A stretch of 64,000 nt of DNA from Candidatus Zixiibacteriota bacterium (GTDB lineage Bacteria; Zixibacteria; MSB-5A5; WJJR01; JAJRUJ01). The translations under genes were made by a program, and so were the position numbers. The stretch covers positions 6,361 through 70,360 of the forward strand of contig JAGVQM010000012.1 in the NCBI GenBank assembly GCA_020051695.1. Direction: 5' to 3'. The stretch's first letter is position 1, and every line of letters begins with the position of its first letter. The notes beneath the pieces were generated by a model that was given only the letters and a program-made list of their open reading frames with translations, was not told the origin of the DNA and did no database searches. Below, piece after piece: positions 1-64,000 of this stretch.

Positions 1-1036
1 GAAATACTCATCCCCCATCGGACCGCCGTCGGTCCATAACTTGAAAGCCGTCGCCGTATTCTCGATTGCGGGGATCACCTGGTTATCCACGGCGGTGGCC
101 ACGGTAGTCGGCGTGACCAGCCCCATCTGGATGCGGCTCCAGGCATCGGGATGGGTCGGATAGTTGCCTTCATACATCGGGCCGCCCCAGGAACCGGAAG
201 CCATCAATGACCATAATCCCAGACCGTGAGAATCATCATCATAATCGTACAAGTCCGGCAAGCCAAACAGCAGATGGCCCAACTCATGACAGAACACACC
301 GATGGTCATATCGCCCGGGGCCGCCCAAAATTCCGGCTGGACTGAGTAAGTCCGAATCGTCTTGCCGTCACGGGTCTGCGGAGGCCAGATCGACCACATG
401 TGCGACCACATATCATCGGCCGATCCGGAACGTTCGGCGCCGGTACCGGCATGGATGACCACAATACCATCGACCGAACCGTTGTTGTCGCCGTCGAACT
501 GGCTAAAATCAACGTCGGCATCAATTAGGGCAATCAGGTCCTCGACCAGTTTCTGTGAGTTGTGGGGATATGAACCGGTACCATAACTGCCGTTGACATA
601 ATAACTGTAATCTTGCGGCGCGGTGCGCCACCCGATCTCCGAGGGCAGGTCGGGCGCGTCTATGGATAGTGTGCCGTAAGAGATTTCATCGTAATAATCC
701 CATACAGTCTGCGGAGTATGGCCAAAGAGCAATGAGTCAAAATACGACCCGGCAACCGAGGAATCATTGTCGGCAAAACGCACCAGGATTGTCAGCAGCC
801 GTTTGGAGCCGGCAACCAGGGTGCCGGTGCCGATCCGGGCCGGTTGATCGACCATGACGGGACGGGGCAGTGTCCGCAACGAATCGTATAAAGCCAGGTT
901 ACGCTGGACCTGCGGGTTGTCGGACGTCAGCAGGTCGGGGTGCGGCGGCATGGCCGGCGCCGCCGACCACAAACCCAGACACAGACCCGGCACCAACGCC
1001 ATGCTCAGAATCCGTAGAACCGTCAGATTACGCATG
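1..1036 (-). CDS. M6-family (immune inhibitor A-like) zinc metalloprotease, 5' part; the C-terminal end runs off the window start
   Basis: Minus-strand translation from the ATG at 1036..1034 gives a signal peptide (MRNLTVLRILSMALVPGLCLGLWSAAPA). It continues in frame to position 1 with a canonical HELGH zinc motif (GVFCHELGHLLFGLPDLYDYDDD, plus coords about 250-300). The ORF track misses it because no stop codon lies inside the window. It is the last gene of the lipoprotein-OMP-protease operon. Confidence 0.75.
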
Positions 1037-1051
1037 TTCCTCCACTCCTTG

Positions 1052-2320
1052 CTAAAAGTGCAGTCCACCGGCGAATGACAAAGTGGCGCCACGGCCCTTG
1101 GTCGGCCATAATCCGCCGGCAGTGCGCGCAGCAAGCTCCAGTTGTATCAACCCCATGTGCAACCCGCCGCCCAGACCGGCGGTGAACGAATTAAGTCCAC
1201 CGACGCTCACGCCCGCGCGCAGCGGCAAAAATGGAAAGAGAAAATACTCTGCGCCGAGACCCAGCTCGGGGGTGGTCGAGACTGCCAGACGATCAGACAG
1301 CCCAATCGACGCGACAATCGAAGTGTTCAGCTTTTCACCGGTCCGCCCCAGGCCCAGACGCAACCGCGCGGGAAGGGTCCGGCTGAACGCTGAAATGGGT
1401 GTGGCAGATTGTTCTTCCACCCACAGCGAGTCTTCAAAATTGTCGGCGGTAATGTCCTCGAAATAGACACTGTATTCACGCATTTCCGGATCATGCGACC
1501 ACCGGATAAATCCCACAGCGTTCTCCAGGACCAGCGAGGCGGCATATCGCGGGCTAAAACTCAGCAGCATGCTCCAATCAACCGCCAAACCACTGCCGCC
1601 TTCGGCGACCGTCGCGGTGGCGTATCCCGAACCACTGACCCCGGTATAACCGGCAACCAATGACCCCTGGGCGTTTTCCAATTGCACGTAATACAAGCCG
1701 CGAAGCAGACGGACGGTCAGCCCGCTATAAATCGATGTCCGGCCCCAGCGGGCCAGTCCGGCGGCATAAGACAAAGAAAGCTGCGCGCCGACCATCCCCT
1801 CGCCCGCATTGAACTCCGAAACATAGGTGCGGTCGGCCTCGTTGCCGTAAAACAGCAGTTCCAGCATTTCGCGGTCGATAGTCCCGCGCGCCTGGCCAAA
1901 CCCGGAGAAACGCAGTCCAAAGGAACCAACGCAGACGGCCAGGGCAGAGGCCTCGGCATGGGCCTCAAGGCGCCAGCCCTCAGCGGGAATTTTCGCCAGA
2001 ATTGCGGCCTTGTCCGCCGCAGTCAATGTCGCGCCGTTGTACAGGCGATAATCACTCAACCCCAGGGCGTTGGAGCCTAGTCCGCTGGAAACATCAACAA
2101 GGCGCAAGTCCCAGCCCGGTGACTGCCGCAGGGCCAGTGCGGCCGGGTTATCCGACAGGGCATCCAGACCGCGGGAAAGCGGGAAGGCATTGTCGGCCAT
2201 GGCGACTGCGCGCGGAGAGACCGGAGCGGTCAGGCCGGCCCTAGTCGCCCCGATCAACAGGATCACGATGGCGACTATCGTCAGCAAAATACGTCCGAAT
2301 GAATATGGATTATGCATCAT
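1052..2320 (-). CDS. outer-membrane beta-barrel protein, function unknown (possibly PorP/SprF-like)
   Basis: 422-aa ORF with a signal-peptide-like N-terminus (ILLTIVAIVILLIGATRAGL). It is Gly/Ser/Ala-rich with alternating amphipathic stretches and ends in an aromatic residue (GGLHF), typical of OMP beta-barrels. Its start overlaps the stop of the upstream lipoprotein gene at 2320. Confidence 0.55.
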   Translation of the reverse strand: MMHNPYSFGRILLTIVAIVILLIGATRAGLTAPVSPRAVAMADNAFPLSRGLDALSDNPAALALRQSPGWDLRLVDVSSGLGSNALGLSDYRLYNGATLTAADKAAILAKIPAEGWRLEAHAEASALAVCVGSFGLRFSGFGQARGTIDREMLELLFYGNEADRTYVSEFNAGEGMVGAQLSLSYAAGLARWGRTSIYSGLTVRLLRGLYYVQLENAQGSLVAGYTGVSGSGYATATVAEGGSGLAVDWSMLLSFSPRYAASLVLENAVGFIRWSHDPEMREYSVYFEDITADNFEDSLWVEEQSATPISAFSRTLPARLRLGLGRTGEKLNTSIVASIGLSDRLAVSTTPELGLGAEYFLFPFLPLRAGVSVGGLNSFTAGLGGGLHMGLIQLELAARTAGGLWPTKGRGATLSFAGGLHF

Positions 2321-4356
2321 TACCTGCCTGTTCCCTCGGCCCGATCGCCGACCATGGCTTCAATGCGCAGCAGCGCGCGCCAATCGACGTAGTCCGAATC
2401 GCGCACAGTCACCACTGAACCGTCACTGCTGAAAAACCGGATCTCTTCAGTAATGAACAGTGAGTCGCCCTCAAATATCCCCGACTGTTCGGCTGTTATG
2501 GAGAACACGTCGCGAGAAGTCACCGGACCGTTAGTCCGGCCGGCCGCATCGACCGATGCCGGAGCAATCTCCGTCGGCCCGAGAATAAGATCGGGGTTAT
2601 TCGGCAGGTTGGCGCGAGAATCGGCCAGCCGAACCTCAATGACCACGCCAAAGGGCAAATGGTTATCAAATTCGGCCGAGATCGACGCCGCGCCGAACCG
2701 CTCGGCGAAATCATCACTTTCACCGGGTAGCGCGACTCCCTCGATTTCACCGGAATACTCAACGTCGTCCAGATACAACGACAATGGCGCTGTCAGTCTG
2801 AATGACGGGAGGATGAAATCGTTAGATCGCGCCGTGCCGGAGGTGATCCCATCGCCATAGGTGACCGTACCCGCCGCCGTGATCAGCGCCGGGATCGGGG
2901 AAAGCAATGTTGCGGCGTTGGCAATGGTGGTCTGGCTGGCAAGGGGAACACCCGCGGCAGCCGGCACAAACTCGCCGGCGATCTGTAACGACTGCTGCCG
3001 GTCTCCGGTTAACAGCAAATCAAATTCCCCGGGGTAGGGGAGTGAACTGACGACTTCCACCTGCAATTCCCCGGCGGCCAGGCCGACGTCGGCGAATCCC
3101 TCAGGCAAATCAATCTCGGCCTGCAAATGCTCGACGGGCTGGACAGTCGCCGGCAAAGTTCCGGTCACCGATTCGATGACTGGTGCCGCGATGTCTACCG
3201 TGACAGCAATGCGGTCGGCCGAGGAAATCGCAATCGGGGCCACGGAGCCGGATGAAAACAGGACCGCATTAATGCGCAACGGGGTGAAACTCGTTACATC
3301 ATTACTGTAAGAGGTCCCGGTCAAGTCCAGGGGAAGTTGCACGGTCGAGTGTGCCGCAACGGTCCTGGTCATCGCTACCGGCACGCCGTCCCGTGTCAAA
3401 TCGGGCAAAATCAGATTTACAGAAAAAACAAGGTTGCTGCCGTTGCCCAAATGCACCAACACCTGTCCACCGGAAAACTCAGCAGCGGACGCCTGAATGT
3501 CGTCGGTAAACTCAATAGTATCAGCCAGTGTTTTTTCAAACTCCGGAACAACGGCGAGCGCCTCGGTAACAGCGATGGCTTCCGGGAAGTGGGCGGAAAT
3601 TTCGATGGTGTTGCCTGCCACCGACTCCACATAACCGCCGGGAGTACGGACATACACCGAAAACGCCAATTGCCCGCTGATTACCGCTCCGGAAAGATCC
3701 ACGTCCGCGGCGCGGCTTTCCGCAGGGCTGATGACACCGGCGAAGACAACCCGTCCGACTTCGGCCGCAGTCCCGGCATCGTCGATGACGACTTCGACAG
3801 AATCAAACGCCAGGGCACAATTATTGGCGGCAGTCACGCGCAGGACTCCCTGGGCGATATTCGCACTCTGGATGTCCTGGAATGGGGGAAAATCGCGATG
3901 GATCTGTGCCGCGAAACCGGGAATATCCCCGGCCGGTCCGCCGTAGAGTTCAACCAGCGAAATGCCGGCCGTCAGTTCCTGCGCGGGGTGCAGAGAAACC
4001 GCGCCCAGTGTGTCGGCATACGACTGACTGATGTTGGCAAAGGTGATATTGTCCCCGATGAAGATGGTATCCAGTGTGCGGCGCACCTCGAACCGGGCCC
4101 CGGAAACCGAATCCCAGATAAGTTCTTCCTGAGCAGCGTGGCTGATAATGTATGGGACATCATAATGGCGGTTGACCAGCGGCACGGTCAAATCGACAGT
4201 CCATCGCGGCGATTCCGGTGATTCAAGAGAACAACCGCTGATCGGTAATACCGGCATCAGGAGGGCCAGCGCCACGGCCAAGTTCCGGCGACTTCGCTGA
4301 GTCCGCCGGCCGGCCAAACGACTGCCACATGCCTGTCTGCTGGATCGATCACCCAT
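2320..4356 (-). CDS. large lipoprotein (about 678 aa), function unknown
   Basis: The long ORF 2320..4581 has an internal start at MGDRSS (4356). That start is followed by a signal peptide and lipobox (LALLMPVLPISGCS). Sequence upstream of it is AT-rich and noncoding-like. It is co-directional with and overlaps the downstream OMP gene. Confidence 0.6.
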   Translation of the reverse strand: MGDRSSRQACGSRLAGRRTQRSRRNLAVALALLMPVLPISGCSLESPESPRWTVDLTVPLVNRHYDVPYIISHAAQEELIWDSVSGARFEVRRTLDTIFIGDNITFANISQSYADTLGAVSLHPAQELTAGISLVELYGGPAGDIPGFAAQIHRDFPPFQDIQSANIAQGVLRVTAANNCALAFDSVEVVIDDAGTAAEVGRVVFAGVISPAESRAADVDLSGAVISGQLAFSVYVRTPGGYVESVAGNTIEISAHFPEAIAVTEALAVVPEFEKTLADTIEFTDDIQASAAEFSGGQVLVHLGNGSNLVFSVNLILPDLTRDGVPVAMTRTVAAHSTVQLPLDLTGTSYSNDVTSFTPLRINAVLFSSGSVAPIAISSADRIAVTVDIAAPVIESVTGTLPATVQPVEHLQAEIDLPEGFADVGLAAGELQVEVVSSLPYPGEFDLLLTGDRQQSLQIAGEFVPAAAGVPLASQTTIANAATLLSPIPALITAAGTVTYGDGITSGTARSNDFILPSFRLTAPLSLYLDDVEYSGEIEGVALPGESDDFAERFGAASISAEFDNHLPFGVVIEVRLADSRANLPNNPDLILGPTEIAPASVDAAGRTNGPVTSRDVFSITAEQSGIFEGDSLFITEEIRFFSSDGSVVTVRDSDYVDWRALLRIEAMVGDRAEGTGR

Positions 4357-4599
4357 AATTCCCCACCTTAAAAGCTGTCGCAAATGCAAGCGATGTTTCG
4401 CAGGATCATTTGGCAATTGCCATGCCGGGTGAACCGACTTGCCCAACAACCGAGCAGGAAATAAATATAACAACCAATACCACAACAGCTTGGATAAGGG
4501 CGACGGATTTCGATTCCGGATAAACCGACCATGAGTGCTGCGATAATCGAGGGGGAAATGTGGGTTGCATCCCACACTCAAACGGTAAGTACGCCAAAT

Positions 4600-4865
4600 T
4601 CAAGCTCTTGGTTGTGCCCGGTGGAACAGGGTCAACAGTAAAAACCGGCCATTGAGGAAGTATTTTTGTATGATTTCGCGTAACGCATTATTATATAACA
4701 TATTACGCGATTATTCGCAGATTCTGCGACGCATATTCTGCATTTTTTCGGCAAAAACGCTTGACAAAATCGGATTATCCATATTTTGTTAATCTTGGGT
4801 AAATGTGTGAATGGAATTTAGACTGTTTTGGGAAATGCATGAGGAAGACTGAGGGAGGTGGTCCG
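4600..4865. promoter_or_regulatory. AT-rich divergent intergenic control region
   Basis: About 260 bp with no ORF, separating the minus-strand lipoprotein operon from the plus-strand small secreted protein and sigma-54 activator. It contains TTGACA at 4761-4766 and perfect inverted repeats (TCGCAGAtTCTGCGA; CGCGTAA-N19-TTACGCG). Confidence 0.4.
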
Positions 4866-5150
4866 ATGGAGAAATTGAAACTCCTTATTGCCATCGGCCT
4901 GTGTGTGGCGTTGATGATGTTCCCGCTTGCTGGCATGGCGGGTAATCCTCTTCCTGTCAATAACAGTGCCGACGGTCATCCGTGGGATGACGGAGACAAC
5001 TCGACTGGTCCGGAAGATCCTGAAAATCCGAGCGATACGGTGGTGGAAGTCGTTAATGCAACGGCTGGTCCTGACATCACCGGCAAACCGCTGAGAAGCT
5101 CGGTCAACGTCGTGTTTGTCTGGAAATGGTATCTGATATTGATCTGGTAG
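4866..5150 (+). CDS. small secreted protein, function unknown
   Basis: GGAGG lies 7 nt upstream of the ATG at 4866. There is a signal peptide (MEKLKLLIAIGLCVALMMFPLAGMA), an acidic Pro/Asp-rich middle and a hydrophobic C-terminal tail (VVFVWKWYLILIW). Confidence 0.45.
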   Translation: MEKLKLLIAIGLCVALMMFPLAGMAGNPLPVNNSADGHPWDDGDNSTGPEDPENPSDTVVEVVNATAGPDITGKPLRSSVNVVFVWKWYLILIW

Positions 5151-5201
5151 AACCCGTAGCGTTCGCCGACCATTAAACGGAGTCGCGAAAGTCGCCGGCA
5201 A

Positions 5202-8144
5202 ATGAGACCCACCTCTCGCCATACAAAAACAGGCGCCGGAGCAGGGCATGACGAGATCCTGAAGCTGTTAAAAGAGGGCGAATACAGCGCCGCGCTGAAG
5301 GAACTTGACTGCCTGTCCGCTGATGAATGCCGTTTGCCTGCCCAGCAGGCAGAGGTATCATATTACCGGGCCCTGGCCTTATCGAGTATGTCGCGATATG
5401 CGGACGCGCTGGCGGCGGCACGAGTCGCTTTCTCCTACTACAATAATTCCGTCGATCATCTCCGGCTGGCCGAAATCCTCACCATCATGGGCAAGTCGTA
5501 TGCCGGGCGGGGGGATTTGAAAAACGCCCGAATCCAGATCCGCAACGCTCTCGCCTCATTTTTCCGGATTGGCCATACCGACGGTATCATTCGTTCCTAC
5601 AACGAACTCGCGCGAATCGAATTCATCCGGGGTGAATTCGACCTGGCCGTCGATCATCTCACCGAAGCGATTTCCCATTGTGAGCAGGAGGGGAATGTCG
5701 ATTTTCGCGCCAAGTTGGTCGGAAACCTTGGTCGCATACATTTATTGCGGGCCAACTGGGATGGGGCGCGGGAGAGTCTGGAACTGGCTGAACGGACTCA
5801 GGCGCGGCTGGGTAATCACCTCTCGGTCGTGCGCAATCAATTGTCCCGCGGCTTATTGCATATCCGCCAGGGAAAACTGGCCGCGGCTACGGCAATTCTT
5901 GATGAGGCCGCCGCGTCCATCACCTTGAGGGGATACCTGCGCGAGGAGGCCATTCTCCACGAATACCGTGGGATGCTGGCCGGCATTGCCGGGGATTTTG
6001 ACGCGGCAATCGCGGAATTCGAACGGGCGCTGTCTTTGGGCCGCAAAGTCGCCGAGAAAGGCGATCTTGTCGCCCAATCGTTGCGGGGCCTCGCCGAAGC
6101 GTATTTTGAAAAGGGTGAAATCACCGCGGCGGAAAAAACCGCCAATGAAGCCCTGCAAGTATCTCAGGAACTGGGTGAAAAAACTGAAATAGGCGCGTCG
6201 TTCCGGGTCCTGGGGCGTTTCTATGCCGCACGACAGAACTCTGCCGAGGCGCGAAAAAATTTCGAGCAGTCACTGGCGGTATTGCGCGGTGTGGGCGATG
6301 TTTTCGAACTGGCCTGGACCGCCTATTATCACGCGGAATTCCTGATCCGTTCCACTGCGCCCGCCGACCATATGCTTGGCCGGGCGGCGCTTGCCGAATG
6401 TGAAACCAAATTCTCTGCGCTGGGCGGCGAATTCTGGGTTGATGTCCCCGTCGTGCTGCGCGCGGCCCTGGAATTGTCGGAAAATAATCTCGGTATTGCC
6501 GGGCGCCTGATCAGTGAGGTGACCGACAGTACGCGCAATAGTACCCGGCCGGCCTGGCTTTTTGCCGATCGCCTGATTCCACTCCGTGCGGAATGGGAAA
6601 CGAAATTGGCCGAACATGCCGCCGGGGAACAAAACGAATACCGAATCTTTCGCACCGTGCTCAGTGAGGGTGAAGCGCGCGGGCTGCGCGGCGGTGATTT
6701 TGAAGACACGGTGCGCCTGCTGGTCGATCGGTTGAGTGCGGACGGCAGCGCGTTGATCCTGCCTCATCCGGAAACGGACGAAGCAGAGTGTGTCTACGTC
6801 CATAATCTTTCGGAATCTCGACAGCGGCGGATTCTGCGCCTGATCGGTGAAGGGCCTTTTGGCGGGTTCCCGCTGGACCGTCCGGCGGTGATCTCCTATC
6901 TGGCCGATCAACCGAACATTTACCAGTTCCTGAATCGCAACGAAAAGTATTCCACCGAATCGATCCTGACGGTGCCGGTCGTGCTGGGACCGGAGGGCAC
7001 TGCCCTGTTATATCTCGATCGGCGGGTCAATGGCTCGCGGCCCCCGGTGTTTACCTCGGCGGATATTGATTTTGCCGTGGCCTTTGCCGAAATCCTGGGA
7101 CTAAAATTCGCCGAACGGCAGCGCTCGGGGCTGTTGCAGGACAACATGCGGTTGAAACAGCAGCTAAATGAAAAAGTCGGCTTCCCCAGTATCATCACCG
7201 CCAACGAGCAGATGATCGAGATGCTTTCCCGGGTACGGCTGGTCATGGATTCGAACGTGACGATTTTGGTCCAGGGAGAAACCGGGACCGGCAAGGACCT
7301 GCTGGCCAAGGCCATCCATTATAATTCCGTGCGGCGGGATATGCCGTATGTCTCGGTCAACTGCGCCGCGCTGCCGGAATCGCTTTTGGAAAGTGAATTG
7401 TTCGGCTATAAGAAAGGGGCATTCACCGGGGCCGACCACGACAAGAAGGGATTGTTTGAAGAGGCCGACGGCGGGACATTTCTACTTGATGAAATCGGCG
7501 ATATGCCGTTACTGTTGCAGACCAAACTGCTGCGGCTTTTGGAAGAAAAGGAAATTATCCGGCTCGGGGAAACCAAACCGCGCAAAATCGACGTCCGGGT
7601 CATTTCGGCGACCAACCGTGATTTGAAAGCCGACGCCGAGGCCGGTGTGTTCCGCCAGGACCTCTATTATCGCCTGTCGGCGCTGTCGTTCAGATTGATT
7701 CCCTTGCGGGAGCGCCGCGAGGATATTCCGCTGCTGATCGATCATTTCCTGGAAAAGTCCATGACCGACGGCGGCAAACCGCCCCGGCCGATGCCGGAGA
7801 CCCTGCGGCGGCTGGTGGAATACCATTGGCCGGGAAATATCCGCGAACTGGAAAACGAAATTAAAAAACTCATGTTGTTGCGCGGGATTACTGAAGAAAT
7901 CGACGCGGGACTACTCTCGCGCAAATTTTTCGAAACGACCCCGGATGAGGACGAGAAACAACCGGCGGCTGCCGGCACGTTCTCCCTCTACGAGCACCTG
8001 GCAACCATCGAGAAAAAACACCTGTTGCGGGCATTGGCCGAGAATAAGTGGATCAAAAAACATGCGGCCAAACAACTGGATATTCCGGAATCGACGTTGC
8101 GGTTGAAAATGAGGCAGTATAAACTGGAACGGGCCAAACAATAA
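5202..8144 (+). CDS. sigma-54-dependent transcriptional activator with N-terminal TPR array and GAF-like domain
   Basis: TPR-like repeats occupy the N-terminal ~430 aa. The AAA+ sigma-54 interaction domain shows Walker A (VQGETGTGKDLLAKAIH) and the GAFTGA motif (KKGAFTGADHDKKGLFEEADGGTFLLDEIGDM), with a C-terminal Fis-type HTH. The exact start is uncertain. Confidence 0.85.
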   Translation: MRPTSRHTKTGAGAGHDEILKLLKEGEYSAALKELDCLSADECRLPAQQAEVSYYRALALSSMSRYADALAAARVAFSYYNNSVDHLRLAEILTIMGKSYAGRGDLKNARIQIRNALASFFRIGHTDGIIRSYNELARIEFIRGEFDLAVDHLTEAISHCEQEGNVDFRAKLVGNLGRIHLLRANWDGARESLELAERTQARLGNHLSVVRNQLSRGLLHIRQGKLAAATAILDEAAASITLRGYLREEAILHEYRGMLAGIAGDFDAAIAEFERALSLGRKVAEKGDLVAQSLRGLAEAYFEKGEITAAEKTANEALQVSQELGEKTEIGASFRVLGRFYAARQNSAEARKNFEQSLAVLRGVGDVFELAWTAYYHAEFLIRSTAPADHMLGRAALAECETKFSALGGEFWVDVPVVLRAALELSENNLGIAGRLISEVTDSTRNSTRPAWLFADRLIPLRAEWETKLAEHAAGEQNEYRIFRTVLSEGEARGLRGGDFEDTVRLLVDRLSADGSALILPHPETDEAECVYVHNLSESRQRRILRLIGEGPFGGFPLDRPAVISYLADQPNIYQFLNRNEKYSTESILTVPVVLGPEGTALLYLDRRVNGSRPPVFTSADIDFAVAFAEILGLKFAERQRSGLLQDNMRLKQQLNEKVGFPSIITANEQMIEMLSRVRLVMDSNVTILVQGETGTGKDLLAKAIHYNSVRRDMPYVSVNCAALPESLLESELFGYKKGAFTGADHDKKGLFEEADGGTFLLDEIGDMPLLLQTKLLRLLEEKEIIRLGETKPRKIDVRVISATNRDLKADAEAGVFRQDLYYRLSALSFRLIPLRERREDIPLLIDHFLEKSMTDGGKPPRPMPETLRRLVEYHWPGNIRELENEIKKLMLLRGITEEIDAGLLSRKFFETTPDEDEKQPAAAGTFSLYEHLATIEKKHLLRALAENKWIKKHAAKQLDIPESTLRLKMRQYKLERAKQ

Positions 8145-8165
8145 CCGGCAGACCTCCGGGTTTGG

Positions 8166-8192
8166 CCAGCCCCGTGCGCGGGGTTTTTTTTA
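8166..8192 (+). terminator. Rho-independent terminator after the sigma-54 activator gene
   Basis: GC hairpin CCCCGtgcgCGGGG followed by TTTTTTTT, 22 nt after the stop. Confidence 0.7.
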
Positions 8193-8289
8193 TGTCCCGA
8201 GACCCCGGCGGTCCGCCGGCGCTGCCCAACAATTGCTTTCCCACATGCAATTATCTATAGTACCATAAGGATAATCAGGGGGTATCGCG

Positions 8290-8457
8290 ATGGGCCTGCC
8301 CGGAAAACTTTCGATCTTCGGCGAGCTATGGTATTTCATGCGTCACCGCAAGAAATGGTGGTTGGGCCCCATCCTGGTGATCCTGTTGCTGCTCGGGGCT
8401 TTTATTGTCCTGGCCGAAACCTCGGCGATTGCCCCATTTATTTATTCCATATTTTGA
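8290..8457 (+). CDS. DUF5989-family small membrane protein (55 aa)
   Basis: MGLPGKLSIFGELWYFMRHRKKWWLGPILVILLLLGAFIVLAETSAIAPFIYSIF. I recognise this as a conserved small-protein family (an amphipathic start, KKWW, one TM helix, and a PFIY-F end) usually encoded next to SGNH-hydrolase or carbamoyltransferase genes. The ORF track shows only an overlapping longer frame. Confidence 0.6.
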   Translation: MGLPGKLSIFGELWYFMRHRKKWWLGPILVILLLLGAFIVLAETSAIAPFIYSIF

Positions 8458-8494
8458 TCGGCTGGACCATGGGCATCTTATCCGGGACCGACTC

Positions 8495-9556
8495 ATGACG
8501 AGCAACTTGCGGAAGGCACACCTGTCCGGCTGGAGGATGACGATTTATGCTCTGTTGATCGTCCTGATCTTCTTCGGGCTTCTGGAAGGCGGGCTCCGCC
8601 TTTTCGGCTTTTCTGGTCGGGCCGATGACACCCGGTTTGTGCTCAACCCTGAATGGGACTACCCGGAATATTTCCTCAAAGACCGCGAATTGTTCTGGCG
8701 TTTTCGGCCGAACCAGGTCATCACTTCCGGTTTTTTCATTGAGGGCGAATACCACATCAATACTCACGGGTTGCGCGGGCCGGACTTCTCCGCGAAAAAA
8801 ACACCCGATACGTTCCGGATTATTTGCCTGGGCAACTCCTGTACCTTCGGGTGGCAAGTCGGTGAGGCTGACCCGTACCCCCGGCAACTGGAAACCATGC
8901 TGAACAGGAACGCGACCGGGCGGTCTTTTCAGGTCATTAACGCCGGCGTAACCGGATATACCACATTTCAAGGCCTGCGATTTTTGCGGGATGAAGTGCT
9001 GGACTGGGGACCGGATGTGCTCGTCATCAGCTACTGTTGGAACGATCATTGGGCCGGTGGTCAGGACATCGCCGATAAAGACCAGGAATTGCCTTCGCAG
9101 TTGATTTTGGATCTGCAGAATGCACTCGGCAGGACACTGACCTACCGCTGGTTAAAATTCATGGTTTTTTCCATCCGCAAACCCGTGGCGGAGTTTTCCC
9201 ACACGCAGCCGGTTTACCGCGTGGGACTGGCAGATTACCGCGGTAACCTTGAAGCCATGATTGAACTGGCCCGCAGCCGCGGAATCCCGGTCATCCTGCT
9301 GACTTCACCGATTCCCCCCAAACGGGATTTCCCACCGCCGATGGTCCACGCCTTCCATGAAAAATACAATGACATCATGCGTTCATTCCTGGGACAACGG
9401 GGAGTAACAGTTCTTGACGCTGCTGCCGAGTTCGCCAAAGCCGAAGGGCTTTTTGAGAACCCCGGAATGGACCCCACCCACTACAACGTCAACGGTCACA
9501 ATATCATAGCGACAATCATCTCCAATTATATACTAAACGGGAGCGATAAGAATTAG
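8495..9556 (+). CDS. SGNH/GDSL-family hydrolase with N-terminal TM anchor
   Basis: TM helix (MTIYALLIVLIFFGLL), a GNSCTFG block (the GDSx-like Ser motif) and a DHW-like block (NDHWAGG). This is the usual partner of DUF5989. The start could be 8495 or 8537. Confidence 0.6.
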   Translation: MTSNLRKAHLSGWRMTIYALLIVLIFFGLLEGGLRLFGFSGRADDTRFVLNPEWDYPEYFLKDRELFWRFRPNQVITSGFFIEGEYHINTHGLRGPDFSAKKTPDTFRIICLGNSCTFGWQVGEADPYPRQLETMLNRNATGRSFQVINAGVTGYTTFQGLRFLRDEVLDWGPDVLVISYCWNDHWAGGQDIADKDQELPSQLILDLQNALGRTLTYRWLKFMVFSIRKPVAEFSHTQPVYRVGLADYRGNLEAMIELARSRGIPVILLTSPIPPKRDFPPPMVHAFHEKYNDIMRSFLGQRGVTVLDAAAEFAKAEGLFENPGMDPTHYNVNGHNIIATIISNYILNGSDKN

Positions 9557-9966
9557 TGGTCGGCAACACATTGCGGCGCATCGTCGGTCAGCAAGTGGTT
9601 CAGGCACTGTCAAAACGAAAAACGCCGTTGGTGGTTATTGAAAGCGACTCTAATTTGGTCGAAATCATGGAACATGCGGATATCCTCTATGTAACGGGAG
9701 ATTCGGCCTCCGATTTTATGGGAATTACCTCGGGTGACGGCGCCGAGGGTCCGCGCATGGAGGAAATCCTGGTGGGTGAACGCTCGAAGTTGACAGGTCA
9801 GTCGCTGAGAGATTCACTGCTCCGCTCGGAATTGGACATTGTCGTGGTCGCCATCAGAAAAACCGAGGGTAACTGGTTTTCAGTCCTCGCTGGATGGCAG
9901 AATCAACGGGACCCTGAACAGACAACCGACCTCACGGCCACGAATTCGGAACCACGATGTGAATGA
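9556..9966 (+). CDS. RCK/TrkA-like domain protein: degenerate TrkA-N remnant plus TrkA-C, possibly a gene fragment
   Basis: The GTG start overlaps the TAG of the SGNH gene (TAGTG). A TrkA-C-like segment is present (ILVGERSKLTGQSLRDSLLRSELDIVVVAIRK), preceded by a Rossmann-like region that lacks the GxGxxG motif. Its 3' end overlaps the ArsA-like gene start. Confidence 0.35.
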   Translation: MVGNTLRRIVGQQVVQALSKRKTPLVVIESDSNLVEIMEHADILYVTGDSASDFMGITSGDGAEGPRMEEILVGERSKLTGQSLRDSLLRSELDIVVVAIRKTEGNWFSVLAGWQNQRDPEQTTDLTATNSEPRCE

Positions 9967-11182
9967 GATACAGCCAACATTGAATGCCGCCTCCCCGCGA
10001 GTAATTCTGCTGGCCGGCAAAGGCGGTGTCGGCAAAACGACAATTGCCGCGGCGACCGGCCTGGCTTGCGCGCGCGCCGGGAAAAAGACATTGATCATCT
10101 CCCTGGATGCCGCCCACTCCCTTGCCGATTCGTTTGATATACCCGCCGGCTTGCACGATAAACATCAGGGCGCTCCCCTGGCCGTTGCCGAGCGGCTCGA
10201 CATCCAGGAGTTGGACATTCAGGAAGAGATTATCCGCTATTGGGGTGAAGTCTACCAGTATGTCACGACCCTGCTGGCCTCGACAGGGCTGGAGGATGTC
10301 GTCGCCGAAGAGCTGGCGGTGTTCCCCGGCATGGACGATGTCGTCGGATTGCTCTATCTCAATAAATATGCCAAAGAAAAAACCTACGAGGTGATTGTGC
10401 TGGATTGCGCGCCGACCGGGGAGGCGCTGCGTTTTATCTCCATGCCCCAGACGCTGGACTGGTATTACCGGAAATTTTTCAAACTCGAGCGCAACCTGAT
10501 GCGGCTGGCACGGCCGGTGGTCAAACGGACGATGTCGGTCCCGGTCCCCGAGGATGTTGTCTATCACGACCTGGAATCGCTGTTCCTCCGGCTGGAAGGG
10601 GTAGACCGGTTGCTGCTGGACAATTCGATCACCACCGTGCGGCTGGTGACCAACCCGGAGCGGATGGTGATCAAGGAAACCCAGCGGGCCTATATGTACT
10701 TTTCCCTGTACCGCATGACCACCGATGCCATCATTGTCAACCGGCTGTTTCCCGAACAGATCACCGACGGGTACTACCGGCAGTGGCTGCAAACTCAGAA
10801 AAAACACCTGCAGGAAATCGAGGAGATATTCGCGCCGGTGCCGATCCGTAAGGTGCGGTTATTCGAAGATGAAATCCTGGGTGTTGACCGGCTGAATGCG
10901 CTGGGGCGGGAATTGTTCGCCGAACTCGATCCGGCGGCCATTTGGTATGATACTCCCCCTGATCGGTTTACCCGTGGCGAACACGGCGAGTATTTGCTGG
11001 AAATGCACCTGCCGTTTGTCAGCGCCCCCGAATTGCAATTGCACAGGGAAAAGGACGAACTGATTGTCCGCATAGGAAATTTCAAGCGACAGGTCCAACT
11101 CCCCCGGGCGGTGCGGCGGCTGGCCCACAAAAAAGCAAAAATTATCGGGGGAACATTGTATATTACGTTTGACGTTGAATGA
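9959..11182 (+). CDS. ArsA/GET3-family P-loop ATPase with C-terminal HSP20-like domain
   Basis: Deviant Walker A (ILLAGKGGVGKTTIAAAT) and the DTAPTGH-type signature (LDCAPTGEALRF). The C-terminal ~90 aa form an alpha-crystallin-like beta-sandwich. The start is probably the GTG at 9959 (VNEIQ...) rather than the ATG at 9839, which would add an atypical 40-aa extension. Confidence 0.75.
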   Translation: MNEIQPTLNAASPRVILLAGKGGVGKTTIAAATGLACARAGKKTLIISLDAAHSLADSFDIPAGLHDKHQGAPLAVAERLDIQELDIQEEIIRYWGEVYQYVTTLLASTGLEDVVAEELAVFPGMDDVVGLLYLNKYAKEKTYEVIVLDCAPTGEALRFISMPQTLDWYYRKFFKLERNLMRLARPVVKRTMSVPVPEDVVYHDLESLFLRLEGVDRLLLDNSITTVRLVTNPERMVIKETQRAYMYFSLYRMTTDAIIVNRLFPEQITDGYYRQWLQTQKKHLQEIEEIFAPVPIRKVRLFEDEILGVDRLNALGRELFAELDPAAIWYDTPPDRFTRGEHGEYLLEMHLPFVSAPELQLHREKDELIVRIGNFKRQVQLPRAVRRLAHKKAKIIGGTLYITFDVE

Positions 11183-11463
11183 CGGGAATGCTGATGGGTG
11201 AGAAAGCCAAAGACAACGCTGAATGGCTGATGGAGACAGTTCGCGACCTGCTGGAGACCGGCGCGCTGGTCGTGGATGAATTAATCGATACGATCAATCC
11301 CTCCGAGGCGGAGTGCCTTCGCGCCAGGCGGAAATTCTGGGAATGCAACGCTAAAATCGCGGCCGGTCTGGCCGGTTTCGCCGAACGCCGTGCGCGTGAT
11401 TTGCAATCACCGCCCGCCCCGCAACGCCACGCCGACCGGATCGTCGTCGATGACGGCGAGTAA
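11179..11463 (+). CDS. small hypothetical protein (94 aa), translationally coupled to the ArsA-like ATPase
   Basis: The ATG overlaps the ArsA TGA (ATGA). It is acidic and helical (EWLMETVRDLLETGALVVDELIDTINPSEAE) with two Cys residues. I see no recognisable domain. Confidence 0.45.
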   Translation: MTGMLMGEKAKDNAEWLMETVRDLLETGALVVDELIDTINPSEAECLRARRKFWECNAKIAAGLAGFAERRARDLQSPPAPQRHADRIVVDDGE

Positions 11464-11513
11464 TATCCCGCATCTCCTGTGCGCGGCAGATGTCCACATC
11501 TGCCCGATCGATC

Positions 11514-12866
11514 CTACTGCCGCCGCGCCGTATAGGTCAGCAGCACTTCCTGCCCCGCCGGCACCGCAAGATCAAACTCGGCGGTATTGGCATCTTTCTG
11601 GCGGTGCTGGTGCGACGGGCGGAGAATCTGCCAGTCCCCCCACAGGTGTTCGATCACTGTGATGGTGACCGCTTCTTCCTTGCGATTGCGCAGAGAAACT
11701 TCAATATCTTCTTCGGTGATATATTTGGTCACATTTCGGCGGTCTTTGACCGTGCGTTCGCCGACGATATCAAAGGCATTGCCCAGATACACGCGGACTT
11801 TTTCGTCCTTGGGCGTATGGTCGATTTCATCCTCGCCGACAAATTCCAGCGAACCGTCGTCATCGGCCTTCATCACCCGGATTTTACCCTTGGGCAGCGG
11901 GAGGCCCAGGCCCGCCTCGGCGGAATTTTTGAATTCGACATTGACTTTGATTTTTTGGCCGTCACGCGCACCGTCATAGGTGAAAACTTTGGCGGCGCGG
12001 ACATCGGCCGGGGCAAACAGAGAAAGCTGCTTGGTTTCGTTATCGCGCACCGTGGCCGGGCGGGTCAGGGTATACAGGTGATATTCAAAAAACGCTTTCT
12101 CTTCAAAAGCCGGTGCGGCAGCGGCGCGCATGGTCATCATGTCGGCTTCCGGCCAGCGCTGTTGTTTTGGTTCTTGTATGGTGTGGACGTCCCCGGCAAT
12201 CAGTTTTAACCTGGCGTTTTCATATGTGGCGCCGGAACGGTTGTCGATCGACACCCAGCCGGCGAGGTTTAATCCCTTGTCGTCAGAGGTAACCGTGGCG
12301 ACATACTCGGCATGCCAGTTGATTTGCCTGGTCAAATACCGCACCTCGCCCGGATGTTTGCCGGAGATCTCGGAATCCAGCAGCCACACGAGTGTCGGCC
12401 GGGTAATCAACCCGTCGGGCAGCACAGGGAACGACATGTCGCGCACGTTTTCCCGGTTGATAATGCGAATCCCGCCCTCGGGTTCCTGCAACGTCAATCC
12501 CCCCTGCACCGACAGCAGCGTACCCTCAAAGAGCTTGTCCTCTTTGGTCACCACCTGGATCGGGCGGTCAATGTATTTTTCCAGAATCTTGTCGGCACCG
12601 ACCAGGTCGTATTGGAAATTTTGTTCGAGGATTTGCACGCGTTCGGGCGCGTCAACCACCGTAAAACTGACCGAAGTCGGGTCAATTGCGGCGGCCACGT
12701 CGGTGAATTTCAGCGTATTCACCCCGGTGGTGAAATCCAATTGCCGAACATCCTTGACCAGCGCCAGGTCGTTGTTGTACACAGTTAAACCGACTTCCCC
12801 CCTACCCGCGGCGGCCCAACTGCCGACCAGTAACAAACAACCTGCAACAAGCCGGAACATGTTCAT
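11514..12866 (-). CDS. DUF4139 (N-terminal DUF4140) domain protein, secreted
   Basis: Signal peptide (MFRLVAGCLLLVGSWAAA). The overall pattern (LTVYNNDLALVKDVR... NFQYDLVGADKILEKY ... IDNRSGATYENARLKLIAGD ...) matches the mucoidy-inhibitor-A-like DUF4139 family. AGGAG lies upstream of the ATG. Confidence 0.55.
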   Translation of the reverse strand: MNMFRLVAGCLLLVGSWAAAGRGEVGLTVYNNDLALVKDVRQLDFTTGVNTLKFTDVAAAIDPTSVSFTVVDAPERVQILEQNFQYDLVGADKILEKYIDRPIQVVTKEDKLFEGTLLSVQGGLTLQEPEGGIRIINRENVRDMSFPVLPDGLITRPTLVWLLDSEISGKHPGEVRYLTRQINWHAEYVATVTSDDKGLNLAGWVSIDNRSGATYENARLKLIAGDVHTIQEPKQQRWPEADMMTMRAAAAPAFEEKAFFEYHLYTLTRPATVRDNETKQLSLFAPADVRAAKVFTYDGARDGQKIKVNVEFKNSAEAGLGLPLPKGKIRVMKADDDGSLEFVGEDEIDHTPKDEKVRVYLGNAFDIVGERTVKDRRNVTKYITEEDIEVSLRNRKEEAVTITVIEHLWGDWQILRPSHQHRQKDANTAEFDLAVPAGQEVLLTYTARRQ

Positions 12867-13104
12867 GATATACACTCCTTTGGCAAATGAAAATTACACA
12901 TCCTCAGAAATCCAATGTAGGGACCGCAAGCCGCGCGGCAAGGGCAAATTCTCCCACTGCCGCAGTTTTTTCTATCACCCGGCGGGGCACCCTGGGCAAA
13001 CAGCGGCCGATGTGCGGTCTCCCCCGCCTCCGCCCGCATATGAAACGCCCGGCGCGTGATTTGTTTACACGCTCCGGGCGGATAAAACCGATTTTTCGAT
13101 GAAA

Positions 13105-15744
13105 TTACCAGCCGACCAGTTTTTCGAGATGCTCACTCAACTGCTTGATCATTGTCTCGAAATCCTTGCATTTTGCTCGTTCTTTGGCCACGACATCGTG
13201 GGGCGCACGGGCGAGGAAATCCTTGTTGGCCAGCTTCTTGTTGATTTTCTCCTGCTGGTCGGTAACACGCTGGAGTTCTTTTTCCAGCCGCTGACGCTCG
13301 GCGTCAATATCGATCACGCCGTCCAGCGGAATGAAAATCTCGGCGTCGCGGATGACAGCCGAAGCGGCAAGTGAGGGTTTGCTGACCTCCGCGCCGACCA
13401 CGAGTTTCTCCAGCCGGCCGAGGATGCAGATGTTTTCTTCGTACGTCTTCAGGTTTTGCGCGAGTTTCTTGCGCTCGGTGCGGACGATGGCCTCCACCTT
13501 TTTCCCCGGCGGAATTTTCATTTCTGCGCGGGTCGTGCGAATAGCGGAGATGACCGCCTGAACCTGCTCCATGTCCGCTTCCAGCTTGGCATCGATCCAC
13601 TGCTTGTCCGCTTCCGGCCAGCCGCCGACAACGATATGCTCGCTTAACCCGTCATTCATGAACGACCACAATTCCTCGGTCACAAAAGGCATAAACGGAT
13701 GCAACAACTGCACGATACGGCGCAGGACCACGCGGGCCACTTCCCGCGCAATCGCCCGTTCCGGGGTATCTTCCGCGATGTAAAAGCGGGGCTTGGCCAT
13801 CTCCAGATACCAATCACAGTAATCACCCCAGATAAACTCGTACAAGCCACGGGCGGCGGCGTTAAATTTGAATGAATTCAGGTTTTCATTTACATTCGCC
13901 ACCGCCTGGGCCAGCCGGCTGAGAATCCAGCGGTCGGACAAATGCAGGTCTTTCTTGCGGGCCGCCAGATCGATGGCTACAGGTTCATCGGGTTGATTAG
14001 CCAACACCAGGCGGGCCGCATTCCACAGTTTATTCGCGAAATTGCGGCCATGCTCGAACGTATTGTATTCGATCAGCGGGTCCTGGCCTTCGGGAGCGGC
14101 CAGTACCAGACTGATCCGCAACGCGTCAGTCCCGTAATCCCTGATGATATCGCGCGGGTCGATGCCGTTGCCCAGCGATTTAGACATCCGGCGGCCCTGG
14201 CCGTCCCGCACCGTACCGTGGATATACACGTCAGAAAACGGAATCTCCCCCATAAACTCGCAGCCGGACATCACCATCCGGGCCACCCACAAATAAATAA
14301 TTTCTGAAGCGGTGAACAGCGACGCCGTTGGATAAAAGGCCTTCAATTCCGGTGTTTGCTCCGGCCAGCCGAACGTCGAAAACGGCCACAGCCAGGAGGA
14401 AAACCAGGTATCCAGCACATCTTCATCCTGCGTGTATTCGCCATTATCTGGTGGAGTGGCCGAAACCAGCATCTCGCCGGTCTTTTTGTTGGTATACACC
14501 GGAATGCGGTGGCCCCACCACAGTTGGCGGGAAATGCACCAGTCGCGGATGTTTTCCATCCAGTGCAGGTAGACTTTGCTCCAGTGATCGGGATGAAAGG
14601 TGATCCGGCCGGATTTTACCGCTTCAATGGCCGGCCCGGCCAGCTCTTTCATCTTGACGAACCACTGCTCAGACAGAAGCGGCTCAATAACCGTGCTGCA
14701 GCGATAGCAACGCCCGGCGGTCAGCTTATATGGCTCAACCTTTTCCAGCAAACCCGCCTTCTCCAAATCGGCGACGATCTGCTTGCGGGCTTCGTACCGG
14801 TCCAGTCGCTTATATGGTCCACCCTGCCGGTTAATCGTCGCCTCGAGGGTCATGATGTTGATTTTCTCGAGGTTGTGTTTTTCGGCAAGTATGAAGTCGT
14901 TCGGGTCATGAGCGGGAGTCACTTTCAACACGCCGGTGCCGAATTCTGGATCGATATACTGGTCCGCAATAATCGGCAGACGGCGTCCGAGCAGCGGCAG
15001 GATAGCTGTCTTGCCGATGTACGCTTTATAACGTTTGTCCCTGGGCGAGACGGCAATCGCGGTATCGCCCAGCATGGTCTCCGGCCGGGTCGTCGCCACC
15101 GTAAGGGACCCGCCTTCTTCCAGCGGGTATTTAATATACCACAGCGAGCTGTCTTCTTCCTGCCGCTCAAGCTCATCGTCGGAAAGCGTTGTTCGACAAC
15201 TGGGGCACCAATTGACAATATACTTTCCCCGGTAGATGAGACCCTTTTCATACAACCGGGCAAAAACCTCCACGACCGCCTTCGACAGCCCCTCGTCCAA
15301 GGTAAACCGGGTCCGGCGCCAGTCGCATGAGCAACCCATATCCTGCAATTGCCGCAGAATCTCGCCCCCATGCTTTTCTTTCCATTGCCAGACCCGCTCG
15401 ACGAATTTCTCTCGCCCAATGTCCCGCCGATCCAAGCCTTCGCTTTTAAGCTGCTTTTCCACAACGACCTGGGTGGCAATCCCGGCATGATCGGTCCCCG
15501 GCAACCATTCGGTCTCGTATCCCGCCATTCGTTTTTGGCGGATGAGGATATCCTGCAGCGTGTTGTTCAACGCATGGCCGAGGTGCAAAATATTAGTTAC
15601 ATTCGGCGGAGGGATTACGATGGAATACCGCGGTTTTTTGGAGGTGGGGTCCGCATGGAAATACCCCCTTTCCTCCCAGATCGGGGCCCATCGCGCCTGC
15701 GCGGCATGTGGATCGTAGTTTTTTGCGAGTTCTGCCTTCCCCAT
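13105..15744 (-). CDS. valS: valine--tRNA ligase
   Basis: 879 aa. HIGH motif (NVTNILHLGHALN), KMSKS motif (RMSKSLGNGIDP), class-I editing and anticodon-binding regions, and a C-terminal coiled coil. Confidence 0.97.
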   Translation of the reverse strand: MGKAELAKNYDPHAAQARWAPIWEERGYFHADPTSKKPRYSIVIPPPNVTNILHLGHALNNTLQDILIRQKRMAGYETEWLPGTDHAGIATQVVVEKQLKSEGLDRRDIGREKFVERVWQWKEKHGGEILRQLQDMGCSCDWRRTRFTLDEGLSKAVVEVFARLYEKGLIYRGKYIVNWCPSCRTTLSDDELERQEEDSSLWYIKYPLEEGGSLTVATTRPETMLGDTAIAVSPRDKRYKAYIGKTAILPLLGRRLPIIADQYIDPEFGTGVLKVTPAHDPNDFILAEKHNLEKINIMTLEATINRQGGPYKRLDRYEARKQIVADLEKAGLLEKVEPYKLTAGRCYRCSTVIEPLLSEQWFVKMKELAGPAIEAVKSGRITFHPDHWSKVYLHWMENIRDWCISRQLWWGHRIPVYTNKKTGEMLVSATPPDNGEYTQDEDVLDTWFSSWLWPFSTFGWPEQTPELKAFYPTASLFTASEIIYLWVARMVMSGCEFMGEIPFSDVYIHGTVRDGQGRRMSKSLGNGIDPRDIIRDYGTDALRISLVLAAPEGQDPLIEYNTFEHGRNFANKLWNAARLVLANQPDEPVAIDLAARKKDLHLSDRWILSRLAQAVANVNENLNSFKFNAAARGLYEFIWGDYCDWYLEMAKPRFYIAEDTPERAIAREVARVVLRRIVQLLHPFMPFVTEELWSFMNDGLSEHIVVGGWPEADKQWIDAKLEADMEQVQAVISAIRTTRAEMKIPPGKKVEAIVRTERKKLAQNLKTYEENICILGRLEKLVVGAEVSKPSLAASAVIRDAEIFIPLDGVIDIDAERQRLEKELQRVTDQQEKINKKLANKDFLARAPHDVVAKERAKCKDFETMIKQLSEHLEKLVGW

Positions 15745-15960
15745 GGATGTTCTCCTTGCCGAATATCAGCACGATGTATATACGCATTGGCACCTAAAGT
15801 CAAGGGGCACGGGCCCCCCAGCGGGACGGTCGGTCAACGGCACAGCACCGGCGCCCACCCCGATTGACCTAGTATCGGCACACAGTGCCATTTCCCACAT
15901 ATCTTCTGGAGGTAAGAACTACCGTAATCCATTGAATTACAATAAATAGCAAGGTGCGTG

Positions 15961-17886
15961 CTACCGCCCGTGTGCTGCCTGGCGCGCGGTCGCAAGATAA
16001 TCCTGCACACCCCGTGTGATCTCTTGCGCAATCCGCTGTTGGAATTTTTCATCTTGAAGCGATTCTTCCTGCTCCGGCAACAGCATGAAGGCACATTCAA
16101 CCAAAATCGACGGGTATTGGCTCGGGCGCAAGACCGCAAAATTGGCGTGGTACAAGCCATAATCCGGCAACCGGGTCGCTCGCAGGAGCCGTCGATGCAC
16201 ATTCCGGGCCAGCGCCATGCAGAACGGATGATAATAATAACTGCTTGTGCCGTGGTGCCGGTAGGGATTGATGCCGTCGGGCAGCGCATTGTTATGCACG
16301 GAGATGAAAAGATCGGCTTCGGCGGCGCGGGCGATTTGCGGGCGATCATACAATCCGACTTCGACATCGGCAGTGCGGGTCATGACCACTCTGGCGCCTT
16401 CTTTCTCCATTTCCCGCCGCAGTTTCAAAGCGATGGCCAGATTGGCGTCTTTTTCCATAAACCCGGTCGGCCCAATGGACCCGGGGGCCAGGGCATGCCC
16501 CGGATCAAGACAAACGGTCAAGCCCCGCAAGCCGTGTGACAGGTCCGGCGGCCTGCGGACCGACAAGCACAACTTACCCTCGCGATAATCGGCTTCATAA
16601 CCCCACAAGGGGCCGTGCGCGAGAAAAACAGTCAGATGGTACACTCCCGGTTCGTCCTGATTCCATTCGATCCGCTCGATCAGCTCATCATCGGGATCAT
16701 ACCGAATCCAATCGGTGTTTGTTGTGGCGCCAAATACAATCAAATGCAACGCCGGCCGGCCGGGATCGGCGGTGACTTTGAACGGCAGCCGGGAAGCCAA
16801 ATCCAGCGTGATATCGGTCCATTTTTCACGCGACCGGGTGCGCACGTAGGAGATCAGCCCGCTCGGCACCGGCGTACCGGCCGGCAGTAGTTGCGTTTTG
16901 GCGGTCTCGACCCAGCCGGTATGGCCCGGCGCCAGCCGGAGACGGCTCCATTCGCCATCCCCGCCGGCATACACGGCCCGCACACCGCGCGGCTGGAAAG
17001 CGCTCAGGTAACCCAGTCGCGGCCCGAAACGCAAAATCTGGACACTGTCGGTCAGTTCAACGACACGCGGAATGCCGCCGGCATTGATGGTCACGGACCC
17101 CGGCAACTCCTCCTGAACACACTTCGCATAACCGCAACAGACCATGATACTGTCCCGGCTGAACAGCGTATCGACGATGAGTGTATCACGCGCAAGGCAA
17201 ACCCAGACCACGGCAGAATCCAGCGCCAACCCCTCAGGAACCTCCCAGACCCCGGTATACCGGCCGGGCGATGGCCGGGGTATGCTCACCCCGTCCTCCC
17301 CGAAAACACCGCCCTCCGGCGCGGGAAGATACTCGGCGCCGCGTTCGATCATGGGGAATATCTGCTTGACTCCGTCAATGCGAAAACGTCCGACGCATCC
17401 GGGTGTTCCCCGGAATTCAACGGCCAGATAATCACCCGCAGTCAGGACTTGATGGCGCGAAGGCCTCAGTGTTGACTGCAGGATGGTCACACCCGAATCG
17501 GGAAGCGATAACCCGGGCGAACCGACCAGCACCGGCCAATCCAGTGTTGTTTCCCCGGCGGCATTGGCTGCCTGCAGATGATAGACAAAATTCCCCGTGT
17601 CCAGGGGCAGCCAGGCGAGGAATCCGCCGGTGCGATAAACAGAGACGGGCGTGCCGTTAATAATCAATTCCGCGCCCGGAGTTACCGAACCGAGGATGAA
17701 TGTCGAATCAAGATCACTGATTTGCCGGTTTTCTGGGGGGTAGACGACGTGTATTTCCGGCAGTGAGGTTGACCATGCAAACTGCGGCGACAGAAATATA
17801 CCGACCAGAATGCACCAAAAGCAGAACATAACCATGTCCGCCGCCTGTTTTGCGCAACCATATCGCGTTCCGGACAATTTTTGCAT
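15961..17886 (-). CDS. N-acetylmuramoyl-L-alanine amidase (Amidase_3) with large N-terminal domain
   Basis: The C-terminal ~200 aa match the AmiC-type zinc amidase fold (LTVCLDPGHA...DLFISVHNNA...ILVECAFM). There is an N-terminal signal/TM segment. The start may be an internal Met near 17835. Confidence 0.75.
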   Translation of the reverse strand: MQKLSGTRYGCAKQAADMVMFCFWCILVGIFLSPQFAWSTSLPEIHVVYPPENRQISDLDSTFILGSVTPGAELIINGTPVSVYRTGGFLAWLPLDTGNFVYHLQAANAAGETTLDWPVLVGSPGLSLPDSGVTILQSTLRPSRHQVLTAGDYLAVEFRGTPGCVGRFRIDGVKQIFPMIERGAEYLPAPEGGVFGEDGVSIPRPSPGRYTGVWEVPEGLALDSAVVWVCLARDTLIVDTLFSRDSIMVCCGYAKCVQEELPGSVTINAGGIPRVVELTDSVQILRFGPRLGYLSAFQPRGVRAVYAGGDGEWSRLRLAPGHTGWVETAKTQLLPAGTPVPSGLISYVRTRSREKWTDITLDLASRLPFKVTADPGRPALHLIVFGATTNTDWIRYDPDDELIERIEWNQDEPGVYHLTVFLAHGPLWGYEADYREGKLCLSVRRPPDLSHGLRGLTVCLDPGHALAPGSIGPTGFMEKDANLAIALKLRREMEKEGARVVMTRTADVEVGLYDRPQIARAAEADLFISVHNNALPDGINPYRHHGTSSYYYHPFCMALARNVHRRLLRATRLPDYGLYHANFAVLRPSQYPSILVECAFMLLPEQEESLQDEKFQQRIAQEITRGVQDYLATARQAAHGR

Positions 17887-18893
17887 CAGCTCTCCCCCCC
17901 GGTGACTCCGGTCCCTGCCCCTCCGGGCAGATGGATTGCGCCGTCCCGATGGACCATTCCCTGATACGGATCGGCGCTCAGCAATAGATGGCTGTCCAGA
18001 TCGAGATAGTCAAACATCCCCGCCAGATGCGCGGCGGCGGTGATGCTGACCGCACATTCGATCATACACCCCAGCATGAGTTTCAAGCCGCACGCCCGCG
18101 CCGTGGCGATAATATTCAACGCCGGAATAATCCCGCCGCATTTCATCAGTTTGACATTAATGCCATCCACCAGATCGGCATAGCGGAGCACATCAGCGGG
18201 GGTGCGGCAGCCCTCATCGGCAAAAATCGGGACCGGCGAATTGTGCCGGAGCTCCCCCAACCGCTCCCGCAACTCGGGCGGCAGCGGTTGTTCGATCAGT
18301 TCCACGCCGACCTCGGCCAATTTCCGGACATTAGCCAGCGCCGTGGGAAAATCCCATCCGCCGTTGGCGTCCACCCGCAGGCGTTTGCCGCTTTGCGCCG
18401 CGATCTGCGCGACCCGGTCCACGTCCCCCGGATAGCCGACTTTAATTTTAAACACGCGCGTGCCGGGGAACCGCGCCATCCGCCGCAAGGTGCCCTCTAC
18501 GCGGTCGATACCTATGGAGATTGTCGATTCCTGGCCCTCCGGATTCGGCAGACCTAGGAATTTATACAACGGCAATCCGACTTCCCGCGCCGCGCGGTCA
18601 TGCAAAGCCAGATCGACTGCTGCCCGGGCCGCAGGGTTCCCGGGCAGCAGGGCATCGGCACACTCATGAAAACCGACCAGATCAAAAGGATCTTCGCTGA
18701 CACACTCGGCCAGCCGGGGCAGGGCCGCCAGCACGGTTGCGGTGGTCTCGTCGCAGGTTGTCGATGGCGCCGCCGCGCCGGTGCCGGCGCCGGCAGACAC
18801 GATAATATTGGTTTTCTTCTCCGTGCGCGCATAGGCGATTTCGAACGGTTCGGCCAGCGTGAGATCGACAGTTTTCCAGGTGAGTAAACTCAT
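17886..18893 (-). CDS. dipeptide (L-Ala-D/L-Glu) epimerase, enolase superfamily
   Basis: Mandelate-racemase/muconate-lactonizing fold motifs: KIKVG, VDANGGW, LIEQP and FADEGC. The start is chosen at MSLLTWK (18893), 1 nt after the stop of the upstream C39-like gene. Confidence 0.75.
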   Translation of the reverse strand: MSLLTWKTVDLTLAEPFEIAYARTEKKTNIIVSAGAGTGAAAPSTTCDETTATVLAALPRLAECVSEDPFDLVGFHECADALLPGNPAARAAVDLALHDRAAREVGLPLYKFLGLPNPEGQESTISIGIDRVEGTLRRMARFPGTRVFKIKVGYPGDVDRVAQIAAQSGKRLRVDANGGWDFPTALANVRKLAEVGVELIEQPLPPELRERLGELRHNSPVPIFADEGCRTPADVLRYADLVDGINVKLMKCGGIIPALNIIATARACGLKLMLGCMIECAVSITAAAHLAGMFDYLDLDSHLLLSADPYQGMVHRDGAIHLPGGAGTGVTGGES

Positions 18894-18894
18894 G

Positions 18895-19884
18895 TCACAA
18901 CTCCTTAGGCACGGCATGCAGGGCGATGCCGCCGTGCCCCAGCCAGGCGCGGCTGAACGCCCGCCGGTCATAGGCAATCATACCCGTATTGACGGTGCGT
19001 CCTGCCGGATCGTTGACCAGCACATCGCCGCTCTCGGTAAAGCCGCGCACGACCAGCAGATGTCCGCCGGTCTTTGCTATCGGCGCTCCGGGCAGTCCGC
19101 CCGATCCAAAGGCCAGCGAAGTAATCACGGGGCGTCCTGCCTTGACACTGCGATAAAGCTCTCCCACCGAACGGTGCCGCTGCACCCAAGCGCGCAGTCC
19201 ATAGCTGGACATGGCCGCGACAGTCAGCGACCAGTTGCCGTACAATTGGTGTCGGCGATCATAGGCCAGGCGCGCTACTTGCTGAACACCGGCCTCAATC
19301 CCCCAGAAGCGCAGCACCATTGTCGCCGAAGTGGGACAGCACAAGGAATCATCGGCGGCGGTGCCCTCGGCAAACTGCGAGATAAACTCCACCGGAAGTG
19401 CGACGGGCGAAAAATCCGCTGGGCCGTCTGCCGAAAACTCGATCTCGTTTGTTACCGCTTCCGAATTATCCAAAGTGACGCCAAGCCGGATTATGTTGGC
19501 CGTTTCATCACCCGAATGCTGCTGCGAGATGATCGTCAATTCGCGGATTGCCGTGCCGAGGCGCAAAACATCGACATGCACCGGCGGGGGAAATTTTTGT
19601 CCCTCAGGGACGGCTGCTGAAGGCGCCGCCCATTCGATCAGCGGCACACACGTTGTCTCCCTCTCGCCCACCCGAAACTCGATCCGGCCCTTTGCTCCGG
19701 CAGTCCCGTTTGGGGAAAGGATTACCCGGTCAAAGGGGGCGGACACGCGGATGACGGGATAGCGGTATTCCCGACAGCCCGCTGAGATGCCGCCTTTCAG
19801 GAAAACCGTCGCGGGCATCCCCGCGATGGTCTGCCCGGTATACTGTGCCGGGAAATCCGCCATACCCGTGAATGTAACTACCAA
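18895..19884 (-). CDS. peptidase C39-like (papain-fold cysteine peptidase) domain protein
   Basis: Catalytic-Cys block DSLCCPTSATMVLRFWG, His block GGHLLVVRGF and the VNDP Asp, typical of YvpB/C39_2-type peptidases. It is first in an operon with the epimerase and amidase. Confidence 0.6.
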   Translation of the reverse strand: MVVTFTGMADFPAQYTGQTIAGMPATVFLKGGISAGCREYRYPVIRVSAPFDRVILSPNGTAGAKGRIEFRVGERETTCVPLIEWAAPSAAVPEGQKFPPPVHVDVLRLGTAIRELTIISQQHSGDETANIIRLGVTLDNSEAVTNEIEFSADGPADFSPVALPVEFISQFAEGTAADDSLCCPTSATMVLRFWGIEAGVQQVARLAYDRRHQLYGNWSLTVAAMSSYGLRAWVQRHRSVGELYRSVKAGRPVITSLAFGSGGLPGAPIAKTGGHLLVVRGFTESGDVLVNDPAGRTVNTGMIAYDRRAFSRAWLGHGGIALHAVPKEL

Positions 19885-19898
19885 CGCGGGAAGGACAA

Positions 19899-19932
19899 CA
19901 AAAAAACCGGCCCCGGAATCCGTTCCGGGGCC
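19899..19932 (-). terminator. Rho-independent terminator after the PorV-family gene
   Basis: On the minus strand: CCGGCCCCGG-aacggatt-CCGGGGCCGG followed by TTTTTTTT. Confidence 0.75.
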
Positions 19933-19960
19933 GGTCCGCTTCCTTGCGTCCTACACGGGA

Positions 19961-20980
19961 TTAGAACTGAAGTTTAACCGTGTAGAATTGTTTGTCGTCG
20001 AAATACTCAGTCTGGGCCCACGAATAATCGAAGACCATCCGGGTTTCGCCGATATGGAAGGCCAACCCGAGGCCGAGGGTCAATCCCTCGATATACTCGT
20101 CCTGGCTGGAATATGAATACCCGCCACGCAGAAAAATGGATTCGTTGTAGCCATATTCACCGCCGACCCGAAGCTCGTCGTTGTTGAAGTTGTTGCTTTG
20201 GTAGGTGCTGTTCAACACGACGGCGTTACGGTTCTGGTTGACCAGTTCATAGGCCATGCCCAGTTGGACCGAGGACGGCAATTCGAAAGTCGTCGATTGC
20301 GTCCGTACGGTCTTGCTGGGCGAGTTGGGATCGCCGCCCGGCATCTGGATGTCGACTTCGAAATCCGGCCCGTCGAATCTCATTTCCGGGCCCCAGTTTT
20401 TGATTACGGCACCAAAGGTCAGGCCGGCGAAATTCGGGTTGTACGTAAACCCGAAATCAAAGGCCATGCCCGAAGCATTCTCGCGAAAGATGCTCTCGTT
20501 AAGATACATGACATTGGCGCCGAAGGCGACGCGGTCGGTCAGCCGCCGTGAATACGTGAGGGCAAACACGGAAAACGCCGGGGCAAATACCTCACCCGTG
20601 CCTTCCGGGAACAGCTCACTGGTTACGGCGATGTCGTCCATAGTCAGCACTTTGGCCGAAAGACCGACGGTACCGAAATCGCCCAGACGAGTGGCAACCG
20701 CGGCAAAGTTGACATTGATGTCAGCGATATAGGACTGGTGCGAGAACGCCGCCTCGGTGCCTTCAATTTCGGCCACACCGGCGGGGTTCCAGAAAATAGC
20801 TTCGGTCCCCGTAATGCCGGCGATTGCGGCGCCGCCCATGGCGATACCACGAGAACCGACGGGGATGCGCAGCTCCTGCGCTCCGGCGGTCCCGATGCGT
20901 CCCTCGTTACCGGCAAACGCCGACGCCGCCATGGCCAACACCACAATCGTGCAGCCGATTATCTGCAACGTCTTTTTCAT
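19961..20980 (-). CDS. PorV/PorQ-family outer-membrane beta-barrel protein (T9SS-associated)
   Basis: Signal peptide (MKKTLQIIGCTIVVLAMAASAFA). Conserved N-terminal blocks of the family (GAQELRIPVGSRGIAMGGA...AIFWNPAG). Gly/aromatic-rich beta strands and a C-terminal Phe (VKLQF). Confidence 0.6.
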   Translation of the reverse strand: MKKTLQIIGCTIVVLAMAASAFAGNEGRIGTAGAQELRIPVGSRGIAMGGAAIAGITGTEAIFWNPAGVAEIEGTEAAFSHQSYIADINVNFAAVATRLGDFGTVGLSAKVLTMDDIAVTSELFPEGTGEVFAPAFSVFALTYSRRLTDRVAFGANVMYLNESIFRENASGMAFDFGFTYNPNFAGLTFGAVIKNWGPEMRFDGPDFEVDIQMPGGDPNSPSKTVRTQSTTFELPSSVQLGMAYELVNQNRNAVVLNSTYQSNNFNNDELRVGGEYGYNESIFLRGGYSYSSQDEYIEGLTLGLGLAFHIGETRMVFDYSWAQTEYFDDKQFYTVKLQF

Positions 20981-21003
20981 TGTTTTCTCCCGTTTTGGTT
21001 CTC

Positions 21004-23958
21004 TTAAAATGTGTCCAACTGCTCGACTTCCGTGAACACCGCCATCTTGCCGACATATTCACCGCCGTCCGGGGCGGTGACGATGTAGATATACAACCCC
21101 GAGGCCAGCGGCAGACCGTGCTTGGTCAGCATGTTCCAGACGTAGAACGACTGGTCCCCGGCGGTTTTTTCGAGAGTGACCACATGGTCGCCGGCAAGGT
21201 TGAACACTTTGATTGAGCACTCGTACGGCAGGTTCGTGAACTTGACCATCCGGGTAAACTGGTCGGGTTCATACAACGAGCTGTTGAAATACGGATTCGG
21301 CACGACTTTGATCTTGCTCATGTCGTAGGCCGCGTCCGCCGCCATGTCCTGCTCGGTGACCGCCGGTGTGCTGAAGGTGAAGATATCCTCTGGTTTGTTC
21401 ACCTTATAGGTCGTATACCGGATGACTGTGCCTTCCGCCGGGACGCCTCCATTAATCTGAATCCGCCCGATCTTGAAGTCGGCATCGAATTCGTACTCCA
21501 TGACCTCGGGATGAGGCTCCGCATAGGGGACTTCGGAAGGATACGTGCGGTCGCCGGGCGACCAGTCCCCGGATTCATCATCATCGAGGAAGGCGATTTG
21601 AATCCGCACATCGTCGGAAGGATCATCCGGGGTCGCTGAACCGATATTCCAGACTTCAAACGGACAGCGATTCGGCATCAAACCGTCGGTGTTCCAATCG
21701 TAATATTCACTGCCCGCAGCGGTGAAGCGGAATTCCCAGTCGTCGGTGCCGATATGACCACGCCAGTTGAGTCGTGCGATATTGGAGCCGTCATCCGACG
21801 AGGTGTAGAAATCGTGGGTTGAGTTCCACGAATAGAAGACATTGTCCGGAGGATCAACGACGGCTCCACCGGCCCCGGCGACTTCATAGACCGTATTCAC
21901 ACCCTCGTCCGGTCCGGCAACTTTCATCTGGAAACCATCGACGATCGGGTAATCATTATCGCCGGTCTGGTTGGTCATGTCTTCAAGGAGGTACGCTCCG
22001 GTCGTTTCATCAGACAAATTCCAGAACGTCCCGCCCTCACCGTCATCCTCGAAGGTGATCTTGTAATCGTGACCGGTCAGCAACCCAGGATCGATAACTG
22101 TCGGTCGGATGATACCATCCGAAGAACCTACGGGATGGGTGACTTCAATGACCTCAGCGTAATCCAGCGGATAGACATACCCACCGGCCGGTTTTTGCGG
22201 CGCAGCGGTGATGGCTTCCGGCGCATTTTCCAGCGTTTTGGGCGTTTTCTCCGGATCGTAGGAATACGCGGTCACTGCCCAATAGTAATCATACACATTG
22301 TGCAGTGGTCCGCCCTTCCAGGCGTCCTGGGTCAGCTCGATGAAGCGACGGATGCCGCTGTCTGAACCGAATTGCACCGGGTGGTCGACAACCGCGCCGT
22401 CACTGACGACAAATTCCAGGTCGAAGATGATCCCATTGCCGTCGTTGATATCGTACGTCGCGACCCGTTTCCACGGACCGGCAACCGACTTGCCCTGGTA
22501 GACGTTGTAGCCCTGGAACGCATAATCGCCATGATCGAGTTCGGACCGGTCATCCCAGTGCAGGATGATGCTGCCGTCTCCCGGCGTGGCGGTCGCCACC
22601 GGGCGGGCCGGCGGGTCGGGCAGAATGAATTGCGCGTCAAACGCCGACTGCGCAAACAAGTCGTTGAACTTCAATGCGGTAATCGAAGTCAGCCGGTCGG
22701 AGCCCTGGCCGACCAACCCCGCGACGACAACCTGCTGGGTATCGTTCGGCGCCATCGTGAACGGGCCAGTCGACTGCATATACCGCCGGTCGGCAGGGTT
22801 GGAATCCAACCAGCCGGTCCCGGTAGTCGGATCACCGGGAAACATATAGGTGGTTACTTCGCCGGTGACCGGGTCGGTAACCGGCGCGCCGGAGGCCTTG
22901 GCGTCCAGCCCCTGCATATACCAGTAGGTTTCCTGGGCGTTGTCCGGGTCGGTGCCGTTGATGTACTGGAAAAATGAGGTCATCGGCAGCGAGGTGTAGC
23001 CATAACGCCATTCATCCAGGAAGTAAACCGAATCGGTTTCTTCGCCGGCAGCGATCGGCCCCTGGAAGAAGTCATATCCTGTCGCCGGGGGAGTGCTGCC
23101 GTAATTGGCATCGTTGTTGGTGGCATTGTAGCAATACCCCAGACTCAGATCGACATCACTGCCAACGAGGTCGTCGCCAGCGTCGCCCAGATCGGGGTCG
23201 GCCCAGACCGAGGCATACATGTTCTCAATGGTCGCTTCGCTTTTATTGATGAAGCGGAAATCCATGAACAGGCACTGGCCCAGTGAACCCGTGCGGTTGA
23301 ACGCAAAAGTCGTCTGCTGGATTTCCACACCCAAACCTGTGGCGGAACCCGCAGAATTCACGTGCACTGCCGGATCAGCGTCGTTGTAGACACACCACAG
23401 GGTCTGGTCTCCGATGATTTTGGGCCGTCCCTGGTCATCCAGGGGGGCGCCCATGTCCGACGGCCAGTTGTGGTAGTCGTCCCACAGCTCGGCCTCGTCC
23501 ACGTCACTGGGCCGGGCAGCATCGTAAAAGCCCTGGTCGCGCAGGTTTTTGGAAATTTTGTAGACCTGGAATTCGTCACGGTCGGCCTGGAATGTGCCGT
23601 TCAGCATCGGCCCGGGCGAATACGTGTGGGAGTATTCTGCCAGACTGACGCGCAGGTCGCCACCGACCTTGCCGCCCAGCCACAAGCCGCCGGCGTAGAT
23701 AACCGAAAGGTTGGTCCCGCGCGGGAAATACAAGCCGTCGGCCTTGCCGAACAACGCGCCGTTGTCGTAGGCAAACGATCCCTGGTTGGTCACGAACATC
23801 AACAACTGGTTCGCGTCGATGTAAGTTTGGTAGTCAAGCCCTGCCTGAGCCGTCGATTTATACAGGCCGAATTCGGCCCGCATCGGCGGCGCTCCCTGCA
23901 CCGCCGCTGACCACAGCAGGACCAGCATACAACAGAGTAACAGGTTTACACGCTTCAT
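21004..23958 (-). CDS. large secreted protein with T9SS C-terminal sorting domain (cargo; PorU-like sortase is a possibility by synteny)
   Basis: Signal peptide (MKRVNLLLCCMLVLLWSAAVQG). The C-terminal ~80 aa match the Por_Secre_tail pattern (KVVPNPYF...VKFTNLP..CSIKVFNLAGDHVVTL.....W......G..ASGLYIYIV). It lies directly upstream of the PorV gene in the same orientation. Confidence 0.6.
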   Translation of the reverse strand: MKRVNLLLCCMLVLLWSAAVQGAPPMRAEFGLYKSTAQAGLDYQTYIDANQLLMFVTNQGSFAYDNGALFGKADGLYFPRGTNLSVIYAGGLWLGGKVGGDLRVSLAEYSHTYSPGPMLNGTFQADRDEFQVYKISKNLRDQGFYDAARPSDVDEAELWDDYHNWPSDMGAPLDDQGRPKIIGDQTLWCVYNDADPAVHVNSAGSATGLGVEIQQTTFAFNRTGSLGQCLFMDFRFINKSEATIENMYASVWADPDLGDAGDDLVGSDVDLSLGYCYNATNNDANYGSTPPATGYDFFQGPIAAGEETDSVYFLDEWRYGYTSLPMTSFFQYINGTDPDNAQETYWYMQGLDAKASGAPVTDPVTGEVTTYMFPGDPTTGTGWLDSNPADRRYMQSTGPFTMAPNDTQQVVVAGLVGQGSDRLTSITALKFNDLFAQSAFDAQFILPDPPARPVATATPGDGSIILHWDDRSELDHGDYAFQGYNVYQGKSVAGPWKRVATYDINDGNGIIFDLEFVVSDGAVVDHPVQFGSDSGIRRFIELTQDAWKGGPLHNVYDYYWAVTAYSYDPEKTPKTLENAPEAITAAPQKPAGGYVYPLDYAEVIEVTHPVGSSDGIIRPTVIDPGLLTGHDYKITFEDDGEGGTFWNLSDETTGAYLLEDMTNQTGDNDYPIVDGFQMKVAGPDEGVNTVYEVAGAGGAVVDPPDNVFYSWNSTHDFYTSSDDGSNIARLNWRGHIGTDDWEFRFTAAGSEYYDWNTDGLMPNRCPFEVWNIGSATPDDPSDDVRIQIAFLDDDESGDWSPGDRTYPSEVPYAEPHPEVMEYEFDADFKIGRIQINGGVPAEGTVIRYTTYKVNKPEDIFTFSTPAVTEQDMAADAAYDMSKIKVVPNPYFNSSLYEPDQFTRMVKFTNLPYECSIKVFNLAGDHVVTLEKTAGDQSFYVWNMLTKHGLPLASGLYIYIVTAPDGGEYVGKMAVFTEVEQLDTF

Positions 23959-23984
23959 GCGCTCTGCCTCCTTGGCCTGAAAAA

Positions 23985-26900
23985 TCAAAGACTCACTTTG
24001 ACCCCAAAGCGGATTTGACGCGGAACGTCATAGCTGTTGGGGTTATTCTGTTTGAGTTCATACTTTTCCAACCGGTCCATGCCCGACCAGTCGGCGCCGG
24101 GGTCGTTGGCCAGCCAGTCCTGCCCGGCGTCCGTGGCCAGCCAGCCGGTGTTGCCCACCTGGCCGGTCGATTCGTACACGTCGACCGCGTTTTCCCGGTC
24201 AAGGACATTGATCACCCAGAGGTAGAAATCCATGCTGTATCGTCCGAACGAGACGATCTTATTGGCCTTCAGGTCCAGGCGATAGGTCCACGGGCCGTAC
24301 TGCGAATTGATGCGGCCGGCGGGCACCGGCGAAATCGAAGCCAGCGTCACTTCGTTGAAGATTTCCATCGGGGAATACGGAGTCCCGGAGGCGGCGCCGA
24401 AGTGGAAATTGACCCCGGCGTTCTCCAGCGGATACCATTCACCCAGTTTCGGCCCCTCGCCCTGTCCTGCGCGGACATCCACGGTCGCCGAGAGTTTGTG
24501 GCGCTGGTCAAAATCGAGCGGTGAAGCCAGCTTCGGCGTTTCTGAGACGGTCCAGACAATATTGTTCTGGGTGTTCGGCCAGGAACCTGTTCCATTGGCC
24601 CAGGAGAGACTGTAACTGACATCCAGGGCCACGCTATGGTTCCGCCGCATATTGACGGTAAATTCAAGCCCCTTCACCGTCCCGAAATCGGCGTTACCGT
24701 AGATATCATAATCACGGCCGGCCGCACCCGGAGACACCGAGTAATGCTCCAATTGAGTGAGATCGTCGATGTCCTTATAGTAGGCCGTAACATCCAACCG
24801 GGTATAATCGCCGACCTGTTTGGTCATCCCGATTTCGTAGGCGGTCGTTTTCTCCGGCGCCAGATTGGGATTGCCGAACGGGTAGTAATAGCCGGCTGAC
24901 GTCAGACGGTATTCCATATAGTCCCAGCCGACAAACAGGTTCTGCAGGTCGGGGCGCTGGAAAAATTTACCGTACGACAGGTGGAACGTGGTCTTATCAG
25001 AAACCGGGAAACCGAAACCAAGCCGGGGAGATACTTTCATTTCCGCCTTGGCATCCTCCAGGTCGGTCGGGTCGAGCACGTTGTCGTCGCCGATACCGTC
25101 ATCCGGATCGCCGAGCGGCATCCGCACCGATTTCAGGCGCTTGGTATTGGTGTTCAGGTAATCGAACCGCAACCCGCCGTTGACCACCAGGCCTTCCCAT
25201 TCGAACTTATCCTGGAGATACATCGCGAAATTCATCGGCGTCCGGGCTTCGTTCCCTTCGGACAGGGTGTCGGATTCGTTGCCGAAAATGTCGTACCCAT
25301 AATGGTCGACATCTTTGAGTCCGCCATTGTCGTACCACGTACCGTCCACCACCGAGTCTTTGAAGATCGTATTCGGAAACAAATGACGGTAGTAGCGCAG
25401 GGTGTGCCGTTGGAGATCGATACCGGCTTTGATCTCGTGGTGGGCATGGACCTGGCTGGTAATGTCGGCCTTGAAACCGTAATAGGAAGATTTGCGCTTG
25501 GTGTAATCTTCCCAGACCCAGCCCTCATCGGCAGCCATCACGCCGTCTTCATCGAGCGCGATATAGTCGCTGACCCAGGGATCGGTATCGTTGGCAAACG
25601 CCGTATGGACGCTGTCGCGCCACCGGCCGTTGCGCACAAAACCGCGTTCATCGCGGACAACGTACTCGGTCGTATCGATCAGCACACCGTCGTCATCGAA
25701 ATTCTCGACCAGGATATATCCATAACCGTAGGTCTCATCGAAGAATATTTCGTGGTCGCGGCCCGAGGGTGTGTTGGGGTTGTCCCCGCTATAATACAAT
25801 TGAGTATCGTCGAAAGTGAAGTTGGCGTCCGGACGACCATAACCCCACAAGTCATCGAAGAGGGTGCCGTCGCCGCGCTCACGTTCAGTCACGTAGTAGT
25901 TGAGCGCAGCGGTATAGAACATCTTGGGATTGACGTTGTGCACCAGCTTGGTGTAGATGGAGTTGTTATAGTCGACATACCGCGGCACGTGCGGGGTGTT
26001 GAAATAAAACGCGTGCTGGTATTCACTCCAGTCATCGAACGACCCGAGCGAGCCCGCCTTGAGCTTCATCGAATTGGTCAGGTCCCAGTTCACTTTGCCC
26101 TGCCAGGAGTAGCCGGACAACCGGTTGGAGGGCAGTTCATAGGACTTGTCGCCGTTGGCATCGGTGAACCACTTCTCGGTCGTGGCCCGTGGCCCACGGT
26201 CACCCTGATAGCGCCGCTCACCGGAAATGAAGAATGTCATCTTGTCTCCGGCGCCGGGCACGGGTCCCGACAAATCACCGGCGTACAAGTTGTAATCATA
26301 GTTCTGCGACGTGATATTGTCGGTGACAACATCGATCGAACCGGTGTAATCAGGTCCGCCGTCCTTGGTCGAAACATTGATCGTCCCGGAAGAAACCCAG
26401 CCGTATTCCGCGGGGAATCCGCCGGTGGTGATCGAGACTTCCTCGACGGCGTTCTGGTTGATCTGCGTCGTCGACAGTCCGCTCAGCGGGTCCTGCTGTG
26501 AGAAGCCGTCGACAAAATACGCCACTTCGGAACGGCGGCCGCCGCGGACGCTCATGGTGGACGGGCCGGCCGTGCTTTCACGCCCGCCCCGCGCCCGGAC
26601 TTCAGCGTTGTCCAAGAACTGGACGACACCGGCCTGATAGCCCACAATATCCTGATAGGAGCGGGTGGGCAGCGAGGAGATTTGCTCACGGTCGACAATA
26701 CGCAGGGACGAGGTCTGGTCCGGGATGACAATCGGCCGTTCGGCTTGCACACGGATCGTCCCCACCTCGACTGCCTGAGAAGCCAGCTGCATATCGACTG
26801 TGGTCGTCAAATCGACGGATACGCGGACGTTGGCCGTTTCCACCGGGCCGTACCCGACCAATTGTGCTTTCACCACATAGCTCCCGACCGGCACGGACAG

Positions 26901-27113
26901 GATAAAATACCGCCCGTCCTGGTCGGTTAAGGCGCCGAGCACGGTGCCCATGGCGGTGACCGCCGCGCCGGGAATCGGCGCGCCCGTATCCCGGTCGGTC
27001 ACTATCCCCGTGATTTTTCCTGTCGTCCCGGCCATAGCCAGCGACGCGGTCAGGAGCAGACACAGCGCGACGACGGCCAAGACAAATTTCCCATTGATGT
27101 TTGAGTTCAACAC
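23985..27113 (-). CDS. TonB-dependent receptor with N-terminal carboxypeptidase-regulatory-like domain
   Basis: GTG start at 27113 with AGGAGG 5 nt upstream. There is a signal peptide, a CarboxypepD_reg-like segment (ITGIVTDRDTGAPIPGAAV...DGRYFILSVPVGSYVVK), plug-region motifs, and a long beta-barrel ending in an aromatic-rich terminus. Its stop overlaps the start of the next gene. Confidence 0.8.
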   Translation of the reverse strand: MLNSNINGKFVLAVVALCLLLTASLAMAGTTGKITGIVTDRDTGAPIPGAAVTAMGTVLGALTDQDGRYFILSVPVGSYVVKAQLVGYGPVETANVRVSVDLTTTVDMQLASQAVEVGTIRVQAERPIVIPDQTSSLRIVDREQISSLPTRSYQDIVGYQAGVVQFLDNAEVRARGGRESTAGPSTMSVRGGRRSEVAYFVDGFSQQDPLSGLSTTQINQNAVEEVSITTGGFPAEYGWVSSGTINVSTKDGGPDYTGSIDVVTDNITSQNYDYNLYAGDLSGPVPGAGDKMTFFISGERRYQGDRGPRATTEKWFTDANGDKSYELPSNRLSGYSWQGKVNWDLTNSMKLKAGSLGSFDDWSEYQHAFYFNTPHVPRYVDYNNSIYTKLVHNVNPKMFYTAALNYYVTERERGDGTLFDDLWGYGRPDANFTFDDTQLYYSGDNPNTPSGRDHEIFFDETYGYGYILVENFDDDGVLIDTTEYVVRDERGFVRNGRWRDSVHTAFANDTDPWVSDYIALDEDGVMAADEGWVWEDYTKRKSSYYGFKADITSQVHAHHEIKAGIDLQRHTLRYYRHLFPNTIFKDSVVDGTWYDNGGLKDVDHYGYDIFGNESDTLSEGNEARTPMNFAMYLQDKFEWEGLVVNGGLRFDYLNTNTKRLKSVRMPLGDPDDGIGDDNVLDPTDLEDAKAEMKVSPRLGFGFPVSDKTTFHLSYGKFFQRPDLQNLFVGWDYMEYRLTSAGYYYPFGNPNLAPEKTTAYEIGMTKQVGDYTRLDVTAYYKDIDDLTQLEHYSVSPGAAGRDYDIYGNADFGTVKGLEFTVNMRRNHSVALDVSYSLSWANGTGSWPNTQNNIVWTVSETPKLASPLDFDQRHKLSATVDVRAGQGEGPKLGEWYPLENAGVNFHFGAASGTPYSPMEIFNEVTLASISPVPAGRINSQYGPWTYRLDLKANKIVSFGRYSMDFYLWVINVLDRENAVDVYESTGQVGNTGWLATDAGQDWLANDPGADWSGMDRLEKYELKQNNPNSYDVPRQIRFGVKVSL

Positions 27114-27471
27114 ACATCCCTCCTGTTGGGAGATTTCCTTGCTGTTCCCGGCGTTTGAGCTGCACGCCGGCATTGTTCACAACTGTGGAACACTATGACG
27201 GTTCCCCCATCTCGCCTCCTTGCTCGTTCACGTTAACTACCATGTCATTCCATCCATAGCTGACAGGCATCGGCGAGCCCATTCTCCGCCGATTTCCGGG
27301 TATGGGCGCCCACCCATACCGCGACCCATTACTTCCTATCGGACAATCCCACTGTCCCTGAATAGATTAACAAAAATATTTTCCGCCGGGACTGCGGCCT
27401 GCAACGACATCTCCCCCCAATTGCAGTCTTTCCCCTCGGCAGGAAATTCCGTCGCTTGTCACGCGATGTCA

Positions 27472-27530
27472 AGAAAAAAACGACTGGATTCGTTCCATCT
27501 GCTGCGGCTCGCCTTGAGCCCCGCCAGTCG
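27472..27530 (-). terminator. candidate terminator downstream of the aminotransferase gene
   Basis: On the minus strand: stem CGACTGG...CCAGTCG enclosing a GC-rich inner hairpin, followed by TTTTTTTCTT. TTGACA follows immediately after it. Confidence 0.35.
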
Positions 27531-27651
27531 GGTTAAGTCCGTCTGCTCTCACCCCCCTTAACCCATTGGGCATACCACGCCCCGGGGAGTTTTATTCCCC
27601 AAATACAGTATGAAAATTACCGGAATTGAAGCAGGAGAAGAGGGTTGTCTA

Positions 27652-28848
27652 TTAAATTGTTGAGACAAAATCTCTTAAGCGAGAAAGAGCGAGTTGAATA
27701 TTTTTTACAGAATTCGCGTACGACAGCCGCAGGAACCCCTCACCGAAGGCGCCGAACGACGTCCCGGACAATATGGCCACCCCGGCTTCCTGCAGGATCC
27801 TATTTTCCAATTCGTTCGAGGTCAAACCCAATTTTTTCACATTGGGGAACACGTAGAAAGCCCCGGCGGGGCGCAGGCAGGAAATCCCGGGAATTTCGTT
27901 TAGCCCATCCACGATGACATCGCGGCGTTTTTTGAATTCCGCCACCATTTGCTGCGGTTTGTCCTGCGGGCCAAACAGCGCTTCGGGAATGATGCGCTGG
28001 GTAAATGCCGCCGTACATGAGGCGCAGTTTGTCTGCAACCGCGTGACCGCGTCGGCCAGTTTGGCGGGCATCACCCCGTACCCCAGTCGCCAACCGGTCA
28101 TCGCATACGTCTTGGACATGCCGTCCAGCAAGATCGTCCGCTCAGCCATCCCCGGAATCGACAGGATGCTCTCATGCGCGCCGTCATAGACAATGCGGGA
28201 ATAGATCTCGTCGGAAAAAACCATGATATTATGTCTAATCGCAGCGTCGGCGATCGCTTCAAGGTCGGCCCCGGTCAGGACACCGCCGGTCGGATTCTGC
28301 GGTGAATTGATGATGATCATCCGCGTGCGCGGTGTGATCTTGCCCAGCAGCTCATCGATGTCCATGCGAAAATCGTTTTCCATCCGCAATTGAATGGGGA
28401 CCGGGCGGGCGCCGATGAAATTGATCACAGATTCATAGATGGGAAATCCGGGATTGGGGTAGATCACTTCTTCATCCCGGTTGACCAGGGCCAGGATTGC
28501 ATAAAACATGACCGGCTTGGCGCCCGGTGTAATCACCACGTTTTCCGGACCGCAGGCGATCCCGCGGGTTTGCCCGGTGTAGGTGGCGATGGCCTCACGC
28601 ATATCGGTCATACCGGCCGCCGGGGTATAATGGGTATAGCCGCCGCGCAGCGCACGTACAGCGGCTTCAATGATGTTCTCCGGCGTATCAAAATCGGGTT
28701 CGCCGATTTCCAGATGCACGATCTCGCGTCCCTCGGCTTCCAACGCCTTGGCTTTAGCCAGGACAACAAATGCCGTTTCAGTCCCCAGCCGCGCCATGCG
28801 ATCGGCAAAAGGGATGTGGTATTCAGCTCTATCCGGTTTGTTTCCCAT
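27652..28848 (-). CDS. pyridoxal-phosphate-dependent aminotransferase, class I (aspartate/aromatic type)
   Basis: 398 aa with full-length fold-type-I aminotransferase similarity. The PLP-Lys region is LDGMSKTYAMTGWRLGY and the NPTG motif is INSPQNPTG. Confidence 0.85.
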   Translation of the reverse strand: MGNKPDRAEYHIPFADRMARLGTETAFVVLAKAKALEAEGREIVHLEIGEPDFDTPENIIEAAVRALRGGYTHYTPAAGMTDMREAIATYTGQTRGIACGPENVVITPGAKPVMFYAILALVNRDEEVIYPNPGFPIYESVINFIGARPVPIQLRMENDFRMDIDELLGKITPRTRMIIINSPQNPTGGVLTGADLEAIADAAIRHNIMVFSDEIYSRIVYDGAHESILSIPGMAERTILLDGMSKTYAMTGWRLGYGVMPAKLADAVTRLQTNCASCTAAFTQRIIPEALFGPQDKPQQMVAEFKKRRDVIVDGLNEIPGISCLRPAGAFYVFPNVKKLGLTSNELENRILQEAGVAILSGTSFGAFGEGFLRLSYANSVKNIQLALSRLRDFVSTI

Positions 28849-28958
28849 TTCTCACCTGTCCTCCGGTTTCGCGCCGGAATGATGCTGACCCCGATTATGG
28901 GGGCACCGACATCGTCCGCTCCATCCGCCGTACAGTATCGTATGCGCGAGGGACGCCG

Positions 28959-29579
28959 TCAACGAGCATCCGTCAGTTTTTGCCACAGCCGACCCGCTTT
29001 GCGGCGCAGGGCGGACAAATCCCCGTCGTTGCGGAGGACGATATCGGCTGCCCGCTTTCGCGCGGCAAACGGCAATTGCGCCCGCATCCGGTTTTCGATT
29101 TCTGCGGCACTCCAACCGCGACGGCGCAGCCAGCGGCGCCGGTTGGCCCGCGCAGCCCAGACCGCAATTAATAAGTCGATGGGCGCCTTCATCTTCCATT
29201 CAACAATCAACGCTGCGTCGACGACAATGAGAGGAGTACTTTTTCTTTTTTGAACCGTGTGAATTCTGGTTATTAATTCCGCAATTAAGGCCGGATGAAC
29301 TAACTCATTAAGTCGCTGCCGGGCTGCAGGATCGGCAAATGCTCGACGCGCCAGCAATCGGCGCTTAATACCCCGGGGATGCAAAATATCCCGGCCAAAC
29401 TCCCCGGCCAGCTGCTTTTGCAGCGCACGATCATGATCGACGACATCATGGCCAGTCTCATCTCCGGAGATAATGACCGCGCCGCGCCGGGCAAATTCCT
29501 CAGCGACCACGGTTTTACCGCAACCTACACCTCCGGTCAGTCCGACGACAAGAGGACGGGCTTTTGCCCGATGTGCCAT
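28959..29579 (-). CDS. coaE: dephospho-CoA kinase
   Basis: P-loop GLTGGVGCGKT near the N-terminus, about 200 aa. The start was chosen at MAHRAK (29579), 11 nt after the polA stop. polA-coaE adjacency is conserved in many genomes. Confidence 0.8.
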   Translation of the reverse strand: MAHRAKARPLVVGLTGGVGCGKTVVAEEFARRGAVIISGDETGHDVVDHDRALQKQLAGEFGRDILHPRGIKRRLLARRAFADPAARQRLNELVHPALIAELITRIHTVQKRKSTPLIVVDAALIVEWKMKAPIDLLIAVWAARANRRRWLRRRGWSAAEIENRMRAQLPFAARKRAADIVLRNDGDLSALRRKAGRLWQKLTDAR

Positions 29580-29589
29580 ATAAACCAAG

Positions 29590-32388
29590 CTATTTCGCCT
29601 CCAGCCAGTTTTCACCGACACCAATATCGACGGTCAGCGGCACTGCCAACTGCACCGTACGCTCCATCCGGTCCCGTACCATTGCCGACAGCCACTCGAG
29701 TTCAGCCGGATGAACATCAAACACTAGTTCGTCGTGGACCTGCAGGACCATCATTGATTGCCTGCCGGTCAGTTCCATGGCGATTTCGACCATGGCCTTC
29801 TTGATGATGTCGGCAGCGGTCCCCTGCAGGGGCGTATTAACCGCGATGCGTTCGGCAAACTCCCGGCGCTGGCGGTTGTCCGAGCGGATCTCCGGCAATG
29901 AACGCCGTCGACCAAACAACGTCGTCACGTACCCGTCTTCGCGGGCTTGCGCAATGGCCGAATCAATGAAATCGCGCACCCGGGGATACCGCCGGAAATA
30001 AGTGTCGATAAAATCCTTCGCCTCGCGCACAGTCATGTCCGTCTGCTGCGACAGCCCGAAAGCCGACAGCCCGTAAATGATCCCAAAATTCGCCGATTTG
30101 GCCCAGCGGCGCCGTTCGGCGTCGACCGCCTCCACCGGAACGCCGAAAATATCGGAGGCGGTCTTGGCGTGGATATCCTCGCCGTTAATGAATGCCGTGC
30201 ACAAAGTCGGGTCACCGGAGAAATGAGCCATCAACCGCAGCTCGATCTGCGAATAATCGGCCACCAGCAGGGTATGCCCCGGTTTGGGGATAAACGCGCG
30301 CCGGACTTTTTGCCCGTCGGGCGTGCGGATCGGAATATTCTGCAGGTTCGGATCAGACGAGGACAACCGCCCGGTCGCCGCCACGGCCTGATTAAACGAC
30401 GTATGCACTCGTCCGGTGCGCGCACTGACTAATTTGACCAGCGCATCGACGTATGTGGATTTCAACTTGCTCACGCCGCGATATTCGAGGATTAATCCCG
30501 GCAGCGGGTGATGCGCGGCCAGTTTTTCCAGCGTCGAGACATCAGTGGCGCGCTGGGCCGTGCGGGCGGTCTTGCGTGCAGAGTGGAGATTCAGCTTGTC
30601 AAAGAGAATTTTCGCCAACTGCTGCGTGGAATTGATATTAAACTCCTCCCCCGCGGTCTCATATATTTTCCGTGTCAGCGCGGTAAGTTTCCGCTGCCAG
30701 GCGGCCGAGAGTTTTTTCAAATAGGGCACATCGACGGACACGCCGTCATATTCCATGCGGGCCAGGACCGGGACCAGCGGCATTTCCACTGTATCGAACA
30801 GTGTTTCCAAACCGGCCGGTTTCAGCTTCGGACGTAACGCCCCGGCCAGGCGCAGGGTGAAATCGGCGTCTTCCGCGGCATAATGGGTCGCGGCCTTGAT
30901 GTCGACTTCGGCGAAACTGCGCTGTTGGGGGCCGCTGCCGATCAACTCGCTGATCGGCTGCATGTCATAGTCCAAGTATTTTTTAGCCAGCGCATCCAGC
31001 GAGTGCCCCCGGGCGGAGGGATTCAACACATACGAGGCCAGCATGGGATCAAAGACCAAGCCACACAGGACAATGCCATAGGTGAAAAAAATCTGCCAGT
31101 CATATTTGCCATTTTGCCCGACCAGTTGCGGGCGCTCATTTTCCAATAACGGCCTAAGAATGGCCAGCGCCCGCTCACGATCGAGGTTGCCTGCACTGTC
31201 GCTGTGCCCTACCGGAATATACCAGGCCTCGCCGGGGGCTGCGCAAATTGAAATGCCGACCAGTTCGGCTTCGATGGGATTTAATGATGTCGTTTCGGTG
31301 TCCACCGCCAGCAGCGGGGCTTTTTGCCAAACAGCGGCCAATCGCGCCAATTCATCCAGAGTAGCAACAGTGTGATATTTCCCCGCCGTGGCTGCCGGAG
31401 GTTCCTGGCCGGCCGGCGGTTTGGCCGGAGCCGTGTCGATCTGCCGCCACAGGGAAGTGAATTCCAATTCCAGAAACAACTTTCGCGTGGCGGTGGAATT
31501 CAATGGTTGGACCGCATACGCCGTGACGTCAAGGGCAAGGGGCACATCCCGCTTGATTGTCACCAGTTCGCGGGACAGACGCGCCATGTCGGCATGTTCG
31601 GTCAGCCGTTCCCGGAGTTTTTTGCCGGGCGCGGCCGCGGCATGAGCCAGGACAGATTCAAGATCACCGAATTTCCGCACCAGTGATACCGCGGTCTTGG
31701 GCCCGACGCCGGGGATACCGGGGACATTGTCCGAGGTATCCCCCGCCAGTCCGAGGACATCGATGACCTGCTGCGGCGGCACCCCGAATTTTTCCTCGAC
31801 GCCTGCCGGATCAAGCCGCTCGATGTTTTCCACACCACTCGTGCGGCGCCAATTCAATATCGTAACCCGTTCGGTGACCAGTTGCATGAAATCTTTGTCG
31901 CCGGTAACCATGACCGCATCGATGCCCCCGGCCTCGGCCTGAACCGCCAGGGTGGCGATGACATCATCCGCCTCGTACCCTGGCATTTCGACCAGCGGGC
32001 AACCCAGTGTGGTGATGAGTTCGCGGACGCGGGGCAGTTGTGCAACCATCTCCTCGGGCATCTTGTCGCGCGTGGCCTTGTATGCCGGAAACATCTTATG
32101 CCGGAATGTCGGGTGCGGGGTATCGAAAACGCACACCCAATAATCGGGGCGTTCCTCGCGAAACAATTTGAGCATGGTGTTGGCCACGCCGAACGCCGCG
32201 GAGGTGTTTTCACCTTTGGAGTTGCGGAGCGGATTGCGGATGAAGGCAAAATAGGCCCGGTAGGCCATGGCCGAGCCGTCGATTAAATACAGTTTCTTTG
32301 CCACCGGTTTTATCTCCCGGTCCAAAGAACGGATTCTTTCATTAAAGGTCAACAGCCAACCGACCCCCGCCGCGAAGGCGGAGGCCAT
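29590..32388 (-). CDS. polA: DNA polymerase I
   Basis: 932 aa with 5'-3' exonuclease, 3'-5' exonuclease and polymerase domains. Motif B region RRAAKAINFGIIYG-like and motif C VADYSQIELRLMAHFS. The ATG at 32388 overlaps the upstream gene's stop (ATGA). An alternative GTG at 32304 is possible. Confidence 0.95.
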   Translation of the reverse strand: MASAFAAGVGWLLTFNERIRSLDREIKPVAKKLYLIDGSAMAYRAYFAFIRNPLRNSKGENTSAAFGVANTMLKLFREERPDYWVCVFDTPHPTFRHKMFPAYKATRDKMPEEMVAQLPRVRELITTLGCPLVEMPGYEADDVIATLAVQAEAGGIDAVMVTGDKDFMQLVTERVTILNWRRTSGVENIERLDPAGVEEKFGVPPQQVIDVLGLAGDTSDNVPGIPGVGPKTAVSLVRKFGDLESVLAHAAAAPGKKLRERLTEHADMARLSRELVTIKRDVPLALDVTAYAVQPLNSTATRKLFLELEFTSLWRQIDTAPAKPPAGQEPPAATAGKYHTVATLDELARLAAVWQKAPLLAVDTETTSLNPIEAELVGISICAAPGEAWYIPVGHSDSAGNLDRERALAILRPLLENERPQLVGQNGKYDWQIFFTYGIVLCGLVFDPMLASYVLNPSARGHSLDALAKKYLDYDMQPISELIGSGPQQRSFAEVDIKAATHYAAEDADFTLRLAGALRPKLKPAGLETLFDTVEMPLVPVLARMEYDGVSVDVPYLKKLSAAWQRKLTALTRKIYETAGEEFNINSTQQLAKILFDKLNLHSARKTARTAQRATDVSTLEKLAAHHPLPGLILEYRGVSKLKSTYVDALVKLVSARTGRVHTSFNQAVAATGRLSSSDPNLQNIPIRTPDGQKVRRAFIPKPGHTLLVADYSQIELRLMAHFSGDPTLCTAFINGEDIHAKTASDIFGVPVEAVDAERRRWAKSANFGIIYGLSAFGLSQQTDMTVREAKDFIDTYFRRYPRVRDFIDSAIAQAREDGYVTTLFGRRRSLPEIRSDNRQRREFAERIAVNTPLQGTAADIIKKAMVEIAMELTGRQSMMVLQVHDELVFDVHPAELEWLSAMVRDRMERTVQLAVPLTVDIGVGENWLEAK

Positions 32389-33296
32389 CAGCCCCGGATG
32401 ACTTTGCTGACAATGTCCGAACGCAGGACCATCCCGATCAGCCGTCCCCGGTCGTCAACGACCGGCACGCGGCGGATATTGCGGAACATCATCATCGCCG
32501 CGACCTCGACGATCGGCGTGTCCTCGGTGGTAGTGAATACCTTGCGGGTCATGATCTCGGAAACTTTGATTTCGTCTTCGCGCTTAAGCAGTTCATCGAA
32601 CGGCTCGACCTCGGGATTGAACGACATATTCTCGATCAGGGTCTCATAGTCGGGCAGCGCGGCCTTGATCAGGTGTTTTTCGGAGATGATGCCAATGAGG
32701 ATTTTATCATTGTCCACGACCGGGACACCGGAGACCTTATGGCGGTAAAAAATATTGGCGGCATCCTTCAGGGTGGATTCGGGCATTGTGTAAAAGACAT
32801 TTCGATGCATGATATCGCGGACTGTCAACTGCTTTTTGACCGTCAGGCCGGACTCCCAGATAACCCGGATAATCGCCTCGGCGTCGGGCTGGGCGACCAG
32901 ATTTTCGATATTCCCCGGTTCACGGGCGAACGCGGCAAAGGCCGAAAGGGTCTGCAAATATAACTGTGCAATATTACGCGGGGTCAGCAACAGACAAACG
33001 GCATGCAACCGCATATGATCCGGGGTGGCCGAATCAATCCCCCGGCGGGTCACCCCCAGGGCCACGTACATGCGCGAGACGGCGTCGGTGCGCGCATGCG
33101 GGAAAGCAATGCCGTGGCCGTAGGATGTGTTTTCCAAGTCTTCCCGTTCATTGATGGCGCGGGTCAAGGCGTGGCGGTCCAGGTGCGGATGGTGTTGAAT
33201 TACTCGATCAAGTATTTCCTCGATGGCCTCAAATTTCGTCTTGGCCCGCATGTCGGTCACCACCAGTTGCGGGTCCAAAAGTGCGGCGAGTCTCAC
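32388..33296 (-). CDS. PTS EIIA(Ntr)-type domain fused to a tandem CBS pair
   Basis: The N-terminus resembles EIIA-Ntr (VRLAALLDPQLVVTDMRAKTKFEAIEEIL) with the phospho-His block GHGIAFPHAR. Two CBS domains follow (VRDIMHRNVFYT...; VSEIMTRKVFTT...). The GTG start at 33296 overlaps the TGA of the upstream DUF502 gene (GTGA). Confidence 0.7.
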   Translation of the reverse strand: MRLAALLDPQLVVTDMRAKTKFEAIEEILDRVIQHHPHLDRHALTRAINEREDLENTSYGHGIAFPHARTDAVSRMYVALGVTRRGIDSATPDHMRLHAVCLLLTPRNIAQLYLQTLSAFAAFAREPGNIENLVAQPDAEAIIRVIWESGLTVKKQLTVRDIMHRNVFYTMPESTLKDAANIFYRHKVSGVPVVDNDKILIGIISEKHLIKAALPDYETLIENMSFNPEVEPFDELLKREDEIKVSEIMTRKVFTTTEDTPIVEVAAMMMFRNIRRVPVVDDRGRLIGMVLRSDIVSKVIRG

Positions 33297-33970
33297 CGGG
33301 CAAACTCCTTCACGGGTTCCAGCTCCCGCCCCGCCGACCGGCACCGGATTTCTTGCGGCGTGGCGATCCCTCCGGACATCAATATCTTGACTGCTTCCTC
33401 AATTGTCAACTCAGTCGGGATAACATCTTCACGGGGGACTACGACCATCCAGCCGGTCACCGGGGTCGGGGTGGACGGCACAAACACGGTCAGATATTCG
33501 GCCCGGGTCCCGCTGCTCGCCAGGATGACCCTCGACGAGGCAAAAGCCACGGACAGGATCCCTTTGCGCGGGTATTCGATGAATACCACCTGGTCAAACA
33601 TCTTTTTCTGCGGCAGGGTGAAGGCCCCCACCAGTTGTTTGACCGCCGAGTAAATGGCACGGACCAGCGGGGTGCGGATAAACAGCACTTCGCCCAGGGC
33701 ATACAACCGGGTGCCGAACGTACTGTATTGGGTCAGGATCCCGGCCAGAATGATCAATGACACTGTGCCCACCAAACCCATGCCGGGAACGGAATACCCC
33801 AAAACGCGCGCCAGAAGCGGAGAAAGCAGGCCGTCGACTTTTTGGAATAGGAAATACAGGACGTACAGCGTGACCACCACCGGGACAGTGATCAGCACTC
33901 CGCTCAGGAAATGCCGCCGCACGGTGGCCAGAAACAGCCGCCCAAACGATTTTTTCTCTCCGGCATCCAT
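33293..33970 (-). CDS. DUF502 (COG2928) membrane protein
   Basis: Two N-terminal TM helices plus the conserved PLVRAIYSAVKQLV block. Confidence 0.7.
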   Translation of the reverse strand: MDAGEKKSFGRLFLATVRRHFLSGVLITVPVVVTLYVLYFLFQKVDGLLSPLLARVLGYSVPGMGLVGTVSLIILAGILTQYSTFGTRLYALGEVLFIRTPLVRAIYSAVKQLVGAFTLPQKKMFDQVVFIEYPRKGILSVAFASSRVILASSGTRAEYLTVFVPSTPTPVTGWMVVVPREDVIPTELTIEEAVKILMSGGIATPQEIRCRSAGRELEPVKEFAR

Positions 33971-34104
33971 TCCGAGAAGCCATCCCTTCCCTATTTATGT
34001 CGGTAGCAGCTACGGAGATTCAAGCCCGGCGTGGGGCTACTCCGGGCACACGATGGCCGGCGGGGGTGGATGCGAAAGAAATGTGAGAAAAACAGGAAGA
34101 AAAG

Positions 34105-34178
<74 letters not shown>

Positions 34179-34623
34179 ACAATTATGTTTGTGCTACGCT
34201 GTTGTCGGTCTGTTTATTTGCCTTACTAACTCAAACAGGTTCAACACATTCCAACAACAGGGACCGCATGTTTCCCGCGCTTTGCTGCCCGGCCCCCAAC
34301 TCAAACCCGCCGCATAGTATATTCCGGCGGGGCGCAAGTCAACGACAAAGCCCGACAAGACGGCAAAAAACACGGATTACGCGACAAGTTACCCGTGGCA
34401 CGGGCATCTTCCGCCAAAGGCGGACAAGCGCCCGTGCACGGGCCCCGGCACTTGTCCGCCTGAGGCGGGAAGGCCGGGGCCACGTAAACTGCGCCACCGA
34501 GAATTCCTTCCCGGCGGGACCGAAAAGTCTGTCACCCCGGCCTCCGAGCCGGGGTCCAGTCGTTTTGTGGGCGGCAGATGTCCACGTTGCCGCAAAGTCG
34601 AGCAAACACTATCGTCGATGCTG

Positions 34624-34645
34624 GGGCACATGTGGATCCGCCGTG
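34624..34645. repeat. 22-bp direct repeat, copy 1 (GGGCACATGTGGATCCGCCGTG), upstream of the FG-GAP gene
   Basis: Exact 22-mer shared with 36858..36879. Flanking bases are also similar (gcNtgg before, NcggaN after). It lies about 110 nt upstream of the start at 34755 and just upstream of a TTGATA-N17-ATATTG promoter-like element. Confidence 0.8.
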
Positions 34646-34754
34646 GCGGACCGCCCACGAGCCCCGATTTTTATTGATAAATCCGCCGCTTTGGGTATAT
34701 TGTTTTTGCAAACAGGTTTACTATCCAACTCACCCTCAACTCGGGGGAGGGGAT

Positions 34755-36845
34755 ATGAAAGGCACGATTCGCTTACTGGCCGGGGGGCGAGTGGCAGGAA
34801 TGAATGCAATCTTCGTTTTTGTTGTAACTTCTTTGGCATTGGCTCAACCGGCTCCACAGATCGTTTCCACCTTACCAGCGCAGAATGCATTGAATGTGGC
34901 GGCAAGTGCCCATATATCGGTGACATTCGATATCGACATGGATGAAGCAACGATCAATAATGCGACATTTATGGTATCGACCATGGTAACCGGAATTCGC
35001 TACGGTATCTTTAGTTATGATATTCTTTCCAAGACCGTGATTTACAATCCAGTCAGTGATTTTGCCGTAGGCGATCTAGTCACCGTCACTCTCACGAAAG
35101 GGATTAAATCGTCCTTAGGGCTTTCTATGGAAGAAGGTTACACATGGTCGTTTACTACAGAAGTATATGGTGGCACAGCGACTTTCGGATCGCCTGCCAC
35201 ATATTATGCTGGAATGCGACCAACATCTCTAGTCGCAGCCGACTTTGATAACGACGGTGACGTCGATATTGCTACTGCCGATTCTTATGCTGATCATGTT
35301 TCGGTATTCTCGAATAATGGTAGCGGCAACTTAGGTAATGCAATTAATTATTCAGTTGGAGATGAACCATTATCTATTGCCAGTGGAGATATTGACCTTG
35401 ATGGGTTTATTGATTTGGTTGCCGGTAACCTTCGATCGAGCAACAGCTCGGTATTATCAAATAATGGAGATGGGTCATTTGCTTCCGGGGCTGCCTATCC
35501 TTCTTCCCTCGGGGGGCCGTTATCCGTAAATCTTGTCGATTGCTCTGGAGACGGCTACCCCGATCTAATCGTATCGACAAATGGAAATTATGTTACTGTG
35601 CGATTAAATAATGGCGCGGGAACATTTGGCGATGAGACATCATACAACGTGGGAAGCCGTGCCGATGCTGTCTTTGCAGGTGACTATGATTTGGATGCCG
35701 ATCTCGATCTTGCGGTCGCGCTTATCCACAATGACTGCGTATGCATACTTTTGAATAATGGGAATGGCACATATGATATAACAGGGAATTATATCGTGGG
35801 TGATTATCCCGAGTATATACATGGTGCCGATTATGACAATGACGGTGACATTGATTTAGCGGTTCCGAATCCCGGTTTTGACCATCACATTTCAGTATTG
35901 TTGAATGATGGCGATGCCACGTTTGCTCCCTGCGTGAAGTATGAGGTTGGAGGATGGCCAACAGGTGTATATTCGGCTGACGTTGATGCCGATGGTTATA
36001 TAGATTTGGTGTCGGCAAACCGCAATGGCAATAACTTATCAGTTCTTCTAAACTCAGGAGATGGTACTTTTGATGCGGCGGTCGGTTATCCTACCAACGA
36101 TGGCCCTAATGCCGTGGTAGCCGCCGACTTAAACGGCGATGGTGCATTAGACTTGGTTGCAACGAATTGGCCTGAAGATAGCCAGTCAAATTTGGTTTCT
36201 GTCCTTTTGCAGTATTTCGTTTGTGTTGATTCCGACGGCGATTATCTGGGTGATCCCGGACATCCTGAAAACGATTGCCCGGGGGACAATTGTCCTTATG
36301 TGTGGAATCGGGATCAAGAGGACTCCGACGATGACGGCATCGGCGACAGTTGTGATGCCTGCACTGATACCGACGGCGATGAATATGGTGATCCCGTTTA
36401 TCCAGCCAATACTTGCGAAATAGATAATTGCCCCTTTATCAGCAATCCTGACCAGATCGATACTGACGGGGACGGTTCTGGTGATTTATGCGACGATGAT
36501 GATGACGATGACGGACTTGATGATTTATCAGATAATTGTCCTCTGTCCCCGAATCCCGATCAGGCCGACAACGACGCCGACGGTATCGGCAATGCCTGCG
36601 ATCCCTGCGACTGCACGTACTTCGGCGATCTCGACTTAAATGGCATGATCACGCCATTGGATGTTACCATCATAGTCAACCACGTCTACCGGCAACTTGA
36701 TTCTCGATCACCAATTCCGACAACCTGCCCACGGGACAACGGCGATTGGGATTGTTTCGGCGGGATTAATCCGACCGACGTCGCCTGGTATGTGAATTAC
36801 GTCTACCGGCAAAAGGGCGACGGCCCGTGCAACCCCTGCAACTGA
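34755..36845 (+). CDS. secreted FG-GAP/VCBS-repeat protein with thrombospondin-type-3 Ca-binding repeats and a C-terminal Cys-rich dockerin-like module
   Basis: GGGAGGGG RBS followed by ATG at 34755, then a signal peptide. Multiple FG-GAP repeats ([41 protein letters not shown] and others). TSP3-type DxDxDGxGDxCD repeats. The C-terminus is [31 protein letters not shown]...[39 protein letters not shown]. Confidence 0.75.
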
Positions 36846-36857
36846 TACTTGTGGCAT

Positions 36858-36879
36858 GGGCACATGTGGATCCGCCGTG
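36858..36879. repeat. 22-bp direct repeat, copy 2, immediately downstream of the FG-GAP gene and upstream of cutA
   Basis: Exact match to 34624..34645. It starts 13 nt after the FG-GAP stop and about 130 nt before the cutA start. Confidence 0.8.
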
Positions 36880-37008
36880 ACGGAGTGGGGTACCGATATC
36901 GCGCAATGGCATCATCAGCTTGTGAGATTGCTTCGTCCCGCTCAAAAGCAGGACTCGCAATGACGATTTTTTAACTTTTTCGACAATCCCGGAGGCGGGC
37001 ATCCAATT

Positions 37009-37335
37009 ATGCAATACGATCATGTGCTGGTCCTGACTACCTGCGCCTCGGAGGACCAGGCGGCCCAAATTGCCGAGGCACTGGTTACAACCAACGCCGC
37101 CGCCTGCTGTAATATTATTAAGGATGTGCGCTCGCTGTTTATCTGGCAGGGGAAACTGGAAGATGACCGGGAAGTATTACTGTTGACAAAAACAACGACC
37201 GCGTCATTCCCCAAAGTCCGCGACACAATATTGAAACTGCACTCCTACGACGTCGCGGAGATCATCGCCGTACCGATCGTTGACGGTTCGGATGATTACC
37301 TGAGGTGGGTCAAAGAACAAACATCGAAAAAGTAG
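37009..37335 (+). CDS. cutA: divalent-cation tolerance protein CutA
   Basis: 108 aa with a full-length CutA1 fold pattern (YDHVLVLTTCASEDQAAQIAEALV...CCNIIKDVRSLFIWQGK...SYDVAEIIAVPIVDGSDDYLRWV). GGAGG RBS. Confidence 0.85.
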   Translation: MQYDHVLVLTTCASEDQAAQIAEALVTTNAAACCNIIKDVRSLFIWQGKLEDDREVLLLTKTTTASFPKVRDTILKLHSYDVAEIIAVPIVDGSDDYLRWVKEQTSKK

Positions 37336-37410
37336 GTCGGGTTCCGGAGTCACCCGCCTCGGCGGGGGACGGAGAAACCCGACAAGGGTTGACAACGATC
37401 ACAAAAATGA

Positions 37411-37437
37411 AAAGGTGGGTGCGAAGCACCCACCCCT
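37411..37437. terminator. bidirectional terminator between convergent cutA and the dockerin-like secreted protein gene
   Basis: Hairpin GGTGGGTGC-gaa-GCACCCACC, with an A-run on one side and a T-rich stretch on the other. A second hairpin (GTCGGGTT...AACCCGAC) lies at 37341-37388. Confidence 0.6.
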
Positions 37438-37457
37438 GCGGTACAGCGTATTCGGCA

Positions 37458-38261
37458 TCAATCGATACATCCCTCGCACAGCGCATCCTGCCCCTTATAG
37501 ATGTATTGGACCAGAAATTGCACATCGAGGGGATTGAACGAGCCATCGCAGTTGACATCACCTTTAAGATATGGGCATAACGGCCGATCGGGGAGGTATT
37601 GTAATACTGCTCTGATCATCCCCCAGACAGCCCAGCTCACATCCACCGGATTGGCCACGCCGTCATGATTGATGTCTCCCTTGACGAAGCAATCACACGC
37701 ACAAACTTCTATGATGCCCTTGGTGAAAACGGCCTCACCGGTGCCGAGCGGCCCATGGTCCACCGGCGGGAATTCATCATCGATCATCATGATCGCGCCG
37801 GCGCCGCTGGGGAACGCTGCGGTATCAAACACGAATCGCCCAACGGACATGGCGATATCAAAATCCAACCGGAGCCGTTGATACGCGAAGGAAACGGCGT
37901 TCAAGGGTTGCATGATGATCTGAAAATACTCGGGGGAAGAACCGTCGTACACTGTGCATAATTCCTTTTGCGTAGCTTCTCCCGTATTGTAGATCCATGT
38001 CACGCCGTTTTCGGTTCCCTGGCAGTAAACCGGCTTATCCCCGGCCCAAAATGCACCGCCCAATTCGCTGCGCACGACAATTGGAATCGTCAAAGCGGAC
38101 AACTCGGTTGTATTGGCAACCTTAACCCACACCGACACGTCCTGCTTACCGTAAAATACACTATCACTGGTGAATTCAACTCCCCACCAGGCAAAGGCAC
38201 TGGTGGAGCTTAACAAGAACACGAAAACAGTACCCACCATACGTAATTTCATCTCCCTCAT
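37458..38261 (-). CDS. secreted protein with C-terminal Cys-rich dockerin-like module
   Basis: The RBS GGAGGAGGAGG precedes the ATG at 38261 (MREMKLRMVGTVFVFLLSSTSAFA signal peptide). The C-terminal ~80 aa are CACDCFVKGDINHDGVANPVDVSWAVWGMIRAV...CPYLKGDVNCDGSFNPLDVQFLVQYIYKGQDALCEGCID. This is the same module as the C-terminus of the FG-GAP protein. Confidence 0.6.
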   Translation of the reverse strand: MREMKLRMVGTVFVFLLSSTSAFAWWGVEFTSDSVFYGKQDVSVWVKVANTTELSALTIPIVVRSELGGAFWAGDKPVYCQGTENGVTWIYNTGEATQKELCTVYDGSSPEYFQIIMQPLNAVSFAYQRLRLDFDIAMSVGRFVFDTAAFPSGAGAIMMIDDEFPPVDHGPLGTGEAVFTKGIIEVCACDCFVKGDINHDGVANPVDVSWAVWGMIRAVLQYLPDRPLCPYLKGDVNCDGSFNPLDVQFLVQYIYKGQDALCEGCID

Positions 38262-38570
38262 ACTCCTAACCTCCTCCTCCCAAAAACATATCGGCGTTAC
38301 GCGTTTCCGTTGTCCGCCTGAAAACTCAATCGACTCACCATCATACGCTGCAAGGGCCGTCACACCCTTATCATCACCACGAATGCGGAGATCACCCACG
38401 CATTCGGACTATTGACTAACGCAATCTTTGCTAATAAGATACCATGCGCCGGGGCGGTGTCAAGTCGCAAACACGAAGAAAAAACGGATAATCAACCGTC
38501 GATTACGAATATCGCAGTAATTTACTATGATTATTAATACTCGATCCAATCATCATTTATGCCCCGATGC

Positions 38571-39401
38571 TTATGGGCACGAAATAATCACCGTCGCCTC
38601 GGCGATCAGACTGTCGACTTCCCCGCCTAAATCTTGAATATTCCCGTCATCCCACAAGCGGACAGTATATCCACCGGGCGCCAGACCGGCAACCTGTGCG
38701 GAGACATTGAAATAACACATGCAGCGCAGCCAGGCCGATGACGTATCAGTTTCGGTAAACGTCAGAATGGTACCGTCCTGCTCGAAAGCAAAGGCAAGCA
38801 CCGCACCACAGTTGGCGAACAGGGCATCGTGATAGACCGTGAGCGTATCGCAGTTCGTTTCAAACCGGATATGCCCGCCCCCCGGGACCGTGAGTTCTGC
38901 CTCGCCCAGCAGAAACTCGCGGTTTGCGGTCCACAGCCGGGCGGTGTACGTCCCCGGTCCAATATTTGCCGCTGAGGTCTGCACATTGAAATAGCACAGG
39001 CAATCGCACTCCAACCCGGTATCAGCCTCGATGAAATCCAAAAATTCGCCGTCCTGCCACAATGAGAAGTCGAACAGCGCGCAACATTGGTAAAACGCCG
39101 AATCGTGATATACATATACCGTATCCTGGCCTACAGCAAACCGCACCGTCCCGCCGGGGCCGGCGGTTACGCCCGTTGTTTTCGGCAAGCCACCCAAACA
39201 CCCGCTGCTTTGGACATCGACGATGTAAGGATTCTGTGGGGAGTGGGCCGGACGATAAGTAATTTCGCTGCCGTCGAGACAGCCGCTTTGCCGGGAGGTC
39301 AGGACAGGTTGTCCCGGGCTTGACGTTGAATCGCCACAACTCAACACCAGGGCCGGACAGAGGACTACACACGCGATGTGGAATATATTTTTCACGGTCA
39401 T
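38571..39401 (-). CDS. lipoprotein with two internal ~110-aa tandem repeats
   Basis: Lipobox LVLSCGDS. Two homologous halves are VYHDSAFYQCCALFDFSLWQDGEFLDFIEADTGLECDCLCYFNVQTSAANIGPGTYTARLW and VYHDALFANCGAVLAFAFEQDGTILTFTETDTSSAWLRCMCYFNVSAQVAGLAPGGYTVRLW. Confidence 0.55.
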   Translation of the reverse strand: MTVKNIFHIACVVLCPALVLSCGDSTSSPGQPVLTSRQSGCLDGSEITYRPAHSPQNPYIVDVQSSGCLGGLPKTTGVTAGPGGTVRFAVGQDTVYVYHDSAFYQCCALFDFSLWQDGEFLDFIEADTGLECDCLCYFNVQTSAANIGPGTYTARLWTANREFLLGEAELTVPGGGHIRFETNCDTLTVYHDALFANCGAVLAFAFEQDGTILTFTETDTSSAWLRCMCYFNVSAQVAGLAPGGYTVRLWDDGNIQDLGGEVDSLIAEATVIISCP

Positions 39402-39596
39402 CACCCACCCCCGAATACTGCTCACGTTTTAATTCCTGAGTATTATACAACGCAGACCATCGGCTATTCCATAAGCAAGAGAATCTCTCGGGTGCTGTCG
39501 ATAAAAAACCGGGCAGAGTCGCGGCGCATGTTCCAGCAACGCAATGAAATGACGAACATCGGGGGCGGGGTTGCCCCCCGCCCCACAATCTGCCGA

Positions 39597-40199
39597 CTAC
39601 GACGCCATATCCGGTTTCCAGACCTCCCAGACCTTGCCGACCAGGTCCGGCCCGGGTTTGAGCGTCAACTTACCCGGCTGCCAGCCGGCTGGTGTCGCCT
39701 CACCGGTCTTGCGGACATGCTGGAACGCTTTGATCTGGCGGAGCAATTCGGCGACATTGCGTCCCACCGGCGGGGTCATTACTTCCATCGCCTGCACGAT
39801 ACCATCGGGGTCGATCAAAAACCGGCCACGGATATCGACACCACCCGCTTCGTCGTAAATGCCGTACACCCGGCCAATTTTGCCCCCCGCGTCCGATAAC
39901 ATCGGGAACGGGAACCCGCCTTTGACCATTTTGGAGAGCTCCTCGGCCTGCCAGATCTTGTGGGTAAAGTGAGAATCAGTGCTTGCGGCGAATACTTGTA
40001 CGTCCAGGGCCTTGAATTCATCCTGCTTGGCGGCAACTGCCGACAATTCCGTCGGTCAAACGAAGGTAAAATCACCGGGATAAAAACAAAGGACTATCCA
40101 TTTACCCTTGTAATCAGAGAGTTTGAATGTTCGAAATTTCCCCTCGTAAAAGGCATTCGCTGCAAAATCAGGGGCCGGTTCACCTACTCGAGCGGTCAT
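39597..40199 (-). CDS. peroxiredoxin (AhpC/TSA family) with an in-frame TGA at the peroxidatic-Cys position; candidate selenocysteine PrxU-like 1-Cys peroxiredoxin
   Basis: AAGGAGG lies 8 nt upstream of the ATG at 40199 ([47 protein letters not shown]). A TGA at 40058..40056 is followed in frame by [14 protein letters not shown]...[11 protein letters not shown]..., so the universal FTFVCPTE motif reads FTFV-TGA-PTE. The resolving Cys is absent (GEATPAGW instead of GEVCPAxW). The ORF track splits it into 40056..40400 and 39597..40046, which are in the same frame. Confidence 0.6.
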
Positions 40200-40443
40200 T
40201 TTCGGCGCCTCCTTTCGCAAAACTTTCGTTTCCTGATCGTCGGTGGTTTCTTCCGCCGGGTCGATTGGCCCAGCGGCCGGTTCAACGCATGATTTTCCTG
40301 GCTCGGTCATAAAATACCTCCTGTACTCTAATCCCATAAGATGATATGGGAATTTAGGAGATAATTCAAGAGAAAAAGGCGTGGGTGGGAAAACCGGCAC
40401 AGCTTGTCGACCATCCTGAGGGCAGGTTCGTTGAATTGTCCGC

Positions 40444-42306
40444 TTATTCAGCGATTAAATCAGTGCGTTGTGCATCCAATTTGAATTGCAAATCATGTAA
40501 TTTCCTGTACAACCCACCGCTGTGCAGGAGTTCCCCGTGCGAACCGCGCTGGACAATCCGGCCGTTATCGATCACCACGATCTCATCAGCGCGGCGGATC
40601 GTCGATAACCGGTGCGCCACCACCAGGGTCGTCCGGTTGTGCACCAGGTTGTTGATCGCTTTTTGCACTGTTGCTTCGGACTCGGTGTCCAGCGCGCTGG
40701 TGGCTTCATCAAAAATCAGGATTTCAGGGTCCTTCATAATCGCTCGGGCAATCGCCAGCCGCTGCCGCTGCCCGCCGGAAAGCTGCACGCCCCGCGGGCC
40801 GATGACCGTGTCGAAACCATCGGACATCTTTTCCACAAATTCCAGCGCATAGGCCGCCCGGGCCGCGGCTATCAGTTTTTCGCAGCTGCAATCGCGCATG
40901 CCGTACGCAATATTGTGGGTCACCGTATCGTTGAACAGGATTGTCTCCTGGGTCACGATCCCCAGCAGGCGCCGCCAGGAGTCGATCTGGAATTCCTGCA
41001 GGTCCACACCATCGACCAGCACCCGCCCGCTCAGGGGATCGTAAAACCGGGCCAGGATATCGCACAGGGTCGATTTGCCTCCGCCGGAGGGCCCAACCAG
41101 GGCGATCATCTTCCCCCGGGGCAGTTCGAGGTCGATCCCCTGCAATACGGGATATCCCTCACGATAGGCAAAGGAAACATGCTCGAAGACGATGCAGTCA
41201 GCGAACCGGGCAATCGGCCGCGCGCCCGGGCGGTCGGCAATGTCCGGTTTGGTATCGAGGATGCGGAAGATGCGCTCGATCGCGGCGGCTCCCTCCTGGA
41301 TTTTGACGTGCAATCCGGCCAGCGCCTTGACTGGTGTGAGCATGGAAAACATCAGGAAAAAATACGTCATGAACTCATCGGCGGTCAGCGACTCGCCGCC
41401 AAGCACCTGCCGCCCGCCGACATAAAGGATGGCCACACCGGCGGCCGTCCCCAGAAATTCATTGATCGGGGAGTTGAGGATGCGCATGCGCGTCATTTTC
41501 AACATCTCACGGAAAAATGCCTCGGTCCCCCGGCGAAAGCGCGCGACTTCGAAGTCTTTCATCGCAAAGGCCTTGACCACACGGATGCCGGAGATACTTT
41601 CCTCCAGCACCGTGGCCACTTCCGCCATTTTTTCCTGTGACCGTCCGGAATAGTGCCGGATCGCCCGGCCGACCAGCAACAACACCAGCCACGTCGCCGG
41701 CAGGACCAGCAGCGCCAACAAGGTAAGCTGCCAGCTGATCACAAACAGTGAGAAAAACAGAATCAATATGGTCAGCGGATCTTTGACCAGCCGCGTAAAA
41801 CCCAAGTCGAGCATATCGGTCAGCAGACTGACATCGTTGGTCACCCTGCTGATAATTTTTCCCGTATTTGTCCTGCTGAAATACGACAACGATAAGTCAT
41901 GATAGTGGGAAAATAAATCGTTCCGCAGTTGGAAGATCACTTTCTGCTGGACCAGGGCAACGATATAATTGTGGATGTAGAGAAAAATGTTCTTGATCAG
42001 GGACAGCACAATGATCACCCAGCATAATTGGACCAGTGTGGAGTATTGGTCCTCGCGGTGCACCAGCGCGTCAAGCCGGGATTTAACAAACTCCTTGATC
42101 TCCTCCAGGCCCCCGCCGGTTGCCCCCTGGTCGGCCGAGGTGACCGCATCCCAGGAAGCGCCGTTGGCGCCGAACAGGGTATTGACCAGCGGCCCGATCA
42201 TCCAGACCAGAACGGCCGAGAGCAGCACAAAAATCACCGTCGCCGTCACTGAAACAGCCAGCAGGGCCGCGTAGGGCCGGATGTATCGCAAAAATCTAAT
42301 CAGCAT
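40444..42306 (-). CDS. ABC exporter, fused permease-ATPase (MsbA/lipid-A-exporter-like)
   Basis: Six TM helices followed by an NBD with Walker [10 protein letters not shown], the signature [14 protein letters not shown] and Walker [13 protein letters not shown]. Confidence 0.85.
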
Positions 42307-42328
42307 AATTCCACTTTCCGATAGGCGT

Positions 42329-43456
42329 TCACCTGCGCCGCGGGTCCGCGACGACCGGTTCGGTGGCCGTGCGGTCAACGGCCGTTTCCTCGATCATCCC
42401 GCGCAGGGTATCGACAATCTCAGTCAGCTCCACGGGCTGCGCGGCCTCGTCAAAGGCCCGGTCCAGCGGCCCCAAAGGACGGTATTTGGCGAGATTGGAT
42501 ACGACAAAGATGCCGACGGTCGGCACGCCGCAAGCCGCCGCCAGGTGCATGATACCGTTGTCGTTGGACACATAAGCCGCCGCCACTTGAAAAAGTGAAA
42601 CTAAATCCTCAAATCGCAATTTGCCCGCCACCACGGCCGTCTGCGGCAGGTCCGCGCGGGTGGCCTGCATCATCTCATCCTCGGCAGGTCCCCAGATAAA
42701 AACCGGCCGGGCACCCAATTCTGTCCCAATCCGCCCTGCCAATTCCACAAACCGGCCAAGCGGCCAACGCTTGGGACCACGCCCGCCGGGGTGGATGACA
42801 ACCAGGGGAACATTGGCCGGAATGTTGTGCGAATGCCGGAAATGTGCGCCATAGGAATTGACCCGGGAGACATTCAACGCCGGCCGTGGCGCATCGGAGA
42901 CTTCCGCCAGCGCCCGCAGCAAATCGAGGTGCATCTGCGTGGCATGACGCCCGGGATCACCCGGATTGATGGCCGTCTCCAGCCATCGCGCCGACCCACG
43001 CCGGTTGTAGCCGATACGAAACCGTCCCCCGGAAAACGCGGTGACAATGGCATGGTTGAACGATAGCTCGAGTTCATCCGAGGCATCGAACACCAGTTCG
43101 AATTTTTCTTTTTGCAGCGAACGTACAATACCCCACAATTTGAGCGGATTTCGCGCGTAGGCCTTCTTATCATAGGGAATGCACCTGTCGACTGCGGGCA
43201 GGAAAGCCGCTAACTCCCGGAACCGCTTGGACAACAAACACGAAATCTTCATTCCGGGGAATGCCGTTTTCAGGGAAATTAGCAGCGGCGTCAGCAGAAT
43301 CGTGTTGCCGATTCGGTCATCAAGCCGCACGATGAGGACCTTGCGGATATTCCGTAAATCCGCGGCGGTGGGCGGCCGTCCGGGGCCGGGAGCAAAATAT
43401 GTAATCAGCCGAAAACCCAGGCGCTTGAGTCCGTGCTCGAATCCCTTGAGTCCCAT
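42329..43456 (-). CDS. glycosyltransferase family 9 (LPS heptosyltransferase-like)
   Basis: GT9 pattern: KVLIVRLDDRIGNTILLTPLL, VVIHPGGRGPKRWPLGRFVELA, VSNDNGIMHLAAACGVPTVGIF. Start at MGLKGFE. Confidence 0.7.
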   Translation of the reverse strand: MGLKGFEHGLKRLGFRLITYFAPGPGRPPTAADLRNIRKVLIVRLDDRIGNTILLTPLLISLKTAFPGMKISCLLSKRFRELAAFLPAVDRCIPYDKKAYARNPLKLWGIVRSLQKEKFELVFDASDELELSFNHAIVTAFSGGRFRIGYNRRGSARWLETAINPGDPGRHATQMHLDLLRALAEVSDAPRPALNVSRVNSYGAHFRHSHNIPANVPLVVIHPGGRGPKRWPLGRFVELAGRIGTELGARPVFIWGPAEDEMMQATRADLPQTAVVAGKLRFEDLVSLFQVAAAYVSNDNGIMHLAAACGVPTVGIFVVSNLAKYRPLGPLDRAFDEAAQPVELTEIVDTLRGMIEETAVDRTATEPVVADPRRR

Positions 43457-43487
43457 GCGCGGAATGTAACACCGCCGGCCGGATGGG

Positions 43488-44240
43488 TCAATCGGCCAAA
43501 CCGACCAGGCGGCGCAGGCGGGCGGTCTCGGGCTTGCCCAGTTTGCGGAAGGTACCGGGGGCCAGCCGGCCGACATGAAAACCGGCGAAAGAACGCCGGG
43601 ATAGTTGAATTACCGGCGCACCGGCCCAACCCAACAGCCGTTTGACTTCGTGTTTGCGACCTTCGCGGATGTGGACTTCAACAATAATATTCCGCCCACG
43701 CGGTTTGACTACCCGGATTGTCCCGCAGGCAGGGGTCTTGTCCCCCAGATCAACACCGGATTTCGCCTGTCGCACCTTGTCCGCCTGGGGTGCACTCCGG
43801 ACAGCGGCAAGGTAGACGCGCTCGATGCCATACCGGGGATGCTGCAAACGGCGCGATAATTCTCCGTCATTGGTCAAAAGCAGGGCGCCGTCAGTATCAA
43901 AATCCAGCCGGCCGACCGGCTGGACAACCTGTAATTCCGGCGGTAACAGGGAAAATATTGTCGGTTTGCCGCCCTGCCCCCGGCGCGAAACCAGATATCC
44001 CGCCGGTTTATGGAACAAGAACACCTGGTAGGCAGGCGGCGCGAGTCTGCGGCCGTCGACTTTCACAATGTCGGATTGCGGATTAACCGAGGTACCGACG
44101 GTGGTGACCGTATTCCCGTTGACTTCCACTCGTCCCGTGCGGATCAGGTCATCCGCCTTACGCCGTGAGGCCGTTCCGGTCCATGCCAGGTACCGGTTCA
44201 AACGCATCGACTCGTCCATCACCTGCACCACATACCCCAT
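43488..44240 (-). CDS. pseudouridine synthase, RsuA/RluB family
   Basis: S4-like N-terminus (RLNRYLAWTGTASRRKADDLI). The catalytic block VGRLDFDTDGALLLTNDGE carries the conserved Asp. Confidence 0.8.
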   Translation of the reverse strand: MGYVVQVMDESMRLNRYLAWTGTASRRKADDLIRTGRVEVNGNTVTTVGTSVNPQSDIVKVDGRRLAPPAYQVFLFHKPAGYLVSRRGQGGKPTIFSLLPPELQVVQPVGRLDFDTDGALLLTNDGELSRRLQHPRYGIERVYLAAVRSAPQADKVRQAKSGVDLGDKTPACGTIRVVKPRGRNIIVEVHIREGRKHEVKRLLGWAGAPVIQLSRRSFAGFHVGRLAPGTFRKLGKPETARLRRLVGLAD

Positions 44241-44306
44241 GCCATGTATAACCGCAAAAGACCAACTGGGGAAGATCAGGAAACCGGCAGCAATCCTCCG
44301 GCCGGC

Positions 44307-45389
44307 TTATTCGACCGGTGAGGTTACCACCTCTTCGGCAGTGCGGAGCAATCGTTCGTGTTCATGTTCGGCCTGGTCGTCGGGCAGCGGGACGTCCATG
44401 TCACTTTCGCTGGTTTCGCGGTCCTCGGAGCCGATTGTTTCCGCCGTTTCCCATTCATCCGCGGCGGACGCTGGAGTATCCCCCTCCGCGGCGGCTGTTC
44501 TTTTGAGGATCAGCCGCTGGGCCGGTGATGCACTCGTTTGTTCAGCAGGTTCGGGCTTAACCTGTTGATCGGCCTCGGCCGAAACCGGCCGGTGATCATC
44601 CTCGGGCGGCACAACTGCTTCCGACATTGGGGTATGATCGTCATCGCCTGCCGTCTCGCTCGCGGCCTGCGGTTCTTCGGCGGTTTCCCGATCGGCCACC
44701 CCTGCGGTCGGGACGGGTTCCGGTTCGCAGACCGTAGCAGATGTTTCATCTGTCGAACTGACGGCGCCGGACTCTTCTGTCTCTTCCGCCGAAGCAAAAT
44801 GCGCCGCCATTCCGGTGGTCAGTTTGATCGGGACCTGCTCTCCCGCCTCGTGCTGTTTCAGCAATTTTTCGAGTTCCTCGATTCGCGGCAACTCCCGTAG
44901 ATGGTTCAAACCGAAATAATAGAGGAATTCTTTGGTTGTGCCGTACATCAGCGGCCGGCCCGGCTTGTCCGAGCGCCCGACAATGGCCACAATTTTCCGT
45001 TCGAGCAGAGTGCGCAGAACCCCCCCCGAATCGACACCGCGGATTTTTTCGATTTCCGGGCCGCTGACCGGCTGCCGATAGGCAATAACCGCCAAAGTCT
45101 CCAGCGCCGGGCTGGACAGCCGTTGTTTTTTCGTTTTGGCCAGCAGACTTTCGATATATTCGGCGTATTCCGGCATCGTACACATCTGGTACCCGCCGGC
45201 AATTTCACGGACCCGGAATGAAGCGCCGGCCTCAACATACCTCTGGTTCAGGGCCGCAAGCGCCCGTTCGATCTCTTCGTTTTTGGTATCTGCCAGAACC
45301 CGGCTGATTGCGCGGAGCGGCAGCGGCTCGGCGGCTGCAAAAAGCAACGCCTCAACAATATTGGTCAATTGCCCGTTATTCATGGTCAT
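44307..45389 (-). CDS. scpB: segregation and condensation protein B with long acidic C-terminal extension
   Basis: ScpB winged-helix core (IVEALLFAAAEPLPL...GGYQMCT...SPALETLAVIAYRQPVSGPEIEKIRGVDSGGVLRTLLERKIV), followed by ~200 aa of low-complexity acidic tail. Confidence 0.8.
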   Translation of the reverse strand: MTMNNGQLTNIVEALLFAAAEPLPLRAISRVLADTKNEEIERALAALNQRYVEAGASFRVREIAGGYQMCTMPEYAEYIESLLAKTKKQRLSSPALETLAVIAYRQPVSGPEIEKIRGVDSGGVLRTLLERKIVAIVGRSDKPGRPLMYGTTKEFLYYFGLNHLRELPRIEELEKLLKQHEAGEQVPIKLTTGMAAHFASAEETEESGAVSSTDETSATVCEPEPVPTAGVADRETAEEPQAASETAGDDDHTPMSEAVVPPEDDHRPVSAEADQQVKPEPAEQTSASPAQRLILKRTAAAEGDTPASAADEWETAETIGSEDRETSESDMDVPLPDDQAEHEHERLLRTAEEVVTSPVE

Positions 45390-45399
45390 CCCCAAAGGA

Positions 45400-46185
45400 T
45401 TACGCGGCCACCGGATACAGCCAGATATCTGTGAACGGTCCGTTCTGGCGGAGGCCGATTTTCCCCGTGCGCAATAATTCCAACAGGGCAATAAAAGTCA
45501 TCACCAGAATGTTGCGCGTCGGATTGTCATCAAGCAAATCGGCAAAACGGATACCCGTGGAATGTTGCAGGACCGCTTCGACGTACGCTATCCGCTGTTC
45601 GACGGTGACCCGGTCGACGGCGACTTCACAGTAAATTTCCTCCTCGACGCGGTCCAGGACATCCTTGAACGCGCTGAGCAGGTCATACAGCGAGTAATTG
45701 TTCACGAATTCGTCTTTGGTCAGGGAGACCGGATCGACGAGGTCCGAGCGCCCGTAGACGCCACGGTTTTGCGCTTCCCGCTCCCGCAATTCCAGCGAGA
45801 CTTCCTTGTATTTCCGATACTCCAGCAGGGCGCGCACCAGTTCGTCGCGCGGGTCTTCCTCGTCCTCGGCCAACGGGTCCCGGGGCAGGAGCATGCTCGA
45901 CTTGATTCGAATCAATGTCGCGGCGACGACGAGATATTCACCGGCGATTTCCAGATCGAGGGTCTCCATTAAACGCAGGTACTCCAGGTATTGGCCGGTG
46001 ATCCGGGCGATGGGGATGTCGTAAATATCGATTTCGTCTTTTTTGATCAAATAGAGCAACAAATCCAGCGGCCCCTCAAAGACATCGAGTTTAATTGAAT
46101 GCAGACCACCGCCATGGCCGTTCCCGTTTCCATTCCCGTTGCCGTTGCCGCCGGGTTGCAGCGGATGTCCCTGCTCGCTTGTCAT
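45400..46185 (-). CDS. scpA: segregation and condensation protein A
   Basis: ScpA core (LDVFEGPLDLLLYLIKKDEIDIYDIPIARITGQYLEYL...). An N-terminal (GN)6 tract is encoded by a GTTGCC/GTTCCC-type hexanucleotide repeat at about 46110-46150. Confidence 0.85.
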   Translation of the reverse strand: MTSEQGHPLQPGGNGNGNGNGNGHGGGLHSIKLDVFEGPLDLLLYLIKKDEIDIYDIPIARITGQYLEYLRLMETLDLEIAGEYLVVAATLIRIKSSMLLPRDPLAEDEEDPRDELVRALLEYRKYKEVSLELREREAQNRGVYGRSDLVDPVSLTKDEFVNNYSLYDLLSAFKDVLDRVEEEIYCEVAVDRVTVEQRIAYVEAVLQHSTGIRFADLLDDNPTRNILVMTFIALLELLRTGKIGLRQNGPFTDIWLYPVAA

Positions 46186-46436
46186 CGTCGGTGCCCCAAA
46201 ATTGCCCCATCCTGCTTAGTGGTAGGTAATTCGACCCGCCCTAACGCGCAAGCATTAATTGGCACGCCCCCAGCACCGAAATTGACGGGTTTTCGCTGGA
46301 TTATTGTGCATTCGGGGACTCCCAGCCTCCTGTCCCTGAACTTTACTATTGACGCCGCAAGCACTTACCAAGTCGGGTATGTTGTTTGCATTTCCAATGA
46401 ATGAATGATAATTACGATGCTTGGTGGAGGAGAGTG

Positions 46437-47099
46437 ATGAAAAGTATGAGACGTTTTTTGACGCCAAGGCACCTGACGGGCATGATGCTCGTGACAGTGT
46501 TGCTTGCGATTTTGGCCGCGCCGGCGGACGCCGGGGGACATCGCAAAAAATACTCGTCCGCAAAACGATTGTACACCCAGCGGGGCTTCGCGTTGTCGGT
46601 CGCGCCGGGTCGGATGGGGTATGACGCGGAACTCTGCGGCTTGAACAACCGGCGCCATGCCGGTGGGGCGCAATTTTCGCTGGAGTATGGTTGTTGCCGC
46701 AAACTCTTTTTTTTCGGCGCGTTCTCCGGCGCGACCTATGAGTCGGATACCCAGGAAGACTGGTCGATGGGGTACGTTGATTTCGGCTTGCGTTATTCCT
46801 TCGCCTCGACACCGGACCAGCGGACCAGACCGTATATTTCCGGATCATTCGGACCGGCCATGATGTATTCGGAAGGGGCGTTTGATAATGAATCGGACCA
46901 CGAGTATATTGGCGGCTCGGCGCGCATAGCCGCCGGGATTGATTATTTCCTGTCGCGCAATGTGCTGATGTTTGTTGAGGTGAGCCGTCGGGGCGGGGCT
47001 TTCGATCGCGTGCGGCATTATGGGAAAGACTACAACCTGGCGGACAACCCGGAGTTTAGGGCCTCAGGCTTCCATGTCGGGTTCCGTTTTAGATTATGA
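46437..47099 (+). CDS. outer-membrane beta-barrel domain protein
   Basis: GGAGGAG RBS and a signal peptide (MKSMRRFLTPRHLTGMMLVTVLLAILAAPADA). Gly/Tyr/Phe-rich alternating strands and an aromatic-rich C-terminus (FHVGFRFRL). Confidence 0.55.
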   Translation: MKSMRRFLTPRHLTGMMLVTVLLAILAAPADAGGHRKKYSSAKRLYTQRGFALSVAPGRMGYDAELCGLNNRRHAGGAQFSLEYGCCRKLFFFGAFSGATYESDTQEDWSMGYVDFGLRYSFASTPDQRTRPYISGSFGPAMMYSEGAFDNESDHEYIGGSARIAAGIDYFLSRNVLMFVEVSRRGGAFDRVRHYGKDYNLADNPEFRASGFHVGFRFRL

Positions 47100-47873
47100 G
47101 TGCGGATGCTGGCCGGAAGGTCGCGGGGCGCACCAGGATTTAATCGCTGCGATCTTCCGGTTGAGACTTAATCCCCGCAAGATGCGAGCGGCAACCTGCA
47201 GGCCACAGGCACGAATAAATGATTCCGACCAGTAATCCGGGTGGGTCAGCATGTAAATGGCCGGCCACCGTTTGTTTCGGATATATTCCACTAATTGCCG
47301 CCCGGACTCGGCCTTGTCCCAGCGGACCCCCAGATCCCGCACATATATGTGATTCGGGTAGCGCTCATCCAACCCTGTGGCCACATCCAATATGCCATTC
47401 CGAGCCAGCAGCCCGGGATCATGAATGAGGATATCACCGTTGGTGAGATATCCCGTTTTCTTCACTCGGGGATCGCCGTGCTGGATGACCGTATCAATGG
47501 TTAACCCGGCATCCCGCAGCTGTTGCACCTCGCGTTCAAACAGGGCGATGGCCGCCGCAAAATCCCCCCGGCAGCGGTCGAGAGTATTGAAATGGTACCC
47601 AATTTCAAAGCCCTCCTCCTGCAATCGTGCCATTGTCGGCAGGTCATAAACCCGGGTATCAACGCGAAAATACAACGAGGACCGAATATTGTGCCGTTTT
47701 TCGATATCCGTGACCGCTAGAGTGCGTTTGAGGTTCCACTCGACGTCGTGGCGCAGGATGAACGGGAATTCCACCGCAGCTTCCCGGATGGCCCGGCGCA
47801 GCGTCAGGACCCGATACCCCGCACCGACCACCGTGCCCAGCAGCCGGTCATACGTACGCAGGGAAAAATCCAT
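47094..47873 (-). CDS. polysaccharide-deacetylase-like hydrolase (tentative)
   Basis: 259 aa. FILRHDVEW and GFEIGYHFN blocks resemble deacetylase-type metal-dependent hydrolases. I could not confirm a specific family. Confidence 0.35.
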   Translation of the reverse strand: MDFSLRTYDRLLGTVVGAGYRVLTLRRAIREAAVEFPFILRHDVEWNLKRTLAVTDIEKRHNIRSSLYFRVDTRVYDLPTMARLQEEGFEIGYHFNTLDRCRGDFAAAIALFEREVQQLRDAGLTIDTVIQHGDPRVKKTGYLTNGDILIHDPGLLARNGILDVATGLDERYPNHIYVRDLGVRWDKAESGRQLVEYIRNKRWPAIYMLTHPDYWSESFIRACGLQVAARILRGLSLNRKIAAIKSWCAPRPSGQHPHS

Positions 47874-47921
47874 GACCAGAGGCCCGCCGGGCGCCGGACA
47901 ACTGCCGTGCCCGGCGGAATT

Positions 47922-48266
47922 CTATTTGAAGCTTTTTATGGCATCATCAAGGGTGTCGAAGACTTCAAACACCGAGGTCAGCTTGGCAATAACCATAATT
48001 TTTTCGATTCGATCGGTGAGGTTGGCCAACCGCAGGTGACCGCCGGCATCGTTGAACTTTTTCCAGTGGTGGATTAAAATCGCGATCCCCGAGGAGTTCA
48101 TCCAGTCGGTCTTCCCCAGATCGAGCACGACTTTCAGTTTATTCCGGCCCAACAGGGCGTACAGTTTTTCATCCAGTTCGCCTGTGTCGATGCCGCCCAT
48201 CAGTTTTCCCGAAGGTTCGATAATGGAGATATCGCCCTTTTCGTATGCATTAACCTTCATGCTCAA
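47922..48266 (-). CDS. STAS-domain anti-sigma-factor antagonist
   Basis: 114 aa. SpoIIAA-like pattern with a conserved Ser in DWMNSSGIAIL. It is divergent from the NtrC-family regulator. Confidence 0.75.
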   Translation of the reverse strand: MSMKVNAYEKGDISIIEPSGKLMGGIDTGELDEKLYALLGRNKLKVVLDLGKTDWMNSSGIAILIHHWKKFNDAGGHLRLANLTDRIEKIMVIAKLTSVFEVFDTLDDAIKSFK

Positions 48267-48467
48267 CCTCCGTCTCCTGCACGAATGGCCCGTCCCGGGG
48301 ATCGACCCGCCCGGCGTCTATATACGTATCTTATACCGGTTTAACGGCCGATTTGTCAATCAAAGAATATATTTTTTGCCTTTCGCGGTTTTGCGCCCCT
48401 TACGGGGTCAGGAGTTTCGCCCTGCTGCCGATAATCTGAATACGGACCTGCAGTTAAAGGGGAAGAT

Positions 48468-49835
48468 ATGCCTTCGATTCTTGTTGTGGATGATAAGGAC
48501 TCCATCCGCAAAATGCTTTCGGAAACGCTGGTTGCGGAAGGACACGAAGTCGAGGTGGCGAAAAACGGCCATACGGCGGTGGAAAAGGTGCGGAACGGGC
48601 GCTTCGATCTGGTGCTGACCGACCTGAAAATGCCGGAGATGGACGGCCTGGAAGTCCTGGCCTCCATCCGGGAAACCAATCCGGAGACCGCCGTCATCGT
48701 GATGACCGCCTACGGTACCATCGAGGATGCGGTCAAAGCGATGAAATCCGGGGCTTACGATTTCCTGACCAAACCCTTCGACCCCGACCGACTCTCCATG
48801 CTCATCAACCGCGCCCTGGAAAACCGGCGACTGCTGGCCGAAAACGAACTGCTCCGCGAGGAATTAGCCAATAAACTCGGCTACAACCAGATTATTGGTT
48901 CGGCGCCCAGTATGAAGGCGACCGAGGCCCTGGTCAAAAAGGTTGCCGGCTCGGATACCACTGTTCTGTTTGAAGGTGAAAGCGGAACCGGGAAAGAGCT
49001 GTTTGCCGCGGCGATTCATCACTTGTCCCCGCGCCAGGACAAATCCTATGTGACGATTAACTGCGCGGCAATCCCCCGGGAATTGCTGGAAAACGAATTG
49101 TTCGGTTCGGAAGCCGGCGCGTTCACCTCTTCCAACGCCCGCAAAATGGGCAAATTCGAAATCGCCAATGGCGGTACGGTGTTTTTAGATGAAGTCGGCG
49201 ATATGGACATGGCGTTGCAGGCAAAATTGCTGCGCTTTCTGCAACAGCGTACATTTGAACGCCTCGGCGGCACCAAGACAATCACCGTGAATGTCCGCGT
49301 GATCGCCGCGACCAACGTTGATCTCAAGGCCGCCTGCGACAATAAGGAATTCCGCGAAGACCTGTACTATCGCCTTTCGGTCTTCCCTATTCGGATTCCG
49401 CCATTGAGGGAACGGCGGGAGGATATCGCCAAACTCGCCGATTATTTCATCGATAAGTACTGTACTGAACTGAAAAAGCCCACCAAAAAAATCACCCAGG
49501 ACGCCATCAAGCTGATGGACCGTTACAACTGGCCGGGAAATGTCCGCGAACTGGAAAATACCATCGAACGGGCGATTATCCTCTGTGAAGGGAAATATAT
49601 CACTCCCGATCACCTGGCAATCCGGATCCCTTCCAATGAAGAAATCCGCTTGCGGGAAGGTGCGGGACTCAAGGAAGTCGGACAACACGCTCAATCCATG
49701 GCGGAAAAAGCCATGATCCTTCGCGTGCTGGAGCAAACCCGTGGCAACAAACGCAAAGCCGCGGAAATCTTAAAAATCGACTACACTACATTATTCGAAA
49801 AAATGAAAAAATTCGGTATTGACTACCATCGCTAG
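48468..49835 (+). CDS. sigma-54-dependent two-component response regulator (NtrC family)
   Basis: REC domain (ILVVDDKDSIRKML...DLVLTDLKMPEMDG). AAA+ sigma-54 domain with Walker A GESGTGKELFA and a GAFT-variant loop (EAGAFTSS). C-terminal Fis-type HTH. Confidence 0.9.
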   Translation: MPSILVVDDKDSIRKMLSETLVAEGHEVEVAKNGHTAVEKVRNGRFDLVLTDLKMPEMDGLEVLASIRETNPETAVIVMTAYGTIEDAVKAMKSGAYDFLTKPFDPDRLSMLINRALENRRLLAENELLREELANKLGYNQIIGSAPSMKATEALVKKVAGSDTTVLFEGESGTGKELFAAAIHHLSPRQDKSYVTINCAAIPRELLENELFGSEAGAFTSSNARKMGKFEIANGGTVFLDEVGDMDMALQAKLLRFLQQRTFERLGGTKTITVNVRVIAATNVDLKAACDNKEFREDLYYRLSVFPIRIPPLRERREDIAKLADYFIDKYCTELKKPTKKITQDAIKLMDRYNWPGNVRELENTIERAIILCEGKYITPDHLAIRIPSNEEIRLREGAGLKEVGQHAQSMAEKAMILRVLEQTRGNKRKAAEILKIDYTTLFEKMKKFGIDYHR

Positions 49836-50246
49836 GCGGTTTGAGCCGCGATTCGTTACTGAATGGAATATTAGGATTTGGATAAATTACCTGAGGGAAT
49901 GGTAGAGACACCGGGAAAGCCATCTCTTGGTCTACGGGAGCAGTGCACAATTTTTGTCTTGACATCCCTGTGGGAGACAATTGAATAAAGAAATTACAGG
50001 AAGTGCCGATGACTGAAGTGTGTGAACGGTACTTTTGTAAGCGCGCTGGGGGGCGAGGCGACATCGATTACAGACCCGTTACCTCATGGTTTTAAATGAG
50101 GAGTTGGTCACCGGATTTAACGGGATGATCTCGGCAGGAGATCATCCATCAGCAAGTGAAAAAAATCCCAACTGCGGGGAATTCCGGTTGGGCGACTGAA
50201 TGTTAAAGCGCGGGTTATTGTACAACATTGCTCAAGGAGGAGTAAA

Positions 50247-50423
50247 TTGAACAAAACCGCACTTGAAAACCGCATCCTAGTCTGCGAGGAATGCGGCGAG
50301 GAGTTTGCCTTCACCGTCGCCGCGCAGCAATACTTCCTGGAGAAAGGGTATCTCCAAAGTCCAAAACGATGTAAGTTCTGTCACGGCAAGTACAAACGTG
50401 AGAAAAAACCGGTCCGCGCTTAA
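50247..50423 (+). CDS. small zinc-ribbon protein (58 aa; CxxC-N32-CxxC), TTG start
   Basis: AAGGAGG lies 6 nt upstream of the TTG at 50247. Protein: LNKTALENRILVCEECGEEFAFTVAAQQYFLEKGYLQSPKRCKFCHGKYKREKKPVRA. It matches a widespread CxxCG-F-FT-EQ-F-KG---P-RC--C small zinc-ribbon family. It is not in the ORF track because the start is non-ATG. Confidence 0.55.
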   Translation: MNKTALENRILVCEECGEEFAFTVAAQQYFLEKGYLQSPKRCKFCHGKYKREKKPVRA

Positions 50424-50584
50424 GCCGGCTGCGTGTCGGGAAGCAAGTAGAATCCTCTCATTATTGTCGGCCACGACAACCACTCGACGGTAACTCGGAG
50501 GGGTTGCCGACCCGTCCGACACGGTCAAATCACTCACAGGATCTTCTCAATTGCCGGTTGTTTGCGGCACAGAGTATCGAATAT

Positions 50585-51391
50585 CTAATGTATTGAAAAA
50601 TGTCGCCAGTACCAGTCAATGAGCTCCTGTCCGTAAAAAACTACCAGCAAAGCGGCAAGCACCAAAAATGGACCGAAGGGCAGCATCCGTTCACGGCGAA
50701 ATCGTGCCGAAATCGCCAGCACGACTACTGAAACCAGCAAGCCCAGCACCGCCGAAAAAACAAAGACCAGGAAAATCCGCACCGGCCCGATAAACGCGCC
50801 CATCATCGCCGCCAGTTTGATATCTCCCCCGCCAAGGGCCTCCTTTTTGAACAGCTTACTCCCCAGCCAGCCGACAAGCAGGAAACTCCCCCCGCCGGCA
50901 AAAACACCGAGAACTGAAGATACAAAATCGAGATGATCGCCGACGGCCGCCAGCCCCAGCCCCATGGCGATACCCGGCAAGGTTATTTTGTCGGGAATAA
51001 TTGTAAGCTCAAGATCGATAAAAAATACCGCCACCAGACATGCGCTGAAAAACCAAAAACCGGCAGTCGCCACCGAAATACCATAGCGCCAAAAAAACAC
51101 CAAAAACAATACGGCGGTCAACAGTTCGACCAGCGGATACCGGGGCGAAATGCGCGTCCCACAACCCCGGCAGCGGCCGCGCAGAATAACATACGACAAC
51201 AACGGCACATTTTGGTACCAGCGGATCAGTGTCCCACACCCGGGACAGGATGACCGCGGAGTGACCAGCGACTTGTTCCGGGGCAGCCGGTAGATCACTA
51301 CATTCAGGAAACTGCCCACGGCCAGCCCCAGTGCCGCGACCAGTGCCGTGATGATGGTTCCGGCGCCCGGTATGTCCATGATCCGGTCCAT
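50585..51391 (-). CDS. pilD: type IV prepilin peptidase (A24 family)
   Basis: Zinc-ribbon Cys pairs (CPGCGTLI...CRGCGTRI). Catalytic Asp blocks (FFIDLELTIIPD and GGGDIKLAAMMGAFIG). Polytopic membrane topology. Confidence 0.85.
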   Translation of the reverse strand: MDRIMDIPGAGTIITALVAALGLAVGSFLNVVIYRLPRNKSLVTPRSSCPGCGTLIRWYQNVPLLSYVILRGRCRGCGTRISPRYPLVELLTAVLFLVFFWRYGISVATAGFWFFSACLVAVFFIDLELTIIPDKITLPGIAMGLGLAAVGDHLDFVSSVLGVFAGGGSFLLVGWLGSKLFKKEALGGGDIKLAAMMGAFIGPVRIFLVFVFSAVLGLLVSVVVLAISARFRRERMLPFGPFLVLAALLVVFYGQELIDWYWRHFSIH

Positions 51392-51392
51392 C

Positions 51393-52235
51393 TCAGCTTT
51401 GCACCACAACAGTCGGCCCGGGCCTGCCCGCTGACGGCTTGTGCAGGACCCAGACATGAACGGGAATAATCGGCCGCAGCCATCTCAGTAGCGAACAACT
51501 GAGATGCGACAGCCAGCCGAACCCGCGCAGGACATCGACAGCGGCATAGTCCGCCGGGCGGCGAATGATATCCACGGTGTAATCAAATATCGTGAATTCG
51601 CGGACGAGTTTTTTCAATCGGCGATACGACAATAACGCCACATCATAACGCAAACCCCGGCCGCGCAGTTTAACGTACGCATCAGCCAGCCGTGGCGGAA
51701 GCCATGACAAAAATGGCAATTTGTAATGTCCTTCAATGACCACATGCCGGGTCCCGATGCCGAAATAACATATCCCGCCGGGTCTGAGCACTCGATGGAT
51801 CTCGGCCAGCAGACCCGGCTGGTCATCCACATGCTCATAGACCTGGTTGCAAATCACGATGTCGACTGCGCTATCGGCGACCGGCATGCGGGTGCCGTCA
51901 CCAACCAGAAATTCCATTTTTTGCGCCAGGTCCTGATCGGAAGCGACATACTCCACACCGGCGCGCAACGCCACCTGATCGGTGTCGAACGCCACGACCC
52001 GGCGGCAGACACGGGCCAAAGCCGCGGCCATGATACAAGTCGAGGACCCGACTTCCAACAGTGTCGCCTCCTCGACGGCCACGCCGGGATGACGCCGCAG
52101 GACAGCGATAATTTTGGCGGCTTTCTGCAAACGGCCGGCCGGCTCAAATAGGACGGGAAACCGCTCGGCAAAAGTCCCCAAAGAATCGTTGCACCGGGTG
52201 CGGCCGGGGGCCGGTGAAGAAACGAACGCACTCAC
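51393..52235 (-). CDS. class I SAM-dependent methyltransferase
   Basis: Motif I LEVGSSTC. DIVICNQVYEHV and LRPGGICYF blocks are typical of the Methyltransf_11/23 fold. Overlaps neighbours by 4 nt. Confidence 0.7.
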   Translation of the reverse strand: MSAFVSSPAPGRTRCNDSLGTFAERFPVLFEPAGRLQKAAKIIAVLRRHPGVAVEEATLLEVGSSTCIMAAALARVCRRVVAFDTDQVALRAGVEYVASDQDLAQKMEFLVGDGTRMPVADSAVDIVICNQVYEHVDDQPGLLAEIHRVLRPGGICYFGIGTRHVVIEGHYKLPFLSWLPPRLADAYVKLRGRGLRYDVALLSYRRLKKLVREFTIFDYTVDIIRRPADYAAVDVLRGFGWLSHLSCSLLRWLRPIIPVHVWVLHKPSAGRPGPTVVVQS

Positions 52236-52912
52236 AATTTATGCTCCTGTACCAGCCGGTACATCACCGACAACGCCAATCCCCCGGGCCACAAACGTAC
52301 GGCAAGCTGCCCGAGCGCGCCCATCAACCGCCGGCGCGGCGGGACCAGCGAAATCGGCAGTGTGTCGGTGATAATCAGCCCGGCCTCGGCAATTACCCGC
52401 CGGTGGATCGCGGGAGTAAATGTTGTCCGTGCATACGCACTTTCCTGTGCGGTTTGCCGACGGGTAAATCGCCGGGCGACGTGGTCCTCGCATGGCAGCG
52501 AGATAATCATCTCCCCATCAGCACTCATCGTCTTTTTCAGCTTGTTCAACGCCGCGGCCGGGTCTTTCATGTATTGCAGCGTTTCCAAACAGACAATAAC
52601 CGTAAAACTCCCGGCAAAGTCATCATTTTCCAGATCGATGACCCGGGCGTCAATACCCTGTTCCTGAGTCCACTTAACAGATAACGGAGAGACATCAAGA
52701 CCCAGGACCGTAAAACCACGATCGGCGAAATGTCGTGCGGTATAGCCCCGGCCACAGCCGACATCCAACAGCCCGCCATGAGTATGGTGCATCAATCGGG
52801 CACAATACGCGGTGCGCTGACTGGTCCGGGCATCGGCGGAAACATACTCCCGGGTCTGCCAATACCGGTCAAAAAGCTTTTGTCGCGCGTCCGAGGCGTG
52901 TTCGGTTATCAT
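52232..52912 (-). CDS. class I SAM-dependent methyltransferase
   Basis: Motif I LLDVGCGRGYTARHF, motif II VIVCLETLQYM and a post-II block LKKTMSADGEMIISLP. ATGA overlap with the GT4 gene. Confidence 0.7.
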   Translation of the reverse strand: MITEHASDARQKLFDRYWQTREYVSADARTSQRTAYCARLMHHTHGGLLDVGCGRGYTARHFADRGFTVLGLDVSPLSVKWTQEQGIDARVIDLENDDFAGSFTVIVCLETLQYMKDPAAALNKLKKTMSADGEMIISLPCEDHVARRFTRRQTAQESAYARTTFTPAIHRRVIAEAGLIITDTLPISLVPPRRRLMGALGQLAVRLWPGGLALSVMYRLVQEHKL

Positions 52913-54102
52913 CGTAACTCCGTGCCGGCCGAGATTTCTCTTCCGGGGGCTTTCTCCCGCGCCGGGGGTACACGAACAGGTGTTCCGATTGTGGCAAGAA
53001 ATTTCCGCGCCGCCCGTGCGGGACTCAGTACCTCAAGCATCGCCTCGGACCCGGGCATACTCGTTGTATCCCCGGCCGCATATTGAGCCATACTGCGGGC
53101 CAGGGCCGCGACATCCCCCGGAGCAATCACCTGTCCGACATTAAAACGGCGGATGAATAGCCCCAGATCACCGGTGTCGTACGCCACGACCGGGCAACCG
53201 TTTTGGACGGCCTCGGCAAACACCAACGGCAGACTGTCTGAACGCGAGGGGATTATTGCCGCCCTCGCCCCCCGGTAATACTCGGCCAGCAGCGGAGTGG
53301 GTATCCGGCCCAGGATTTTGATATTAGCCCCGACAATAGTGTCCCCGGCAACGAGTCTCAACCGTTCCAGCTCAGGACCCTCACCGATAAACACCAGGTC
53401 GTACCCCGCGGCCGCCAGCTTTGCCTGCCGATAAGCCGCCACCAGGTCATATATTCCCTTGTCGCGATGCAAGCGCCCGGCATAGAGGAAATAGGGCCGG
53501 TCACCATTCAAACCGTGTTCTGCCGTAAGCGACCTGCTCAATCTCCGGCAACTCGGCAGGAAACGGCATGGTCGATTGGCCAGCCGCCGGGCGGCCCGGG
53601 CCAGGGCGAAACCATCGGCAAAGACCCATTCGGCTTTCCGGAGAATATGCCGGGTGATCTGCCCGAATACCGGACGCCGCGCCCAGCAATTAATATCGGA
53701 GCCGAGGCACCATACCGAATAGGGCACCTGATGTCTCCGGGCGGCACACCGCGCAAACCAGCCGGAGGGCAAGGCCCACAATGCCAGGATATGGTCGATG
53801 GAATAACGCACGACCAAATCATCTGCCGCCCGCTCACCGGCCGAGACAAAACGATGGACCCGCGACCAGGTCCGGGGTGCCAGGAGGTTCCAGGAGCCGA
53901 TCGGTGTCTCATCGGTAGTTGATTCAAATGTAAACCGATGTACGTGATCTGCCTCGCCACCGGAGGGAGTACCGTACTGGGGTGTCGAAATGATGACTCT
54001 GACCCCTAATGCAGTCAACGCCTCGGCAAAATCCGGCACAAACGGCGCGGCAGGATCGTCGCTGTCACGGGGATAACGGTTGGTGACAAGCAGTATATTC
54101 AC
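52909..54102 (-). CDS. glycosyltransferase family 4 (GT-B, GT1 clan)
   Basis: C-terminal sugar-nucleotide-binding domain (FLYAGRLHRDKGIYDLVAAY...IIPSRSDSLPLVFAEAVQNGCPVVAYDTGDL) with the EX7E-like region. The GTG start at 54102 overlaps the TGA of the GT2 gene. Confidence 0.7.
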   Translation of the reverse strand: MNILLVTNRYPRDSDDPAAPFVPDFAEALTALGVRVIISTPQYGTPSGGEADHVHRFTFESTTDETPIGSWNLLAPRTWSRVHRFVSAGERAADDLVVRYSIDHILALWALPSGWFARCAARRHQVPYSVWCLGSDINCWARRPVFGQITRHILRKAEWVFADGFALARAARRLANRPCRFLPSCRRLSRSLTAEHGLNGDRPYFLYAGRLHRDKGIYDLVAAYRQAKLAAAGYDLVFIGEGPELERLRLVAGDTIVGANIKILGRIPTPLLAEYYRGARAAIIPSRSDSLPLVFAEAVQNGCPVVAYDTGDLGLFIRRFNVGQVIAPGDVAALARSMAQYAAGDTTSMPGSEAMLEVLSPARAARKFLATIGTPVRVPPAREKAPGREISAGTELR

Positions 54103-55160
54103 GGCTGTTGACCGGCCTCCGGCCATATGTGCGCATATAATCTGCCGGACTGACGTTCCACTGGCCCTGTCACCTGCGACAACCGCCGGGCAAGTTGTTT
54201 GTTCTCCCGCTGGATACGGAATAATTCGCGATGAATTCGGACCAGTTGGGTGCCCAGGAAACCGAATAACGATATTTGCAACCCGGCGACCAGCAGGATC
54301 ACGACCAATGTCATCAAGGGGCGGTCGGGATTCAAGTTCCCCATCTGCCAGAGGTAAATCAGGTGCCCGCCCCCGATCAACCCCAACGCAAACAGCAACG
54401 CGCCGATAGCGCCAAATAACATGGCGGGACGTTCAAAAAACGAAAAGAGCAGGTGTGAAATGACCGTCGCCTTTAGTAAAAACTTCGATTTACCCTTCTT
54501 GCGGCCGGTCAAAACCGCAGGCATCTCGCACGCCCGAAAGCCCGCCGCGACCGCCTTGGAGACAATCTCGAGATTGATTTCCTTGCCGTCGGATTCCAAA
54601 TCCAGTGAATCCAGCACTTCGCGGCGATAACCGCGCAGAATCCCGGTCACGGTCTTAATTCCCCCCGGCATGGCCACGCCCAACACCCAATTGCCCAGAC
54701 GGGACAACATGAGGCGTCCGGCGGGTACATTTTTCGTCGACCCACCCGGCATGTACGGCGAGCCGACGACAAAATCAACATCCGGCATGGCATCAAGCAT
54801 CTGCACGATCCCGGCCAGGTGGCTCGGATGGTAACTTAAATCAGCGTCGGTGGTCAGAATGAATTTTCCAGAAGCTTCCGCAAAACCCCGCCGTTGGGCG
54901 AAACCCCGGCCCCGATTCGGCCGGTAAAATACCGGCTTGACCCAGGGGTGAAGCAACCGGGCTTCGCGCAGGATTTCCTCGGTGTTATCGGTAGAACCGT
55001 CATTCACCGCAATGACTTCAAATGACCGTCCCAGCGGTTCCAGCGCCCCGGCGATTTGCAGCAGAATGCCCGGCAGGTTGTCGGCCTCGTTGAACATCGG
55101 CACCACCACCGAAATGTCCACCGCAACCGGTTCCCTGGTCGGATGTGGTGTTTTTCCCAT
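54099..55160 (-). CDS. glycosyltransferase family 2, GtrB/DPM1-like polyprenyl-phosphate glycosyltransferase with C-terminal TM helices
   Basis: ISVVVPMFNEADNL...VIAVNDGSTDNTEEIL...ILTTDADLSYHP (DXD), then two C-terminal TM helices. This is typical of bactoprenol-phosphate sugar transferases. Confidence 0.75.
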   Translation of the reverse strand: MGKTPHPTREPVAVDISVVVPMFNEADNLPGILLQIAGALEPLGRSFEVIAVNDGSTDNTEEILREARLLHPWVKPVFYRPNRGRGFAQRRGFAEASGKFILTTDADLSYHPSHLAGIVQMLDAMPDVDFVVGSPYMPGGSTKNVPAGRLMLSRLGNWVLGVAMPGGIKTVTGILRGYRREVLDSLDLESDGKEINLEIVSKAVAAGFRACEMPAVLTGRKKGKSKFLLKATVISHLLFSFFERPAMLFGAIGALLFALGLIGGGHLIYLWQMGNLNPDRPLMTLVVILLVAGLQISLFGFLGTQLVRIHRELFRIQRENKQLARRLSQVTGPVERQSGRLYAHIWPEAGQQP

Positions 55161-55496
55161 GCGGATCCACCCTCTCCAGTCCGGGCCATAATGGAACGCC
55201 CGTTACATCCTATATCGGCCCGTCAGGGTAAACACCGCACTCGGAGGCCGCAGGGCCAAAAACCGCAACGGGGCCGGGTAAGCACTGCGCCGAAAAGGGC
55301 AGCCAATCATCCATTTTCGGATTTTGGCCACGTATACGGTCCGGATCCGGCCCGGGGAATGCCCGACAATCTGCGCCAAAAGCTGAGGAGTATTTTCCCG
55401 GGTGGGATAAAGCCCCCGACTGAACCTCCGATAACTAAAGAGGATAGAAACAGACCGAGAGGCCATGCCTGGATACGGTCTTCGGAGGAACCTGCA

Positions 55497-57311
55497 ATGC
55501 CGGCCCGTAAAATGTCAGACCAGATTAATGTACAAACTGATCGAATCGCGTTGAACAAATTTGACAGTGCGGCCCACGACGGTATGCCCCCTCCGGGTCC
55601 CGGCGGTGACGCCGATGACGTGCTGGCTCAAATGCATCAGGCGCTGGCCAAAATCCCCATTGAAGCATCAACCGGCTCGCGCAGTTCCAAATCGGATTCC
55701 GACAACGCCGATTATGTGACTCTGCTGGAAGTCTCCAAAGCCATTAATTCCACAATGGTCCTCGATGATATTCTGAAAATCGTGATGCATCGGGCCATCG
55801 GGTTATTACGGGCCGAGCGCGGTTTTTTGATGCTACTGGATGACAACGGCGTACTCTCGCCGCGCAGCGCGCACAATATTCACAAGGAATCGTTGACCAA
55901 TGCCGAGGATTTCCGGATCAGCCGGTCGGTGGCCCGCCGTGTGGCGGAGACCGGCGAGGCGGTGTATACGTCCAACGCCCAAAACGACGAACGCTTCGCC
56001 AACAACGAGAGCATTGTGGAATTGAACCTGCGTTCCATTCTGTGCGTTCCGCTTAAAACCAAAAACCGGCTGATCGGCGTGTGTTACCTGGATAACCAGG
56101 TGGCCACCCGGCCGTTTGTCCGTGATGACCTGTATTTGTTTAATCTGCTTGCCGAACAGGCGGCAATCGCTATCGAGAAGGCCAAGCTTTACGATGATTT
56201 GCGGGCGCTGAAAGTGTACAACGAGAGCATCGTGCGGCAGACCCCGGCCGGTATTATTGTGCTCGACCGGGACTTCCGTATTTTGACCTTCAACAGCATG
56301 GCCGAAACCATCTTCCGTGAACCGGATTCGGAATGGACCGGCAGGGAAATTGCCGGCCGCAACAAATCGTTTCTCGAAATCCTTCCGCCCGCCGACCGCC
56401 ACTGGTGGGCGGAGACCCTGCGCCGGGTGCGCGATACGCACCAAGCCCGCTTGAAAGACCCATATTTCCATAACACGTCCTCAAAGGAAAAAGTCCTCTC
56501 CGTCAAAATCAGCATCCTGGACAGCGCCGAGGAGGAAAAGCAGGACCTGATCATCCTGGTCGAGGACATTACCGAAAAATCGATCCTGCAAAAATATGTC
56601 ATCCACTCCGAGAAACTGGTGGCCAAAGCAGAGTCGGCCGGGGCGATCGGCCATGAACTGAACAACTATCTGGCCCTGATTTCGCATCATGCCGAACTGC
56701 TTCCTGTATACATTGAGCGCGGACAGCTCGACCGGCTCACCGGGGCCTGTAAGGGCATTTTGGACCATATCGACAAGATGAAACGCTTCACCGACGGGCT
56801 AATGGACTTTTCGCGGATGGAAACCGAGCTGGTCGAATATGATTTGCGGCTGCTCATCGAGGAACAACTATTCTCCCTGCGGCCGCACCGCAAGTTCGCC
56901 CGGGTGAAATTCGAAACATCCTTTGAGCCGGACCTGCCGCTGATCAAACTTGACGTGGGCCAGATTCAGCAAATACTGTTGAACCTGTTTAACAACGCCA
57001 TCGAAGCGTCCGGTCCAGATGCGGAAAAACGGCCGGAAATCAGCGTCGCTGTGCGGCGGAATAGACAGCGCGGCGCCGTGGACATCATTATAACCGATGG
57101 CGGGATGGGGATGCCCCCGGAGGTCGCCAAAAAAATCTTCGAACCGCATTTTACGACCAAAACCGGCGGCCACGGGCTGGGCTTATACAACTGCAAAAAA
57201 ATTATCGAAAACCACGGGGGACGGATTTTCGTCGAGAGCACACCGGGCATCGGCACCTCGTTTATAATCAGCCTGCCGGTGACCGATAAATACTCCTCTT
57301 TTGACAGTTAA
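55497..57311 (+). CDS. sensor histidine kinase with GAF and PAS domains
   Basis: GGAGG lies 8 nt upstream of the ATG at 55497. GAF domain (LLEVSKAINSTMVLDDIL...). PAS-like region. H-box GHELNNYLALISHH, N-box LLNLFNNAIEAS, G1 ITDGGMGMP and G2 GGHGLGLYNCKKII. Confidence 0.85.
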   Translation: MPARKMSDQINVQTDRIALNKFDSAAHDGMPPPGPGGDADDVLAQMHQALAKIPIEASTGSRSSKSDSDNADYVTLLEVSKAINSTMVLDDILKIVMHRAIGLLRAERGFLMLLDDNGVLSPRSAHNIHKESLTNAEDFRISRSVARRVAETGEAVYTSNAQNDERFANNESIVELNLRSILCVPLKTKNRLIGVCYLDNQVATRPFVRDDLYLFNLLAEQAAIAIEKAKLYDDLRALKVYNESIVRQTPAGIIVLDRDFRILTFNSMAETIFREPDSEWTGREIAGRNKSFLEILPPADRHWWAETLRRVRDTHQARLKDPYFHNTSSKEKVLSVKISILDSAEEEKQDLIILVEDITEKSILQKYVIHSEKLVAKAESAGAIGHELNNYLALISHHAELLPVYIERGQLDRLTGACKGILDHIDKMKRFTDGLMDFSRMETELVEYDLRLLIEEQLFSLRPHRKFARVKFETSFEPDLPLIKLDVGQIQQILLNLFNNAIEASGPDAEKRPEISVAVRRNRQRGAVDIIITDGGMGMPPEVAKKIFEPHFTTKTGGHGLGLYNCKKIIENHGGRIFVESTPGIGTSFIISLPVTDKYSSFDS

Positions 57312-57345
57312 GCGGATTACCACGGCGCCATCGGACGGGGGCGTT

Positions 57346-60300
57346 ATGACCCAGACTGCATCAGGGATGCCGGCGACAATTAACGGATATCAGCTTGCGG
57401 GTACGATCGGGACCGGGGGACAATCCCGGGTATTTTCACTTGTCGATCATGAACCGGGCCGCCCGCTGGCATTGAAGTGGTCGCACGAACGGTTTACGCC
57501 GGCCTGGTCGGACCCTCTGGTTGAGGAATACCGCACACTGTGCTCGTTGACACACCCGCAACTGGTCCAGCCCCGTGATTTCGGCTATGCCGAGGGGCGG
57601 GCGTATATGGTCATCGACCGCGTGGCCGGCCCGACCCTGTTTGATGGCTTGCCCGGGCCGGGCGTGGCGTCACTTTGGACTCTGCTGCAAGCAGTAAGCC
57701 CCGTGTTGTCGTTTTTGCACCGCCGTGGCGTAATCCATCGAGATTTAAAACCGGATAATTTCCGCTGGGGGACCGCCGGGGTCGATCCGAGGGCTGAGAC
57801 AGACACCGCACGGCTGTATTTGTTGGACCTGGGACTGGCTTCCCGTCCCCACGATCCCGCAGGCGAGGGCAAGGCCGGGACGTTGTTTTATATGGCGCCG
57901 GAGGTATTGAAAGAAGGCAAACTCGACGCTCGATCTGATTTATATTCATTAGGCATCATCCTGTATCAATGGTTGTGCGGAACGCCGCCGTTCCCCGGCC
58001 CGGGGCCCGCGGAGATCATCGACGGTCATTTGACCGGGACGATTCACTGGCCCCAGGCAGTTGCCGACGGCATCGAGCGAAAAATCCTGCTGCAGATTGA
58101 GGCCCTTTTGGCCAAGGACCCTGATAAGCGGCCCGCGGACATTGAGACCGCCATTTCAGGTTTCGTCGAGGCCGGGATGCCGGTGGACGGATCAGTCTTG
58201 GTGACGGCCAATTTGCCGTGGCACCAGCGCAGCACCGCAGCGGAATTCCCCGATATCGCGTATCCGAAGGAAACCGTCCCGCATCCGCGCCCGCCGGTTT
58301 CCATCCTGCTGTCCGGCGATCCCGGCGCCGGGATTTCCGCTGTGTTGACCCGCTGGCAGCGAGAATTAAAGGTGCACGGCTGGTCCATTGAAACGACAAC
58401 AACGTCGTTCACCGCAAAGGTACCAGAGGAAATCCAACCGACAATATCGGTCACATCCTCGGTTGGTCCGGGTGAGATTGCATCAGCCGACGAGGCAAAT
58501 CAGCGATCATGTCACCTTGCCCTGCGCCCGCTGGATAACCATACCGTCGCGAAATACCTGCAGCGGGTCATCTTCGATCAGGAATGTGTGGAGACAATAT
58601 TGCCGGCGGCATTGCGGCTTTCGTCCGGCCTGCCCGGCGCACTAGACCTGCTGCTGACCGCCTGGCTGGAATCAGGCACGGTCAGGCATCAACATGGCCG
58701 CTGGATCATCGATGTCGGCCGGTTGGACGAACCAGTGATAAACCGCCCGTTGCGGGAACTATATGGCCGGGGCCTGGGTGAGCTGACTGCCGCACAACTT
58801 CGCTGCCTGGGTTTCGCCGCGATTTTTGGGACACACTTCAGCACAACCCTGCTGCGTGGGGTACTCACTGAGGCCGGTATCCCGCCTGAGACGATCGACG
58901 ATCTCGCGGCGCGCGGTGTGTTTATCCCGGCCTCCGATCCGGCAGAACCGCTCGTCGACTGCCGTTTCCGCCTGTGCGGACTGGCCGAGATTTGGGCGGC
59001 CGATTTGCCGCCGGGCCACTGCCAATCATTACACAGGCCCCTCGCCGCGGCGCTGCACCATGCCGGCAGGGAGTGGGGCCCGCGGGTCCACCGGCGGCTG
59101 ACACACCACCACCTGGCCGCAGGTCAACCACGCGAGGCCTATGCGGCGGCCATCGCTTGGGCAGAAAAAAACATGACCGCCGAAGGGGCCGAGGAAGCGC
59201 GGCGCTATCTGGACCTCGCCGAAACCGCAGTCAGCGACTTCGAACCCGACCCGACGCGCAGCGACTCGGCCGCGCGGATTGCCCTGCTGCGGGGCCGCTC
59301 ATGCAAGGCCTCGGGCCTCCATGAAAACGCCCAGAGTTGCTTTCGGCGGGTGTTCGCCGTCGCGCGGAAAACCGGAAACATTCGCCTGCACGCCGAGGCG
59401 GCCAAACATCTTGGTGATTCGTACAAAGCCACCCGCCAGCACCTCAAAGGCGCGCGGATCTTGAAGATTGCCTTGAAAAATTTTACGCAGCTGGGGGACG
59501 AAATAGAAATCTCCCATACCTTGAACAACCTGGGGAATATCGCTTATTATCGTCAGGACCTGGACCCGGCACTTGAATATTATTTAAAGGCCCTCGCCAT
59601 CCAGCGCCGTCATGACTTGACAGCCGTCATGGCTTCTACACTCAGCAATATCGGTTCGGTATACGTCCAAAAATGTGATTTCGAACAGGGACAGCGGTAT
59701 ATGCAAGAATCCCTGCGGCTGAAAGAAACTCTGGACCAGCCCGGCGAGGTCGCCCGGACGATGAACAACCTCGGTTCCGTGAACACCATTATCGGCGAGT
59801 ATGCGGCCGCGGAAGACTATCTGCATCGGGCCGCGGCGATTAACGAATCAATCGGCGCCGGTGATGAATGGCTGATTAATTGGATCAATATTTTTGAGGC
59901 CTGGTATCTGCAGGCCGAATACCGCCGGGCTATCGACAAAGCGCCGCAGATCTTTCGCCGGTGTGATGAGTTGGATGATGTCACGTATCGCACATTCATC
60001 CATGTCCATTTGGCGCGGTGTCTGTTCAGGACCGGCGACTATCGGGCGTCCCAATACCATCTGGAGCAGGCCGGTACGCGGATGGAACAGATCACCGATT
60101 CATCCCTGATGGCCAGGTATTTCACCCTTCAGGCGGAAATACATTTGGTATTCAGGGACATTGAACGTTGCCGGCGGTCGCTGAGTGCGGCGCTTGCCCA
60201 CGCCGACAAAACCGCAGACCCGCGCGAGCGGGCCGAGGTCTTCCTGGCAGCCGCCCATGCCGAACAGGTGCTCGGCGAAATCTCTCCCGAGTTTTTTGCC

Positions 60301-60810
60301 CCGGCGGCTGAAGCCCATCGTTTGTTTGAGCACAATGCCGGCCGGCACCGGCTTTTCGAGTTGCTACTCATCACCAGTAATGCCGCATTAGCGGAGTTCC
60401 TAGCCGAGTTCCCGCTGCCGGGCAGCATCGGTGAGCTATCGGCTGACCGCTACACCGGACCGGCCGGCCAGCGCGGGCTGTGGTTATGGCGGCTTGCCCA
60501 GAAAGCCCGCGACGAGGGACAGACCGGGGCCGCGGAAAGACTCCTCACCTCGCTGGTACAATGGAGCACGAAACATGAAACCGCCGAATTAACCTGGCGG
60601 GCCCATGCCGAGCTGGGGATCCTGTATCATGCGGCAAATGATTATGAATTGGCCACCAATTCCTTTGTCACGGCTTTCGGCGAACTGCAAAAAATCGCCG
60701 CCACGATCACATCGGACAAAGATAAAAAATCATACCTCGCAGGTGAAGACATCACCCGGTTGAGTTCGCAGATGAAAGCGTTCTCGGCGCGGTTTGCGGC
60801 AAAAAAATGA
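57346..60810 (+). CDS. Ser/Thr protein kinase fused to a large central domain and a C-terminal TPR array
   Basis: Kinase subdomains GTIGTGGQSRVF, ALK (Lys), HRDLKPDNF, DLGLA and GTLFYMAPE. About 700 aa of TPR-like repeats follow (LNNLGNIAYYRQDLDPALEYYLKALAI...). The start overlaps the end of the histidine kinase gene. Confidence 0.8.
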   Translation: MTQTASGMPATINGYQLAGTIGTGGQSRVFSLVDHEPGRPLALKWSHERFTPAWSDPLVEEYRTLCSLTHPQLVQPRDFGYAEGRAYMVIDRVAGPTLFDGLPGPGVASLWTLLQAVSPVLSFLHRRGVIHRDLKPDNFRWGTAGVDPRAETDTARLYLLDLGLASRPHDPAGEGKAGTLFYMAPEVLKEGKLDARSDLYSLGIILYQWLCGTPPFPGPGPAEIIDGHLTGTIHWPQAVADGIERKILLQIEALLAKDPDKRPADIETAISGFVEAGMPVDGSVLVTANLPWHQRSTAAEFPDIAYPKETVPHPRPPVSILLSGDPGAGISAVLTRWQRELKVHGWSIETTTTSFTAKVPEEIQPTISVTSSVGPGEIASADEANQRSCHLALRPLDNHTVAKYLQRVIFDQECVETILPAALRLSSGLPGALDLLLTAWLESGTVRHQHGRWIIDVGRLDEPVINRPLRELYGRGLGELTAAQLRCLGFAAIFGTHFSTTLLRGVLTEAGIPPETIDDLAARGVFIPASDPAEPLVDCRFRLCGLAEIWAADLPPGHCQSLHRPLAAALHHAGREWGPRVHRRLTHHHLAAGQPREAYAAAIAWAEKNMTAEGAEEARRYLDLAETAVSDFEPDPTRSDSAARIALLRGRSCKASGLHENAQSCFRRVFAVARKTGNIRLHAEAAKHLGDSYKATRQHLKGARILKIALKNFTQLGDEIEISHTLNNLGNIAYYRQDLDPALEYYLKALAIQRRHDLTAVMASTLSNIGSVYVQKCDFEQGQRYMQESLRLKETLDQPGEVARTMNNLGSVNTIIGEYAAAEDYLHRAAAINESIGAGDEWLINWINIFEAWYLQAEYRRAIDKAPQIFRRCDELDDVTYRTFIHVHLARCLFRTGDYRASQYHLEQAGTRMEQITDSSLMARYFTLQAEIHLVFRDIERCRRSLSAALAHADKTADPRERAEVFLAAAHAEQVLGEISPEFFAPAAEAHRLFEHNAGRHRLFELLLITSNAALAEFLAEFPLPGSIGELSADRYTGPAGQRGLWLWRLAQKARDEGQTGAAERLLTSLVQWSTKHETAELTWRAHAELGILYHAANDYELATNSFVTAFGELQKIAATITSDKDKKSYLAGEDITRLSSQMKAFSARFAAKK

Positions 60811-60967
60811 GCCGCCGGAACCACAGATTCCGACGGCCTCATGCGGCTTTTGGAGGTGTTTACTGTCCGCCCTGACTCATCAGCGGGGCAATTACGTCCT
60901 CGAGCTCTAGTACCTCCAGATTATACATTGTCAACTCACCCCCTTCTCCGAACAGGTGGTTGATGGA

Positions 60968-60995
60968 GGCCGGAGCCGACCGGCCTTTTATTTTC
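60968..60995 (+). terminator. candidate Rho-independent terminator downstream of the kinase gene
   Basis: GGCCGG-agccga-CCGGCC followed by TTTTATTTT, about 155 nt after the stop. Confidence 0.5.
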
Positions 60996-61273
60996 TCACC
61001 ACCGCCGCGCCGTTACGCGGCTTGCTCCTCTGCATACTCCCCGCCCCATGACAGATGGGGGTGAATCGGGGATATGAGAGGTAAAGGCCATCAGCATTTC
61101 ATGGCCTCGGTACAACCAAAAGGTAGCGGTTTTTGCGAATAAGTCAAGCGGTTTAAAGCATTTTGCGAAACAGGATGGGGAATCTGCCCTTTCGAAAATC
61201 TACATGTGGTAGTGGTGCGAGTTATACAAACTATATGTAGGAATGCAGCCTGCGAAGATGCACGTGAAATCAG

Positions 61274-61309
61274 CAAAAAAAGAAACCCCTCTCGTCCAAA
61301 CGAGAGGGG
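61274..61309 (-). terminator. orphan minus-strand Rho-independent terminator
   Basis: Minus strand: CCCCTCTCG-tttgga-CGAGAGGGG followed by TTTCTTTTTTT. No minus-strand CDS lies upstream of it. Confidence 0.6.
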
Positions 61310-61484
61310 CTATGACTTCGGCCAATTGTTTTCCCTACTTTTGTATACTGCTCGGTTCGAAAAAAGTTCCGAATTTATCCTCGTCCTCAAATTACACCCC
61401 GATAATGCCGGCCGCCGAACGCTGCGGTCTTAAATCATCTGCTTCAACCAAAGAAACACAAACATTTGTTTCCCTCATGCGGTA

Positions 61485-61497
61485 TTACAATGTAATA
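61485..61497. promoter_or_regulatory. perfect palindrome ATTACAaTGTAAT in the promoter of the RHH regulator / znu operon (candidate operator)
   Basis: A 6-1-6 perfect inverted repeat about 40 nt upstream of the GTG start, overlapping a TAATAAT -10-like element. A second, imperfect IR (GAAACA-N8-TGTTTC) lies at 61454-61473. Confidence 0.45.
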
Positions 61498-61533
61498 ATT
61501 TTGGGAATCTGTTGTCCGGGGAACGGAGGCCAC

Positions 61534-61833
61534 GTGACCAAACAACGACAAAAATCAAAAATCGTCACATTCAAAGCCGATAAGACGCTCCTGGAGGCGA
61601 TGCAGGGCATCCCCAACCGCTCGGAATTCATTCGGGATGCGGTCTCCACGGCCTTAGAGAGCGTCTGCCCGTTGTGTGACGGGACGGGCATCCTCTCCCC
61701 CGGCCAGAAAAAACATTGGCAGGAGTTTTCAATAACCCATGCCATCGCCGAATGTGAAGAATGTCATGAACAATATCTCGTTTGTCCGAACAAACCGGTC
61801 AGGAAAGTGCATAAACCCAACAAGGTGTCATAA
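61534..61833 (+). CDS. ribbon-helix-helix (CopG/NikR-N-like) regulator with C-terminal Cys/His zinc-binding tail
   Basis: GGAGG lies 4 nt upstream of the GTG at 61534. RHH signature IVTFKADKTLLEAMQGIPNRSEFIRDAVSTAL. The C-terminus is CPLCDGTG...H....CEECHEQYLVC. It sits immediately upstream of znuA-like, znuC-like and znuB-like genes. The upstream part of the ORF 61243..61833 in the track is not coding (it contains the terminator). Confidence 0.6.
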   Translation: MTKQRQKSKIVTFKADKTLLEAMQGIPNRSEFIRDAVSTALESVCPLCDGTGILSPGQKKHWQEFSITHAIAECEECHEQYLVCPNKPVRKVHKPNKVS

Positions 61834-61873
61834 AAACACCCCTGTTGGATATGAAATGGGGAGGTCCTCGAAG

Positions 61874-62791
61874 ATGACTTGGCGGCTTCATCCCGGCATA
61901 GTGGCGTCCGTCATCGTCCTCCTGTGCCTGCCTCAGCTTCAGGCGCAGGAAGACCCTGCAGGGAAATTGCACATTTTTGTCAGTATTGCCCCGCAGGCCT
62001 ATTTTGTCGAACGCATCGGGGGCGAGCGGGTGGATGTGGAGGTCCTGGTGGCGCCGGGGCAGTCACACGAGACGTTTGAGCCTGCTCCCAAACAAATGGC
62101 TGCGCTTTCCGGCGCGGATCTTTATTTCCGCATCGGGTTGCCGTTTGAAGACCGGCTGCTTGATAAATTATCCGCAGCAAACGACAACGTGCGGGTCATC
62201 AACACCCGCGAAGGCATTACCCTGCGGCAAATCGAAGAGTACACTGATGGCAGCCAAGACGAAGGCCACGACCACCACGGCCAACCCGACCCACACATCT
62301 GGCTCAATCCCCGTCTCGTCGAAATCCAGGCACGCCATATTGCCGCCGGCCTGACCGCGCTCGACTCGCTTAACAAGGCGGTCTATGAACAGAATTTGCG
62401 GGGGTTCACACAAGACCTGCGGCAAATCGATTCGACCATCGCCGAAATCCTCGCTCCGCTCAAGGAGCGAAAAATATATGTCTTCCATCCGGCATTTGGC
62501 TATTTCACTGACGCCTACAAATTGACACAGGTTGCTGTGGAAATCGGCGGCAAGGAACCCGGCGGACAACAACTGGCGGAACTGATCAGCCGGGCGCAAC
62601 AGGACAGTGTGCGGGTCGTTTTTGTGCAACCGCAGTTTTCACAAAAAAGCGCGCGGACAATTGCGGAGGCAATTGGCGGCACAGTGGTGCCGCTGGACCC
62701 GCTGGCCCGCGATTATCTGGAGAATCTTCGTCGTCTGGCCCGCACGATCGAACGTGCCCTGGCCGGACGGACGGCGGGCGCCGGCGAGTAA
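61874..62791 (+). CDS. znuA: periplasmic metal (Zn/Mn)-binding protein, TroA/ZnuA family
   Basis: GGGGAGG RBS and a signal peptide (MTWRLHPGIVASVIVLLCLPQLQAQ). Cluster-9 SBP fold with a His/Asp/Glu-rich loop (DGSQDEGHDHHGQPDPH) typical of ZnuA. Confidence 0.8.
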   Translation: MTWRLHPGIVASVIVLLCLPQLQAQEDPAGKLHIFVSIAPQAYFVERIGGERVDVEVLVAPGQSHETFEPAPKQMAALSGADLYFRIGLPFEDRLLDKLSAANDNVRVINTREGITLRQIEEYTDGSQDEGHDHHGQPDPHIWLNPRLVEIQARHIAAGLTALDSLNKAVYEQNLRGFTQDLRQIDSTIAEILAPLKERKIYVFHPAFGYFTDAYKLTQVAVEIGGKEPGGQQLAELISRAQQDSVRVVFVQPQFSQKSARTIAEAIGGTVVPLDPLARDYLENLRRLARTIERALAGRTAGAGE

Positions 62792-62815
62792 ACAACCGGC
62801 ACACCAGGCACATGA

Positions 62816-63565
62816 GTGATGGCTGAAAAAAACTCCATTATTGTTTTTGAGAACCTCTCCTTCTCGTATGGCGGCCCCCCGGTGCTGGAGGACGTCAACC
62901 TGACCATCGGGGAGCGGGAATTCGCCTGTGTTGTCGGCCCCAATGGCGGCGGCAAGACAACCCTGGTCAAACTTGCACTGGGTCTGCTGAAACCGATAGC
63001 CGGTTCCATCCGGCTGTTCGGTAAACCTCCGGCGGAGGTGCGCTCCCGCGTGGGGTACATGCCGCAGCATGTCCATCTCGACCCCAAGTTCCCGGTGAGC
63101 GTGATGGACGTAGTATTGATGGGCCGGCTGGGCAATGGACATTCTTTCGGCCCCTATCGGCAACAAGACAAACTTGCCGCCTGGACCGCGCTGCGAGAGG
63201 TGGGGTTGTTCGATTCGCGCAACCGGCCGTTCGCCGATCTTTCCGGCGGGCAGCAACGCCGCTTATTTATCGCCCGCGCCGTCGCCTGCGAACCGGAGTT
63301 GCTCCTGCTTGACGAACCGACCGCCAACCTCGACCCGAAAGTCGAACAGGAACTCTACCAGGTTTTAAGCGAGTTGAACCAGCGGATGGCCGTCGTGGTT
63401 GTCTCGCACGACATGGCCTTTGTCTCGCAGTTTGTCAAACGGGTCATTTGTGTCAAACGCGGCGTGCATATTCATCCGACCAGCGAGATCCGGGACGGCA
63501 CCTTGAGCGAGGTGTTCGGCACCGATTTGCGGATGGTGCGGCACGATAAGCACGCCGGTGAGTAA
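62816..63565 (+). CDS. znuC: metal ABC transporter ATP-binding protein (ZnuC-like)
   Basis: Walker A GPNGGGKTT, signature LSGGQQRRLFIARA and Walker B LLLDEPTANLD. Confidence 0.85.
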   Translation: MMAEKNSIIVFENLSFSYGGPPVLEDVNLTIGEREFACVVGPNGGGKTTLVKLALGLLKPIAGSIRLFGKPPAEVRSRVGYMPQHVHLDPKFPVSVMDVVLMGRLGNGHSFGPYRQQDKLAAWTALREVGLFDSRNRPFADLSGGQQRRLFIARAVACEPELLLLDEPTANLDPKVEQELYQVLSELNQRMAVVVVSHDMAFVSQFVKRVICVKRGVHIHPTSEIRDGTLSEVFGTDLRMVRHDKHAGE

Positions 63566-63567
63566 GT

Positions 63568-64000
63568 GATGTTTACCGAATTTTTTCAGGCCGTCACCGA
63601 ATACACCTTCATGCAGTATGCCCTGCTCACGGGGATCCTGGCGGGCATTGCCTGCGGCATTGTCGGGACCTATGTCGTCGCGCGGCGGATCACCTATATC
63701 GCCGGGGGCATCGCCCACGCCGTCCTGGGCGGCATGGGGATTGCCTTTTATATTTCCGTGGTCTACGACCTGGAGAAGTTGCATCCGCTGTACGGCGCGA
63801 TCATCGCCGCCCTGGCCGCCGCGGTCACGATCGGGCTGGTTAGTCTGCGGGCGCGGGAACGGGAAGACACGGTCATTGGCGCGATCTGGGCGGTCGGCAT
63901 GGCCGTGGGCATTTTGTTTATCGCCCGGACCCCCGGATATAATGAAAACCTGATGAGTTATTTGTTCGGCAATATATTGATGGTTTCCGCCGCCGATTTA
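63568..64000 (+). CDS. znuB: metal ABC transporter permease (ABC-3/ZnuB-like), 5' part; runs off the window end
   Basis: ATG at 63568 just after the znuC stop. Hydrophobic ABC-3 permease pattern (YALLTGILAGIACGIVGTYVVARRITYIAGGIAHAVLGG...). The track ORF 63618..63953 is in the wrong frame. Confidence 0.75.

Follow-up and report, generated by a model that had tools for sequence, protein, structure and literature searches.

Use of selenium, with a selenocysteine-based peroxide defence, is a known trait of many anaerobes. The SECIS element of E. coli fdhF is a minimal 17-nt hairpin with the loop GGUC, in which G23 and U24 are essential and U17 is bulged. The PrxU protein purified from Peptoclostridium (Eubacterium) acidaminophilum reportedly has 203 amino acids, with selenocysteine at position 47 (U47). 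Prx proteins (TxxU) are listed as an experimentally verified bacterial selenoprotein family in the reviews PMC13188914 and PMC9312934, and PMC13188914 cites Sohling et al. 2001 (Biol Chem 382:979) for it.

In the window, that is, the whole 64 kb stretch of DNA analysed here, the ORF list shows two adjacent minus-strand ORFs of the same frame (40056..40400 and 39597..40046), which split one peroxiredoxin gene. The original prediction held that together they encode one complete AhpC/TSA-family peroxiredoxin, and this proved correct: translation from the internal ATG at 40199 gives 200 codons with one internal stop, and with Cys put at the TGA the product matches the Pfam families AhpC-TSA (3e-38) and 1-cysPrx_C (1.4e-10). 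The single in-frame TGA, at 40058..40056 on the minus strand, is the sole interruption of an otherwise undisrupted frame, which bears out the view that the ORF track had mis-split the gene. It appears broken because ordinary gene finders stop at TGA. The gene and its flanking features are as follows.

39597..40310, minus strand: prxU, long form, delimited by the NF040737 profile and by tblastn to the type prxU (RefSeq long form)
39597..40199, minus strand: prxU, putative short form, with AAGGAGG before the internal ATG; an internal Shine-Dalgarno sequence is common in long-form relatives
40056..40058, minus strand: UGA predicted to be read as selenocysteine, in the motif PGDFTFVU, aligned with the peroxidatic Cys
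40341..40369, minus strand: weakly supported promoter-like TTGAAT-17-TATCAT, lying 5' of the long start
39562..39584, minus strand: GC-rich hairpin GGGGCGGGG-GGCAA-CCCCGCCCC, 13 nt past the stop, without a U-run

The long form comprises 237 codons including Sec85 and ends with a TAG stop at 39599..39597; in the short form the selenocysteine is Sec48. The consensus scan found one site of the promoter-like type against 1.0 expected by chance, and did not call the GC-rich hairpin a terminator.

The long-form protein scored 391.6 bits against the NCBIfam equivalog model NF040737 (peroxi_PrxU; cut-off 270), positions 2-233 of the 233 in the model covering residues 6-235. The runner-up family, AhpC TIGR03137, reached 194 bits and stayed under its cut-off of 272. 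A tblastn search against plasmids revealed prxU of P. acidaminophilum DSM 3953, referred to here as the type prxU, at 59.3% identity over residues 8-231, with a TGA at the same codon. A PrxU-like identity, as first suggested for this locus, is therefore upheld. The best matches among solved structures are typical 2-Cys Prx1/AhpC enzymes, namely AcePrx-1 (4fh8; 4e-52), human Prx2 and Prx1, with E-values for the Prx domain from 4e-52 to 1e-41. Based upon the NF040737 score, the identity to the type gene, the presence of the same hairpin there (see below) and the reviews that list the family, the window gene is an ordinary member of the curated PrxU family, which was already known. From the sequence comparisons as a whole, we consider it very probable that the locus is one intact PrxU gene coding for a thioredoxin-dependent peroxiredoxin of the Prx1/AhpC class, with selenocysteine as the peroxidatic residue.

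The placement of the TGA at the catalytic Cys, another element of the original prediction, agrees with alignments to the peroxidatic Cys of DFTFVCPTE in solved 2-Cys peroxiredoxins, to the Cys of Cys-form homologues and to the TGA of the type prxU. The codon following FYPGDFTFV was compared among 87 related gene copies, which represent the Sec-rich part of the family; it is TGA in 86 and TGC in one. Eighty of these loci were obtained by scanning a single genome for each GTDB species and are those most similar to the Sec-form query. The copies bearing TGA belong to Chloroflexota, Desulfobacterota, Zixibacteria, Ignavibacteria, Acidobacteriota, Thauera, Desulfothermobacter and others. Relatives found by protein search comprised full-length Cys forms, 149-aa fragments whose layout is identical to that of the downstream ORF in the window, and many proteins of full length that have W as the catalytic residue. 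Starting from the 149-aa fragments, two orthologous loci were reached, and in both of them an AhpC-TSA fragment lying upstream had been called as a gene of its own. The first (L001/L002/L003; 93% amino acid identity) is syntenic with the window, having the order ScpA, ScpB, pseudouridine synthase, GT9, ABC transporter, prx and CutA1 of the window genes at 37009..46185; the second (L004; 88% amino acid identity) has a different gene context. Close homologues with TGC or TGT had been named at the outset as the finding that would speak for a decayed copy; instead, both orthologues carry TGA at the same codon.

These data bear directly upon the possibility that a nonsense mutation has converted a catalytic TGC or TGT codon to TGA and left a pseudogene. 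Such a change takes a single base, gene callers do split the gene, and no Sec machinery was seen in the 64 kb window. A lesion of this kind is at odds with the sharing of the TGA by the 93% and 88% orthologues and by 86 of the 87 related copies, with the covarying hairpin that lies 3' of the codon, and with the absence of other frame disruptions. In comparisons of the window with the two orthologues, dN/dS was 0.03-0.07 both before and after the TGA, while dS was near saturation (at least 0.8). Strong purifying selection thus acts on the two parts of the gene alike, in line with the earlier argument that conservation of the frame past the TGA favours Sec read-through. We regard a pseudogene as very improbable, this reading being effectively refuted by conservation. 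That the TGA is a Sec codon and not a lesion is strongly supported by the comparative sequence data.

Termination at the UGA with re-initiation at TTG 40046 would yield two polypeptides, and this TTG does start the 149-aa ORF that gene callers report. The catalytic residue would then be present in neither fragment, no Shine-Dalgarno sequence precedes the TTG, and the split falls exactly on the active-site codon in every relative. Furthermore, the characterised PrxU consists of one Sec-containing chain (Sohling et al. 2001, as cited in PMC13188914). We hold two separate polypeptides to be just as improbable as a pseudogene.

Another explanation would be a reassigned code, in which TGA stands for Trp or Gly (table 4 or 25) and the residue is not Sec. 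In its favour, many database homologues have W entered at the peroxidatic position. The one W form checked at the DNA level (P0002, locus L087) has TGA at its active-site codon, and hence W at this site of PrxU is a gene-calling artefact. We infer that callers read the codon as Trp after switching to a Mycoplasma-type code (the code-4 model) on short contigs, which rescues the full-length frame. In the window TGA is the ordinary stop of 16 of the 41 ORFs, including ORFs with full-length Pfam matches, which argues that the TGA in prxU reflects site-specific recoding rather than reassignment of the code. An enzyme with Trp or Gly as its peroxidatic residue would be catalytically inactive. A scan of window ORF pairs for other genes split by TGA gave none that was convincing besides prxU, and no in-frame TGA at Trp or Gly positions was seen among the candidate split ORFs. 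A reassigned code is hardly credible. A sequencing or assembly error at a true TGC or TGT codon, also raised in the original prediction, is a generic possibility for metagenome contigs with nothing specific in its favour here, and is about as implausible, since the same TGA is present in assemblies made independently from other samples (ENA, NCBI, Logan, JGI). Conservation of the TGA, the dN/dS values and the normal use of TGA as a stop in the window thus lead us to reject the pseudogene, the sequencing error and genetic codes 4 and 25 in favour of selenocysteine.

Pfam searches located no selA, selB or selD among 40 ORFs of the 64 kb window, and no tRNA-Sec was found there, the only tRNA being tRNA-Lys. 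In one relative, an Anaerolineaceae MAG locus (L025), a tRNA-Sec lies approximately 50 nt upstream of prxU (ARAGORN; Rfam RF01852, 67.3 bits).

Two hairpins can be drawn in the mRNA immediately 3' of the UGA, numbered here with the U of the UGA as position 1.

40028..40045, minus strand: candidate SECIS hairpin, UUGUCGGC-A-GU-U-GCCGCCAA (5'->3'), supported by covariation in 82 sequences
40040..40055, minus strand: hairpin of the original prediction, CCGAC-GGAAUU-GUCGG, positions 4-8/15-19, overlapping the 5' arm of the SECIS hairpin

They were compared in an ungapped alignment of 42 nt from the UGA, comprising 82 distinct sequences. The candidate SECIS begins 10 nt after the UGA as a hairpin of eight pairs. 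In the window these are U14-A31, G15-C30, C17-G28, G18-C27, G19-C26, C20-G25 and A21-U24, with a mismatch at U16/C29, and the apical G22 and U23 lie at 40037..40036 on the minus strand. Both apical bases are invariant in the 82 sequences, and in all 82 the GU is located in a hairpin loop of the predicted MFE structure. The closing pair 21-24 is A-U in 51 sequences, G-C in 29 and G-U in one, with a non-standard A/G in one and A/C in none. The wobble positions flanking the GU are those of Ala (GCA/GCG) and Val (GUU/GUC). Over the helix 14-21/24-31, 90.7% of the cells are paired, and compensatory changes occur in six of the eight pairs (69 compensated cells). Not one of 500 column shuffles reached the observed paired percentage, number of compensated cells, pair types or covariation. 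Covariation was 0.326 in the true register versus 0.08-0.125 in slid registers, all of which had fewer compensatory changes; register -3 alone stayed highly paired (88.2%), but with one compensatory pair. Compensated versions of the stem include UUGAGCGCG-GU-CGCGCUCAA (L023), UUUCGGCG-GU-CGCCGAAA (L034) and ACAGCA-GU-UGCUGU (L007), and the type prxU has the same hairpin in the form UUUCAGCA-GU-UGCUGAAA. Among the three close orthologues, dS is depressed over the 11 codons that follow the TGA (0.125-0.46, versus 0.8-1.5 elsewhere).

The three Cys-form relatives examined keep four, six and seven of the eight hairpin pairs, which indicates that part of the pairing is set by the conserved Ala-Val-Ala codons. 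One relative (L030) looks like a recent Sec-to-Cys change. The window hairpin, at -7.1 to -7.8 kcal/mol, is among the weaker ones in a family whose mean is -10.3 kcal/mol. Folded on their own, the 60 nt downstream of the UGA gave an MFE structure no more stable than shuffles (z = 0.56). A gathering-threshold scan of the window with Rfam returned no SECIS-type family and no other one of relevance, and in a permissive Rfam 15 scan of 39900..40150 (E <= 10) the hairpin matched no family, SECIS models included.

The structure CCGAC-GGAAUU-GUCGG, pointed out earlier as directly 3' of the UGA, does exist at 40055..40040, and at about -7.5 kcal/mol it is slightly more stable in isolation than the SECIS hairpin. 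It is not the conserved one. Across the 82 sequences, 68.3% of its cells are paired, no better than in shuffles, with zero compensatory changes, and its pair 7-16 forms in only 24 of the 82. Without covariation and often unpaired in relatives, it was ruled out as a conserved element and is probably incidental. Single-sequence folding prefers this structure, and comparative analysis alone told the two apart. Judging from the alignment, we take the SECIS of the window prxU to be the hairpin at 40045..40028, which overlaps the earlier one and lies just downstream of it.

The start of the protein also required revision, and the following features were located.

40317..40322, minus strand: Shine-Dalgarno AGGAGG of the long start, read from the sequence
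40263..40310, minus strand: N-terminal peptide with Cys8 (TGC at 40289..40287), a conserved motif included in the NCBIfam model
40208..40214, minus strand: in-frame internal Shine-Dalgarno AAGGAGG, 8 nt before ATG 40199

The strong AAGGAGG ribosome-binding site described for MTARV at 40199 is present at 40214..40208, but this start is probably one of two. The frame runs upstream to the ATG at 40310, adding 37 residues that are conserved in the PrxU family, and most relatives have a GGAGG-type Shine-Dalgarno sequence ahead of the long start. A GGAGG or AGGAG 5-mer occurs within the 24 nt before the start of the Prx domain in 66 of 74 long-form relatives, as against at most 35% (mean approximately 6%) in any other 24-nt window. 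Some relatives have the short form only. In the type prxU the internal start would give 203 aa and U47; RefSeq annotates the long form of 240 aa.

The N-terminal peptide carries the motif C-V-x-P-A-x-G-P-I, whose conservation extends across phyla and over both Sec and Cys forms, and was found in approximately 70 of 85 Sec-form copies. After it comes an acidic linker of approximately 20 aa (40262..40200, minus strand), which is variable and not conserved. For a Cys-form homologue (P0041), the AF2 model has a mean pLDDT of 89.7 in the Prx domain, approximately 76 at residues 11-20 and approximately 50 in the linker. Nothing in the PDB aligns to residues 1-38 of the window PrxU. The two conserved Shine-Dalgarno/ATG pairs suggest that prxU yields forms of 237 and 200 aa. 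Two isoforms are plausible since the long peptide and the internal Shine-Dalgarno/ATG are both conserved, and since the short form of the type gene has the size reported for the purified protein.

Two further residues bear upon the way in which the oxidised enzyme might be recycled.

39693..39695, minus strand: Thr206 at the canonical resolving-Cys position, GEATPAGW versus GEVCPAGW, aligned to 4fh8 and human Prx2
40086..40088, minus strand: Cys75 in LCFYPGD, nearly invariant in the PrxU family; Phe in other Prx1 enzymes

The absence of a C-terminal resolving Cys was noted in the original prediction, and indeed the Thr of GEATPAGW aligns with the Cys of GEVCPAGW. Related copies in which the motif could be located have T here in 53 cases, M in 7, L in 1 and C in 2. 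The only copies that keep the canonical C-terminal Cys are the second copies L072 and L074, and these have no N-terminal Cys peptide. Cys8 and Cys75 are the only Cys residues of the window PrxU. The protein has the fold class of the typical 2-Cys Prx1/AhpC enzymes, but not their GEVCP intersubunit-disulfide mechanism.

We propose the following sequence of events. A ribosome meeting the UGA at 40058..40056 would have before it the downstream hairpin, presenting the invariant apical G22-U23. Acting as the SECIS, as in the bacterial Sec pathway, the hairpin would recruit SelB-GTP-Sec-tRNA(Sec), and Sec would be inserted with no termination. By analogy with other peroxiredoxins, U85 (numbered U48 in the short form) would, as a selenolate held in the PxxxTxxU pocket, reduce H2O2 or organic hydroperoxides and become a selenenic acid. 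With Thr in place of the canonical C-terminal resolving Cys, there would be two ways to resolve the oxidised Sec: directly by thioredoxin, in a 1-Cys-type cycle, or by Cys8 of the long isoform. In the latter case Cys8, on its flexible N-terminal arm, would form a selenenylsulfide with Sec that is recycled by thioredoxin. Perhaps the two isoforms divide these roles, with Cys8 of the long form resolving oxidised Sec and the short form serving as a thioredoxin-reduced 1-Sec enzyme; we offer this combination tentatively, and it may well prove wrong.

The main relevance of the locus is to annotation. As callers either split prxU or read its TGA as Trp and store W at the active site, many wrong PrxU sequences are present in public collections. 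The covariation-supported model of the PrxU SECIS (UGA, 10 nt, 8-bp stem, apical GU) could be used for annotating such genes. The gene also makes it probable that its host uses selenium and has a Sec-based defence against peroxides. The long and short isoforms, with the dual-start/N-terminal Cys pattern, are the only parts that may be new biology.

The closest described system is PrxU of P. acidaminophilum (RefSeq WP_084481301.1; NF040737; Sohling et al. 2001). It shares with the window protein the Prx1/AhpC-class fold, the UGA at the peroxidatic position, the Cys in LCFYP and the apical GU at +22/+23. Both are without a C-terminal resolving Cys, the segment being GAEVAPSGW in the type and GEATPAGW in the window, and both have the N-terminal Cys peptide and an internal AAGGAGG-ATG start. 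At 59% identity, they differ in the residues after Sec (ATEV in the type versus PTEL in the window) and in the N-terminal peptide (CARPKSQVE versus CVEPAAGPI). The type prxU is carried by a megaplasmid (809 kb) of a member of the Clostridia, adjoins a Fur-family regulator and is annotated in RefSeq as a thioredoxin-dependent peroxiredoxin, whereas the window prxU is found in an uncultured bacterium on a contig of 55-59% GC, with no glycine-reductase context.

With the typical 2-Cys peroxiredoxins (human Prx1 and Prx2, AcePrx-1 4fh8, AhpC) the window protein shares the PxDFTFVCPTE motif, the Arg and the GE..P.GW segment. It differs from them in having Sec for the peroxidatic Cys, Thr for the resolving Cys, and an additional N-terminal arm of 37 residues that contains a conserved Cys.

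With respect to the decoding signal, prxU and fdhF both have a hairpin within the coding sequence approximately 10-11 nt after the UGA, exposing an apical GU (G22 U23 in prxU). The four apical bases in the prxU family are GGUC, as in the fdhF loop, in 29 of the 82 sequences and AGUU in 51. The unpaired U16 of the window, six nucleotides 5' of the G, resembles U17 of fdhF, whereas position 16 is paired in 62 of the 82 family members. The spacing in prxU is one nucleotide shorter; by analogy, the PrxU element is the fdhF SECIS design shifted by one nucleotide.

Across the window (40200..40310, minus strand) and the related loci L005-L084, L088 (the type gene, from P. acidaminophilum) and L089, most PrxU genes encode a conserved N-terminal Cys peptide, C-V-x-P-A-x-G-P-I, followed by a variable linker of about 20 amino acids. 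An in-frame Shine-Dalgarno sequence and ATG are likewise conserved at the start of the peroxiredoxin domain, being present in 66 of 74 PrxU genes. Because both the peptide and the internal start are conserved, the sequences suggest that these genes specify a long and a short isoform, and that the N-terminal Cys of the former is possibly a resolving Cys.

Some genomes carry two selenocysteine peroxiredoxin paralogues, approximately 1-2.5 kb apart, at the following positions:
L072, 2163 and 3165, paralogue pair
L074, 165 and 1164, paralogue pair
L031, 700 and 3249, paralogue pair
At L072 and L074, one paralogue has a hydrophobic N-terminal segment, and its motif GEVCPAGW still contains the canonical resolving Cys. 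In the other member of the pair, both Cys75 (the Cys of LCFYPGD) and the N-terminal Cys peptide are missing. Among the 87 gene copies compared at the TGA codon, the sole TGC (Cys) copy is found in an Acidobacteriota MAG (L030 3246). Since it still retains seven of the eight SECIS hairpin pairs, this looks like a recent replacement of Sec by Cys.

Many database PrxU proteins (P0001-P0007, P0012, P0014, P0021, P0083 and P0110) show Trp at the catalytic position, and P0008 shows Arg. At L087, the DNA locus of P0002, the codon underlying the Trp is TGA; gene callers therefore evidently read this site under a code in which TGA specifies Trp, and we infer that they switch to such a code on short contigs. 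The Trp in these entries is a systematic annotation artefact of metagenome protein sets.

In an Anaerolineaceae MAG (L025, JACKCG010000008.1), prxU lies about 50 nt downstream of a tRNA-Sec gene (2858..2953, anticodon TCA; Rfam RF01852, 67.3 bits).

In the window, a perfect 9-bp GC hairpin (GGGGCGGGG-GGCAA-CCCCGCCCC; 39562..39584, minus strand) lies 13 nt past the prxU stop codon; it has no U-tract and is not a canonical intrinsic terminator. Neither of the two ORFs just downstream, 38571..39425 and 37458..38399 (both minus strand), gave a Pfam match. The latter carries dockerin-like repeats at its C-terminus (GDINHDGVANPVDV..., GDVNCDGSFNPLDVQFLVQYIY); the former is Cys-rich and internally duplicated. 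The syntenic locus L001 has a 277-amino acid ORF of similar size at the same position, again with no Pfam match. Elsewhere in the window, Pfam matches were also lacking for the minus-strand ORFs 21004..23988 (994 amino acids) and 2320..4581 (753 amino acids); a TonB-dependent receptor-like gene (23985..27173) lies directly upstream of the first, on the same strand.

Unlike the window, where no Fur-family regulator gene occurs near prxU, P. acidaminophilum carries one, possibly PerR-like, approximately 2 kb from its prxU (L088 5919..6404).
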